DNA from: Marsupella aquatica
Lineage: Eukaryota; Plantae; Marchantiophyta
Length of the DNA: 64,000 nt
Reading direction: 5' to 3'
Assembly: GCA_973895155.1 (NCBI GenBank)
Contig: OZ316892.1
Location: forward strand, 19,321,457-19,385,456
Part shown: positions 1-64,000 of the stretch, piece after piece
How the letters are laid out: each line of letters opens with the position of its first letter
How positions within the stretch are numbered: the first letter of the stretch is position 1
The notes under the pieces: model-generated
What the model was told of the DNA's origin: nothing
Databases searched by the model: none
The model's input: only the letters and a program-made list of their open reading frames with translations
Translations under genes and position numbers: made by a program

Positions 1-127
1 TTTATCCATGATCTCACAGTGAGTGAGTTGTCGTTGATGCCGTTGTCATCGAGGAGAAGAGCAGTGAGCAGATCGATCGAGCATGTTGATGGTGGTGATT
101 TGAGTACCTTGAAAATATCACGCGTGC

Positions 128-442
128 ATGGCGATGGAAGAGGACAAGAGTTGGGCGGTGGCGGCGTCTCAAGAAGTCTTGCTCCCCCAAAAGCGGAAAC
201 TTCCCAGGAAGTTTGGGTTGGTGGAGATCGACGAGGACGAGCTGAAGGACATCTTTCAATTCCTTGGACTCGGACTCGAAGCTGCGGTGGAGGAGAAACT
301 GGTGGACGACGACGATGACGACGAGTCTGAAGAGATGCAAGACCTGGAGGAAAAGCTTCGAAATAGATTTCGGTTGAGTGACATCGAGGAGCAGCAGAAA
401 AGTCTGTTCGGCGGCAAGGATCCGAAGAGGAGAAAGTTTTGA
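128..442 (+). CDS. Hypothetical small acidic protein (104 aa) with basic NLS-like motifs
   Basis: ATG-initiated ORF with purine-rich, coding-like composition; poly-Asp tract; QKRKLPRK and C-terminal PKRRKF. No family recognised. Confidence 0.3.
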   Translation: MAMEEDKSWAVAASQEVLLPQKRKLPRKFGLVEIDEDELKDIFQFLGLGLEAAVEEKLVDDDDDDESEEMQDLEEKLRNRFRLSDIEEQQKSLFGGKDPKRRKF

Positions 443-3400
443 GGCTAGCTTCTTAGCTTGGGATGTAATTTGATGATCAAACGTTGAAAGCGTCTTTTCT
501 TGATTTTTTGTGAAGTCTTGCAATCACCCAACGAGAGGCAGACAAACGTACGCTTGACCACTGAACAAGACTCCAGATCGACAAGGCTGCTACTTCCTTC
601 TGCAGACGACGCTCCAGAGTGCAAGATTACGTATTAGACGACTGGTTACGTATAGTGCAAGTATGAGCTGCTTCAGGTCGGTTGTCATATGATTGAAGTT
701 AAGTGTCCAATTCAATGCTAAGATTGGACAACGCTTGACTTCAAGAAAGTATGACATTGAAAAAGTTCCTGAGAGTGCATCGAGGGCCGGGACAAGTGGT
801 TGCTTGATAATATTGGAGCCGATCAAAACCTGGAGCGCTGACGTGCAAGAAACGATGATATTCGAGTTCTAAGGAATGCAATCATGCAGAAACGGAACAG
901 TTTTGGATTGCTCGATATGAAGTATTGAAAATTCCAATACTAAATCTAGACAACTCTCAGTACGTGCAAGAATTTGACATTGGAGATGTCGGGAGTACAT
1001 CATCCATACATGAGTGGAACTGAGGAACAACTTTGGGTCGATTGATGATTATGATGGGAACGTTCATTACTGACTGTAGTCAACGCTAGTTTCTGGGAAG
1101 CCACCAATGCGGAAAAGCAGCAATTTAATATATGGCGGAAATTGTAGGCGGCAAAGATTGTTGCTAAGTAGAATGTAACGACCATTCGTGTGAGATTGGC
1201 TTCCTCGAGCATGCATGGGGGTTCAGAATGCGCGTAACTCCAAGCCTGAACGACCTAACTATGCTCTAAGTAGCTGGATGCGATCTCCTTCAGAACAAAG
1301 CCTAATTACTATGGCCGAAGGTAGGCATTCGGAACGTCGTTGTAGACTTTTCGAAACAGAACTATTATCCTTGCTTTGCAAGTGCTGCATCCTCGTACAA
1401 TGGCTTGGCAAAGACGCAGATATCACCTTGAATCTTGGTTAATAAAAAACCCATTTCTGCTTACGCCGGTGTGGAGCATTGATTGCTGGGATCGATGTGA
1501 CAGAAGGGTTACTTATCTCAAGAATCTGGTTTACCTTAGGAAGGACAGTAAAGATATCTCCTGGACAAAGACGGGTATTGCATCTTTTGGCGATTGCGCC
1601 TGTAATTGGAGGCCTCGTCCAGAGTGCTATTTTCTTGCTCAATACTTAGTTGGTGAATTATGTAGCAGTTCGTTTCGCTACTCCGCATGCCAAAGAAATC
1701 AGTGTCAGAATTAGTTACTGACTTGCTGGGTTGTTCCATCGTTTCTTGTTCTGCTGCTGCTACTAAACAGGCCAAGCTAGGAACCGATGCCATCACCATC
1801 TTGTCAGTCCAGGGAGTGAACCACTACATGTCCCTCTACCACGTCAATTCAAGCTGTGCGAAATTCTAAGGAGAGGAGTCCAGATACAGAATCAAGCGTT
1901 TGCCCAGCGGGAGCTCCACTCAAATTCTGGGGAACCTTCAACTTTCAATTGCTGGTTATGAATATTGACGACAGCTTTCTCCCATAAGCCTGGGCAGAAT
2001 GATCCATTGCAACAATTTGCAGGGGTGGATTGGTCAGATCCGCGACAAACAAAATACAAGGCGACTGATCAACACCGATGAGACAATTGTCTCCCGGTTG
2101 TTTTTTCTTTTCAATTTTCTTTATGTAGTTTGTCCGATCCTCAGTTAAAACTTTTGCAATGTCGTCAACACTATTTATGGGATTACTATTATCCGTTTGG
2201 CCACAAGATTCCGCTCATGTGAACAATTTCATTTCTACTGAGGAGTTCGCTCATGTGGCCAATTGAATTACCGCTGAGAATTTTTGTGTGTTTAAGAATG
2301 CCGCTTTCTAGTAATTCGAAAACGTGGCGAAATTTTCGTGGAATTGTCACTCACCATCCATTTTGTCCTCTCGTCATCGCACACTTCTCTGGTCAAAGCT
2401 TCAAAGCTTCAGCGCCCATCTGTCATTCGAGTGTGACGTAACCATCAGTAAGCACCACAACCTCACTGCCCTGCTTGCCCTGCTCAGAGTCCACTCGTTC
2501 CACAGTAGCTCCTTAGTAAGCTATCATAGCCAAGGCCCCAAAATCGAGTTCCCGGATCAAAACAGCTCAGATATTTTGCGCAAATTTAGACGTCACCTGC
2601 GCCAAGTCTATTGGATAAAGGGATAATAAGTAGACGATTGAAGGGGATGTGCGCTGTTAGGAGATCGCAGACCCTGTTCCACAGTCATGCAATGCACTTT
2701 GGTTGCACTGTCACAGAGTCTGTTCAGCGAACAGGGGACGCTGGGGAGACCTTGGTCGTGTGGAATCGAACTTATACCCACTCATCACCCACAAAAGTCA
2801 AATCTAGCAAACAGATGCCGACTCAAGCACCCCGCTCACATCGCTCTCCCTTCGCGCTGAAAGGATTATAGGACTCTACAGTAATTTGAGTGGAGACTAT
2901 GAGCAATTTGTCTCTCAAATCAATCATCAAATTACTATAATATGCAATCTTGCCAAGAGGCCAACATCCTCTATCAAACTATTACATTATCATATAATAT
3001 GCAACAGACGAGCATGCTTTTACAAAATCAAATAAAAAGAGTGGTTACAATATGAAATCCTGTAAAGAGGTTGGCATGTCTATTTATAAAATTTGCTCAA
3101 ATTTTTTCATCAGTAATCCGGGCAGTAATCCGGTCCACCGATGAATTTTTGCTCATAGTGGTGTCAGTACATCGCATAAGAACAGTGCTCGTCATTGTTT
3201 GCCTCTCACACAGCCTCACTTGTGATCCATTCAAAGTCGCCATCAATGAATTTTGCCTGGATACAAATGAATGTGCCAAATTATATATGTCAATTAACAA
3301 CAATACTTTCAATTTGTTCTCCCCCACTCCCACCGAACTTTTTGTTGGTGTCCCTTATCTGCACCTGATTGGTTTGATGAGAGTTGTTGGGAAGTTTGGG

Positions 3401-4943
3401 AAACTATGAGTAACTCTAGTTGAGATGATCCACTCATGCTACTGTTGATCGTTGATTAAAAAAGAGGGTGCTGGATTAATCATTGAGTACGTAACAAAGA
3501 GGATGGTGAATGACAGTGCACAATAGTTACAAGGTAAAGTGCAAGCAGGATTGCTTAGATCAAGAGATGCTACCAGGTGTTGATCATTAAAAGGGACGAT
3601 GTGTACTTTAGACCAATGGTACTCTAAGTTACTGATTTGCTGGTTTTAAGTTTTCATAGTGTTGTTCTGTGATAGTGGGTATATATGTCAACTTAAATAA
3701 TCAATATCTAAACTCCCATCAAAATAATTTTTAGCCACAACTTCATCGTTTCTAGTTCCCCTGGGCTGAGATATTTTTCCTGCTACTTAACCCTGGGACC
3801 TACTCACTGTACACATTTGACAAGAAATGTACTTCCCCCAAAATAGTGATGACTCTCATCAAACCAAAGATGTGAAAGAAGGGTGTCGTGATTGCCTGTA
3901 TGGAGATATTAGTTGCAAATCTCACCTCAGCTCCGGCCTTTCCTACCTTCTCCATTTCAAGACTTGCACTTTGACCACATGTCTTTTCACATTGATAACA
4001 CTTTCCGTCCACATCACTCACATTCTACATCACTCATGCTCCAGAACACTTATGCTTGACATCATGATCATAGGGACAACATTTTCGCAAAGAAGCACGA
4101 ACACAATAACAACACAATTATTCAACCACAACTATGAATAGACATTGGGCTAGTGGAACACATAAATGCTCAATTTGTTTGGAAACTGAGACGAAGTTCT
4201 CTTGGTTGAAAAAACGGTCAGGAAGAGATAAAAGCTCAATTCGTTCCTAAGCTGAGGCGAAGTTCCCGCTTTGAAAAGCCAGTCAGTCAAATGGAGGGGA
4301 AGAATTTGAACAATGTGAGCATCCGCCACAATCACGTGAGAATCAATTTTATAATCAGAATTAAAGACTTTATTGAAACCAAAATCAGTTTTATAATCAC
4401 AAAAGATTTGAAGAATGCGCGCGGTCCTCTCAGTTGATACCTGTCATACTTGCGTCCAACGCCATTTGCACAAATCCTACACAAAATTGGCCTGGGCCCA
4501 CGATGAACTACATTTGGAGGACGGTGGTGACAGACAATATATGGTTGACGCCGCGCGTTTCAAGAAGAGACAATCCATGAATTCTCCTTAGAGAGACTCT
4601 TGCAGAGAACTTGCGGATTTTAGCTCACACTGTTGGTTGGTCTCCGCGTAAAAGATTTAGTTGGGCGAGAGGGTTTAAATCGGTGAGGATTGTTGCTGCC
4701 AAGTCGTACTGTTCGTCATCTTGACTTCTTAGCCTCCTTCCTCAATTTGATCCTCTTCAGCAAAGGGTATACGGAGCTAGAGGTTTTTTCCGACACATAT
4801 ATATTTTGCAATAGACGTACGTGGTCGTGGAAATTTTTTCTTGGTCGTGGAAATTATCAAAGCTCACTTGATGTTTCAAAGAGATAAACTTTCTACTCTG
4901 CTTCCTTGGTATTGGCATATATTTCATCAGCTGAACAAGCACA

Positions 4944-6150
4944 TGATGGAAGAGTACTGGGGATGGAATACAATGGCCGTTGGCACACATACCTATGACA
5001 AAGTCCACAGATTAGAGGAACAAGTTGAGCAGTTTCTTCCAGGGATTCCAAACGAGATTACCTTAGACCACAATAGAAATCTATGTGCTGGCTACAGGCA
5101 ATTCGCGCTAGGGCATCATGTCCATGACGCGAGAGTTATCTCTTGCTCAGCAGAAACATTAGTTATACATCGTCATGATTATTTGGAAGATACGGTGAGG
5201 ATTGCTCTTTATCCCAAGCTCCTCGAGGGGAGTTCCATGGTCATCGCAGGGCATTTCACTGGATGGTAAGATATATGTTGTAGGAGGAGGGCCGAAGGCT
5301 GGCCTGAACGATTTTGGCAGCGGCAGGGAAGCCCGCAAGGAAGTATATGTGCTGGATCTTGCATTTGGGGCAGCGACACTGGAAACAATGTGCTAAGGAT
5401 GGAAACTGGGAGATATAAATTTGGTTGTGGTGTCATCAATATATAATTAGATTTACGTCTTTGGCGTGCTGTTGAAAGTTCACCTAGCTGTGTGGATGCG
5501 CAGTGTATCACCCCAACCTAAATGCTTGGTCTCCGATGATACCCATGACATCTCTTAGGTTTGGTCATGGCGTTACGAGGTTAGGAAATAATGAGCTTTT
5601 CGTCTATGGTGGAGAGTATTATGATTCAACTTATCCTGATGGCTAGGAAAGTAGGGGCCCTATCCGTACAAAACTCGCGATAGGCGGCTGACACGTTGCA
5701 AATTAAGTTTATGGAAATTTATTATCCCGTCAAGGATGAGTGGAGAGTGGTTGACTCTGATATGCGAGATCGTCCAGGATGTATATATATTGATAGTACA
5801 TGGAAAATTCCATTCGATGACTCAGGCCGGCATATCTGTCGATCTATGACGCTCGTAGCGATATATTCCTGGCCGGAGGGATTTGCATACAAATGTATTT
5901 GCTGCCATTGAATCAATCCACCCTTTGACGGACTACTAGACTATAGCTGTACAGACGATGAGCTGTTAGCAATTCAAGGGTGTATTGGTACCACAATTCA
6001 AACTGAAGGATGATCGAGGGGATCGAGGTTGTCTTCTTGAAGGGAGATCGAGGGTTTGGCACTGATCGAGACCAACTAGATCACATGGCAGGTTGTTTTA
6101 GATTGCCCTTGTCTCTCTGAAGATTTTCATGTACAGTATTCAGCTGTGAG
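4944..6150 (+). pseudogene. F-box/kelch-repeat protein pseudogene
   Basis: Fragments in different frames: F-box-like start QFLPGIPNEITLDH; kelch blades GKIYVVGG...EVYVLDL, WSPMIPMTSLRFGHGVTRLGNNELFVYGG (about 5525-5615) and MEIYYPVKDEWRVV. Interrupted by stops and frameshifts. Boundaries approximate. Confidence 0.75.
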
Positions 6151-6953
6151 CACACAAAGCTTTCGTCACATAAAAGTACAGACCCCCTGCCTATTCATAT
6201 ACAATGGGTGTGCGTGTACTTGGGCTTTTAAATTCGCCGGGGTTGAATTGATAATTAACTATAGATGAGCTACATGCAAACATGAAGGTTTCTACCTCCC
6301 TCACAATGTCGCATTATTGTTGGATATAAACTAGCACCAAAGGTGTCACTAGGGTCACTCCCCCCATGTCTACCCTAGACTCAAGAACCCTAACCTGATA
6401 TCATTCACCCTATGTCTACTCTTGACTCCGGCCTCTTCAGTGGAGGGGCAGTGTGATCTAATTACCCGGCCTCGATCAGAAGGACCCGCCCGTTGATTGC
6501 TTGGATGTAAGGATAAGTGGTCATACCAGTGACATGGCATGGGGAATATACATAAGAAAGCTCGAAGCCTATCCCGCTCATAAACCCATTCCTTCCATCT
6601 CAAGGCACGTTTCCCAATCCACAAACTGAATCCTTTTGCGTTCTTAATTAAGCCTATTAATTAAAGTCGTTCCTCCCTAGAATACACGCCTGCTCATTCG
6701 ATCAATTTGACCTGAGGACTAGCTTAGAACATCATCGGGACTGAGGAGTCGAGTGTATAAGGCTGAAGATCCAACTTAAGGGGTCATTGAGATTGTGGAG
6801 GAAGATGTTGGGGATGCAGTTTAGAGCAGTGTCGAGGATCAACTTGAGATAGACGGCAGAATCAACTGGAGATAGACAGAAGAGGACTGCTAACCTCGCA
6901 ATTACTACTACCAACGTTTTTACACCTAAGATGGCCAATGTCGAGCCCTTTGA

Positions 6954-7800
6954 ATGGAAACCCTGTCAGAGTTTTTTTCTGACAGTGCTGAGGAAAATAG
7001 AGCAGGGTCGTTCCCACCCGAGAAGGGAAATGCCGTCATAGTTCTTTCTGACAGTGATGAGGAAGATACAATTGGGTTTTCCTCGATCCTCGCAGAAGGG
7101 AACGTCTGTCATAGAACGTCTGTCATAGTTCGTTCTGAGAGCAATGAGAAAGATGCCGAAGGCGTTTCCCCAAGTAAGTAGGGACGGGGAAAGGCTATAG
7201 CAGGCCTTTCAGGTTGTGAAGTGGAAACTTCCGTAGCGTTCTTAGAGATAATGGTCATGATGATTGAGCAAGCAGGGAAAATTAAGAAAAGGCAATGGTA
7301 CAGTAGGTTTTTTTAGCTAGCTTGTGAACGGGAAGTTGCAGCAGCCGCATTCCAGATAAAGGCCATGGGTAAGGAGCGAAAGGGAAAAGCAGTAGTAGGT
7401 CTTTCTGATTTTGAAGAGAACGCTGCAGCAGCGGTATTAGCATTATGGACAGTGATGAGGAGCCAAAAGGAAAGATTGTGCGGTTCTTTATGATGAGGAT
7501 CAGGAAGATGCAACAACGTTTAGGGTTTTGTTTGTCGGGATGGGAAAGCTAGAGAATGGATCTGATAAGGAGGGGAAGGAGGAAGACGCAGGAACCTTAG
7601 TCGAGATGGCCATGGCGGTGGGTGAGGAGGGAAAGGTGTGGTGGTTCTTTCCCCTGGTGACGAGCAAGACCAAACTATCAGTGACAGGGAAGGAAAAGGC
7701 AATGGAAGGAATCCGCAAGGATGAATAGTCAGAGATTGCCCTGGCGCTTCCATTTGCACATTTGCTCACTTCGAAGAACAGGATAGCAAAGCTGCAAGCT
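6954..7800 (+). pseudogene. Decayed internally repetitive gene with acidic (V/I)-x-(V/L)-SDSDEE motifs, copy 1
   Basis: Repeated peptides FFSDSAEE, VIVLSDSDEED, VIVRSESNEKD, GKAVVGLSDFEE and VVLSPGDEQD across broken frames. Similar to 9461-10010. Confidence 0.45.
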
Positions 7801-9460
7801 TTGGTCTTACTAGCTCCATGGTTTTATTGCATGGCTGGTCAATGACGCTAATGAAGCTCTAGTTTGGTCTCTTTGCTAAACCCAAAATCTTTCCTAGCTC
7901 GGCACAAAATTTGATTCCCTAGAATAACAAGGGCTGATGTCTAAAAAAAGCATTTTTCACGCCTTTTATGGGCCAAAACATAAATTATATTATTGTTTTG
8001 TGGTATCCAAGGTCAAGTAAATAGCCAAAACTCTTAATTTGATCAATTCAGCTGTCTCCACTTTTCAAAGAAAGTAGCATATACGATTCTCCTGCACTCC
8101 CATACCACATTGTTTTAATTTGTAGGGGGTATGTACGTTTCATCTTTCTCATGTGAATGTTGAAACCATATCTATTATCCTTTAATTACAGTCATGTACT
8201 CAATCCTTCTCCTTGAAACCATTAGAGGGTATCACTTTGATAGAAGAAAACATATAGAATAGAATATCACAATGTAGACTAGATAAACGCACATTAAATC
8301 ACATAGACTCTTCACTTATCACCATCTCCAATGCCACATTGATTCATAGTGACAAGGTGTACGTCTTCAATGTGACTCATGAGAATCATGTTGAAACCAA
8401 TTATTATCAAAACTTTTATCACTATCTCTTAGTACTTTCTCTTGTAATGTTTACAGGTATCACTTTGATGGAAGAAAAGCTACCCATACTTGTTGATTAT
8501 GTGATATTTAAATATTTGTATATTTATTTTATATTAAAATAACATTGATTTATTTTTTGGATTTTGACTAAAATTATCTAAACAAGATTTATTTTCTCCT
8601 CTAGGCCACTAATTATAAGTACTTAATATATGGTAATATCAGGGAAGGAAAAATTGATTAAAAACATATTCCCATGCCAAACCAAAACTGCCTCCCCACC
8701 ACCGCCTTAGTTTTGATTATCATTTAGTCTAAGTAAGGCCTATTCCTTATAGAGACAATATGACCCAACTCAGTCTCCAAGGAATATTGATTGATTGGTT
8801 GCAAAGCCCCTTTGATAGGTCAAGCCATAAGGGGCCAAGTTTTCAAACCCCAGGCTCAAAGTCATGCTCTGTCATGCCAAAATGCCTACATGGACCATAT
8901 TCTGGTAATAGGGGCCTTCTACTCCCACTCCCACAGGCAGAAGAGGCACACAAATCTAGATCATGAGGTTAGCTCAGTGGGCATTACTTATCCAGCTCAT
9001 TGATTAGACTTAGTGTGCATATCGATCAGTAATGCCTTTCGGTGTGTGAGGATGAGAGTAATGTATATACGTCATTCTCATAATTCCAGGTAATTGGTGA
9101 AGTTGCGTGGTCCTACTCATATGTATAAGATCTATTGTGAATGTACATGAGGGTGAGGGTGAGATCCATACCCTTCTCAGAAATCCATACGGCTCTATTT
9201 AAGGCAGTGTTTCTCAGTCTATGGCCTGATTCAATTCAGTTTTCTAGTTTTCAAGTTTTCTCCTCGAAGGCGCTCCTGCTCACTAGGTTTAGACGCTAAG
9301 ATCATTTTGACGTACCTGAAATCTAGGTAGCACATCCTTTGGAGGAATTGAGCTGGTCTGGAGACCCAACTGATCGAGACGAGCAATGAGATATTGAAGG
9401 CTGGTTTTGGAGATATAGTTGAGAACTGTGGTTACCACTCAGCAACATTTTTCACCCAGG

Positions 9461-10010
9461 ATGGCCAGTGCAAAGCCTGTTGTGCGGAAGGCGAGGAGAA
9501 AGCTTGTCATAGATTTTTCTGATGATGATGAGGAAGAAACAGGAGGGTTTTTCGCACCCAAGAAGGGAAACAATGAAAACATTGCCGCAAGGCTTCTCCC
9601 AACAGAGAAGAAAACGGAGAACTCTACGGTAGTTCATTCAACTTCCGAAGAGGTAGTTGCAGAAGCGTTGATAGAGATTGGCAGTCGTACCGAGGGAAAG
9701 GGAATTGCTGGGGTGGGCCTTTCGGATATTGATCGGCAAGTGGTAGCTCCGGGTAAGAAGGGAAAGGCCCGGAAGGGTAAGAAGGGAAAGGCCCGGAAGG
9801 GTAGGAAGGGCAAGAAGGATAGGAAGGCGGCAGCAACATTATTCAAGATGAAGCGCCATGGCCATTGGTGAAGGACAGCCTGTGGTGATTTTTTCCGATA
9901 GTGATGAGAAAGATGAGAAAGACCACACACTACAGGGAGGGGGATGTAATTGGACGGAATAGGAAGGAGGATTCTCAGAGACTTATTTTACGCACTTTGA
10001 GAAGGAAAAA
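9461..10010 (+). pseudogene. Paralogous acidic/basic repetitive gene, copy 2
   Basis: ORF MASAKPVVRKARRKLVIDFSDDDEEE...GKGIAGVGLSDID...(GKKGKARK)n stops at 9871. The downstream frame gives VVIFSDSDEKD, matching about 7640-7780. Confidence 0.45.
9751..9825 (+). repeat. 24-bp tandem repeat encoding GKKGKARK
   Basis: GGGTAAGAAGGGAAAGGCCCGGAA twice, plus a degenerate third copy. Confidence 0.85.
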
Positions 10011-12072
10011 TTTAGGGTTGATGAACTTAGGGCTTGTTGATGACCTTAGAGACTAACTGATGCTAAGGGTGATTAGTCTTTGGGGCTTATAGGTCTCTGG
10101 TTCAATTCTGGTTGGCCATTTTCTTAGGATGTACATCCAGCTTGCTTCATAGTTCCAAGAGATTAAATGGTAGTAGGAGTGGGCTTCATGCCTCAAATAA
10201 ATTGGCCAGTAAGAGGCTTAAGTACTAATCTTTACTTCCGGCATGTTTTTAGGTATTGTGCATTAATATTGTCTCCCTCTTATTAATAATTCAAAATTAA
10301 AATATGATGAAGTCGTGTATCCATGGGTTGTCTAGTGTTAGTGTTAGATTTGAGTTGAGGCAGGGTGCAATGAGTCTTGCATAAATTCAAACTGGGTGTT
10401 TTGTGTGCATCAATTCAAAGTGGCAATAGTTGTTTCTATTTGACTTGGGGAGACCAGTTCTTTTCATCCTATGTCGCATTGAATAAGACGTCCTAGCTCA
10501 CACCTACTTCTCTGGTCAAAGTGGATAGGCAACAACTCGATCAACATAAGGTTTTGAGTGGTCTCTATTCGCCATGATTCAATTTCTCAAAATTCCATGT
10601 TGATTTTAATGTTTCACCAAGTCAAGACTCATGCACCACATTAGGAATTTTGAAAAATACATGACACTTCCCTTGACTTTTCACATTGGGCTGCCATGCA
10701 TGATATATGTAGTAGCCCAATTTCCATGCTTTGCAATGTTGTTATTGCATTCTTGCTGTCCTTATTGCCATGATGTCTTTGGGGTCATATATTGGGTGTG
10801 CAAAAATACCCTAAGAATAAAAGTCCATCATCATTAAAGACATAAATGTGTAATCTGTTTAAACACAAAATTAAGGCCAAGTTGATCAAAGCCGACCAGA
10901 TACAAAAATTTCTATCCACTTCGTAGTCTTCTTGAGTATGAGGCCAGGTTGATCATCCTCTTGCGTATGAGGCCAGGTTGATCAGTGCCTATGCGTTGCA
11001 CATTGTTGCTTCTACTGTTGTTGGTATGACAATGCTCATGCATGACACAAAAATGTGAAAGTAAGACCCAAAATTGCAGATAATATTGTCATTGCAGCCT
11101 TGCAATTGTTGGTGCAACAAGTCTTGACCAATCTGTGCAATCATGTTTGTGGGTACAAAAGTCTTCATTGTAAGTTGTTTGGTTGAGTGATCGTTATCTT
11201 GGACAGATTATCACTTTGGTCAGTGTTGTTATTGTGAGAGTTTTTTTTGTAATGGAGGGTGAGGGCAAGGGCCGGCACAAGGACATGATATGGGTGAAGG
11301 TGGCTGTGGCATCATAGAGTCCAAGCTCCATTGTGCAATATGAGAATTTGTATTTACTTTCTTCTGGGTTTATTACTTGTATTGTTTTTGGGTTCTTGTT
11401 GGAGGCAGGTTAGGCAAGAGGGGTGTATGGGTGGGTTTTGACTGTTCCAAAACGGCCAATGGCTAGATTCTCCCCCACCTTTTTATCTTTTTGTAAACAA
11501 ACTGTCCCCTATTTTTGTGAGATTGGTTATTAGTGTTTAATTTTAGGGCACCCTATAATTGCTTACCTATTGAATGTAATTTTTGTAAAACTAGGGTTCC
11601 CACAATAATCTCAAAGCCTAGATATTTCTCAAGAGTGAGCATATATATTGTAATGTAATTGAAGGAAACTAAAAGCATTAGAAGTAAAAGACTCCCCTTG
11701 CAATGATTATGCTTGGCCCAAAGGCCTATAAATTTTGATTGGCTAGTGACTTATATTCAATATTACTCTTTCACCATCAATTCATGAAGATTATGAAGGC
11801 CCCGTAATCACCTGTCCACTTCCATCGGGCTGCCATGACGGGCCTTCACTTTGCAAGGTTTTCTTCACTCTCATGCTTGTTCTGTTTCATAGGTTGCCTG
11901 TGTGCTCTAGCCCCTAGATTTAACAAGTGCTCCCTCCTCGATCTACCCTACCATCATCCAAGATCTTGTGCATATAAGTATTGGGTCTCATCTCCATCTA
12001 CACTGTCGTCATCCAAGATCTTCTGCATATAAATATTAGGTCCAAATCTAGAAAGAGACCATTCACATTCCA

Positions 12073-12205
12073 GTCGTCTCTTTTGCGAACAACAAGTGGT
12101 ACCGGTCGTCTCTTTTGCGAACAACAAGTGGAACCGGTGGTCGTCTCTTTTGCGAACAACAAGTGGAACCGGTCGTCTCTTTTGCGAACAACAAGTGGAA
12201 CCGGT
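12073..12205. repeat. 32-bp tandem minisatellite, 4 copies
   Basis: Unit GTCGTCTCTTTTGCGAACAACAAGTGGAACCG, head to tail, with one substitution and one 3-bp insertion. No spacers. Confidence 0.95.
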
Positions 12206-12451
12206 ATCTTTCTGTAAGCATCCTCGATCATGTTTCGAGAGATGAGCATTTCTAGGTCAAAGTTCCCGAGTTTTTTTGCTTAGCTCCCGAACTTTGCAAC
12301 AATGCAATGCGGTTATGAGAGAGAGCAAGTGTATTTCAGTTCAATTTCAATTTCGGTCCACTGGATCCACAATTTTATCAATCAGTAGAACTAGTGCGAT
12401 TGATTATCAATAGGGAATAAGACTAATGATATTTTCTCATAAGGGACGTTT

Positions 12452-12898
12452 GTGTTATTTGCAGCTACAGGAGGTGAATTGCAGGTTCCTCCAGTACCAT
12501 TAGTCTCAATGAAGAAAGCAAAGGAATTCTCGAGGGACACAATTTCCAGCAGCGAAGACGCCGCTGCTGTTCGGAAGCTTGTTTGGGAACATTTTGGAAT
12601 GTCGATTCCACCTGAGATGGGAGCTTCTGAGTTCAGGAAACCTGAGCCCGATTCTACAAGTGCTTCTAGCTCCGGAACTCCTACTCAACCTCGCATCGGG
12701 AGTATTGAAAACAGAAAGACAGGAGTTGACGCGATCTCAGCACTAGCGGTTTGCGCTCCAGCAGAAAAACCAACAGAGAGCTACACCACAGAAAGACCTA
12801 TGGTAGGAGAAGTGCCTGAATCGGAAAAACATCAGCTGCCTCTTTGGGCAAGAACTTACTCTTGGAACTCTACTCCACCTCAGATGGGAGCTACTTAG
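12452..12898 (+). other. Possible exon or ORF remnant of an unknown gene
   Basis: 148-codon open frame starting just upstream of an acceptor-like TTATTTGCAG. Internal repeat PPEMGAS / PPQMGAT. No family recognised. Confidence 0.25.
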
Positions 12899-14522
12899 CC
12901 CAAATTTGGAAGACCCGATTGCAGCCAAGATATTACATATAGATCCGATGGGAGGACATGTATATTTGGCAATAAATTTGATCATGCATGTTTATATAGG
13001 CTAGAGGCCAGGATCGCTCCTGTTGAGTTTCTGTCAGTTCGTTAGCCCATAACATCAACACTCACTGACTCCTAACAAGAATAGAATAAGCTCTGGAGCA
13101 TGTTTTCCTATTCCATTGGTTCCATTGGTTCGCTTGGTAGTGTGCAAGCTAGAGTAAATGCGGGAGAAACTTTAGTAAATGCGGGAGAAACTTGCAAAGT
13201 TCTCTTGTTACTTTGGATGTTAAAATAAAGTTGCTTTGTTTCAATTGATAAACAAGAGGAGCTTGTGAATGTGCTGTTTATCTTGTGCTAAACTAGTAAG
13301 TCTAGAAGATGGCTCTGGTCATGAATTTAGTGTATAGCAAGTTTCTGTGGATTTGAAACTACGAGCTATGTCTTTGATTATTTGACCATACTGTCTGCAT
13401 TCATCTTGCATAGTGGGCATGGCAGAGAATGTCACCATTATTTACCTTTTTTTCATGGAAATCTTGCTTATTGCGCGCAGTTAGCATGTGAGAGCAGATA
13501 GAGTGTTCCCCATAGTGTTAGAGGACTCTTAAACTAACAAGTTGAGTTAAAATTTGGAACTTGTTTGTGCACTTCATGCAATATTGTGGCTTAACTTGCG
13601 AAGTGCTGCCAGTTTTGATCCAACCGAGTAATTGGTCAATTGTTGCAAAAACCTTTCACCCGCCTTTCACCAGGTTTATTCTTTGGTGCATTGTCAATTC
13701 TGGGCTGTGAATGGACAATTCCCGACTCATATGTACTTTCTTGGACTGACAAGCAGCCCTGATTGCATTCTAAATATGGTACTTTTCCAAGATCAGTCAT
13801 TTTAATTTCATTACTCAATCATCTTTTTGTTGCAATAGTCAAAGAAGATAAGGGCTAGAGCTAGCTGAAATTATGAATTGTAAATCTCTATGGAAAGTAT
13901 ACACATTGTTTTCAAGTAAAGAGCTCTCATATTACATCTTGAGAAGATGGTTGGTAATGAAAATATTCACACCATATCAATGCTAATTAGTATAATCTAC
14001 CTAAAAGACTAAAATCTAAATTGGGATTGGAAATAAAGCCTTTGTCCTGGATTCATGGAGATTTTCCTACAGAAATCCAACAATTATATGGAGTTGATAC
14101 TGTAAGTCTAATTAACTTGAATTATAAATGCTTCTAATGATTGCAGTCTCAAGGTAACTTGCAAGTGAAGTGGAAGTATATAACTTTTTTACAATATTAG
14201 CTTCGTGAACTTTGATTCCTGCAGATGTAGTAGGGAAGATTGTCCTTGAGGTTGACCAAAATATATATTTGCAAATCCTTCTTTAGCAATTATCTGACTG
14301 TAATCATTCAAATGATGAATGACAAAAGAAAATAGTTCCGTAGTTTGTTTAAAATTAGGGACTATGCCCAATCAAAATTTGAAGGTGTAGATCCACCAGA
14401 TCGATTTTGCACATCATCCAAAGAAATCGGACTAGGGTTGGAGATCCAACTGATCGATCGAGGGGATCATTGAGACAGTGGAGTCTAACACAGTCTAGTG
14501 TTAATTAGAGATAGATAGACAG

Positions 14523-14780
14523 AAGAGTACAACCTTTGTGCCGATGTCAGCCTATTGTGCCATTGGTCACTGGTATTTGTGAGCCAATTAATGAAACGAC
14601 TACACTACACCAAATTGATCGAAGAAATTGATGGAATTACTTTCTATAAGCACAAAAGAGTACAACCATTGTGCCAATGTCGAGCCTATTCTGCCATTGG
14701 TCACTGATGTTTGTGAGCAAATGAACACGGACTGCACCGAATTGAGGAATTGTGTTGGAAATTACTTTCTATTAGCACAA
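14523..14780. repeat. Diverged tandem duplication of about 130 bp
   Basis: AAGAGTACAACC..TTGTGCC..TGCCATTGGTCACTG..TTTGTGAGC..ATTACTTTCTAT.AGCACAA occurs twice in tandem. Confidence 0.8.
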
Positions 14781-15559
14781 TTGTTGATTAGCTATACCTA
14801 GTTAGTACCAATCTGTGCGCTCACAGTAGCACACAAGTAAGATCTAATCTTTACCATAGATCTACCTCCTTGAAGTGACTCTTCATGTTAAAGTGTCACG
14901 TAGTGACACACTTGGTGTTGTCCATATATTTTGTAGATTATCTATTTAATATTGATTCAATGATCTTGTATTTCCAGTTCACTTGTAATACAAATCAGCT
15001 GAGTAGTTTTCCTCAATTCTATGCATTCACTTCATTCTCTCACATGACATCAGAGCCTTTGTTTTAAGTTTTGTCTGTTCTGAAATTTAGGGGATAATTC
15101 GGAGTTGAAAGACACTTCAACCTCCTACAGTGTGTAGGGTGGCCGCTCACTTTCTCCAATTTCAATAGAGTTCTTTGATAAGAAATTTTATCACAGTTCA
15201 TTTTGTCAGAATTTTTAGATCTTTAGTGTAACTTATCATCATTGAAAATAATGAAAGGTAATACTCTTCTCAAATTAGAAGATGTTGTACTCAAGTTTTC
15301 TGCTCGATTTTCTGGTTCTTCTTACTACATATGGCATTTGTGATCAGCACAGTGCAGCTGACAATACTTCAGACGATGCGATTGCGATTCCAGCTTTGAT
15401 CTGCAGCATGCCAGACAGCTATGACAATGACATAAAGACTGTACTGTACGTGTATATAGCCTTAGCTGGCTTGGATTTATCATCCATCATTGTTGCTCTT
15501 CTTCGATCAATACGAGATTAGCAAGAAGAGAAATTCAGAATCTTCCACTGCATTATTTG

Positions 15560-17392
15560 TAGGGAAGCTAGACACATCCCAACTTAATTCTGGAAGGAGT
15601 AAATCTTTCAACACTTAGAAGGGTGGGTATTTTGGTAAGGGTAATCCCCATTGTAAACCCACACCAACTGGTGAATCCCCTACTGATCAGGCATCGCTTC
15701 TTCATCTACTGTTTACAAGCGCCATCCTTACAAAACGATGAGATGCCACTACTGCAATTTGAAAGGTCATCATATTAAAGACAGTCAAAAAAGAATTACT
15801 GAAGAAACTTCTGGTCCAAGCTCAGCACCACTGCAAGTAAATGCTGCTGCCCACTTATATGTTTTTTGTTGCCTACTCTGTTACCCCGACTTCATCTAAT
15901 TAAAGATGATTCTTGGTATTTAGATGTACAGGAGCAACACATCACATGGCGCATGATCTTGACTATTTTTACTCATACACTCCGTATGACAAACCTCAGT
16001 ATGTCTATCTTAATTAACTTTGGCATAGTTTGACTCAAGCCATTTGATCCGTGGCACTGGAATTGTAGCCCTTTTATTAATAATGGTCAAACCCCTTGCA
16101 TTTTATTCAGTAACCCATGTAATACCTGATGTATTACACATCCTTGGCTCTCTAAAAACCTCTTTTCAGTCAAGCAACTCGATCTCAATGGTGGCTCATT
16201 GCATATTGCAAATGGAGTTGTATCTTACACAAAGTCAAAGGGGATGAAATCAGCACTTGCAAGTTGACACAAAATCTGGAAAAAGTTGGAGATGTTGTAA
16301 AGTCTCCTTCCATCACATGCCAATTCGTCTCATCTTTGGCATCTGGCGTAGCCGTCATGGTCACATCCCAGATTGCATACAGCAACTGAAAAGGGCAATA
16401 TGTTTTAGGGACTATCTTACTCACTTTGATCCCTCCAGTGTGTCCTCTTGTACAGCTTGTGGTCATGGAAAACAAGCACCTTTACTTTTCCTACAGAACC
16501 TGCTATTAGGGCTACTGAATTACTTGGCATAGTGCATTCTGATATGGCCTAATAACCCCACCAACATATTCTGGTTTTAGATATTACATATTATTCATAG
16601 ATGATATTTCCCGTTTCACTACAAGTTTACTTGTTCAAGCAGAGGCTCTCAATACGGTTTCATTGAGTTTAACTAGCTCTTTTAATTTGCTGCTAACCAG
16701 CATAAACCATTGACTGTTGAAGTCTTGTATTCAGATAACGCCCCAACTTTGATGCTTATTGTGTTGACAAAGGCATTATACGGCAATTCACTTCCCCCCT
16801 ATACTCCAGATAAATATGGGGTAGCTAAGCGCAAAAACTGTACATTGATCAATCATGTGCTTTCTACACTTTTTGAATCAGCTCTTCCCAAGCCTTATTG
16901 GGGAAGGCACTTCATACTGCAATGTATGTGCAAACTTGCAACCCGAATTAACTAAGGCCATCTCAGTTCATAAGACTCCCTATGAAATGCAGTTTCTCAT
17001 AATCCAAATTACTGTGATATTTGGCAGTCCAGCCTACGCAAAAAAGCTGGTTTTCCACACATCTGCATGTATTTTCTAAGGCTATAGTGATCAAACAAAA
17101 GCATATCGCCTTTGAAAGAAAATGTGATTAAAAGACCATTTTCTCTAGAGATGCTGTTGTACTTGAACATCAAGTGGGCAATGACCCTACATCAACAGAC
17201 ATTACCTCGAGAAAGTGGCAAGATCACTACTCAATTGGAAAAATATGATTCTCATGCTGAAAGTCTCAAGGGCTCAACAGCAAAGATGGGCTTTACTTTT
17301 GACAACAAGCTTTTTCAAAGAACCATATTCTTATAAAGAAGCTGTCACCGGACCAGATGTAGACAATTGGAAAGCTATAATTTCTGCATTTT
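15560..17392 (+). mobile_element. Old, truncated Ty1/copia remnant (element D)
   Basis: Zinc knuckle CHYCNLKGHHIKD, protease-region SWYLD..GATHHM, pre-integrase IWRSRHGH, integrase YTPDKYGVAKRKN and EPYSYKEAVTGPDVDNWKA. Heavily frameshifted; stops at the start of RT. Confidence 0.85.
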
Positions 17393-17528
17393 TGTTAACT
17401 ATGACTATGTTAGTTCATAGTCATCAGTTCATTCAATTCAATCATGGCAGTGCAGAAATCATTCATTCAATTCAATCATCGCAGAGCAGAAATCATCTTG
17501 TTGTTCTCTTACATTTTATTTCTTTACA

Positions 17529-17540
17529 TGGTATTAGAGC
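17529..17540 (+). promoter_or_regulatory. Primer-binding site (tRNA-iMet type) of element C
   Basis: TGGTATTAGAGC, one mismatch from the canonical TGGTATCAGAGC, directly after ...TTTACA. Confidence 0.75.
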
Positions 17541-17801
17541 TTTGATATAATCCCTTCAATTCAATTTCTCTAGGATTAAGAAATTGAGGGATGCTTCAAT
17601 TATCCTTAGTAGTAGAGGCGCCTTTTACTAGATCCTTACTTCTTCGATTGAGTGATGTAACATCAAATTCCTGTGAATTTGTTGTTTCTCATGATTTTCT
17701 ATCTTTCAGAATTGCTTTGCTCGATATTCTCCAGGATTCCTTCAAATTTCCAATCTGGTTTCCAGTTTGTTACAATTCTGCTGGTTGTCAGATCAATTGC
17801 A

Positions 17802-18041
17802 TGTTGGAAATAGAACAGGTATACAATGCATGAATGAATTGACTTAGATAGAAAATTATCCCCAGAGGGGATGTAAGTACAAAGTGGACCTAGTCCACGG
17901 ATTGAGCCTTCAACAGGCACAACTTAATAGATGCGCCTCTAGGCTTCAGGGTTGACGAGGCACTACCAAGAGACGTGACTAAGAACCAATGAGGAACAAG
18001 CACACGGATTGAGATCACTAATGTCTAGTTAATATCTAACA
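17802..18041 (-). repeat. 3' LTR of copia A
   Basis: TG...CA bounded, matches 22798-23037. Preceded on the minus strand by PPT AAGGGAGAG (18042-18050). Confidence 0.97.
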
Positions 18042-18069
18042 CTCTCCCTTAACTAGCATAAGGGATCAC

Positions 18070-21000
18070 TAACAATTAAGCCTTGTCAATAACACCTAAA
18101 CCTAAAGTAAACTTCTCGTGCTTGTCTTGGGTCAGTCCTTTGGTGAAAACATCAGAGATGTTATCATTCGTGGAGCAAGGTTAAACATTAATCAGTCCTT
18201 CTTCAAACTTCTCTCTAACATAGTGATAGCGGATGTCAATATGCTTGGTTCTCTCATGCTGCTTTGTTGGAGTGATGAGATCAATTCCACTATTGCTGTC
18301 ACAATAGATTTGCATGACAGGTTGAGGAAATCTCATGTCGCCAAGCAGGCAGGCGCTGCAGCCAAATTGCTTCTGTGGCTGCTTTGGATAACGCCATGTA
18401 TTCAGCCTCGGTACTGGACAAAGAGACTGAAGTTTGTCGTTTAGAGGACCAAGAAACGGCTCCCTGAGCAAAAATGAAGCAGTAGCCGCCGGTAGATCGT
18501 CGGGAGTCCAAATCACCACCCCAATCAGCATCGGTAAAACCGACAAGTGGTTGTTTGTCCTTACTGTAAGTAATTCCCTTTGATATCGTTCCCTTGATGT
18601 ATCTGAAGATGCACTGACATACTGCAATCCAGTGTGTTGGGCCAGGATTAGACATGAATTTCGCTACTTGGCCAACAGCGTAGGCAATGTTGGGCCTGGT
18701 ACAAATCATAGCCCACATAAGACTTCCAACAGCTTGCTTATATGGGATAGACTGCATATGCTCCTTGTCTTGGTTGTTTTTAGGACAATCTGTAGTACTG
18801 AGCTTGGAGCCAGACGCAACGGGATTGAAGACGAGATTACAATTATCCATCCCAAAGGGAACCAAAATCTCTCTGAGGTAGCGTTCTTGAGAGAGGCTGA
18901 TTTCGCCAGCAGATCTGTTTCTGCGAACTTCTAATTGAAGGCAATGGCTAAGCTCTCCCAAATCAGACATCTCAAAACCTTGTTGAAGAGTAGTTTTGAT
19001 TTGCTGGAGCAAAGGGAGAAAATTACTTACAAGGATACAATCATCTACGTAGAGAGCAAGGATGACGAAATTTGTGCCAGAATAATAAATATAGAGATTA
19101 GAATCAGCACTAGATCGAGCGGATAAAACCCAGGCTTAGTAAGAAAGCATCAAACTTTTTATACCACAGGCGAGCTGATTGCTTAAGCCTGTAGAGAGCT
19201 TGAAACAAAAGAAGCGCAAGGGCACACTGATGTTTGGCTCGAAGTTTAGCCTCCTGCGTAGGAGACAACAAACTAGGGGGAATCGTCATATAGATCTTTT
19301 CACCCAAGGTGCCCTGAAGAAAAGCAGTTTTTACATCAAGTTGATGTAACTCAAGATCGTGAAGGGCAACAAGAGCAATAAGAAGACTAATAGTGGAAAG
19401 CTTAACCACTGGAGAATAAGTTTCAGTGTAATCAACGCCAGGAACTTGAGTGAAACCTCTGGCAACTAAACGAGCTTTGTACCGCTTAACATTACCAAAA
19501 GCGTCTAATTTGGTCTTGAAAACCCATTTGCAGGTAACAGGCTTTCGATTAGGAGGCAATGCAGTAACTTCCCAAGTTTTATTCTTGATGAGAGAATGAA
19601 GTTCGTCCGTGATTGCAGCCTGCCAATGGGAGGCGTTGGGACCAGAAATAGCTTCCTCATAAGTCTCAGGTTCGATGACCGGAGTAGGAGAATAAACAAC
19701 ATTGCCATTAGCTGCGTCATAGAACTGAGGGGCTTGACGCTTCCGCTCTCCCCGAGACAAATAATTGAGATGGGTAAAAGTCGGGCCAATCGTAGACTTA
19801 GGTTGCACTCGCCGTTGATAAGTAATAATAGGTTGAACAGAAGAAACGGGTGGAGTGGAAGAAACAAGGAGTGGGGAAGGTGGCGTGAGAGGAAGAGACA
19901 AAACAGGCTGCATCACAGGAGCAGAGTGGATAGAATGGATAGGTGGTCCAACAGAAGGAGAGATGTCAGGAAGGGATTGACTGGGTGATGAAGCAGTATA
20001 AAAGTCGGGATCAGAGAGAAGATCCAAGGGGGAAGAATCATCACTAGAGGAGTTAAATGAAGGAACATGATGAGCAGTAAGATGCATGCTCAAAGAAACG
20101 GACATCACGAGAAAGAAGAATGCGCTTATCTGCAATTCGCTGAAGACGATAGGCCTTGGATTGCAGATCGTATCCAAGGAATATGCACTGCTGAGATTTA
20201 GGATCCAATTTGGATCGATTTACAGGCGGAATAAAAGCAAATGCAATACAACCAAAAATACGCAGTAGAGAAAGATCGGGCTTGTTACCAAACCAAAGCT
20301 CGTAAGGAGTGGAATATTTGTTAATAGCCTTAGTAGGACTGTGATTTTGGAGAAAATTAGCAGTAAGCAGAGCTTCGCCCCAATAGGACTTAGATAAGCC
20401 TGATTCACTCAGCAAAGATCGAACAGCATTAAGCAAGGTACGATTCTGCCGCTCAGCCACGCCATTTTGTTGAGGAGAATATGGAGTGCTAAATTGACGT
20501 ACGTAAGATGCCACGGTTTTGCAGAAAAGAAGAAATTCAGAAGATTTATACTCTCCTCCTTTATCTGAACTGAGAATCTTCAATTTGTGATCCGTCTGGT
20601 TTTCAGCATGGGTTAAGAATTCCTTGAAGCGAGAGAAAACTTCATGCTTATACTGCAGGAGATAAACCTGAGTATAACGGGAGTAGTCGTCAATAAAGGT
20701 AACAAAATACCGGAAACCAGTATGAGTGGCATAAGAGATAGGGCCGCACACGTCAGAGTGAAGTAAAGCGAGAGGCTCAGTAGTTCGTGTCGCTCCATCA
20801 GGAGGAAACTTGGTGCGATCTTGCTTGTCATGGACACAAGAAATGCACTGAGAAAAAGAAGACAGGTTTAAGAGATCAAGTCCATGAGCCAGATGGTGAG
20901 ACTGCATCTGATGGAGACGTGCTTTACTAATGTGGCCAAGTCGTCGATGCCACAGAGTAGTTGACGTGGAGGCCGCGTAAGGAATAATAGAACCGTCAGT

Positions 21001-22465
21001 AGAAACAGGAGCGGCCTGAGAAGGGAGAAGTGTCTCTCCCAGAAGCCAGAAATTATTAACTCAAGGGCAAGTCGCAATAAGATTGCGAGAAGAATCATAG
21101 AGAGAAATGAGATCATCTTGAAGGGATAGGGATCCCTTTTCTGTGCTCAATTGAACTGCTGAGTACCCATTCTTATCAAGCGATGGAACATATAAAACAT
21201 TAGTTAAAAAATAGTTGGCGCCAAAATCAGTAAGGCGGACATAAACAGTTCCATGGCCCTTAATGGGAATTGAGGACCCATCAGCAAGATGTAATGATCG
21301 TTCAGAAGGATATTCAGCAAAATCAGAGAAACCAGACCGTGGATAGGTCATATGCTGAGAGGCAGCAGTGTCAACATACCAATGAGAATTTGTAGATTGA
21401 TCAGAAGGGGGAGGACAAGAGTAGCAGGCCGTGTGACAGTAAGAGCAAGAAACACAATAGGCACTGAATTGAGGAGAGGCTGAACTAGTACCAGACTGCT
21501 TCTGCTCACGAGCAATGCGCTTCCGACAGTCTCGTATGTGGTGGCCCTTCTTATGACAATAACTAAAAAAAATAGTTGATCGTGAAAACTCAGAATCATT
21601 AGAAGGAGAAGCCTTAGGCAGGTCGGTAACAGAAGTACTTGGTGAAGTACCAGAACCAGAAGGCTCTTTCCACTTGGGTCAAAATTTACCTTTGAACTTG
21701 CCTTTAGAAAGGGATGATTGAACATCTGTAACGGCAAGAGCAGTAACCTGATCAGCAAGTCCTTCAGCTTTCATGAATAGTTCTTCTTGGAGAAGAAGTG
21801 TGATAACGTCTGCCAAGGTGAGATTCCGCTGACCACGAAGAGAAGTGATAAAGCTTTTATACTCGGCAGGCATACTGCGAAGAAGATGCAATTTAGCTTG
21901 CTGATCTGAAACTGGGGCATTAGCAGAGGCAAGCTGCTCCATGTGAGCATGAAGATTTACAACATGCCGTGAGACACTTTCGCCTGGTTTCATCTTGAAA
22001 GTTGAAATTGCATCTTGTTAATGCATAACAGTGACCATCTGTTGCAAAGTAAGTGTTACACAGATCTTGCCAAGCATCATGGGCTTTGGCAAAACGACTA
22101 ACAGCTTGCACAAATTCGGGCATAAGCGCAAAAATGATTAGATCAAGAGCAATGAAATTGCGATGGTTCCAGTCTGCAACGCTGCCAGATCCGCTAGCAG
22201 GGGCAGTTGCAGGATCAGGAGAAAGTTCAGTGCCATTTGCTATGGCATAAACATTAGCGACCTGCATCTTAATCATGATTCGATGTTTCCAGGAATGGAA
22301 ATACTTTCCATTGAATTTCTGGAAGTGTGAATCAAGACAAATTCCAGTAGTATCTGTAGTAGGGTATGAAACTGGAGGATTGGCAGGGGGATTAGCTGGT
22401 GGTGGATTGGCTGGTGGTGGGTTGGCTGGTGGTGGGTTAGCTGGTGGTGGGTTCACAGCAGACAT
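18070..22465 (-). pseudogene. copia A gag-pol polyprotein, frameshifted
   Basis: (PPPAN)n N-terminus, FNGKYFHSWK, WYVDTAASQHM, HSDVCGP, TPYSPQQNGVAER, YKARLVARGF, LDVKTAFL, YVDD, GFTDADWGGD, KHIDIRYH. Several frameshifts and stops. Confidence 0.95.
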
Positions 22466-22785
22466 TTTGAATAGTGGGAATTAGATAGAAATCCCAAAAT
22501 ATTGTAGAGATTGCCTAAGCAATTTCCGAATACTCTAAAATGTATGGTGAAGATCCAGAAAAGAATTAGGATCTAATAAATCAATTGCTCATCAGCTAAT
22601 TGATTATGATGACAAATTGGGCTGCAGTCCCAATCTGATTTAAGTCAATTAAATAGAATTCTATAAACCAGAGAATTGAAAGAATGAGAATACTTAAGAA
22701 CGAGAACTAGACAGAGGCGTCCCTGAGTCTAAGTTGATCAAGAAGATAATTCTCACGATAAAGAATCTCGTAGTAAGGTAGGATT

Positions 22786-22797
22786 GCTCTGATACCA
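22786..22797 (-). promoter_or_regulatory. PBS (tRNA-iMet) of copia A
   Basis: Minus strand TGGTATCAGAGC immediately after the 5' LTR. Confidence 0.95.
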
Positions 22798-23037
22798 TGT
22801 AGGAAATAGAACAGATATACAATGCATGAATGAATTGACTTAGATAGAAAATTATCCCCAGAGGGGATATAAGTACAAAGTGGACCTAGTCCACGGATTG
22901 AGCCTTCAACAGGCACAACTTAATAGATGCGCCTCTAGGCTTCAGGGTTGAAGAGGCACTACCAAGAGACGTGACTAAGAACCAATGAGGAACAAGCACA
23001 CGGATTGAGATCACTAATGTCTAGTTAATATCTAACA
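22798..23037 (-). repeat. 5' LTR of copia A
   Basis: Direct repeat of 17802-18041, adjacent to the PBS. Confidence 0.97.
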
Positions 23038-23124
23038 TCAATCTCTTTCTTTCTTTCATAATTATGATCAAGTTCTTTTTTCCATCCTCTCATCATCTCA
23101 CCATGGTAAAATCAATCAAGTATT

Positions 23125-26100
23125 TGTTGGAATACAATTAAGTTCACTCATTAGCCTAGACTAGATTACATAGATTGATAGGACATCTAAGGTCAGGTGG
23201 AGATCAACCTTTAGATCTCCTTGCATCTAAGGTCCTGGTCAGGCTTTAGGGTTTAGGGTTCCAAAATTCAACGGCTCAGGCTTTTACTTATGGCAGATGC
23301 GCATGATTCTATTTCTTACAGCCGAATCTTTAATAGACATTGTTGAAGGTAGATCACTACAGCCCACCACTGCTTCCAATCCCCCTGCTACTGGACCAGG
23401 TAGCATTACGGAATGGGAACAGCAAAATGCAATTGCGTTGCATTACATAGGAGATCTGATTAGAAGATTCTCAGCTTAATTATATTAGCAAAGTCAAAAT
23501 TGCATATTAGCAAAGTCAAAATTGCTAGTGCTGCATGGAAGAAATTGACCGATCTTTATCAGGCTCAAGACTCTATCACTAAGATGTATCTCAAAGATGA
23601 GTTACAAACATTGAAGATGAAGTAAGGTGAAACTCTGGTTGATCAACTTAAAGCATCCGGGAGTTCTACCACGGATGAAGATCAATTTCTGGCATTGATG
23701 AGAAGCATGCCGAACAGTTACAAGCCACTATTATCATCCCTTGAGGATAGACGACACTAACTTTGTCTAAAGTTATTACTTATCTCATTCAAGAGGAGAA
23801 AATGATGAAAACTCAAAGTACAGAGCATTTGATGGCTCTATATGTGGGAAGATCCCCAAATCATAGAGACTATGGCCGAAATCCTAGGAAGAGGTCGTGA
23901 CAGATCCATTGGATTCAGAGGAGGACCAGGAATTGATTTCCACCGTCCTGGTGGAAGAGGCGTAGGTCCTCATAAACAAGGAGGAGGAATTTTTCCTTCT
24001 CAACAAAATTCTTTTCAAGCTGAAGGTGAATCTTCTTCATCTTCGAAACCTGGTTGGCAATCTTCCAATCAGAATTTTACACCAAAACAACTGAAATGTT
24101 TTTACTGCCAAATTATTGGACATCATATCAAGGACTGTCGAAAATGAATTGCTGATGAGGCTACAAATTTGAATTCCCAAGCAAGTTTGAATTCTCAAGC
24201 AAATTCGACAACATATCTCTTCAATGTTGTGGCTTTTCCAGTACCTGCTCCCCGAGATAACACTTGGTATCTGGACACTGGGGCAACTCACCATATGGCA
24301 TACTCTATCGAGTATTTTTCTTCATATGCCGCATTTCATACTCAACATGTTTTTCTTGGAGATAACTCGACCCAGGAAATAAAAGGCAAGGGAGAAGTTA
24401 CCCTTCAGACTGAGGAAGGCAAATTCCGTATCATACCTGATGTTCTTCATGTCCCAGGATTGACAAAGAATCTATTTTTTGTCAAACTCTTGGATGTTGC
24501 TGGAGGATCTGTTGTCATCAAACAAGGAACATGTGTTCTTCATAATCCTCTTAGTGAGTATATTGCTACTGCACGGCTGGATACAAACTTATACAAGTTG
24601 GGCGAATCCGCTTTGCCTAAACCCTCTATCATTGGTGCACCTGTTGTGCATACAAGTGATGCTGATCTTTGGCATAGCCGTTTGGGTCACATAAGTGAAT
24701 CTCGCATTCGATCAACAATTGCAATCACAAAATATGGCTACATGTATCACTCCACATAACTCCTTCAAACTATCATCATGTACTTCTTGCCTTTATGGCA
24801 AGCAAACCCAGCAGTCATTTCCTCAACAAACAGCTCATCGAGCTTCAGGATTAGTGGGCTTAATTCATTCTGACATCTGTGGCCCAGTCACTCCTCCAAC
24901 TCACACTCGATATTTTATCACTTTCATTGATGACTTTTCCAGAGATATTCCACAGTTTACCTTTTGCTGAGAAAATCTGATACTTTTCAAAGATTCCAAC
25001 AGATTGTAACCTTTGTAGAAACACAACATCAGCCTCTTACTATCAAAACTTTGCGGTCTGATAATGGAGGCAAATACATTTCATCTGCTTTTATGTTTTT
25101 TTGTCGATCAAAAGGCATTCAACACCAGTTCACCGTTCCCTACACCCCACAACAGAATGGTGTTTCGGAGCCTAAAAATTGAACTCTTGTTAATGTCATT
25201 TTTATCCATGTTATACCATTCTGGACTTCCCAAAACTTATTGGAGAGAGGCTCTTATGACTGCCAATTATTTACAAAACAGGAGTCCTAGCAAAGCATTA
25301 GCTCCTACTACAACTCCTTACAAATTATGGTTAATTAAAATACCTCAGAAATTTTGGCAGCCCTGCGTTTGTCAAGGTCAATTCTCCAAGATCGAAGTTG
25401 GATTTTTGAATTATTGAATGCATTTTTCTTGGTTACAGTGACCAGTAAAGAATATCAATTAGAGAGATGAAGTGATAAGACAATTATCATAAGTCGCGAT
25501 GCTGTGGTTTTGGAAGATCAAGTTGGATCAGTCTCTATGCCACCTTCTCAATCTATGAATGATGAAGATTTTTCTCTTCGTGCTGATCCAAAATTTTTCC
25601 AATCTTCTCCTAACCCACAGCTACCTCTCATAGCTCCGTCTCCTGTTCCCAATCCATTGATATCACCTACTTATGCAATTTTACCTGCTTTTTCCCCATC
25701 AAGCTCTCCAGTCATTCCCTCCTCTCCTCTATCAGGTCGCACTCCATTGCATTATTCTAGGTGCCCTCGACCTGCTGCTACTCCGCCCATCATTCGGGCT
25801 AGCACTCGAGTCACTCACCCAGTGGAGAAGTACGACTCTCTCAAGGAGATGGAGAAAGCTAAGAAGCAATGGGCTCTTATTTCTACTATATATATTAGCA
25901 ATCATGATGAACCTACTTCTTTCTACGAAGCTGTCTATGGTCCCGATGTACATCATTGCCGTCAGGCCATCTCAGCTGAATTAGCCAACATGGCATCAAT
26001 GCAGGCCTAGACCTTGGTTCCACTTCCAAAAGACAGAACTATAGTTGGCTATCGCTGGGTCTTCAAGATCAAACCAACTCATGATGGCAAGATTCATAAG

Positions 26101-27529
26101 TATAAGGCAAGGCTGGTGGCTAAAGGTTTCACCCAGGTTCCTGAGATAGATTATGATGAAACCTTTTCCCCCACTGTTCGACTTCAATCTCTGCAAACTC
26201 TGATTGCAATTGCTGCATATTACAATCTTGAACTACACTAGTTAGATGTTATTGCCGCATTCTTGTATGGCGATCTGAAGCAACAAATCTATATGGCTTT
26301 GCCTGAAGGTTTAGAAGTTTCTAATAAGAACTTGGTCTGTCTTTTGCAACGCTCCATTTATTGCCTGAAGCAATCCGCTCGTATGTGGAATGAACGCTTT
26401 CATAATGTCTTACTTCAAATTGGCTTTGGCAGCACTTCTGCTGATAATAGTCTTTATGTTTTAAGTCATAATTCTGATTTTCTGCTACTAGCCCTTTATG
26501 TTGATGACACCATTATTGCCAGCTCCAGCACTTTCCTAATATTTGTCAAAGATTTGCTCAGTCATGAATTCTGAATGAGTGACCTTGGTGAAGCCTATCA
26601 TGTTTTGGGGATGCACATCCAGCGTAATCGCGAGCAAGGCTGGATCCGCCTTAACCAAACCACTTACATTCAATGTAAGCTTGAGCAGTTCAATATGCAC
26701 CATTGTAAACCAATCTCTACTCCTTATGAGTTTGGTTTAGATCTGATAAGCCTCATAATCAAACTTGGTAAGCACTTCCATTCAGATCTAAGCCAAACTT
26801 GATAAGCACTTCCATATCAAAGTGCCAGGATTCTGCTTTCTCCTGGCAGGAGGAGCAATCTCTTGGTCCAGTCGGAAGCAGAAATCCATTGCCTTATCCA
26901 GTACTGAGTTTAACTAAAGCCAGCACTGAAGTTGTTTGGCTTTGACCACTGCTTCTTCAAGTAGAAAAGCCACAGAAAATTACAGAGATTTTCTGTGACA
27001 ATCCAAGTTCTATAGCAATGACTTTCTCCAGCAAGCATCACAATAGGACAAAACATATTGATATTTAGTATCACTATGTTCGTGAACAAGTACTTCTGGA
27101 GGAGATTGCCATTGTTCATATTTCTACTGAGGACATGACAGACGGCTGACATCTTCACCAAAGGATTGGAACGAAGGCTACATGAGAAGCACACTTTAGG
27201 CTTAGGTTTAGGTCAAGAATTCCTCAATTGAGGGAGAGTGTTGGAATACAATTAAGTTCACTCATTGGCCTAGACTAGATTACATAGATTGATAGGACAT
27301 CTAAGATCAGGTTGAAGATCAACCCTTAGATCTCTTTGCACCTCTTCAGGAGTGAACTGACATACTGGGAATGTCTCTACACAGGGACATTCCGTAGCGA
27401 CACTATGGATGTGTCCATTGGATCTTCAGATCCTTCCACAATTTTGTATTTAGGGTCAATTACAGTTTTCTTTTATGATCAATTAATCAATTGTCATTAT
27501 CATTTCTAGTATTTTACTCATTTCTCACA
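23125..27529 (+). mobile_element. Ty1/copia element B with truncated 5' LTR and internal deletions
   Basis: TGTTGGAATACAATTAAG... at 23125 and 27239; the latter follows PPT GAGGGAGAG and probably ends TTTCTCACA at 27529. Motifs CFYCQIIGHHIKDC, WYLDTGATHHM, LWHSRLGH, HSDICGP, YKARLVAKGF, YVDD. Part of RT/RNaseH deleted near 26825. Confidence 0.92.
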
Positions 27530-30500
27530 GTTTCTTCTTAAAATTGATGACATCCCAAAATTTGACGGGACATCATATTAAGTATGGCGGATTCCATATA
27601 TATGAATTTATTTCTTACTGCCGAACTCCTTATCAGGGGTCTTATACTCAAACCTGTCCCTGCTGTTGCTACTTCTCCCGCTGCTGCAGTGTCTTTCATT
27701 ATTTGCAAATTAACAATTAGTGTCTTTCATTATTTGCAAATTAACAATTTGCAAGTTCATCACATTAGTGTCGCAAAAACTTTGGCTTGGACACTAGCTC
27801 TCTACTAAACCTGGCCAATTAAGAGATGCAATTACGAAGATGTATTTGAAGGACGAGTTGCAAAACCTGAAGATGAAGGAAGGTGACAGTGTCACCAAAC
27901 ATACTTTAGAACGTTGAATTGATTGATCAACTTTCGGCTACTCGTGACCAACCATTTCTTGCATTGATGCATTCAATGCCAGCCAGTTATCGCCTTTTAC
28001 TCACCCTTGTTGAGAAGACAGGTCATTGTGACCGGGAATGTATCTTAACTTATAGCTTATCTTCTTCAAGAGGAGAGGATGATGATCGAAGTCCCTTTTT
28101 GTTGGTAGAGGCGCTCATCTCTCTAAGAGCCGATTTAATTAAGCCAACTGGTTTGAAGCACGGTGGCTACCCCTCCAGAGGTTCTGGAGGTGGCAATCCT
28201 TCCCAAATCCTTCTCAGGAGAGCTGAGATTTTCCAAGTAATCTACCCTTCAGACAATTGACTTCTCTTCCAAAGGAGATTCCTCTCATTCGACTGAATCC
28301 CAATCTACACCTTCTTCTTCTGGGCAACACAACTATAAAGATATGAAGTGCTTTAAATTTATTGTGAATTGATTGGACATCACATCAAAGACTGTACGTA
28401 GGAAGTGGCCTGCTCTACCGTGTATCTTCATACCAGGATAATTCTTGAATGGTATTTAGTCGACACTGGTGCCACACATCATATGGCGTACTCCATTGAT
28501 TATTTGGGACCATATTCCATACAAACAACCACAGTACGTCTTTGATAATTCAACACAGTTGATTCACGGGAAGTTTCAGTACTCCTTTCTAATGGCGCTC
28601 AACACATTATATATATATTCATAGCTAATGTGTACGTTACATATAACCGGATTGAAGAAAAATCTATTCTCTGTTCACATCTGGAACTTTCTAGCGGTTC
28701 CATCCTAATTGCCAAGAGTAAATGCGTCCTGCATAATTCTCTTGGCGAAGTTATCTCACTGTCTTGTCATTTAATTAATGTCTTATACAAAGTAGGTGAT
28801 GCTATTTTTCCCTCATCAGGTTCCGCAGCATTTACCTCCTATTCCACAAATCAGATGCCTTTACTAGATCGATTCACTCAATTTGTAACAAATGTGGAGA
28901 GTCGACATCAGCCATTGCACATTAGAATGCTACTTTCTGACAATGGTGATGAGTTCCGCTCTTCTGCTTTTGATGAATTCGGCCTATATATCTAAAGGCA
29001 TAGCTCGGCAACTTACAGTTCCTCACAGTGCTCCACAGCAGAACGGCATAACTGAAAGGAAGAATCGCACATTTATCAATTTTGCGATAGGTATTTTATT
29101 TCAATCTTCTCTTCCCAAGTCCTCTTCCGAAGTCCTATTGGGTCGAAGCTATAGTTACAACTAATTACCTTCAGAATAGACTACCCAGCAAAGCTTAAAT
29201 TTGACTCTGACCAAGACTCCTTATGAGTAATGGTTTTCTCTGAAACCAGACGTAGCTCATTTAAGAATTCTTGGCTATCTAGGTTTTGCCAAAATTACTG
29301 GTTCTCATGCCAAATTAGATTTTTGGAGGGAGGAACGCATCTTTCTGGGCTATAATGATCAACCCGTAAAGACTTGTGCCCTGAGTGTGATAAGACGATT
29401 ATTATTTCCCGAGATGGAGCTGGAAGACAAGGTTGGTAAAGCCTTTTCTCCGTTTCTTGTTTCTTCTTCAGAAACGGAGGATTTAATTATCCGTTATGAT
29501 CCCCATTTTTTTCAGTCATCAGAAAATCCTTTGGGCTCAAAGGTCCAACTTCATCTATTTTACATGCATTATTTGTCTCTTTTGGGACGCCGTCTGTGTT
29601 AGGGGGGTTAGGGGTTCCTCCTTCCGTGGGAGTTCTTTCCCCTTCGTCATCACCTTCGTCCACTCTACAAAGGCGAACTATTTTGAATTGTGAAAGACTT
29701 CCCAAGCCATGGGGGACCTCTACTCCTCCACTAGCTCAACGCACGCAGCAGCCCGCGCATGCAGGAGTCCCCGAATTACGAAGCAAATTGAGCGTTTCAT
29801 ACCATGCTTTAGCTGGAACTCAGAAAGAAAACAGTTGGCTAAATCAGCCTTACTTTCTTCACCATGGCCAGTCAATTTCACGGACCTGATGAGGTCAACA
29901 TATGAGGAAGCTATGACTGGACCTGATTCTCATTACTGACAAGAAGCCATTTCTGTTGAACTACAAAATATGGTCAGTATGAAAGCTTGGACTTTGGTTC
30001 CAGATTGCATGTGGGCGGCTGGATTTTCAAGTCAAGCCTAATCTTGACGGCAGTATTCAGAAATATAAAGCTTGCTTGGTTACGAAAGGCTTTACTCAAA
30101 TACCTGACATTGACTACTAAGAGACATTTTCTCTTACTGTCAAACTTCAATCTATGCGCGTCTTCCAGTAACTATTGCTACTTATAATGATTTGGATTTA
30201 TATCAGATGGACTGCTTTTCTCTTATGGCCATCTCAAGCAGCTAATTTATATGGCTCTTCCGAAAGGACTTCACGCTTCTAATCCCAATCTAGTTTGCCT
30301 TCTTGGGCAAGCTATATGATCTATTGCTTGAAACACTCAGCTCCGAATGTGGTAGGAGAGATTTCATTTTTCTCTTCTCAACATTGGGTTTTGTTAGTAC
30401 CACTCCTGACACCAATATTTATGTATTGCAGAGACTCTCAGTATTTAATTCTAGCCTTAAATGTGGACGACATTACTCTTGCAAGCTTGAGCTCCAACCT

Positions 30501-32459
30501 TCCTCAATATGTTGATAAGGATATGCTTCGCCAAGAATTAGATCAGATGACTGATCTTGGTGAGGCATACCACTTACTTGGAATGCATGCATATTCAACC
30601 CAATCAACATCAAAGTTGGATTCGTATCAATCCTACCTACATTACCAAGATATAAACTTAAGCAATTCAATTAACATGGAGTATTGCAAGTATATTTCTA
30701 TTCCATTTGAATTTGGCTTACACTTAAGTAATCACTCATTGTATGCAAACAAAAGAAGGTTATTTTTAATCTTGTTAAACTAATAATTATAATCAAAAAT
30801 TTCTATTAAATATATTGAAAATTTTAATTTTAGTAAAAATATTAGTTTTAATATTCAACAAGATATTTTGAAATGTATCAAAATTATATAATAAAAAATA
30901 CAAAAAAGTTATTGAATTTATTTTTTAATATTTTATTGGTTTATTTCACATGTTTTAGGGGTTACTCTAAATGATTCTCTAGGGAAATAAAGATCATTCT
31001 CCTGCTACTCCAACATACACTTCCTTACAAGAGTGTTGTAAGCAGTCTAATGTGGACAATGAACTGTGCACAACCAAATATTGCCTTTTTAATGAGCACA
31101 ATTGATAATTTCATGACCAATTCTGGCCCCATCCGTGTACTAGATTACCATCAAGCGCATTTTTAGATACTTTCAGGGTACCAAACATTATGATTTGCAA
31201 TACCAAAGTACTCTTCTTCTAATCTTCATTTACAAATTTATATATTTGGAGGACATTGATACTTGCAAGTCAACTAGCGGTTTTTGTTCTCTCCTTGCTT
31301 GATCGAAAAAGATATCCCTCTGATGTGACATCTTTCCAGGCGACTTTTAGCCATGAAACGTAATGAATGAGGTATTTGAGAATGAGGAGCTATTAGTTGG
31401 GCAAGTAAATCTGTTGCGCTCAATTTCTAGCAGTGAATCAGAGTATATTGCAATGACAAAAGCTAGCTACCACTGATTTGAAGCTATCCGGCTAAGACTA
31501 CTATTATATGAGATTGGTTTTACTCAGAAGATTACTGAACTCTTATGTGACAAACAAGAGTACTATTACTCTAATATTAAGATCGTGCCAAGTATATAGA
31601 TATTCAATACCACTTCATAAAGGATCAACTTTAAGTGGTAAACGTAATTAAGATCCTTGAGGAATCACTTAGAGTAAAACCCTTAAAACAGTGAGAACAA
31701 TTAATGAGATTTGAAGATTTAAAAAAAAAATCAACAAATAAACTCTTGTACCCTCTATAATACAACTTTGACTAATTTTTAAAAATCTTGCTCAATATTA
31801 ATTTTAATTTATAACCATAGCACATCACATAAATTTTCTGTGATAAGAAAAGCATGCTTTCTCTGTCGTCATCAGCAAAATATCATGATAGGTCGGCTAA
31901 ACATATTGTATTAAATTAATACCACTTTATCAAGGACCAGAGAACTACTGGTGAAAATATAATATCACATCTGCAAATGGCATGGTGGTAGACATCTTCA
32001 TCAAGGCTCTTCCTAAAGGACTTCATGAGAACTTTAGCCTTAGGAATAGGAGGGATATGCTCAATAGACCCCCTTCAGGAGAAACTTTACTTGATCAGCC
32101 CCTTCCAAACTTTTTTGCCCCAATCAGCCCCCTCATTATGGCCTGTACCCTTTTCCTCGTGTAAGGCCATATTGCACAGTTTTCAGCCTTACTGGGTGAC
32201 TTTCATAGTACCCATTCAACCACGCAGTAACCAGGCAAAAATCACAGTGACCGTGCTAAGATCCATTACCAACGGGACCTCGTAGTTAGAGGTGAAAATC
32301 GGGCCTTGCACCTCCGCGCCGCCACTATCAACATTAGGGTTATCTTATGCTAATTAATTAGAATACATTGACATGAGTGTATTCTATTTGTAAAACCAAT
32401 TTCCGTGCTTTAGGTTCAAGGTCAAGTGTCGTCTTTTGTGGGGGTTCTAGGTAGGATCG

Positions 32460-32850
32460 ACGTTTTGCGTGGTTTTACGGAGGTTTTGTGCAGAGGCTGG
32501 TTTACTCTTGACGACGAGCCATTTTGCTGATGATCGTGCTAGTTGACGATTGTGGTGGTTGATGATTGTGTTTCTTTCGTGGCTTTATGGAGGTTTTGGG
32601 CAGAGGTGTGGTTGACTGTTGGCGGCGGGACATTTTGGAGACAATCGTGCTGGTTGATGTTTTTGTTGGGCGTCGTTTACTACTAGCGGCGGGCCATTTT
32701 GCTGTCGATCGTGCTGGTTGACGATTGTGCTGGTTGATGATCGTGTTTCTTTTGTGGCATTACGGAGGATTTGGGCAGAGTTATCGTTGACTATTGGTGG
32801 CGGGCCATTTTGGAGATGATCGTGCTGTTGACGATTCTGCTGGTCAACTT
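32460..32850. repeat. Diverged tandem repeat array of about 110-120-bp units
   Basis: Recurring GGAGG.TTTGGGCAGAG, GGGCCATTTTG and GATCGTGCTGGTTGA blocks. Confidence 0.8.
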
Positions 32851-33796
32851 TGCTCAATTATGGCAAGTTCCATTTCACTGCAGTGATCACTTTCGGTATT
32901 GATTTCCTGGCGAACCTGTGGAAATCAATCACCTAGATTGAAGTTCTCTTTCTGTTTCAACCTTCTGTTTTCATTTTCCTGCATGATACGAGTGGATCAA
33001 TGGGCAATCAATATGCTTGCTCAGTAGGGAGGATTCTAGCCAGGAGTCCAGGTCTGGAGTACCATGAGGCACAATGCAAGGAACTGAACCATGTAGGGGA
33101 TGGGAGGGGAAGATAATACGAGCTTAGTGGTATGATAATTTGCTTTCTTACATCTAAATTTTCTCAACTTCTCTTGTTGGTTTGGTCTAGCTATCATCTG
33201 AATCACCTCTTGTTGTGCTCTTCTTCATAATAATGCAGATCATTTGCATAGTCTTCCCAGTTCTTATGCAATTTTTGATCACCATCACATCGATGTCTTC
33301 TGGTTCTGCTGCATAGTTTCAATACTACATGGATAACAGTGTAGGGAAGTCCTGCTTTCATTTGGCAGTTGAATCCTGTCCTTGAATTTGTGAATGAAGT
33401 TTCCTCTCAGGATTTTGTGGTTGCCTGCAAGCTCTAGGCAAAGTGGACTTCATGACAGGGATTGATCTGCGTCTGACTTGAAGGGGGAGATTCTCAGTCG
33501 AAGCACTAGGTATGACTGATTGCATCCTAACTTTACAAACATTGTCTGCATGTCAACAAATGTTGTGCATGTTTTGAATACCATGACATGGATGTCTGCG
33601 AGTTCTTCTACTCTCTTTGAATACCATGACATTTGTGTCTTCTAAAGTTGCTTATCTATTGAAGTCGTCGGCATGAGTGTAGGGACCGCTCTGCTTCCAT
33701 TAAGGAGTGGAAAGCAATACAGGCTGAAGGGCAAGGTCATAGGCTGGAGAGGTTGAGTTCAATTTTGAGCCCAACCAAGGTTCATGCTCAGTTTCC

Positions 33797-36700
33797 ATGG
33801 CACCACGAATGAGAAGAATTTGCGTAGCAGAGGAAGAGAATCACTTCCGACATCGTGTCGATGCTGAAGGCAAGCATGTGTTTGTCTGCATAGTTGGTGA
33901 TCACAAGCCTCGATCATTTTCTTCCTTTGCTGGTTTCCAGACCCACATGGACGTCACACACAAGTTGGAGTTGCCACCTGCATTACTGGAGGCAAGCAAA
34001 CCTTGGTTGTTCTCAAAATCCAACTTCTCCACTCGGATTGCCAAGAAACATAAGGCCCCTGGGCCAAATGTGAGGAAGGACAACAATCAGGCCTCTTGGA
34101 ACCGACTTCAATCCACTGTGCAACTCGGTGGAGACAGACTAAGTTGCGGAAGAAGACAATGCTAAAGAAGAAGTATGGTGTTGCTGTAGATGAGCCGCTT
34201 GTTCCTGCAAAATTGTTGCTTATTCGTGTCATCAAGGAAGTGCACATATGTGCAGGGCAGGCTAATGGTTGGTCATCCTTGTTGGATGACAGTGTGTACA
34301 AGATGTTGCAAGACTCTGTGTCAGCTGCTGCAATTTCTCCTATTCTGTCTCACTGGGTTGCTTCAATCTGAGCTTTGCCGGTACTCCTACCTAGAGATCG
34401 TAAGTTGCAGGCACTTCAATTAGATTGTAGTGTCCTGCCATGCATTTTCCCCCGGGCAGTGTGGAGGTGCAACCTCCCGAGCTGATGTAGTTTGATACAA
34501 TTTGAGAGGCTCTCATTGCAGATGCCTTGAATTACTTGACTCAGAAAAGAGCGCTTCTGCAGTGGAAGCATGGCCCCAAAGAAGTGGACTTCGATGCTAC
34601 ATACCAAGATTACAAGGAGTGGAAAGAAGAGCAAAAGCCTGTCAGCATAGCCACAACCACTAACAATTTGCTATAGGAATACAAAGGTCGGGGGCATGAC
34701 CACTGAAGCTGCACGAATAGAGGTATGACCTTTTTATTTTACTTCCTACAATCTTTGCTTGTTGTTTGTGCATTCCATTCTCATCTTGTCCCAACCATGT
34801 GCAGGCTGGACTAAATGAAGAGTGGGAGGACACTTCTGACGATAGTGACTGTGAGCCTGGGCTTGAGAAGTGGGGTTTGTTGCTAAATGATGCTGATAAA
34901 CAGCTAGATGAGCCAGACGTTGTATCTAAACCTGTCCTCAATACTTCAGTTGAGGACCCGCCTCTTGTATAAGATCCTATTCAGGTTCCTTCTCATGTTC
35001 AGGACGATGAAGACAATGATCATCAGAATCCTTCTCATGTTGAGGATGTTGACCATCTTATTGAGCATCCTGTTCATGATCCTATTTAGGATCCTATGAC
35101 CATCCTGTTCAGGATGATGAAGACAATAATCATCAGAATCCTTCTCATGTTGAGGATTTAGACCATCTTATTGAGCATCCTGTTCATGATCCTATTCATG
35201 GTCCTATTGACCATCCTGTTCAGGATCCCATTGACAATCCTATTCAGGATGTTTATGAACAAGGAATCAACTTTTCACAACAGTGTCACTTGGTTTCAAG
35301 CCTCCAAAATACTCTTTACGCCTATGGAGAGGGAGAGGACGGCTACCCCCTCCAGGTCAATCTTTGTTTCTTTGCTTCAATTACTTTTGGAATTTCTTTG
35401 CAAATTGTGAATACATGAGCCTCATCGTATTCGGATGCTCCTTGTGTTCATTGCAGGAAGGAGGAGTATCGGAGACTATCTCAAAGTTTGTAGCACCACC
35501 AACCCCTACACTAGAGACTCTACTCCCAGACTTCATAGCGCCAGTCGCAGCAACAGCACCAGCCCCTGTACTGTGTATATTAGTCTCGGAGTCCTTACCA
35601 CCACTTGCACCAACACCACCATCCATTGCACCATAGATTGTACTATTAGAGTCGGTACCAGTAGCAGTAGCACGACCACCACCAGCAGCCCCTACACCAA
35701 AGATTGTAAGTCTCTAAAGTGCAAACTTGGAAGTCATTCAATTGCAATCTAGTCTGAATACTTAAACCCCAATGTCTTTTTGAACACTCCCCTAAGCATT
35801 CATTTCATATATTATAGGGACAAAGACGAAGGGGAAGGGGTGTACCACTGGAGTCCCCATCCCCAGTACAGAAAGCAGCACCATCCCCTCCAATGTCAAC
35901 AAACCCCTTCCAGGTTTGCCTTTGTGTTTTTTGTAAAAAAATATGTTTGCAATGCTTTGCAATGTCTGAATAGAGCTGCCACATTGTCTTTGCCGTGCAC
36001 TGCAATTTCTTCATTCTAGAGACGGAGCGGAAGGGCAAGTGGAGGCATTGTAGCAGTGGAATCACCAGCACCAGCCCTCGCACCACGGATTATAAGTCTC
36101 AAAAGTGCTTACTTGGAAGTTGTGCAATTGCAATCTAGTCTAAATACTTCAACCCCAATGTCTTTTCACTCCCAGGTTTGCCTTTGTGTTTTTGGTAAAA
36201 ACATTTGTTTGCAATGCTTTGCAATGACTGAATATATTTGCCTAATTGTCTTTGGTGTGCACTGCAATGTCTTCATTCTAGAGACAAAGCGGAAGGGCTC
36301 ATGGAGGGGTTGTAGCAGTCAAATCACCAGCACCAGCCCTCGCACCACAGATTGTAAGTCTCAATTGCTTACTTGGAAGTTTGAATACATCACCCTAATT
36401 GTCTTCTACGTGCACTACAATTTCTTCATTCTAGCCCGTGCACGGGAAAGAAATTTGATATAGGTCAGCCTGGTTTGCCTTCCTGTACAAGGCCACATTC
36501 CTTTCTATTCATATTACTTTGTAGGGGTTAAATACACAACCCTTGGTGTATTCAAGTCACTTAATGATATTCTCCATTGTAGAGAGGAAGTAGAAGGGGA
36601 AGGGGTGTATCAGCGGTGCCCCCAAAACCAGCAGCAGCACCAACACCGACAAGCAACCCCTCCCAGGTATGTCTTTATGTACCAGGCTAATTTCCTTATC

Positions 36701-37767
36701 AAACTGCTTTGCAGGGAGTGAATACACAACCCTCACTGTCTTCTATGTCAATTAATAATTTTGTTCATTGTAGGGAGGAAGACAAAGGGGAAGGGATGTG
36801 TCAGCAATGTCCTCAGCACCAGTGGCACTAGCAATCCCAGTACCAGCAACCAACCCCTCCAAGGTACGCCTTTGTGTCTTAGGCCACATAATTGAATTCC
36901 TTCTCATCAGTGGCGTCCAATTGTTGAGTAATGTGAATACCTCTTTGTCAATGTCTTTTGATGTTGCTTTGGATTGTAGGAAGGGCAACAACGGGAAAAA
37001 GCAAGCAAAAGGCGAAAAGGAAAGGGAAATTTGGTGGAGCAATCCCTTGCACCTACCCCAACCCCTATCCCAACAAATGAACACTCAGCCCCTGCCCCTG
37101 TAACAACACCAACACATGCACCTGCCGGTATCCCTGGACCACCACTAGCACATGCCCCTACACCAGGACCAGCACAAGCACCAGCCCCTATACCAGTGCC
37201 AACACCAGGCCCTGCACCGGCTACGAACTCCTCACAGGTATGCCTAAGGGTGCAGCAGCAAAATTCCTCTGCTTCATTGTGGAATGTGAATACCTCTTTG
37301 TCCATGTATTCTAATGTCTTTGTGGGTTGTAGGTACCACAAGGAGGAGTTGCTTTGTCCTTAGTACCTGTTCCTGTCTCAAGGAAGAGGAAGGAGGCCTC
37401 TAAATCAAGCAAGGGTATGAGCCAGGCATTACAGGTTGTTTCTCTATTGGCAGTCAACCCCAAAACAAAAGTTGTGTTTTTGCACCCCAAAGATGATGAC
37501 TTAGCAACATCAGAAGTTGAAGACAGAGTGAGAGGCAAGCCAAAGCGAAGTAAAAGTGCGACAAGTAGAGGGGGGGGGGAAGGGAGAGGAAGAGGAGCAC
37601 CTTCTACTCAACCAACTCCCTTGCATGAAATCCCACTAGGTGATGGTGACAATGTAGACACATTTGGGCCATCACAACTTTTGCATGACTCCCAAATGAC
37701 TGCTTCACAAGATACATTCAGGGAGGTTATTGACCAACTCCCGCACCCTTCCAAGTATGTTAACTGA
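33797..37767 (+). pseudogene. Decayed multi-exon gene: zinc-finger-like N-terminus, acidic repeats, Pro/Ala/Thr-rich repeated exons; possibly a DNA-transposon accessory gene
   Basis: FVCIVGDH...F..F..HMDVTH motif; DPIQD/NPSHVED repeats (34970-35260) with CAA>TAA and CAG>TAG stops; repeated GT..AG introns flanking PAPAP-type exons; last exon ends ...PSKYVN*. Confidence 0.5.
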
Positions 37768-38186
37768 GCATGGACACCCTTCCCGTTTGCTACTAAGCCA
37801 TTTTTGTGGTAGCTTCAATGGTCTTTAGATGCAAGAAGCTTGAGGTAGCTTCAGATACAATGTAGCTTCATTGGAAGGCAAGGAGGCCCATGATACAGAT
37901 CTACACTGCAAGGTCACAACTCGACTTGCAACTTGTACTGGAAACATTTATGAATAAAAAGCAAGTTGATTCACTATGTTCTGATGTATAAAAGTTATTC
38001 ATTCTGCTGGATACTACCTTTAGTTTGTACCTTCAATTTTGGAAGACATTGTCCACATTGTCTTTGAACCACACTTAGCCATTTTTCCAATGATAGGATA
38101 TTTTGCTTCAAGAAGCCATTTGAGCAGGGGTAAATGGTGGATGTTGTGGGTTTTGGAAGACATTGTCCATATTGTCTTCGCACCAC

Positions 38187-38389
38187 TGTGGTGCGTTTCC
38201 CAACCCTCTAACCCCAAGAACAATCCACAACCGGCTATGAACCCCTACTTATGGTCGGCTTACATGATGGTTTGGCTGTCATTCGGCTTGGAAACGCGAT
38301 CTACTCTCGATCCACACTATGTTGGACCAATTCTTTCACTGGGCTTGACTTAGTGAAATACCTAGTACAACCCATCGTTGGAATCGCAA
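38187..38389 (-). mobile_element. LTR terminal (U5) fragment related to the giant LTR at 52674
   Basis: About 160 bp from TGTGGTGCGTTTCCCAACCCTCTAACCCCAAGAAC closely matches 52674-52832, then diverges. Confidence 0.85.
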
Positions 38390-41300
38390 TGTGATCGGTG
38401 CACCGCTGTCATGAGGTTTCCATCCTAAAGGAGGAATCCTCATGTTTTGTGAAGGAAGTTGAAACCAATTTTGCTTCTAACTTGGGCAAGTTGACTTGAC
38501 TTGAGCTAACTTGACCAAGGTGAAGGAGGAAGTAGAGTTATGAGGGTCAAGGTAGGGATGAGGTCGAGCCTACCCACCCTTGTTACTATTGTGGGGTATG
38601 TTTTTCATTTGTGACCAGCGATTAAGTTATCATTTGGCGGATTGGCGGAATGGAGGTTGCTTGCTCAACAAGCAAGGTATTTAGGGTTTTGGCAACATGG
38701 TGACCAGGTTCATTGAATACATGGAGGAGGTGACCAGGTTCAAGGCATGTAAGAGGGTTTGGTCCAAGTGCATCAGTTTTGTGAGATTTGGACCAGATTC
38801 AGATTTTTGTGTTAAATGGACCAGATTCAATGTATCTACTTCAACGGTGGATCTTGGTTTTGGTTAATGGATGGTTTGGATTGAAGGTGGAGATGTGAGT
38901 TAGGGCTTGGTGGAGGTCGTGGCTTTTTCAAAAAGGTCGAAGCTCTTTTGGTTTGCAAGTTACTAAGGAGGGGTTTTTTTGGCTCATTTTTGGCCGTTTG
39001 ATCTAATTGGTGTGAGATCGAGGGCTGTGATTCAACGAGGATTAAAACCATAAGTGGAGGGGCTTGTGGGTGCCCTGGGCCTTCCCACGTGGGTACTAAA
39101 GGAGGAAGTTCGAGTGGCCAAGGGTTCGGAGGTTAGATGCTGCTGAAGTGCTGCCGTTTTGCCGTTTTGGAGTGTTAAGTCCCATTTTTTTGTTGTAGGA
39201 GCGAACCTCTTGAGGGGAGCTCGAGCATGAGGCATGAGTGAAGGGGGAGCCCTCCTCCTTGGCCATGGCCTTAGGATTTTGAGGGTAGGAGATGTAGAGG
39301 CAATTTTGTGAAGAGATAGATGGAGTAGAAGCTTTGAATGTGAAGAGATTGAGTTTTGTGACGGTTTTTCTAGGGATTTGGAGAGAGGTTTCGAATGTAG
39401 GAGAGGCTGACTCGAAGCCTTAGGAAGGAGGTAGGATGTGAGTAGGAAGTATAAGGAGCTTGCATGAGAGATTGCCCACAAGAAGGCATACTCGAATATA
39501 GGTTTGTTGCTTCAAGTTTTGAGGAGAATGGACTTGTAGGAGATTTTTGAAAGCTTAGAGGAGATGAGCCCTAATCTTGTTGAAGCTTGGGAGTCTTGCA
39601 TTAGAGATGGCTCACTAAGAAGGCCTACTCTCTTGTAAACTCCTTGACTTGAAGCTTCGAAAGTAGATTTGGTTGATAGAAGGAAGTATGAGAGAAGGAG
39701 ACTAGGGTTTTGAAGCTTGGATAGGCTATGGAGGGATTTTGAATGCTTGGTTGATGATTAGACTTGGTGATGATTCATTTTTGCTAGGAGGGTCTTGCTT
39801 GTGACCCATGTTTTTACTTGGAGGCCATGATGCTACATGTGCCTTCTTGCTATGCATTTAGAGGAGAGGTATCCTCATTTTTGAGATGTGTGTTGATGCC
39901 TTGCTTTGGCTATGAGTGATGGAATGGTTAGAATGAATGTCTTCATGCCATTTTCGAATGTTGTTGTGAGCTTGAAGGTGTTTTTGAAAGTAGATGGGTT
40001 GGATGAAGGTACTTTCAAAAGTAGTTATTATGCATGAGGGAAGTTGCAAGAGTAAAGAGTGAAGGCATTTTCGATTGATGGAATGGGTTGTTTGTGGATT
40101 GTACTTGGTGGTTCTACTAGAGGAAGGGACTAAGGTCAATTCCATGTTTGTTAAGGAGTTTGTTGACCAACCCTAGGTCACTTTTCAAAAGTAGTTTTCC
40201 ATGTTTCAACAGTTGGATGTTTGAATGGTGCATAGAGATGCCTTGCATACCTTTGGATGTCCCACTTGTCTTAGCCACAACCAAGAGTGACCCTTAACTT
40301 GACCACATTGATGTAAGCTTGAACTTGTGTACCTTAGAGGGTTGCAAGGGATTGTGTGCAATCAAGTGTTGGAAAAGGAATGGTGACCAATTGAATGTTG
40401 GGCTTAGACTTGTGAGGATTACATTGGGAAGCTTGAACTAGTTATTTTGATTGTGATTGGATATGAGTATGTAAATGGCTTGAGTTTCGAAAGCATGCTT
40501 GCTTGCTTATGATGATGTGGATGAAAGGTTAGGGTAGATACTTTGTCTTGTTTGCAACCATTTCCTATCTCAAGCAGCCATACACCCTGCGTGTCCCTTG
40601 AGGCCCTTTCCCACCTCTTTGCTTATCCTCAGGACACCGCGTTGCTAACTCCAGTGGCAATATCCTCGCCAAAAAAGAAACAAAAAAAGTGATCGTTCGG
40701 CGCACGAAATCTTTTCTGGATGGCCAAAAAACAACTCTCTATTTTTTGGGAATAATCCTGCATAGTCAAACAGGGCTCATAGGGGGCCGTTCCCCCTGTC
40801 CAAGCGGTTAAAGTGCCGGGTCACCGGGCCCGAGGAGAGCCAACCAAAAGAGCCGAGAGGAATTGAAAGTTTAAAAATTGGCCCTGAAAAGGGGGGTTTA
40901 AGCCCCTTTAAACAAAAATATGCCCAAAACGCGCAGACAAGGTACAAGGTATTCGTGTGGGATATAGAAGGGCACGGGGGTGAGTTGGCGGCCGTCGGTG
41001 CAGGCGTAGGCGCGGCCGGCTGCAATTGCCAGTGGTGTGCGGGGTCGCGACCGGGGGCCACAGCCCGTGGCTTGCAGATTGCCGGTGGCAAGGAGCGCGC
41101 AGGCGGGGATGGGGCGGTGAGGCGCACAAAGCGTCGGCCGGAGCTGCGTAGCCCGCCACGGTTGCGGCATCGACCAGGTACACAGGAGGGGGGAGTGCGA
41201 CAGTATGTAGGCCGGGACGGGTGTAAACGTGTGTATAAACACACAAAACGCCCTTAAACCCCTCTAAAAGCAAAAGATGACCCCAACCCCAAAAATTTGA

Positions 41301-42574
41301 GTTCTCACCTTAATAGCCGCTATTTAAAATGAGAAAAGCAATGCCACCGACGGGAAAAGTTGCCGAATTGTACCGGCACAGTCTACAGCTCCAGCCCCTA
41401 GGCAGTGGTGGACCTAGCCACCCAGCGCCCTCACCAATCCTAGCACTTGCGCATAAGTGCCCTTGGTGCCCGAACGCCTCCACGGAATACCTCAAGCAAG
41501 CATCCAAGTGCCTCTAGCACCACCTGCGGCCCCTCCCATACAAAGCCGCACTTGCTCACCTACACGACCGCTACTCAACGGTCCTCATTGTCTGCACAAG
41601 CAACCAAGCACCTCGGTAAGTAACCCCTCCGGATCTAGAACTTGCTAAGTCTAGCATCCTAACTCAAGCTCAACAGACGTTGGTAAATAGGTCAGCGATA
41701 GGTCCTCCCGATGCCATAAGCCGGAACCAGAACCCACGCTCACTGTCTGTCTAGGACAACTCCGTCCTTGGGCGCGGCCCGGATTCCCCCTCGTACCTAT
41801 CCATCACCAACTGACCGCCTTGACTTCAGGACATGCTCATGGCCCAAATAGCGTAGCTTGTCCTAAAGCTTGTCTCAACACGCCGGGACCAGAACGGCCC
41901 CGACTCTAACACCCACTCTCGGTTCGCCCCACTGATGGTCTAGGGACCGAGCACCCGTGGGACTCAGCCTCCATACCTACTTCGCCTTGCCTCCCCAACT
42001 CAAGCTCCCTTGGGAGGCTGAACGCGGCTTGGCTGCTGTTCGGCAGGATTTGGCAAGCTCTAACACCCGCAAATCATGAGAACCCATGGCACCCCCAGAC
42101 CTAGCTGAGCTCAAGAGGGCGTAGCCCTCTTCAAGAGCGCCCTAACGCACCTAAGAAGTCCCCCAACGGACTTTCCGTTGGGAAGATATGGTCATTTCCG
42201 TTTGGCAGTTTCCCTTAGTGTCGCGATCGCAGCGGTTCACGACTTCGGCTCGGCCATAGCCCCCAGGGAGACACCACTCCCCTCATATATACTTTTGGAG
42301 ACCTGCCACCCCCGGACCAACTTTGGTCCCTAAACATTTGGCCCCCAACCCGGATCCCATCGCGCATAATGGGCGCGCCACCAACTGGCAACGCCCATAA
42401 CTCTCTTGATAGGCATCCGCAAGCGGAGTGCCTTAGCCCGTTGTGACCGGGCCGACCCCATGCTCATGCCTAGGCCCTCAGGTCTGATTTCTGCTTGGGA
42501 CCCCCAACCGGCCCATCCCGGATCGGGCCACAACTTGCGCCCCAAGCGTCCGTTGCCAATGGCGTCAACTCCAT

Positions 42575-45500
42575 TGTGGTGCGTCCCATGGCTCCCTAAA
42601 CCCAAGAAACCCCCCAGCTCAAGCCGATTCCCGCAGGTTTCGTGCTTGGCGAGGCCGTTTCCGCGGCTTAGCGGCATGGGACGCTGCTAACCTTCTACTA
42701 CTACTATTAACATTTTACACACATATACTGGACAGATCCTTCATCGGGTCATGAGATACGTAGCCGGCCTAATATAGGCCTTCCCCTGTCTTCCCCTGTC
42801 TTCCCCTCCGTCTTGTTAGGTATGTTTGGATTCCGCCGCCGGAATGATCCCCAATAGGCTTGGTTAAGCCGCTAAGACCTCTCTCAGCTCGACACATCCA
42901 ACTCTCACTCCCCTGCTTACTTTCCTTCCTTCTGTTGATGTGGGCACTCTTCACACAAGTTAATGCGACACACAAATAGCAAAATGACTCATTCTGACTG
43001 AGTCATACCATGCACTTGCCATACAAACAGTACATCTCATACACAAGTTCTGCGAACTAAGCCGTGAGGCCAACTCTATTCAGCTCTTAGGCATGAGGAA
43101 ACATGAATATACACAAGGGTCACTGTATGACTAACCGAGAGCTTCTCGTACTACTTGATCCCAGCCCGGCTGGTGCAAACTAAAAACTTGCTAAAGAAGA
43201 GGCCCTGAGCTCCCCGCTGCCCAGGTACTTATCCTGGTAGTGGATCCGCCATTCTTTGCATCGTAAGCCTAATCTACTTAACAGTAATCTACTTGCCCGA
43301 ATCTACCTATGTACAGCAAGGCAGGAGCACAAGTGTTGCTCCTACCAGTGGGACCGCAATCCCACTAAGCTAAGTGTCAGGGCCACTCCTGGTTCTGATC
43401 CTAATCCTAAACGTGGAGATCCGTGCCCGCCCTGCCCACTCACGCCTCCTCCCTCCACGTCCGCCCTCCCTAAAAGGAACGGCGCCCTTGCACCGTCACG
43501 ACACCGGTGGTGGATCCTCAATGGACGCCCCCAATACTTCCTCCTCAGCCACTGCCGTTGGCCCGCCTACTGACAGATTACCTGCCCTTGACCGAGTCAA
43601 CTCTCCATCGGCCTGACTGGGTCCACCTCCGGCTTCAGCCTCGACACCGGCCTCGGCAATACCCACGGCTTCGGCCTCAGCCACTCCCACGGCTTCGGCT
43701 TCAGCCAACCCCACGGCTTCGGCTTCCCCTTCCCCTAGGGTAGTTGGATCCTTAGCCGTGACCCTGTCTGGGGTCGGTGCTGGGTCTACCTCCTTGATCA
43801 CCACGGCCTGTGAAGTCGTATTACTCCTTGACCCTGAAGGTTTCCGCTTCTTCTTTGTTGGTGGCTCGGCAGCTGGTCCCTTCCCCTTCCCACTTACCTC
43901 CGGCACTGGTGCAGGTGGCGCGGCTTGTCCTTCGGCAATTACCACCCCTGGTAACTGGTTTGTCCCAACAGGAGATGGACCTGCTGCAGCTAAGCATTTA
44001 AATACTGTGGCTTGTTTCTTCAGCCGCTCTGTTTGGTTGTCGGCCCGCCGCTGTAGGTTCTCCATCTTCCTCGTGATTTCCTCCAACTCCTCTTGGGTTT
44101 CATCCAGGTCCTTACGTGCCCCCTCCAGCTCGTTTTTGGCCTCCTCCTGCTCCCTGTGGGCTTCCTCCAATTCCTTCTTCAAGGTAGCCCTCTCCTCCTG
44201 GGTTGCTCTTAGCTCCTTGTCGAGCTCTGCAATGATGACAGACTCCATCTGGTTCATCTTGGCGTAAGTCTGTTCGAGCATCTCGTCCTTCTCCCTTAGG
44301 TCGGCCTTGAAGCTGGCCGTCAGGGACGCAAGCTCCTGCTGCAGCGCCATAATCCCTTGATAGGATTTCCCTAACTCGACCTCCTTCTGCTCAAGGGCTC
44401 CGCGGATTTTCTCGAGCTCCCCTTTCAACGCCCATTCCTTTCTTTGGGTCTCCGCCATGGCCCGGCTGTTGGCTGTTATGTGGGCCTCCTCTGTATTCTT
44501 CAGCTCTTGCTTCCACTTTTCCCTTTCCTTGATCGTGTCGGCCAACTCTTCCTGCGTCTGAGTCAGTTTATCCTTGATATTCTGATTATCAGCCTGCGCG
44601 GCGTCCAACTGCCCCTGCATGATGTTCAGCTCATGTCGTTTAATCCGCAGTTCATCTTGGGCTTTCTTGGCCGCCCTTAGATCTTCAATCTCGGCTTCCA
44701 TCCTCCTAAGCCGCCGAATGACCTCGTCCTTCTTGCTTCTCTCTAAAGCCACCGCTTCTTCTAATTGGTGCTTCTCCAACTGCTCCCTATGGAAAAAGGG
44801 TCCTACCTCCAACTCCTCTCCAAAGATGCCGAGCGCAAGTTCCCCACACATCTCACCATACTCCATGGCTCTATTCTTAGCGTAGGTGGAGTAAGTAGAA
44901 GTGATCGGCATCGCCCATCGTGGCCTCTGCTCCCAAGCCGTCCTGCGGATCTCTTCAATCGTGGCTAGAGGTTTGCTTCCTTTTTCGGCTAGCCGCCTGA
45001 TGTCCTCCGGCCAATCTCCTCCTGGTAAATCCTTTTCCTTAGCCAGGGCGGCCTCTTCCTCCTGCTTGATTCGCTCCTGAAATTCCTGCACCGTCTGTTT
45101 TATGCCGTCGAAGCTCGGGGGAGCAACATCTGGTGGGGGAGACTCAGGGCTACTCTGCTGGTTGGGGTCCCCTCGCACTACCCTTGGAAGTGTGGGGACA
45201 AACCGGCCACAGGTCCTTACTCCTGGAACGTGATGGTCCGACCCATAGCCGGAATTATCATGGCTGCAGTCCTCCACTGCCTCCTCTACCTCTTGGACGT
45301 CCGGCTTCTCCCTCTCCTCTTCGTTGGTAGGAGCTTCAGGCAATTCTGCCTCAAATTCGGAGCTTGAGGTTCCCACGTACATTCGAACACCTGGCTTGGA
45401 TTCCGGCCTGATTCTCTCCTTGTCTCCAGCAAAGGGGTTTTCTTTTGTGAGCCGGTGTAGGCCTACCTCTGTAGTAGTGTCCTGCATTGTTGCCGTTGCC

Positions 45501-47234
45501 GTTGTTGTTGCCGATGCCGATTTCTTTTCTTTCTCCAGTAGTTTCAGCAGACTCTGCATGCCTGGTTGCTGCATCGGCAAGTCTTCCTTCCTGGGCCTAA
45601 ACACCTGCTCGATCGTAGGACTAACAGGTGGTTGAGGCTTCTCAGCCAACGGCCTCGGCGTTGGAGCTTCCTCGGGTGCCCTTACCTGCAGGGGAAGTAC
45701 CGGGGCAAAAGTCTGACCTCTGGCATACCGGCACAACAGCGGCATGTGATAGCCAAGCCGCGACACGCTCCCCATGCCGATTACCTGCTGCTCCTCCTTT
45801 AAGATCTTCTTCAATTGGTTGAGGAGGTACCCGTTGTAGTCCCGGCTTGGGTCTGGCCTTTCTGCCAGATAGACCTGTGCCTTGCCGATCTCTGCCCTCG
45901 GCAAGTTACAATGCATGGTCACCCGCAAGAAGTCGATCATCTCTCCTATGTGCGGGTTGGTGCAGGTGTTCCGGAAGAAGCCATTCTTCGTTGATGGCCC
46001 GGGGAACGACCGGAACTCCTTGTCAGGCAAGGTCTTCCTGGTATCAACTTTGGTCTTATTGCCCATCGGCAAGCCAAACACTTCGGCAATCACCTTGGGA
46101 GTAAGATAGAAATCCTTCCCATATATCCTCGTGCAATTGGTCTCGGGTTCCCATGACCCCACGAATTCTAATAGGTCTGACTCCGGTACCTCCGGCTTCA
46201 GCCATGGTAATCTTACAAAGGCCTCCAAGCCGGATCCGGCCATGAAGCCTTGGTACTTCTTGGTCTGCATGGCCGTAAAGCATGCATCCTCCTCCCGTGC
46301 AAAATGTAGTTGCACCTCCACCGGTAGGGTTGCCGCCCAGCCCTTCCAGGTGTCATCCCTGGTTGGAATGGCCTTGATGGGATTGACCTCCTCCTCTTCG
46401 GCTTCTCCCTGCCTCCTGCTCTGCTGCTCGGCTGGCTTCTTTGGTGCCGCCGACCTCGTTCTTTTTGCCGGGGTGGCTTCATCGTTGACGGCTCCCTTCC
46501 TCTTCATCTCTGCTGCCGTGGAGGTTTCTCCTAGCACCGTTGCCCGGGTCCACCTTTCCGTGCTACCCTTTAATTCCCAGTGTATGTCATTGCAGTTCTT
46601 GATGGCCTCTCGGATGCCGACGACGCTGTCTTTGCAAAACAGAAGATCGTCGAGTTGATTGGAAGTAGGCGTCCACAGGAACTCGTCCTTGATGAGTTCG
46701 CCTCCTAAGAAAGCCGTCTTCTGTAGCTCCCACAATCGAGCGAGCTCCTGCCGTTCTCGAGCTGCCCTTTCTGACTCCTCGTCCTCGTAAGTCTTGATGT
46801 ACTCAGTTGCCCGTTCGAACAGGCATCCCCAGAAATGTGCCGCTTGATTGACGTTGCTCATACCCTCCTTAGGTTGATCGTCGGTATCTACTCTCTCCCC
46901 GAGTGCTTGCCTAAGCAGCTGACAGTAGTTGGCCTCCCGTAGTCGTCTGCCTAGTTCGTGCTCGCAAATGAGCCACCATCTCCTGCAAGCGCTCCTTACC
47001 CCTCTCCTCTGCCGGTCCTTCTTCCCGTTGATCCTTCCTAGCCGCCGACGCTTAACGCGCCCTAACCCTAATCGGGTTTTCACCCTCAGCCTTACCTCCG
47101 GCCTCTGCCCGGGTTCCATGGTTGCCCCTAATTGTTTATATTTTCCTTGTTTTGTCACTATACTAAGGTGTTCCTAGGGTGCCTTCCTGCTTTACCCACT
47201 TAACCGGCCAAGTGATTCCTGTCTAGGCATCACA
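42575..47234 (-). mobile_element. Giant solo LTR, copy 1 (4660 bp), containing an intact ORF
   Basis: Termini TGTGG...TCACA; perfect 5-bp TSD TCCAT (42570-42574 and 47235-47239); near-identical inverted copy at 54048-58712; homologous to the PBS-adjacent LTR at 52674-62296. Confidence 0.93.
43496..47119 (-). CDS. LTR-encoded 1207-aa protein: basic N-terminus, plant-transposon-protein-like domain, acidic linker, long coiled coil, NLS-like motif and acidic tail
   Basis: Uninterrupted 3624-bp ORF from the first ATG (MEPGQRPEV). Homologous ORFs in both other LTR copies. Heptad-rich region about 44790-44010. KKKRK motif. Confidence 0.88.
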   Translation of the reverse strand: MEPGQRPEVRLRVKTRLGLGRVKRRRLGRINGKKDRQRRGVRSACRRWWLICEHELGRRLREANYCQLLRQALGERVDTDDQPKEGMSNVNQAAHFWGCLFERATEYIKTYEDEESERAARERQELARLWELQKTAFLGGELIKDEFLWTPTSNQLDDLLFCKDSVVGIREAIKNCNDIHWELKGSTERWTRATVLGETSTAAEMKRKGAVNDEATPAKRTRSAAPKKPAEQQSRRQGEAEEEEVNPIKAIPTRDDTWKGWAATLPVEVQLHFAREEDACFTAMQTKKYQGFMAGSGLEAFVRLPWLKPEVPESDLLEFVGSWEPETNCTRIYGKDFYLTPKVIAEVFGLPMGNKTKVDTRKTLPDKEFRSFPGPSTKNGFFRNTCTNPHIGEMIDFLRVTMHCNLPRAEIGKAQVYLAERPDPSRDYNGYLLNQLKKILKEEQQVIGMGSVSRLGYHMPLLCRYARGQTFAPVLPLQVRAPEEAPTPRPLAEKPQPPVSPTIEQVFRPRKEDLPMQQPGMQSLLKLLEKEKKSASATTTATATMQDTTTEVGLHRLTKENPFAGDKERIRPESKPGVRMYVGTSSSEFEAELPEAPTNEEEREKPDVQEVEEAVEDCSHDNSGYGSDHHVPGVRTCGRFVPTLPRVVRGDPNQQSSPESPPPDVAPPSFDGIKQTVQEFQERIKQEEEAALAKEKDLPGGDWPEDIRRLAEKGSKPLATIEEIRRTAWEQRPRWAMPITSTYSTYAKNRAMEYGEMCGELALGIFGEELEVGPFFHREQLEKHQLEEAVALERSKKDEVIRRLRRMEAEIEDLRAAKKAQDELRIKRHELNIMQGQLDAAQADNQNIKDKLTQTQEELADTIKEREKWKQELKNTEEAHITANSRAMAETQRKEWALKGELEKIRGALEQKEVELGKSYQGIMALQQELASLTASFKADLREKDEMLEQTYAKMNQMESVIIAELDKELRATQEERATLKKELEEAHREQEEAKNELEGARKDLDETQEELEEITRKMENLQRRADNQTERLKKQATVFKCLAAAGPSPVGTNQLPGVVIAEGQAAPPAPVPEVSGKGKGPAAEPPTKKKRKPSGSRSNTTSQAVVIKEVDPAPTPDRVTAKDPTTLGEGEAEAVGLAEAEAVGVAEAEAVGIAEAGVEAEAGGGPSQADGELTRSRAGNLSVGGPTAVAEEEVLGASIEDPPPVS

Positions 47235-48327
47235 TCCATTGGCCTTGGGCCCAAGAGGAGCTCACTCCCAAGCCCTCAGAACTCAAAGCCCCTCCGACGG
47301 TCCGGACGGCCATCCTTGAGCCCGGCCCATTTCTCCTTGACCCTACCAGCCATAGGCTAGTCCAAGTCCTTAGTGTGTGTCCCCAGCTTGGCCCCTTGCC
47401 TCGCTAGTGCCACGTCTCATTGCCCACAACTCTCCCCATGCTAAGTCCTCCCCGGATGGCCTATCCGGGCCTGGACCATAAGGGAGCTCGGCGTCGGAGT
47501 TAGCGACGCGCGGAGCTAAGTGTTAAGGTAGTCGAGTTCCGTGACTTGGGCCCTCACTCCGTGTAAAAGAAGTGGACCCCCCTGCCATCGGGCCCTTTTC
47601 CTGTTTACCCCTTGTTATTTCCATTTTACTATTAAAAGTTCCCTTATTACCGGTAATAATTATAATTATTAGTTCAAAATGAATAAAAATTACCCTTTGA
47701 GCATTTGCACGTCCTCCATGTATTAGTTAAGACTGAGGGCCAAGGGGCTCCAGCAAAGTAAAAAAAATCCGCCGCGTCGCCTTCACTTCGCGTCAAGTGC
47801 CAATCCCGGGCTCAAAATGACCGCCTCGCCGTGATCAAACCGTTGAGCCGTAGCACTTCGCGTTTCTTCCACCAAGTTGGACGTCACGAAGAGAAACCCG
47901 GTTCAGATGTGAACAAGCTCCATAGCTTGTGAAAAAACCTGAACGCCTCCGTCACTTGTCATGTCTCACTCGGTAACAACTCGACAGCAACTCAGTTACC
48001 AAAACAACCAGCTCGCTTCAACCTTCAACTTGAGCTATAATGTGCGATCCCTCCCGCACCGCACAGCTCACACCGTTGAAAAATGCAAACTCAGGTCTCT
48101 CCCCCAAATACCGTCGAATATGAATAAACCCTGAACGATGCAAACTTCAATTCCTCTGCACCACGGATACCGATCAACAAGTTCTAACCACCGTTAGAAA
48201 GCCCTCTTACTAACCTATCCGCTCAGCCACACATATTCGAGTTTCATGCGACTAAACTCCGAATGTACCATCGAAAATGAACGTTGGAAAAACCTATCAC
48301 AAAAAAACCTTGTCACCTCCCAGGCAT

Positions 48328-48339
48328 GCTCTGATACCA
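48328..48339 (-). promoter_or_regulatory. PBS (tRNA-iMet) of another LTR element
   Basis: Minus strand TGGTATCAGAGC, 2 nt from the LTR end ...CTCAACA. Confidence 0.85.
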
Positions 48340-48341
48340 CT

Positions 48342-49159
48342 TGTTGAGCATAGACAACATTCGTAAAGGCAAGCCCATGAACCATCCAACGCACAAGAGT
48401 CGACACAGAGAGATACGTGGTTCACCTCCACATGAGGCTACATCCACGGGAACACACAAGAGCTTTACTGCACTCTAGGCCGACCGGCCATACCAAGCAT
48501 CCACAGCGCAAGCTCTTCCTATCTCTCAACTAGCTCCATAACAATGAGCCTAAGTTCCACCAGGGTCTGGCATCAGCCCTGGCTATATGCGCAACAGCAC
48601 TAGCGCTAACATTAGCTAAGTCCTAACCCGAGTTAGACTAACTATGGTTAGCTCATGAGTCACAAGAGTAGAGCAATATGTAACAATACAGAGGCTAGGA
48701 GGAACTCCTCTTGGAGACTCATGCTCATTCTTATGGAGCAACTTGGAGAGAGAGGAAAGCTTGAATGTGCTATGGAAACTTGGTGTGGCCGAAGTGCCTA
48801 AGTAGAGCTATAATAAAGTCTCTTGTATTCTTGTGTATGTAGCTTCAAGGAGGTGAATCACATATCTATTGTGTTGGTGCATTGCTTGCTGGTTGCTTGA
48901 GTTCTCATGTGTATGTTGCCAGCACTTTTCCTTACATATCTCGTTTGCTGGCCAAATCCTACCAAGACAAACAACCAAACCACATTCAGTTGGGGGAAAG
49001 GTTTCCCCATTTCGCACAAATTAACAGATCCAACTCTCACAAATCTCACTAGGGAGTGGGACAAATTAATTTGCCTTGTCAAGCTCAGTGCCCGGCTCAG
49101 TGCTTGCTGACCCTATATCCTTGGAGAAACCTACCATTTTATGATCAAATGTGTTAACA
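48342..49159 (-). mobile_element. 5' LTR of an LTR element whose internal region (below 48327) shows no recognisable coding
   Basis: TGTTGA...TTAACA termini; adjacent PBS; U5-like TACGTGGTTCACC..CTACATCCACGG. Right boundary tentative; partner LTR not found. Confidence 0.65.
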
Positions 49160-50143
49160 AGAAAGAGCATACCATAATTTTGGTGGAAAGCATGATTGAG
49201 GGGTACATAAAAAGGATCTCCGAAGTCTCCACCAAAAGGAGTGAGTCCTCATGAATTTTGCAATAAATTGGGGGGTGTTACACTCAAGGGCCAAGATGTA
49301 GAAGGACCAAATCAAAGGCTGGATTTGAATATCAATAAAAAATGCATTAAGTATTCATTTGGACCGGTTGAAGTACAGTCTAGATGCATAATTCCTATCT
49401 TGGACTTTAGCAAGGACGATGTATAAATGTTCTCCTTGGATCCCGTGACATTGAATAGAGCAAGTTGCGGCTCGCAGTGTGTTTGAATATAAGGACTCAT
49501 AGTCGATGCTTTTGAAAACAAGGACTAAAGTGGGCAAGGACTCATAGTCGATGTTTGAAATTGATCGCGGATTTTGTTCTAAGCACAAGTTAGGCTTGAA
49601 TTGTCTTGGGACGGGCAGGCACCAACAACGAAGGGCTTAGGGGTTAGGGATGGCTATGGTGGTCGATTACTCATTGAAGGAGCTTGCGCCATACACACGC
49701 AATGTGAGAGTTGAGTTGTTGGGGATGGGGCATAGTTGGATAGTTGAAGCTTTGGATCGCGAGTTGATGATTCATCGTGGAAGTTTGATTTACAGCAATG
49801 CATCTTGGAGATTGCCCATAGGAGGAGCACTGTGATTGAAGCGTTGGTGGACCTTAGGCGATTGTTGAGCTTTGCCATGGTGCTCGCAGGATCAAATGAG
49901 TAGGCAAGTTTAGAAGTATTGGCCTAGTATCAGGTAGAATCTGAATGCTCAGATGCTCCGCATCCCGCTCAATACCTCCCAAGTTCTGTCTAGTACTTGA
50001 TGCGGTGCCTGATATCGGACGGCCAGTCTTGCTGAAGTCCACGATGCCCTAGCAAGAGAGAGATCAGAAAGGCGAAACCTTAGCAGACGCAAGTCCTATT
50101 GTAATAGGCAGCAACGGATCACCCATGGACAATTGATTGCACA

Positions 50144-52613
50144 TGGTGGTTTGTTTGGTTCTAGAGGTGTGCTTGGTGAAGTCAGTGGTGACACACTTTT
50201 GTCCTCCACTGTTTCCTTTGAAGCGGAAACAATTTCTTCTTTCATTCGCTTGACAGCTCTCTTGATATCCTTCTGGAGTGCAACCTCATTCTCGACCTTT
50301 TCCAGCTCTACCAACTGCTCCTTCACACTAGCTGTGACTGCCAGAAAAAATAAACTGGGATGCGTTCGATCAAAATCACTATCCTGGGAAGGACTGGGAT
50401 CACCAAGTATGACTTGCGGGTCCTCAGTGACAGGGGCTTTGTCGCTAGAACCCGAAGACGTGGAATCAGACGCATCTTCCTTCCATGGCTTCTTTTTCTT
50501 GGTAATCCCCTCCCACCTTTGCTTCCTTCTGGTGGATCTAGTGGACACACGGTAACAATCGGCATCAACCTCTTCTTCAGAATAAGTGGACAGGGCGTCT
50601 GCTTCATTGTCAGAAGGTGCAAATTCCCCTCGTGCTTCTTCACGCCATCCTAAGTCAATATGATTTACCTGGGCTCCTCCTGGCATAGTTCCTTCTAGCA
50701 GTACCTTTGGTGCGGGTTTGACAGGTACAGCAGCCATCCCGGCTAACCAAATAGGGCATTGGGTAAGTATATGCCCTTCTCCTTTGCAACCCATACAAAG
50801 CTTGACTGGCTGACCATCCGCCTGCTTCCTTGCATTGGTGCACTCCCAGGAGAAGTGACCTGGTTGACCACAGTTGTAGCATGCTGCAAATCTCTGAACA
50901 TTTGGTTGTGGAGGTGTAGTTGGATTTTGAATGATGCGTGGATACATCTCCCTTGCATTGGTTCTCAATGCTCCCCACAAAGAGGTGGGTCGGTTAGCCA
51001 AATCTCGGGCTCCGACCTCACTAATGCCGAACACACTATCCGCGGCATCTCCAAGTATGTACTCCACCTCCAACTCTCCTATTGTTCCCTCGGTTATCAA
51101 TCAAACATGCTTTGTACCACGCTTTGGACAGACATCCTTGTGATGTCCGGTGGTATAACAATGAGCGCACCATACTGAGGTGTCATCGGCTGCCTCCCTC
51201 GTCTTTGGCTGGGAGTTGGCTAATAACATCTTTAACTGCTCTGTGATCGCTGTCAATTGATCTGGAGATGCTTTCTTAGGATCAACCTTGGTTCTCACCT
51301 TCTCCACAATGTTATCCTTCTTTTTGAATTTCTTTTTTTACTCTTTTCATCATCCTCTGAACTGGAAGATGTTTCACCCTTACCGGTAGCATCCTCAGAG
51401 CTGCTACTCCCCTCCCTGGCTTTCTTGGATTGCTTTTTCTTTTCTTTTTTCTTGCCTGATCCCTCTTCAGAAGATGAGTCCTTGCATTTTTAGTGTTTTT
51501 TCCTGCTCATGATATCTGCATTGATGTAGAGCTGAATATCATGGATTACTTCGGCTAGAGATTCCGGATTCCCCTTCCGAATCGCAAAACTCATCTTCTG
51601 TGGTAAAGCATTAACCAACTATTGCAACTGCATTTCATTTGATGCATTGGTCTTGGTTTGCCGTACCAATTTGTGGAATCGTTGCAAAAACTTTCAGAAA
51701 GACTTGTTCTCCTTGAATTGAAGCCGTCCTAGCTTCAACATTGCCAATTCGGATGTCCCAATGGGACGGAATTCTTTGACAAATAGTTGCTTAAAGGTGA
51801 TCCACTCATTCTGCTCTCCGGGTTCCAAATTATAGTACCACGGTCGAGCCTCACCTTTAAACAACCCAGGTAAGATTTGCATCTTGATAGCAGACTCTCC
51901 ATTAGCCGTTGCGGTCAATTGCAAGATTGAGGGGGGCAAAAGGACGCAAAAAGGATTAGCTCAAAAAGGAGAGAAAAAGGACTCAAAGATCATAAGATTT
52001 AGTTGAACACCACTTCCATACAGGTTTGACACACTTCCAAAATTATTGTGCACACTTCCAAGAAGATTGGGACTTCCTAAAAGCCTGGACACACTTCCAA
52101 AGACTTGGCATGCAAGATCTCACCATCCAATCTCAACAAACTAATCCTAGCCATTTGGTGTAACACCTTGTCCACCCCTTGTAAATTGGAAAGGACTAGA
52201 ATCCTTTTGGTGGAGAAATTGGATATCCTTTTTGCCCCCCTCAAGCTTGCAATTGACCTTGCCGTACCATCAAACTCCTCAAGCCAGTCATCCGGATCCT
52301 CCTCATGCTTTCCATGAAATGCCTTATAATGGATTTGTGATCTTTGGCTGAGCCATGGTGTTGCTCGACCACCAAATTGTGGGTCTGGCTCACCCATTCC
52401 GAGTACTGGTGAACTGGGTTGGGTACTGGGCACTTTGCTACTTGACAGATCCCCTTCTTCACTCACCAGTTCCTCTTCAAAAGCACTTTGCGACCCGCCG
52501 TTGCGGGTTACAACCTTCACTTTCCGTGACTCCTTCCACTTTTGAATTTGCTGCACCCGTGATTCTTCCCTTTGTGCTGCTTGACCTTCCCTTGGTGTGA
52601 ATTCGTTCATCAC
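50144..52613 (-). pseudogene. Ty3/gypsy gag with three CCHC zinc knuckles, truncated before pol
   Basis: FHGKHEEDPDDWLEEF, LFKGEARPWY...W..FKQLFVKEF (retrotransposon gag pattern). Knuckles CAHCYTTGHHKDVC, CYNCGQPGHFSWEC and CMGCKGEGHILTQC. Stops, frameshifts and a MITE insertion. Confidence 0.9.
51913..52258. mobile_element. MITE 1 (346 bp) with 4-bp TSD
   Basis: TIRs GGTCAATTGCAAGATTGAGGGGGGCAAAAGGA / TCCTTTTTGCCCCCCTCAAGCTTGCAATTGACC; TSD TTGC. Removing it restores gag frame FDGTATANGE. Confidence 0.92.
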
Positions 52614-52651
52614 CTATCCCTACGCAGCACACAACTCACAAGTAAGAATGC

Positions 52652-52669
52652 CCCCTCCATCTAGCGCCA
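52652..52669 (-). promoter_or_regulatory. PBS, tRNA-Asn type as in Tat-lineage gypsy elements
   Basis: Minus strand TGGCGCTAGATGGAGGGG, 4 nt after the LTR end CACA. One mismatch from TGGCGCTAGAAGGAGGG, the complement of the plant tRNA-Asn(GUU) 3' end as I recall it. Confidence 0.8.
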
Positions 52670-54047
52670 AAAATGTGGTGCATTTCCCAACCCTCTAACC
52701 CCAAGAACTATCTACAACCGGCCATGAACCCCTACTTATGGTCGGCTTATGGTGGTTTGGCTGTCATTTGGCTTGGATACGCGGTCTACTCTCGATCCAC
52801 ACAATGCTGGACCAATTCTTTCACTGGGCTTGCAAATTGTGTATTGCTGAGACGCCTAATTCTCAATTGACTTCATCGGGTATGTTTGTATTCCGCCCCC
52901 GGAATGTACCTCTACGGCTTAATCTCTTAAGTCGGCTGAAGGTTTTTCTTAGACCGGCTCAACCCACACTTTAACCAACAAAACACTCTCAATCCTCACT
53001 TTTCTCTCAGAGTTTGGTTTGGCAGTCTCCAATCAAGACAATGCGATCGTATAGCTTCGCAGTCGCTCTATCTGACTGAAATTGATCAAGCGACAAGTAT
53101 CACAACACACAATGCCATGACTGTAAGCATCTGCAAACTAGGCATCAAGGCCAACTCAATTCAAACAATTGCACAGAAATGGAAATTGTGGTTTACTGAT
53201 AATCCGCGATCTAGATCTAGCCGAGAGGTTATGCTAGTAATACTGACTTTACACTAGAGTCTTGACTAAGAAAAAGCCTCCCGAGCCACGCTGCACAGGT
53301 TTTTATCCTTGCAGCGCGTCCAGGGGAATCGGCGGAAATCCAAACCACAAATCATGGCCTTCCACCGTGAAATCTAGCTAATTAACTAACACCTAACATA
53401 TTTTGACTTAACCTGGAACCTTGCGGGAACCAAGCATCTAATACAACGTAAGCCGACAGGGCGCTACTTGCCCTGTCCCATCCTACAACGGCCGCGCCCT
53501 TCTGGCCCAAACCCTTCTCCTACCGCCACGTCCTCCTTCCAACTGATGATTGGCCCTCCTTAATTGTCAGATGACTGGCGATAGGCCCGAATCTTCCGAC
53601 TCTGCACCTTCTCCTGCCATCAGCTCCGGCTTGATCCCTTTGGCTTCCTCGACCTCGGGTTCTGATTTATTGGCCCTGGCATTGGCAGTGGCATCTTCCT
53701 AGGAAACGGCTTGGATAGCGTTGGCCTTTACTTCCTCAATCAAAGCTTGCTCTCCAATCCGTTCGGTATCGATCTTCCATGGCTTTACATTTTGGTAGTC
53801 CATGGTGGCTGTACCGGTGTCTGAACCTGTTACCGCAGCTCCAAGTTCATTGGCATTACTTATCTCTACATACCATGGCTGCCTTCATAGCAACAGTCCC
53901 ACAAATGTGAGCAGCCATACTCTCAACCTCCTCTAGAGTGGCCTTGAGAGGTATCCCAGTAGTACTTGCTGGCCCCATGAATGTTTTGGCCACATCTGCT
54001 ACCAACTGCATTGCCTTACCCCCAGTTACTCTTGACAATATAGATGT

Positions 54048-57000
54048 TGTGATGCCTAGACAGGAATCACTCGGCCAGTTAAGTGGGTAAAGCAGGAAGG
54101 CACCCTAGAAACACCTTAGTATAGGGACAAAACAAGGAAAATATAAACAATTAGGGGCGACCATGGAACCCGGGCCGAGGCCGGAGGTAAGGACGCTGGG
54201 GGTGAAAACTCGATTAGGGTTAGGGCGCGTTAAGCGTCGGCGGCTAGGAAGGATCAACGGGAGGAAGGACCTGAAGAGGAGAGGGGTAAGGAGCGCTTGC
54301 AGGAGATGGTGGCTCATGCGAGCACGAACTAGGCAGACGACTATGGGAGGCCAACTACTGTCAGCTGCTTAGGCAAGCACTCGGGGAGAGAGTAGATACC
54401 GACGATCGACCTAAGGAGGGTATGAGCAACGTCAATCAAGCGGCACATTTCTGGGGATGCCTGTTCGAACGGGCAACTGAGTACATCAAGACTTACGAGG
54501 ACGAGGAATCAGAAAGGGCAGCTCGAGAACGGCAGGAGCTCGCTTGATTGTGGGAGCTGCAGAAGATGGCTTTCTTAGGAGGCGAACTCATCAAGGACGA
54601 GTTCTTGTGGACTCCTACTTCCAATCAACTCGACGATCTTCTGTTTTGCAAAGACAACGTCGTCGGCATCCGAGAGGCCATCAAGAACTGCAACGACATA
54701 CACTGGGAATTAAAGGGTAGCACGGAAAGGTGGACCCAAGCAACGGTGCTAGGAGAAACCTCCACGGCAACAGAGATGAAGAGGAAGGGAGCCGTCAACG
54801 ATGAAGCCACCCCGGCAAAAAGAACGAGGTCGGCGGCACCAAAGAAGCCAGCCGAGCAGTAGAGCAAGAGGCAGGGAGAAGCCGAAGAGGAGGAGGTCGA
54901 TCCCATCAAGGCCATTCCAACCAGGGATGACACCTGGAAGGGCTGGGCGGCAACCCTACCGGTGGAGGTGCAACTACATTTTGCACGGGAGGAGGATGCA
55001 TGCTTTACGGCCATGCAGACCAAGAAGTACCAAGGCTTCATGGCCGGATCCGGCTTAGAGGCCTTTGTAAGATTACCATGGCTGAAGCCAGAGGTACCGG
55101 AGTCAGACCTATTAGAATTCGTGGGGTCATGGGAACCCGAGACCAATTGCACGAGGACATATGGGAAGGATTTCTATCTTACTCCCAAAGTGATTGCCGA
55201 AGTGTTTGGCTTGCCGATAGGCAATAAGACCAAAGTTGATACCAGGAAGACCTTGCCTGACAAGGAGTTCTGGTCGTTCCCCGGGCCATCAACGAAGAAT
55301 GGCTTCTTCCGGAACACCTACACCAACCCGCACATAGGAGAGATGATCGACTTCTTGCGGGTGACCATGCATTGTAACTTGCCGAGGGCAGAGATCGGCA
55401 AAGCACAGGTCTATCTGGCAGAGAGGCCAGACCCAAGCCGGGACTACAACGGGTACCTCCTCAACCAATTGAAGAAGATCTTAAAGGAGGAGCAACAGGT
55501 AATCGGCATGGGGAGCGTGTCGCGGCTTGGCTATCACATGCCGCTGTTGTGCCGGTATGCCAGAGGTCAGACTTTTGCCCTAGTACTTCCCCTACAGGTA
55601 AGGGCACCCGAGGAAGCTCCAACGCCGAGGCCGTTAGCAGAGAAGCCTCAACCACTTGTTAGCCCTACGATCGAGCAGGTGTTTAGGCCAAGGACGGAGG
55701 ACTTGCCGATGCAGCAACCAGGCATGCAGAGTCTGCTGAAACTACTGGAGAAAGAAAAGAGATCGGCATCGACAACGACAACGGCAACGGCAACAATGCA
55801 GGACACTACTCCAGAGGTAGGCCTACACCGGCTCACAAGAGAAAACCCCTTTGCTGGAGACAAGGAGAGAATCAGGCCGGAATCCAAGCCAGGTGTTCGA
55901 ATGTATGTGGGAGTCTCAAGCTCTGAATCTGAGGCAGAATTGCCTGAAGCTCCTACCGACGAAGAGGAGAGGGAGAAGCCGGATGTCCAAGAAGTAGAGG
56001 AGGCAGTGGAGGACTACAGCCATGATAATTCTGGCTATGGGTCGGACCATCACGTTCCAGGAGTAAGGACCTGTGGCCGGTTTGTCCCCACGCTTCCAAG
56101 GGTAGTACGAGGGGACCCCAACCAGCAGAGTAGCCCTGAGTCTCCCCCACCAGATGTTGCTCCCCCGAGCTTTGACGGCATAAAACAGACGGCGCAGGAA
56201 TTTCAGGAGCGAATCAGGCAGGAAGAGGAGGCAGCCCTGGCTAGGGAAAAGGATTTACCAGGAGGAGATTGGCCGGAGGACATCAGGCGGCTAGCCGAAA
56301 AAGGAAGCAAACCTCTAGCCACGATTGAAGAGATCCGCAAGACGGCTTGGGAGCAGAGGCCGCGATGGGCGATGCCGATCACTCCTACTTACTCCACCTA
56401 CGCTAAAAATAGAGCCATGGAGTATGGTGAGATGTGTGGGGAACTTGCGCTCGGCATCTTTGGAGAGGAGTTGGAGGTAGGGCCCTTTTTCCATAAGGAG
56501 CAGTTGGAGAAGCACCAATTAGAAGAAGCGGTGGCTTTAGAGAGAAGCAAGAAGGACGAGGTCATTCGGCGGCTTAGGAGGATGGAAGCCGAGATTGAAG
56601 ACCTAAGGGCGGCCAAGAAAGCCCAAGATGAACTGCGGATTAAACGGCATGAGCTGAACATCATGCAGGGGCAGTTGGACACCGCGCAGGCTGATAATCG
56701 GAATATCAAGGATAAACTGACTCAGACGCAGGGAGAGTTGGCCGATACGATCAAAGAGAGGGAGAAGTGGAAGCGAGAGCTGAAGAATACAGAGGAGGCC
56801 CACATAACAACCAACAGCCGGGCCATGGCGGAGACCCAAAGAAAGGAATGGGCGTTGAAGGGGGAGCTCGAGAAAATCCGCGGAGCCCTTGAGCAGAAGG
56901 AGGCCGAGTTAGGGAAATCCTATCAAGGGATTATGGCGCTGCAGCAGGAGCTTGCGTCCCTGACGGCCAGCTTCAAGGCCGACCTAAGGGAGAAGGACGA

Positions 57001-58712
57001 GATGCTCGATCAGACTTACGCCAAGATGAACCAGATGGAGTCTGTCATCATTGCAGAGCTCGACAAGGAGCTAAGAGCAACCCGGGAGGAGAGGACTACC
57101 TTGAAAAAAGAACAGGAGGAAGCCCAGAAGGAACTAGAGGAGGCGCGCAAGGACCTGGATGAGACCCAGGAGGAGTTGGAGGAAATCACGAGGAAGATGG
57201 AGAACCTCCAGCGGCGGGCCGACAACCAAACAGAGCGGCTGAAGAAACAAGCCGCAGTATTTAAGTGCTTGTCTTCATCAGGCCCAACTCCAATTGGGGC
57301 AACCAAGTTACCAGGAGTGGTACTGGCCGAAGAAAAAGCCGCGCCACCTGCACCAGTGCCGGAAGTAAGTGGGAAGGGGAAGGGACCAGCTGCCGAACCA
57401 GAAAAGAAGAAGAAGCGGAAACCTTCAGGGTCAAAGAGTAATCCGACTCCACAGGCCGTGGTGACCAAGGAGGTAGACCCAGCACCAACCTCCGGCATGA
57501 ATACGGCAATAGATTCCGATATCATCAAGGGTGGGGGTGGTGCGGCCCAAGCCGAACTACTCGGTAATGAGGCCGGTATCCCAGATCCGCCTCTTGAGCA
57601 GGCCGGGGAGACCGTAGCCGAGGCTGAGGCCGTAACCGATTCCCGAGCCGGTGCCGACGCCGATGGTGGACCCAGTCAGGCCGATGGAGAGTTGACTCAG
57701 TCAAGGGCAGGTAATCTGTCAGAGAACGAACCTACGGCAGTGGCTGAGGAGGAAGCGTTGGGGGCGTCCATTAAGGATCCACCACCGGTGTCGTGACGGT
57801 GCAAGGGCGCCGTTCCTTTTAGGAAGGGCGGACGTGGAGGGAGGAGGCGTGAGTGGGCAGGGCGGGCGCTGATCTCCAAGTTTAGGATTAGGATCAGGAC
57901 CAGGAGCGGCCCTGACACTTAGCTTAGTGGGATTACGGTTCCACTGGTAGGAGCAACACTTGTGCTCCTGCCTTGCTGTACATAGGTAGATCCGGGCAAG
58001 TAGATTACTGTTAGGTAGATTAGGCTTACGCTGCAAAGAATTAGGCGGATCCACTACCAGGATAAGTACCTGGGCAGCGGGGAGCTCAGGGCCTCTTCTT
58101 TAGCAAGTTTTTAGTTTGCACCAGCCGGGCTGGGATCAAGTAGTAAGGGAAGCTCTCGGTTAGTCATACAGTGACCCTTGTGTATATTCATGTTTCCTCA
58201 TGCCTAAGAACTGAATAGAGTTGGCCTCACGGCTTAGTTCGCAGAGCTTGTGTATGAGATGTACTGTTTGTATGGCAAGTGCATGGTATGACTCAGTCAG
58301 AAGGAGTCATTTTGCTATTTGTGTGTCGCATTAACTTGTGTGAAGAGTGCCCACATCAACTAACAGAAGGAAGGAAAGTAAGCAGGGGAGTGAGAGTTGG
58401 ATGTGTCGAGCTGAGAGAGGTCTTAGCGGCTTAACCAAGCCTATTGGGGATCATTCCGGCGGCGGAATCCAAACATACCTAACAAGACGGAGGGGAAGAC
58501 GAGGGAAGGCCTAGATTAGGCCGGCTACGTATCTCATGACCCGATGAAGGATCTGTCCAGTATATGTGTGTAAATGTTAATAGTAGTAGTAGAAGGTTAG
58601 CAGCGTCCCATGCCGCTAAGCCGCGGAAACGGCCTCGCCAAGCGCGAAACCTGCGGGAATCGGCTTGAGCTGGGGGGTTTCTTGGGTTTAGGGAGCCATG
58701 GGACGCACCACA
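54048..58712 (+). mobile_element. Giant solo LTR, copy 2 (4665 bp), inserted into LTR copy 3
   Basis: Termini TGTGATG...CACCACA; TSD GATGT/AATGT (4/5); reverse complement of 42575-47234. Confidence 0.93.
54163..57796 (+). pseudogene. LTR-encoded protein, copy 2, disrupted in its N-terminal quarter
   Basis: Same protein as 43496-47119. Small indels near 54195 and 54317; CGA>TGA near 54545; CAG>TAG at 54860-54862. The rest (over 940 codons) is open. Confidence 0.9.
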
Positions 58713-59794
58713 AATGTCGGCTTTGGCACTTCAGTATTTCCGGCTACCACGCCACTAGTGGGAGACCGTCCAATTGGTGATCCGTGCCCGGCTTCGGCAT
58801 ACTTTCACAACTTCTCTATTTGATTATCTGCACGCCTCTACAAGCCGATCATCTTCTCTTTGGCCTCCTCCAGCTCTTGGGATAAAAATCCTCAACTTCC
58901 TCATTAAGCCAATGCGCTTCATCCTTGGCCGCCTTGAGCTCCTTGTTTAAGATCTGCACGATCTCAAACTCCTTTTCATCCCAAGCGACTCTCTGGGAAT
59001 CGTTGATGATTTCCAACTTTGTGACCTCATCCATCCATGCCTGCTTTGTCCGAGTTATCTCCTCCTACAGCTCCTTGCATATCTGTTGAACTCGACTCAG
59101 GTGATCATTGGCCGCAGTGCACGTGGCGTCCTCATGCTTCTCTCGCATGGCCTCCAACCGGTCGAATAACTTGTCATACTTCCTTTGGGCTTCTGCCAAG
59201 GCTTTCTCGCTCTGGGTGGCTTGGTCCTTTGCCGTCTTTCTGAGCCTCTAGACTTGCCGATTTAGACCCTGTACCTCCGCTTTTGAATTGGCTAACTCCA
59301 GCTCTACTTTCATCAATTTTTCTTTGATCTGTTGGTTATCCAATTGGTAGTTTTCCAATTGGTTGTTTGCCACCTCCAATTCCTGCTGCTTAGCCAAGAG
59401 ATCCTGTTGAGCTTGTTGATCAAACTTTGTCTTAGCAACTTTGGCTTCCATGGAGCAAAGCCGAGCGATTACCTCCTCCTTCTTTAATTGCTCCAACATC
59501 ATTGCCTCCTCCAGCCTTGTCTGGTCAGCCATTTCCTTTCTAAGAAATGGTCCGGATTCTAACTCATTGCCAAAGATTTCTAAGGCTAGCAGTCCACACA
59601 TGTCTCCATACTCCCTAGCCCAATCCGTCGCATATTTTGACCTGCCAGGTGATACTGGCATTTGCCAACGAGGCCATTTCTCCCAAGCTTCTGCCCGTAA
59701 CTGATTGAAGTCAATGAGAGGCGCGACCTGCTTCTCACTAAGCCATTTTATTTCCTCCGGCCAATCACCGCCTGGTAGCTGCCGTTCTTGTATG

Positions 59795-60137
59795 ATCAAT
59801 CTATTCATTAAAAGTGAATTATTATTCAATTTATGAACATTTGGGTAACAGAAAGTGTACATTTGGCCTTCAAAAAGTGTACAATTAGGCAAGAAACAAA
59901 GTTGATTACCATCAGATGTACCACCATGTTCATCATTTGTAAATAAATTAGGATGAGACTGCTTCTAGTCAAGATCATTTTTGTTATCTCAAGTTTACAA
60001 TTGATCATTTAGGTGTAGAGTATTATACCATAGTGTACCTTTTGGGTTTCAAAAGTGTATATTTAGAGACCAAAAAGTGAACATTTAGAGGCCCAAAAGT
60101 GAACAAAATACAATACACTTTTAATGAATAGGGTGAT
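59795..60137. mobile_element. MITE 2 (343 bp, AT-rich) with 4-bp TSD
   Basis: TIRs ATCAATCTATTCATTAAAAGTG / CACTTTTAATGAATAGGGTGAT; TSD TATG; internal AAAAGTG(T/A)ACA repeats. Removing it restores ARNDIQERQLPGGDW. Confidence 0.92.
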
Positions 60138-62671
60138 TATGTCATTTCGGGCCCTCCACTCATCGAGTTTCTCCTTGAAACCTGCCTTGCCTTCCTTCAT
60201 TCGGTCAAATTCCAATGGTGTCACGTCCGGTGGCAGAGACTCCAGGGTTTTTTGATCCTCCAGCTTGCCATAAAAGACTGAGGGAAGTCTTCTACAAAAC
60301 CTTCCCAACGTTCTCACTCCTGGCACCGGTCTCTCCCCATGATTGACATAATCATTGTCGTAGTCATCCACATTAACCTGACTACCGAGCATGCTAGCCT
60401 CTTCTGCAAAGCCCCCAATCTCCTCCACTGAGTATTGTTGGGCTGCCACTGGTTGATTTACCTCCACCAGTTCCTCCACTCGGGCCCGGCTAGAAGCTCT
60501 AAGGACTGGCCTCTCTTTACTACGGCCTCGGCTTCCGTCTTTTGACTCTGAATCCACTTGCTCATCTCATTTCTTTCTTTTTTTGGCAGTCATTTTCCTC
60601 TCTACTAGTTGAATACCTGCATATGGGTTATTACGAGTAGGCCGTCGCAACGGATTTCTCACCACATCATATGTTACCACCTCTGGTTCCTTGAGAGGGG
60701 AATTCTCCCATCCCTGGACTGCCTATATTGCCGGCCTCTTCTCTTGTCGTCGCTTGTTCAAGGGCAGCTCGTCCTCCTCCTCCACTCGTGCTGTAATCGG
60801 CATCCTCTCCTGTAGTGGTAACACTGGTGCAAAAGACTGGTTTCTTGCATATCGGCAAAGTAATTGCAGATGGTACCCTAGTTTGGATACCGCTCCTTCC
60901 CCAATACTCTACTTCTCTTCATTCAATGCCTTCTTTAACTACATTAAAAGATAGCCAATGTAGTCTCGGCTTGAATCGATATTCTCCACCAAAAATACCT
61001 GGGCCTTGCCGATCTCTGCTCTCGGCAATGTATAGTGTAGCGTGACTTGTAAGAAATCAATCAACTGCCCCACATGTGGATTAGTGCATTGATTTCTAAA
61101 GAACCCATTCTTAGTAGAGGGCCTTGGAAATGATCGGAATTGATTATCTGGCAATGTCTTTCATTGCTCCACCTTAGTTTTATTCCCCTATGGAAGAGCA
61201 AAGACGGCTTCAATTAGTGTTGGCGTTAATTCCACCACCTTTCCATACATCAGTGTTGTGTTAGAAGAAGCCTCCCAGCATCCTATGAAGTCTAACAAAT
61301 CTTTGTCTGGTATGTCAATTAATCACCATGGTAACCGAATGAATCCCTCTAAGCCGGTGTCGTTCATGTATCCAAAATACTTGTTATCCTGGATAGCACA
61401 GAAGGCCTCATCTTCTTCTCATGCAAACTGTAGTTGTAAGTCGGCAGGTAGCTTATCCACCCAACCCGTCATAAACTTATCCTCCACTGCCCTATCATGA
61501 ACTGGCACGGCTTCAGCCTTGGCCTGCCTCTCCGATCGATTCCGCTTAGCTAGTGTTGCAGACGCCGAACTACCTTTACGCTTCATCTCTTCAGTTCCTG
61601 AGAACTCTCCAAGAATGGCTTCCTTGGACCAAGCCAAAGTGTGATCCTTCAACTCCCACACCGGCTGCCCAGCGTTCTTAATTGCCTCCCAAATTCCAAC
61701 GACTCGATTCTCTCTGATCAGCAACTCATCAAGCTCGGCACTGGTGGGAATCCATACGAATTTCTCAAGTACCTCCTCCGTTCCCACAAACGCCATCTTA
61801 TGAATTCCCCATAACCGAGCGAGCTCCGCCCGTTCCCTTGCTGCTCATTCTGGCTTGACGTCTTCGTAAGTTGGTATGAGCTACCGTGCTTCTTCAAGCA
61901 AACAGCCCCATAACTTGGCCGCCTGATTCACCGTGGTCATTCCACCAAAAGAAAAAGGAGCTTGAACAATTCCCTAACCACCTCCCTTGATCAATCGGCA
62001 GCTGCTTCCGCGGTCCTAGGTTGATCGAATAAGCAAATGAGCAAGTGTATAGAATGTCGGTCCCCTCCCTGCGAAGCCGCTTCCCTATGGCTTGCCTGAT
62101 TAAGTCTGGATTAGGTCATAACCCTAATCCTACTCAATTGTGACCGTTGGATCTTACCTGATCGCAATCCTCCTCATAACACATTGCAATCGGCTTTGGT
62201 CTTTATTCCTACCTTATACGATTTAGCCATTATTTTTATTTAGCCATTATTTTAGGCTTTTACCTAAGTACTTTGTGATCCTGGCAAGGCATCACAAGAA
62301 TTCGTGCGGAGGCTTCCCAAGAGGCTGCCAACATCATAGTGAATGCAAGTACACAAGCTACTAGCATCCTATAGTCTACACAATTACAATGTGACAAATT
62401 GACACAAAGAAGACAAACTCTCCGCAATCGCATAGGGCGTCAAGAAGCACGTCTTCGGTCCTTAGATGGGCAACTTCTTGGTGAGAGCATGCATGGCCAA
62501 ACTTCAGAGCTGCAGCAAGAGAGTTCAGCTTCGAGGCAAGCAAACTGTCAATCCTCTGCTTAATTTAGAGCACGAGATGCTCAAAGAAAGTGAGCAGCAT
62601 ACTGGAAGAAAAAGGGTAATACACGCACAGAGGCTTGGTAATGTGGGTCTGCTGGTGATTTAGAAGACGAA

Positions 62672-63732
62672 TTGAATTCCAATAGGAGAACACAAAGTGT
62701 TCAGTCTCAGGTGTCTGTGGCGGTGATATCCATCCTGAGTAGATTGGACAAATTTAATTTGTCTACAAGGAAGCTATTTTTCACTAAGTTTATGCTCCAT
62801 CCTTCCTTGAAGAAGTACCTCCCTGTAGTTTTTGGGACTCGTCGGAGAGATGTAGCGATACTTGCTGCAGTTGCTGACCTAAAGAATTGCTTGCAAAAAG
62901 TGAAGACTGCAAAGCGGAAAGACCATCTAGGTGCAAAGCAGTCTATCTTGATAGTTGCATTGGCAGGCCAGGCCACAGTAGTGAATAGGTATCAGACTTC
63001 AGTGGCTGGGGCTTTGGGTATCAAACGACAAATCATATATAAAGCTTCAAGAAGGAGGAAGTCCATAGATTCCGATTGTTTGATAAGGTTTCCAATGGGG
63101 GAAAGGAAAGTGAGAAGCGACAAAATTTCAGCTGAAGTCCGAAGAATTGTGGAAAAGTTTTGGGAATCAAATACTCGAATCTCTCCTTGTGCCAAGGACA
63201 AGGCTAGACTAAGATTGAGTATAAATGTGTACGAGGAGCATCGGGTGCATTGGCTGGAGGATACCCAGGTTAGATTTTGTTAATTTGTCATTATCAATGA
63301 CATTCAAATAGGGCTTACAATAGGGTACAGGAGCTTTCATGTTCATCAGTAAGTGATTTGAACTCTACTGCATCTTTGTTTACAATGATTGAATATGTTT
63401 TGAAGCAAGGCTTGCATCTTTTTCAGGTGGAGTTTTTTCTAAAAGTCCAGGAGTTTTGTAGCAGAGACGATAATGGAGTTAATATAGGCTTCAGGTCTTT
63501 TAAGTATATGAAGCCTTACTACATTCGTCCTATAAAAGACATAAACATTTGTTGTTGTAAGCAACATGTGAAATGGACCTCTTGAAGGAGGCAATCAACA
63601 AATTCAGGAAGCATGAACACAGTAAGCATTGCTCTTGTGATTGCCCCATTTGCACATCAGTTGATGCTCCTTTGCAAAGTTATGTAGCTTCTAGAACAAC
63701 AATAACATCTGTACGGGGCTGGATAGAGGGAG
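62672..63732 (+). mobile_element. Sola2-like DNA transposase, N-terminal fragment with one intron (63269-63426)
   Basis: RKVRSDKISAEVRRIVEKFW...RISPCAKD...IGFRSFKYMKPYY...CCCKQH resembles the N-terminal pattern I recall for Sola2 transposases. GT..AG splicing joins DTQ|VEFF in frame. Catalytic domain not in the window. Confidence 0.6.
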
Positions 63733-64000
63733 TGTCACGTCATCGGCTGCGGCCTTAACTCAGACTTCAGCTTAGACGGGCACATCCCTCGTAAATCTAA
63801 GGGTTCGGGCAGGAAAGGAAGCACGTAATGCACCTTATTCTCGTAAACTAGCGCTAAGTGCGCATACTGCTAAATACGGACACCTCCTAGGTATGGTTTG
63901 TGTTCCGCTGCCGGAACGTACCTTAGTCGATAGCAGGATCGACCCCGGCTTAAGGGCTTCTAAGCCTTCGTGCTGTCCGCCTTCGATCCGGATTCGATGA
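63733..64000. mobile_element. Probable start of another LTR interrupting the transposase
   Basis: Abrupt switch to GC-richer non-coding sequence beginning TGTCACG. Confidence 0.35.

Follow-up and report, generated by a model that had tools for sequence, protein, structure and literature searches.

A likely Ty3/gypsy LTR of a non-seed plant carries a selected gene for a protein with a predicted VANC21-like domain

In the window (the whole 64,000-nt stretch of Marsupella aquatica DNA that was analyzed), we find a 4.66-kb unit, unit A, that likely represents the LTR of a non-seed-plant retrotransposon of the Ty3/gypsy group; that units of this kind are LTRs carrying a functional gene is, in our assessment, very probable. 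The open reading frame (ORF) inside unit A is under purifying selection from codon 87, at two divergence depths, and codons 1–86 are not. A new finding is the predicted fold of residues 249–478, which matches that of VANC21, and the reading we favor, at a probability of roughly one half, is that a gypsy LTR holds a selected gene for a predicted VANC/PMD-fold DNA-binding protein that would counter silencing. LTRs are usually assumed not to encode anything, solo LTRs are regarded as inert remnants, and annotation tools seek extra ORFs in internal regions only; a selected gene of ~1100 residues within an LTR alters both the meaning of a solo LTR and the RNA organization of the family. The coordinates of all features are collected in Table 1.

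Table 1. Features of the analyzed window (positions count from its first letter; LTR nt are counted along the unit)
Feature	Position	Strand	Remarks
Unit A, solo LTR, ORF uninterrupted	42575..47234	-	4660 bp; TG..CA, TSD, empty-site joints
TSD copy TCCAT, unit A	42570..42574	.	
TSD copy TCCAT, unit A	47235..47239	.	
Longest ORF, 1207 codons from first ATG	43496..47119	-	one stop-free frame
Likely true coding region from Met87, 1121 aa	43496..46861	-	dN/dS and start of homology in C
Globular domain, residues 249–478, predicted VANC21-like fold	45686..46375	-	AF2 and structure search
Long coiled-coil-like region, residues 784–1045	43985..44770	-	heptad scan; sub-threshold ATG16 coiled-coil match
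TATAAA, candidate promoter element	47135..47140	-	LTR nt 95; only one in A
Predicted 145-nt 5'-leader intron GT..AG (LTR nt 140–284)	46951..47095	-	sequence signals only
921-bp non-coding 3' LTR part; likely 3' UTR, poly(A) region, U5	42575..43495	-	
Unit B, second solo copy nested in C	54048..58712	+	93.8% to A; TSD GATGT/AATGT
Unit C, divergent decayed copy acting as 5' LTR	52674..62296	-	termini as in A
PBS-like tract, begins TGG	52652..52669	-	4 nt beyond end of C
Broken gypsy-type gag (capsid, zinc knuckle)	50096..52610	-	downstream of PBS
C-type LTR end fragment, 161 bp	38187..38347	-	92.5% to 52674–52832

The initial annotation described a 4660-bp unit bounded by TGTG..CACA and a perfect TCCAT target-site duplication, and both the sequence and empty sites in three of four public runs bear this out. 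The unit starts with TGTGG, ends with ATCACA and is flanked by a duplication that agrees at 5/5 positions. Contigs of the empty site, lacking exactly 4665 nt (unit A plus one TSD copy), number three in run X1, six in X2, two in X3 and none in X6, and because they skip exactly this length the ends of A are its true insertion ends. The TG..CA ends, which contain a short imperfect inverted repeat (7/8 positions), are common to units A, B and C. Self-BLAST of unit A revealed no direct repeats at its two ends, and on this basis we rejected a TRIM or LARD, i.e. a complete non-autonomous element with an LTR pair of its own. As a separate observation, some contigs connect a terminus of A with the internal A positions 43429, 45171 and 45738, and A and B are each nested in other LTR elements.

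A homologous unit with the same termini (unit C) had been said to adjoin a PBS and gag, and this also holds: a TGG tract follows C after 4 nt, and the gag beyond it contains PF03732 (E 3.9e-11) and a PF00098 zinc knuckle (E 1.1e-7). C reaches 9.6 kb only because unit B and a 343-bp element bounded by terminal inverted repeats are inserted in it; with these two insertions removed it measures ~4.6 kb, is ~66% alike to A and contains ORF remnants 37–45% identical to that of A. The TSD of unit B agrees at 4/5 positions, and its ORF is broken by two early stop codons as well as a frameshift in the leader. The PBS-like tract, which may be of the tRNA-Asn type, differs from the Met-type PBS found elsewhere in the window (48329–48340) and is thus not of the tRNA-Met type. 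A PBS not complementary to tRNA-Met is a criterion for non-chromovirus Ty3/gypsy elements (Athila/Tat) (PMC6317226).

The ORF spans 3624 of the 4660 bp of unit A (78%) and lies 115 bp and 921 bp from its ends, as annotated; the chance of such an open frame at the base composition of A is ~1e-24. Between A and B, dN/dS is 0.21 over codons 87–1040 (947 codons; 52 synonymous vs 41 non-synonymous changes), 2.3 over codons 1–86, where two indels also occur, and 0.68 over the fast-evolving C-terminal 167 codons. At the greater depth, differences between A and C fall at codon positions 1/2/3 in 31/24/62% (374 codons), and homology with C begins at residue 86. Judged by the dN/dS value and indels of the first 86 codons and by the point where homology with C begins, Met1 is rejected as the conserved start. 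The 1207-aa protein of the initial annotation therefore stands as an open frame but is probably 86 codons too long, and the conserved protein probably begins at Met87 (~1121 aa). Its claim of an accessory gene that lies wholly in the LTR-like unit and survives in solo copies is supported. A phmmer search over 1.84 billion representatives returned 23 relatives of the ORF protein, those with names being from a liverwort; word-index protein searches with the ORF gave no match.

Upstream of Met87, several signals recur at similar places in the three units. TATAAA occupies the same position in B as in A, and C has no exact TATAAA there. All three units have the predicted splice donor AGGTAAG at LTR nt 138 (the chance of a donor coinciding within 10 nt is ~0.001), and it is followed by a telo-box-like TAGGGTT at 165/168/171, a branch-like motif at 260/263/253 and the acceptor CTAGG at 281/282/278 (A/B/C). 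Because donor, branch-like site and acceptor are co-positioned in all three units before Met87, the gene likely has a promoter of its own at the left edge of the LTR; this prediction leaves a very short first exon. At the other end, the 921-bp part differs by 2.0% between A and B, is alignable to C (score 84 vs −154 for the best shuffle) and includes a TGTA cluster at LTR nt 4122–4210.

We propose that a promoter in the first ~130 nt of the LTR would transcribe the gene, that the leader intron would be removed and translation start at Met87, and that the RNA would end in the last 921 bp. With promoter, intron, start and RNA end all in the LTR, every LTR, paired or solo, would thus be a self-contained cassette supplying the protein in trans. 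The protein would likely bind DNA of its own family and counteract host silencing. The most economical origin would be an Athila-like 3' accessory ORF engulfed by the LTR as the PPT moved upstream, a shift that would place the ORF in U3. That a bryophyte gypsy lineage moved a VANC-like sequence-specific anti-silencing gene, together with promoter and intron, wholly into its LTR is a tentative proposal to which we give somewhat less than even odds. If true, both LTRs and each solo LTR left by recombination would keep supplying the factor in trans, and solo-LTR formation, normally a route by which the host disarms such elements, would spread a counter-defence gene. The protein would also be the first with an anti-silencing role from any plant LTR retrotransposon, and the extra ORFs of Athila and Ogre would gain a testable function.

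The initial annotation had placed the ORF in U3; that it lies wholly inside the LTR-like unit stands, and U3 itself we infer. U3 is slightly favored, R is less likely and U5 unlikely, and the TATAAA and intron-like signals upstream of the ORF fit a U3 gene with its own promoter as well as an ORF in R or U5. The strongest competing explanation, to which we assign about a one-in-three chance in the sense of a lesser but serious contender, is that the gene lies in R or U5, with the left-edge promoter as the sole promoter and a U3 of only ~110–130 nt. The single TATAAA of A and the absence of a conserved TATA from its final 921 bp agree with this, although TATA-less promoters are common. In that case the donor at nt 140 would be joined to an acceptor before gag to give the gag-pol RNA, and the ORF would derive from a first ORF like that of Ogre, shifted to a position ahead of the PBS. 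Between the PBS and the gag ATG there is a U-rich stretch with AG that resembles an acceptor, a single putative motif. A PMD is present in 57% of Ogre elements (PMC6317226), which also suits such an origin. Under the standard replication scheme, however, the strong-stop DNA would have to be 4.5 kb long, or transcription would have to pass through a poly(A) region that lies 4 kb away from the promoter.

The initial annotation proposed no function; the predicted fold suggests one that can be tested. The AF2 model of residues 249–478 (alignment of 24 rows) has a pLDDT of 68 and a pTM of 0.65. Compared with 48,161 PDB chains by VIA-align, it matches 9lnk_A with Z 9.4 and rmsd 4.2 over 215 aligned residues (213–215 across comparisons), a score to be read against the Z of 7–8, or more for helical ones, that models with no clear match typically reach. 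VANC21 is the sole chain with Z of at least 5 (next, Z 3.0), and the first Foldseek match is 9lnj_A (TMq 0.49, E 1.1; next, TMq 0.15). Sequence identity to VANC21 is 8–12%, a PDB sequence profile search gave no match (best E 0.17), and Foldseek on viral structures gave 0 matches at E ≤ 0.001. At Pfam curated cut-offs neither the ORF, nor four sub-regions, nor the 23 relatives had a match, the PMD profile PF10536 included; only a coiled coil appeared below threshold. Language-model features point to the plant transposon accessory families PF20167 and PF03078 (0.85–0.88), as leads only. Single-sequence AF2 of residues 87–490 gave no usable model (pLDDT 37), so residues 87–240 have no fold assignment. 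The protein contains four basic NLS-like motifs and no transmembrane segment; its highest 19-residue hydropathy is 1.09, by which an env-like membrane protein was rejected. On the model, we consider the VANC21 fold assignment probable and, given the fold, an anti-silencing or transcription-supporting DNA-binding role rather more likely than other roles. A shared fold shows no function by itself, and reports on PMD proteins of the MAIN type describe both promotion of TE silencing and opposition to Polycomb.

Among known systems, accessory genes that overlap or lie inside an LTR and are duplicated with it are MMTV sag, HIV nef and foamy virus bet/tas, which are retroviral U3 genes. Those are animal genes of 200–480 codons, whereas here we infer U3 placement for ~1120 codons with their own predicted promoter and intron. 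Ogre, whose ORF1 contains the PMD (PF10536), and rice Retrosat2/RIRE3, with ORF0, resemble the present family in having giant LTRs (3–5 kb) and, ahead of gag, an additional ORF. Those ORFs are separate from the LTR (for ORF0 of Retrosat2/RIRE3, PMC3485330), whereas the one seen here forms part of the repeat, lies before the PBS and is kept in solo copies. With Athila the family shares a gypsy-type gag, a non-Met PBS, the 5-bp TSD, a large LTR, a sense accessory ORF and a globular domain plus coiled coil, and the language-model resemblance is to Athila ORF-1 (PF03078) and Transposase_32 (PF20167), with no Pfam match at threshold. PMC6317226 lists a PBS of the tRNA-Asn type for 12% of Athila elements. 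The extra ORF of Athila is described between pol and the 3' LTR, unlike the one inside the LTR here.

VANC21, encoded by VANDAL21, a Mutator-like DNA transposon of Arabidopsis, is likewise a transposon-encoded accessory protein with a coiled coil and the matching fold (Z 9.4). It differs in being encoded by a MuDR element and not by a retroelement LTR, in sequence (8–12% identity) and in host, which here is likely a bryophyte, and no tandem target arrays were found in the non-coding LTR segments. VANC and MAIN (PMD) are reported structural homologues, VANC and the Athila domain are reported coiled-coil oligomers, and VANC is described as dicot-specific (PMC13547354); the present match suggests that transposons well outside flowering plants perhaps use the VANC/PMD fold. 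VANC causes sequence-specific methylation loss on its own family (PMC5735166). Through this fold link, the role of the extra ORFs of plant gypsy elements becomes directly testable with one soluble 230-residue domain. In the retrozyme NbRZ1 of Nicotiana benthamiana, an LTR-driven transcript may encode a polypeptide (PMC12029980), which makes it a plant LTR element with a possibly coding LTR transcript; NbRZ1 is small, non-autonomous and bears hammerhead ribozymes but no large conserved domain, whereas no Rfam family was found in 38000–64000. In keeping with the initial remark that no described plant example was known, the literature titles and abstract starts that were searched listed no element from a plant whose LTR contains a gene. 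The VANC21 structure reported by Tanaka et al. 2026, the survey of extra ORFs by Steinbauerova et al. 2011, Repbase/REXdb entries and bioRxiv supplements may bear on novelty.

A further possibility, slightly less likely than the R or U5 reading, accepts the LTR gene and gives it another job, that of a structural or RNA/chromatin-tethering accessory factor reusing the PMD/Athila-ORF1 fold, with the particle, nuclear import or integration targeting as candidate roles. According to PMC6317226 and PMC11963269, the extra ORFs of Athila, Ogre and Retand have no known function, and the four non-coding LTR segments yielded no over-represented 7/8-mer as a target motif (all P at least 0.12). The nesting of A and B and the joins between the A terminus and internal A positions hint at repeat targeting, but nesting is common in repeat-rich genomes without it, and the sole solved structure that matches is that of an anti-silencing factor bound to DNA.

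Returning to the assignment of the unit as an LTR, its behavior upholds the initial annotation: TG..CA ends, a 5-bp TSD, PBS and gag beside C, and PBS-like A-family flanks in X1. No paired-LTR element, PPT or 3' LTR start was found within the 64-kb window, and no loose end at 47234 was among those listed; no tRNA gene was detected in the window, and 46 scanned frames held no RT/INT family, so that gag has no pol after it there. The fragment at 38187 was rejected as a proven partner of C, its flank ACCAC agreeing with the outer flank AGAAT at 2/5 positions. It is improbable that the unit is instead a stand-alone non-autonomous mobile element with one helper gene, C lying beside a PBS by chance. 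Both A-family copies in the window are solitary, each with its own TSD and with neither a second LTR nor pol, their ends form the 7/8 inverted repeat, and VANC genes belong to DNA transposons. However, LTRs normally have TG..CA ends that form a short imperfect inverted repeat, Pfam finds no transposase domain, and the PBS stands at the canonical distance behind C, followed by gag. Moreover, loose ends of A-family contigs at other loci in X1 carry the PBS tract of C in register at the A terminus (17/21 nt), and this tract is their single best match among all window positions on both strands; agreement of this loose-end line was only 0.37 over 40 contigs of the one run, and four X3 contigs at the A terminus did not have the PBS. 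Related loci were found neither in viral contigs nor, by junction pattern, in metagenome contigs, where 31 pattern matches by protein gave 0 confirmed; the word-index protein search with gag had no match.

Finally, it is very improbable that the ORF is a passenger with no role for the element, whether captured recently or in decay. The B and C copies are interrupted and the C-terminal 167 codons evolve fast, but there is purifying selection at two divergence depths, relatives exist elsewhere, 14/27 of the common ORF variants listed are synonymous, and the 12 best-supported small indels shown all lie outside the ORF.

Unit A, which carries the long ORF, begins with TGTGG, ends with ATCACA and is flanked on each side by TCCAT, and the sequence bears out the initial annotation of a 4660-bp unit with a perfect target site duplication (TSD) and one ORF across about 78% of its length. 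An open frame this long has a chance probability of ~1e-24. Comparison of the window with itself revealed a second copy, unit B, and a divergent, decayed copy, unit C, with weaker similarity to A (66–68%). Two insertions sit in unit C, namely unit B and an element of 343 bp whose terminal inverted repeats are 22 bp long; minus these, C measures ~4.6 kb and is co-linear with A. In tblastn, residues 86–686, 692–986 and 1010–1069 of the A protein align with C at 37–45% identity, with 14 stops within the aligned parts of the ORF remnants. MITE-like insertions in C's ORF and in the gag sequence beyond C have 22-bp terminal inverted repeats matching at 20/22 and 21/22 positions, respectively. Self-comparison of A detected no internal terminal direct repeat, which rules out A as a TRIM or LARD.

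Positions of units and other features in the window
Feature	Position	Strand	Detail
Unit A	42575–47234	−	solo LTR-like unit
Unit A ORF	47119–43496	−	1207 codons, no stop; 78% of unit
Unit B	54048–58712	opposite to A	TSD GATGT/AATGT; 93.8% to A over whole length
Unit C	52674–62296		contains unit B
ORF tail, A / B	43496–43990 / 57280–57700		last 170 codons
Conserved block, A / C	42819–42847 / 52881–52908		short palindrome
C-type LTR end	38187–38347		161 bp; 92.5% to C
Host of unit A	40640–42574 and 47235–49282		GC-rich, very high-copy
LTR-like end of host	~48343–49282
PBS of host	48329–48340	−	tRNA-Met type
MITE-like insertions	59795–60137; 51913–52258		C's ORF; gag
Ty1/copia elements	17800–23037; 23125–27343		decayed
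Gene-like sequences	33000–37800; 62400–63700		decayed, intron-containing

We consider it highly probable that the unit is an LTR; three of five LTR features considered were found. A TGG tract starts 4 nt beyond the end of unit C and is followed by a broken gag (PF03732, E 3.9e-11, stops read as X; zinc knuckle, E 1.1e-7), upholding the earlier report of a primer binding site (PBS) plus gag directly after a homologous unit. The element beyond C is cut off after gag, since a scan of 46 of the 112 frames of at least 70 codons at 38000–64000 turned up neither RT nor RNase H nor integrase families, the remaining frames lying mostly inside A or B or overlapping scanned ones. Neither a PPT nor a paired-LTR element was seen in the window, and no related loci were found in metagenome or viral contigs.

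Across 10 studies, parts of unit A are present in 15 of the 17 sequencing runs listed, with at least half of its words in six of these. Contigs from four public runs (X1, X2, X3 and X6) were compared with the window, and contigs joining 42569 to 47235, with the unit and one TSD copy absent, occur in X1, X2 and X3, with none in X6. This shows the ends of unit A to be true ends of an insertion into a multi-copy host element. Forty contigs of X1, a run that may derive from the source of the window itself, diverge from the reference precisely at 42575; their consensus, in which agreement is only 0.37, equals C's PBS flank at 17 of 21 junction-adjacent positions, and no other place in the window matches as well (next best, 15). 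Because the flank of locus A differs, these PBS-bearing ends belong to other loci. No PBS was found at the same departure point in the X3 contigs (n = 4).

X1 contigs also join the unit A terminus to its own internal positions 43429, 45171 and 45738; such joins mark additional copies that landed inside members of their own family, like B within C. The host of A, possibly a non-autonomous LARD-like element, comprises several kb without recognisable gag, and the window does not include its second LTR. The C-type LTR end has its inner side cut off and a flank unlike that of C.

Comparison of A with B gave a dN/dS of 0.21 for codons 87–1040 (41 non-synonymous changes against 52 synonymous ones) and of 2.3 for codons 1–86 (seven against one), where indels of 3 and 2 nt also occur; for the fast-evolving codons 1041–1207 it is 0.68. 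Over 374 gap-free codons, A and C are divergent at 31% of first, 24% of second and 62% of third positions. Homology to C begins at residue 86, with a methionine there in both A and C. Since codons 1–86 are not conserved and homology starts where they end, the protein, read from the sequence, is likely ~1121 aa long, with Met87 as its probable start; the 1207-codon frame of the initial annotation thus stands, but its 1207-aa protein probably does not. Among the common ORF variants listed, 14 of 27 are synonymous; the 12 best supported of 25 small indels all lie outside the ORF. Divergence between A and B is 16% over the last 170 codons, compared with 2–5% elsewhere, and the tail of A carries a seven-residue Ala/Glu/Gly repeat, pointing to a mosaic origin of the tail or to its fast evolution. 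Relatives of the protein class are known: phmmer returned 23, mostly over residues 243–471 (best E 3e-49), and among the 20 looked up all those with a named source, four, came from Calypogeia fissa, which makes a bryophyte or another non-seed plant the likely host.

No Pfam family matched the protein at threshold. Language-model features of residues 250–480 lie nearest PF20167 (Transposase_32) and PF03078 (Athila ORF-1), at 0.87–0.88, as leads only. AlphaFold2 gave a moderate model of residues 240–490 from a 24-row alignment (pLDDT 68, pTM 0.65), and among 48,161 PDB representatives the sole match with Z of at least 5 was 9lnk_A, the Arabidopsis anti-silencing protein VANC21 with target DNA (rmsd 4.2, 215 residues, 9% identity), at Z 9.4 in a comparison where Z 7–8 is common without true kinship; the next chain reached Z 3.0. 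The top Foldseek match was 9lnj, the sister entry of 9lnk, at TMq 0.49 (next TMq 0.15) and an E of 1.1 that is not significant by itself; re-alignment again gave Z 9.4. The case for a VANC21 fold is built on how far the next match falls behind, on coverage of the entire domain and on consistency with the plant-transposon leads. Residues 784–1045 are coiled-coil-like; the protein also has four basic motifs and lacks a membrane segment.

Published work reports that VANC proteins cause sequence-specific methylation loss on their own transposon family (PMC5735166), that VANC is structurally related to the plant mobile domain (PMD) protein MAIN, that VANC and the Athila domain oligomerise via coiled coils (PMC13547354), and that MAIN/MAIL proteins, which bind to DNA motifs, counteract Polycomb silencing (bioRxiv 10.1101/2024.09.27.615353). 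We infer that the unit A protein is a DNA-binding factor that keeps its own family transcribable; functionally the gene would resemble VANC-type accessory genes, without belonging to the VANC family. Two points count against this predicted role: the non-coding parts of the LTR yielded no repeated target-like motif, and a shared fold is no proof of function. The best explanation, at a probability of about 0.5, is a Ty3/gypsy LTR with a selected gene of VANC/PMD fold that counters host silencing.

The only TATAAA of A lies at LTR nt 95 (counted from the left edge) and recurs in B, with a near match in C. A putative splice donor, AGGTAAG, lies at nt 138 in all three units, followed by a branch-like motif at nt 260/263/253 and CTAGG at 281/282/278 (A/B/C); the donor motif occurs eight times in the whole window, and its recurrence within 10 nt in a divergent copy has a chance of ~0.001. 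From these conserved positions we predict a leader intron of 145 nt upstream of Met87, with a start site within the first 140 nt. The TGTA-rich stretch found 380–470 nt behind the ORF stop fits, we presume, a plant 3' end region, and with these promoter-like, intron-like and 3' end signals each LTR has the appearance of a full transcription unit. Some retroviruses carry genes in U3, the location that we somewhat favour for the ORF; this assignment turns on where the PBS-containing RNA starts. The last 921 bp of the LTR are well conserved (2.0% A–B divergence) and hold no conserved TATA. A location in R is rather unlikely, and one in U5 appreciably less likely still. In A and C alike, the block within the non-coding 3' portion of the unit is strongly conserved; it is a candidate packaging or R/U5 signal.

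The gene-inside-LTR architecture is very likely real and absent from the literature searched, which listed no plant element of this kind. Liverwort Tat elements are described only by RT and aRH (PMC13468544). Elsewhere in the window, frames near 62642–63582, in one of the gene-like sequences with internal duplications, had no Pfam match among those tested. The two Ty1/copia elements lie next to each other; the LTRs of the first are ~240 bp long and 98% alike, those of the second ~105 bp long and 93% alike.

Follow-up and report, generated by a model that had tools for sequence, protein, structure and literature searches.

The window analysed here, a stretch of 64,000 nucleotides of Marsupella aquatica DNA, contains three copies of a long terminal repeat (LTR), and all three carry a sense open reading frame (ORF) at the same LTR position (Table 1). 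Copies 1 and 2 start with TGTGATG, end with CACCACA, and were 93.8% identical in opposite orientation when the window was compared with itself. Each is bordered by its own 5-bp target duplication, within the 4-6 bp expected of an LTR, and thus they are separate insertions. The possibility that they are the terminal inverted repeats of one element was ruled out by these separate duplications. We also found the empty sites of both: the joint 42569>47235, which lacks copy 1, is present in contigs from three of four public runs, and contigs of run X5 read unbroken over the insertion point of copy 2. Copy 1 is inserted in another, high-copy repeat, and copy 2 within the ORF of copy 3, which is thereby split.

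Copy 3 has a net length of about 4.6 kb after subtraction of copy 2, its target duplication and a small insertion, and is followed directly by a primer-binding site (PBS) and gag. This PBS may be of the tRNA-Asn type. The gag is about 840 codons long, its linker is rich in lysine and serine, three of its motifs resemble Cys/His knuckles, and no protease comes after it. No protease or reverse transcriptase (RT) was found in the ORFs of the copy 3 element scanned down to 48900, nor a paired 3' LTR or pol for it in the window. Apart from copy 3 itself, this LTR is represented in the window only by a 160-bp fragment of its 3' end (38187-38347, 92.5% identical). Taken together, the first-pass annotation was right to call these sequences LTRs: copy 3 is a 5' LTR, as indicated by the PBS and gag, and copies 1 and 2 are solo LTRs, as indicated by target duplications and empty sites. 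In addition, loose ends past the end of copy 2 have CTAG at positions 10-13, in the register of the copy 3 PBS, in all three covering runs (consensus agreement 0.41-0.55), a hint that members of the copy 1/2 family exist as 5' LTRs as well. Of the 16 public runs listed, six, under four organism labels and from four studies, contain half or more of the words of the ORF.

Table 1. Positions in the window of the LTR copies, their ORFs and associated signals.
Feature	Position	Strand	Remark
Copy 1	42575..47234	-	4660-bp solo LTR, TG...CA, perfect 5-bp target duplication TCCAT
Copy 1 intact ORF	43496..47119	-	1207 aa, element sense strand
Copy 1 core domain, aa 250-476	45692..46372	-	predicted fold of VANC21 DNA-bound chain
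Copy 1 putative coiled coil, about aa 790-1040	44000..44752	-	E/K/Q/R-rich, nearly without Pro/Gly
Copy 2	54048..58712	+	4665-bp solo LTR; target duplication GATGT/AATGT
Copy 2 ORF	54163-57796	+	2 stops; 5' frameshift (2-bp deletion near 5' end)
Copy 3	52674..62296	-	Ty3/Gypsy-type 5' LTR, TG...CA; termini homologous to copy 1
Copy 3 decayed ORF	58709..61943	-	homologous to copy 1 aa 86 to about 1070; includes 60939..61796
Copy 3 core domain	60855..61460	-	stop-broken; predicted VANC/PMD-like fold
AT-rich MITE-like insertion in copy 3 ORF	59801..60131		about 330 bp, 16-bp terminal inverted repeats
Copy 3 PBS-like sequence	52652..52669	-	4 nt past LTR
Copy 3 element, broken gag	50096..52613	-	Retrotrans_gag E 4e-5, zf-CCHC E 2e-7
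5'-splice-site-like AGGTAAG, copy 1	47091-47097		LTR +138
5'-splice-site-like AGGTAAG, copy 2	54185-54191		LTR +138
5'-splice-site-like AGGTAAG, copy 3	62153..62159	-	LTR +138
Palindrome, copy 1 3' non-coding part	42830..42845		6-bp arms, 4-nt spacer
Palindrome, copy 2	58453-58468
Palindrome, copy 3	52890..52905		within 26/28-nt identical island
Palindrome, third LTR family	63902-63917		two-sided change, pairing kept

Several other features were observed around these copies. The host of copy 1 (41000-48340) is GC-rich and apparently non-coding. A Met-type PBS at 48339 adjoins an LTR-like stretch from 48343, which shows internal inverted similarity (48403-48559 vs 48712-48874) and for which no partner LTR was found. 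Beyond the fragment at 38187-38347 lie 2.2 kb of unrelated, purine-skewed sequence. A near-complete Ty1/Copia element is located at 17800-23037 (-). Its 242-bp LTRs are 98% identical, and stops and frameshifts break up its gag, protease, integrase and RT. It is followed by more decayed Copia pieces (23125-30780), including protease plus GAG-pre-integrase at 24148-24756, RT at 30283-30780, and LTR-like repeats at 23125 and 27239. A gene-like region at 34960-37770 consists of repeated short exon-intron units (duplicated 260-390-bp blocks, GT...AG borders), and short tandem arrays are found at 12041-12205 and 32465-32844 (32-35-bp and about 175-bp units). At 62642-63620 (+) there is a decayed, intron-containing transposase-like gene with a Cys-rich motif, and its 213-aa piece has no Pfam match. 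A transposase-like gene is interrupted by the probable 3' end of a third LTR family (63710-64000, -), with a TG terminus at 63710 and the palindrome island of Table 1 180 bp in, which continues past the window edge.

The intact ORF of copy 1 runs from LTR +116 to about 920 bp short of the 3' end and fills about 78% of the 4.66-kb LTR. Its protein is ordered as an N-terminal helical domain, a core, a Pro/acidic linker, a helical domain, a long coiled coil and a variable tail. The coiled-coil region gave weak matches to long helices only. Four simple basic matches resembling nuclear localization signals were found, and the protein has no transmembrane segment (maximum 19-residue hydropathy 1.09). 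Conservation starts at Met87 (46861), a Met common to all three copies. Differences between copies 1 and 2 at the three codon positions number 3/4/1 upstream of Met87 and 16/25/54 over aa 87-1040, so, on this comparison of sequences, aa 1-86 are probably mostly non-coding. Copy 3 is a pseudogene, with 11 in-frame stops in 872 aligned codons and two insertions (the MITE-like sequence and copy 2). Past copy 2, similarity of its C-terminal tail to copy 1 was not above shuffles. The copy 1 tail contains a 24-nt tandem repeat (43639-43726) coding for units of the (V/I)AEAEAVG type. Between copies 1 and 2 the tail differs by 16%, with many indels, vs 2-3% in the flanking regions, which suggests a hypervariable or recombined segment.

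The first-pass annotation proposed that the ORF is conserved as protein between two diverged LTR subfamilies. We found that the translations of copies 1 and 3 are indeed collinear (tblastn E 2e-138). A block counted by hand as 53/70 identical was reproduced exactly (copy 1 aa 364-433 vs window 61154-60947), and the motifs W.PTS..LD.LL, VPGVRT.GRF, LPGGDWPE.I..L and EYG.MCG.LAL.IFG.ELE.GPF are all present in the tblastn alignment. The similarity had been placed at 60939..61796, where it was observed, but its extent was underestimated, since it continues well outside this interval: the tblastn segments cover 61943-60159 (45%, 619 columns, one frame), 59796-58888 (37%, 303 columns) and 58879-58718. 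The non-coding similarity had been described as patchy; it is weak, but collinear through the entire 3' part of about 900 bp, with both termini matching. In this 3' part, copies 1 and 3 are 57% identical vs 47% for shuffles, and the alignment score is about 16 SD higher.

To evaluate the coding signal, we compared reading frames over aa 86-476. Amino-acid identity is 58% in the true frame. Four other frames give 24-27%, with many stops, and the antisense mirror frame, which carries 9 stops in copy 1, gives 48%. Neutral simulation at equal nucleotide identity gave 31% amino-acid identity (maximum 36% in 200 runs), vs the observed 58%. In the same region 285 of 377 second positions match, vs 127 third positions (p 2e-31), and nucleotide divergence in the ORF is not equal to that of the non-coding LTR at every codon position. 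Over 861 codons, with stops masked, copies 1 and 3 have 45% amino-acid identity and position identities of 0.59/0.66/0.35. The fourfold-site identity is 0.25 (n=155), which is saturated at the random level. The dN/dS is about 0.09 (GY94; likelihood ratio vs 1 = 295) and 0.05 in the core, values that are approximate because dS is saturated and in which the decay of copy 3 inflates dN. These values are far from 1 and bear out the proposal of long-term purifying selection. The linker (aa 477-625) was indistinguishable from neutral in this comparison (ratio 3.1). Between copies 1 and 2, dN/dS is 0.23-0.35 over aa 50-1040, and the tail is near neutral (0.57-0.84). Among public-run variants, 11 of the 21 in the ORF are synonymous (within 40 of 665 variant rows listed), and 0 of 12 indels fall inside it (12 of 31 indels listed).

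The LTR ends and the 3' non-coding part are homologous in the two families and the ORF is at the equal position, indicating that the gene was present in the common ancestral LTR. It was thus the element lineage that was under selection, and not a pair of host paralogues captured separately. This observation agrees with the earlier proposal of a functional element gene rather than a recently captured fragment, and we consider it very probable that the ORF is a selected, element-borne gene. The selection signal is past and lies on the parental elements, not on copy 3 itself. The gene may have been acquired by ancient capture from a host gene.

To find relatives, the protein was searched with phmmer against 1.84 billion representatives. 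We obtained 23 matches at E <= 0.001, of which 22 are genuine (best 42% identical); P0013, a bacterial repeat protein, was dropped as spurious. Four of the 20 matches looked up carry a plant name, all of them Calypogeia fissa 'unnamed protein product' (24-28% identical), and the remainder, P0013 aside, are unnamed or hypothetical. Calypogeia fissa is a liverwort, and from these relatives the host would likely be a non-seed plant, perhaps a bryophyte. The longer homologues keep the order of core, proline-rich linker and coiled coil; P0005, P0007 and P0009, which match the N-terminal domain only, were left out of alignment A1. A profile from 21 outside homologue rows only, which had been recruited with copy 1 as query, matched the copy 3 core at E 3e-48. 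In Pfam, neither five copy 1 segments (up to E 10) nor the 23 phmmer-matched proteins (up to E 1) matched PMD (PF10536), Transposase_32 (PF20167), Transposase_28 or ATHILA (PF03078). Word-seeded protein searches returned no homologue, PDB sequence searches gave coiled-coil noise only, metagenome and viral contig scans revealed no relative, and Rfam had no match over 38000-64000.

We then modelled the core, having recorded a guess of a PMD-like fold and an anti-silencing role ahead of the fold search. The AF2 model of copy 1 aa 250-490, built on a 26-row alignment, reached pLDDT 83 and pTM 0.81; the single-sequence model (pLDDT 37) was unusable. Of the 36 rows that Foldseek gave against the PDB, the top one is VANC21 bound to its target DNA (E 0.25, probability 0.69, TM 0.47), and the other 35 have TM of 0.16 or less. 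Re-alignment of 188 chains with VIA left VANC21-DNA alone at Z>=2 (Z 8.2, rmsd 4.2, 212 aligned). In a VIA search of 48,161 chains without Foldseek it was again best (Z 7.8, rmsd 4.1, 207 aligned), with the next chain at 2.0. Sequence identity of the core to VANC21 is 6-10%, the Foldseek E of 0.25 is not significant alone, and unrelated models can reach VIA Z near 8; the weight of the match comes from its cover of the full domain and the gap to the next chain. A viral fold library returned one unnamed row (E 0.015, rmsd 20.5 A), which is not interpretable.

Features from a language-model atlas also resemble Transposase_32/ATHILA, for copy 1 (0.88/0.87) and for P0011, a 23%-identical liverwort relative (0.84/0.83). 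These scores lie below the 0.9 lead threshold, with 126-143 shared features vs mostly 170 or more for same-family matches, and the top atlas match of copy 1 is an unnamed cluster (0.91). At eleven core positions where copy 1 has a basic residue, half or more of the aligned rows have K or R. On the predicted model, the core is likely to have a VANC/PMD-type fold.

Next to the gene, the most conserved non-coding island of the LTR is a palindrome. It occurs four times in the window vs 0.065 expected, always at a distance of 180-255 bp from an LTR end that is known or probable. Judged from its sequence, the palindrome could be a binding site or an RNA hairpin, and its folding energy as a hairpin is no more favourable than that of shuffled sequences (z -0.3 to -1.4). 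The four non-coding LTR stretches showed neither tandem arrays nor enriched short motifs, with no 7-9-mer above shuffles. At the other end of the LTR, the leader of all three copies contains a TATA-like box (+79/+95), AGGTAAG, and a shared telobox-like 11-mer (+162 to +168), which suggests that it holds a promoter and an intron. A possible intron starting at +140 has a conserved donor, but copy 3 shows no evident in-frame acceptor to match it.

Two groups of plant transposon proteins offer a comparison. VANC, encoded by VANDAL (MuDR) elements, shares the predicted core fold over the whole domain (VANC21-DNA, PDB 9LNJ/9LNK), and is likewise a transposon-encoded accessory protein with a coiled coil. 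Its binding sites are in the non-coding parts of its own elements, and it takes away silent marks (PMC10398659, partial text). VANC is structurally like MAIN/PMD, and coiled-coil multimers have been predicted for VANC and the Athila domain (PMC13547354 and preprint 10.1101/2024.04.02.587720, both partial text). However, VANC is encoded by a MuDR DNA transposon, whereas here the gene lies in an LTR followed by a PBS and gag, and VANC is described as dicot-specific in the partial text of PMC13547354. The host proteins MAIN, MAIL1 and MAIL2, reported structural relatives of VANC, also act at DNA motifs: the PMD-C proteins MAIL1 and MAIL2 oppose Polycomb/H3K27me3 at motifs of which one is palindromic (10.1101/2024.09.27.615353, partial text). 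They are angiosperm host genes, and have no sequence match to the LTR ORF.

The second group is the extra ORFs of OTA-clade Ty3/Gypsy elements. These are common in Athila, Tat, Ogre and Retand, and PMD is present in 57% of Ogre elements (PMC6317226, partial text). Like the protein studied here, PMD in Ogre, Transposase_28 in Retand and Athila ORF-1/Transposase_32 combine a conserved globular domain with an SMC-like coiled coil. A 5-bp target duplication is also common to both, and the atlas features resemble Transposase_32/ATHILA. The only elements given a tRNA-Asn PBS in supplement 3 of PMC6317226 (partial text) are Athila, TatII and Retand, and Ogre LTRs reach 6.5 kb (PMC6431247, partial text). 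Yet the OTA-clade ORFs are described as internal, placed either upstream of gag or downstream of pol and before the 3' LTR (PMC7264820; PMC6317226 and PMC11963269, partial texts), and a further account places extra ORFs in the internal region (PMC11728184, partial text), whereas the present ORF lies wholly within the LTR and does not match their Pfam models. A gene in the LTR is known from MMTV, where sag occupies U3, is kept in solo LTRs and has dN/dS below 1 among dead copies (PMC4667437, partial text). Its coding U3 is likewise preserved in solo LTRs, but the protein and function are unrelated and the virus is a mammalian retrovirus.

The literature searched, in its titles and abstracts and with most subscription papers outside its scope, contained no gene within a plant LTR, and the partial texts of PMC12885004 and PMC13468544 on liverwort Tat elements mention no LTR-internal gene. 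PMD-fold extra genes in Gypsy elements are thus already known, and their placement inside a plant LTR was not found in print.

Our preferred reading, to which we give a probability of about 0.45, is that the ORF encodes an accessory protein that has a coiled coil, acts in the nucleus and binds specific DNA sequences, and whose anti-silencing or promoter-activating action would keep cognate LTRs active. The protein, probably nuclear and DNA-binding, would bind a sequence in its own LTR as a coiled-coil multimer and leave the promoter free of silencing marks, and the conserved palindrome, about 215-255 bp from the LTR 3' end, is a candidate target. Expression would probably be driven by signals within the initial ~370 bp of the LTR, or result from read-through into the 3' LTR. 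The gene may have begun as a 3' extra ORF later enclosed by the U3 boundary; a gene enclosed by U3 is copied into both LTRs by reverse transcription, and every solo LTR retains it. VANC targets are fast-diverging tandem repeats (PMC10398659, partial text), whereas the present LTR has no tandem target arrays and its palindrome is conserved rather than fast-changing, which argues against this reading. Likeness of fold does not establish a function, and among host PMD proteins both silencing and anti-silencing roles occur.

The same DNA-bound fold is also consistent with a selected DNA- or chromatin-binding protein that steers integration into heterochromatin or repeats, or tethers the integration complex. 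Both solo LTRs are nested, copy 2 within copy 3 and copy 1 within a high-copy repeat, and Tat-related domains are enriched at the centromeres of a liverwort (PMC12885004, partial text). However, a preference cannot be read from two insertions in a window that is dense in repeats, and the only solved relative is an anti-silencing factor; we regard integration targeting as unlikely. If the selected accessory protein instead acted on RNA or particles, in nuclear export, packaging or as a scaffold, the palindrome would be an RNA hairpin; this would fit the pairing that survives a two-sided change in the third LTR family, the long coiled coil, and the unrelated roles of retroviral U3 genes. Since the hairpin energy is not above shuffles and the fold match is a DNA-binding protein, this role appears rather unlikely, and an env-like variant is also unlikely because the copy 1 protein has no transmembrane helix.

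It is quite improbable that the fold likeness is coincidental and the core of a genuine selected accessory gene is unrelated. The E of 0.25, the Z of about 8, the identity of 6-10% and the lack of a Pfam match would allow it, but the match spans the whole domain far above all other chains, and an independent feature search also points to extra-ORF domains of plant retrotransposons. Finally, separate capture of two host paralogues whose selection was earned in the host, or a 4.66-kb cargo element that is not an LTR, would suit the missing 3' LTR and pol of the copy 3 element in the window, but is very improbable given the equal ORF offset between homologous ends in both families, the constraint between copies 1 and 2, the PBS and gag adjoining copy 3, and the hint from CTAG past copy 2.

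An extension of the preferred reading, a DNA-binding accessory protein that keeps its LTRs active, is that the LTR forms an anti-silencing cassette, with promoter, VANC-fold gene and target in one 4.7-kb unit, and that the fold is an old retrotransposon invention. We consider this doubtful. If it were true, solo LTRs that recombination leaves behind would go on supplying, in trans, a factor lifting silencing from the family, and bryophyte lineages would have had the VANC/PMD/Athila-ORF fold earlier than its adoption by host MAIN-type genes and by VANDAL elements.

What the extra ORFs of plant LTR retrotransposons do has been described as unknown (PMC7264820). For VANDAL DNA transposons, anti-silencing proteins that recognise specific sequences are established, and the intact copy 1, with a predicted VANC-like fold and a candidate target, provides a directly testable retrotransposon case. 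The origin of the PMD fold, in Gypsy elements or in host genes, has been called fully open in a survey of angiosperms only (PMC5418596, partial text); the LTR ORF family, whose named relatives are liverwort proteins, bears on this question. Annotation that treats LTRs as non-coding would miss such a gene, and solo LTRs would not be inert.
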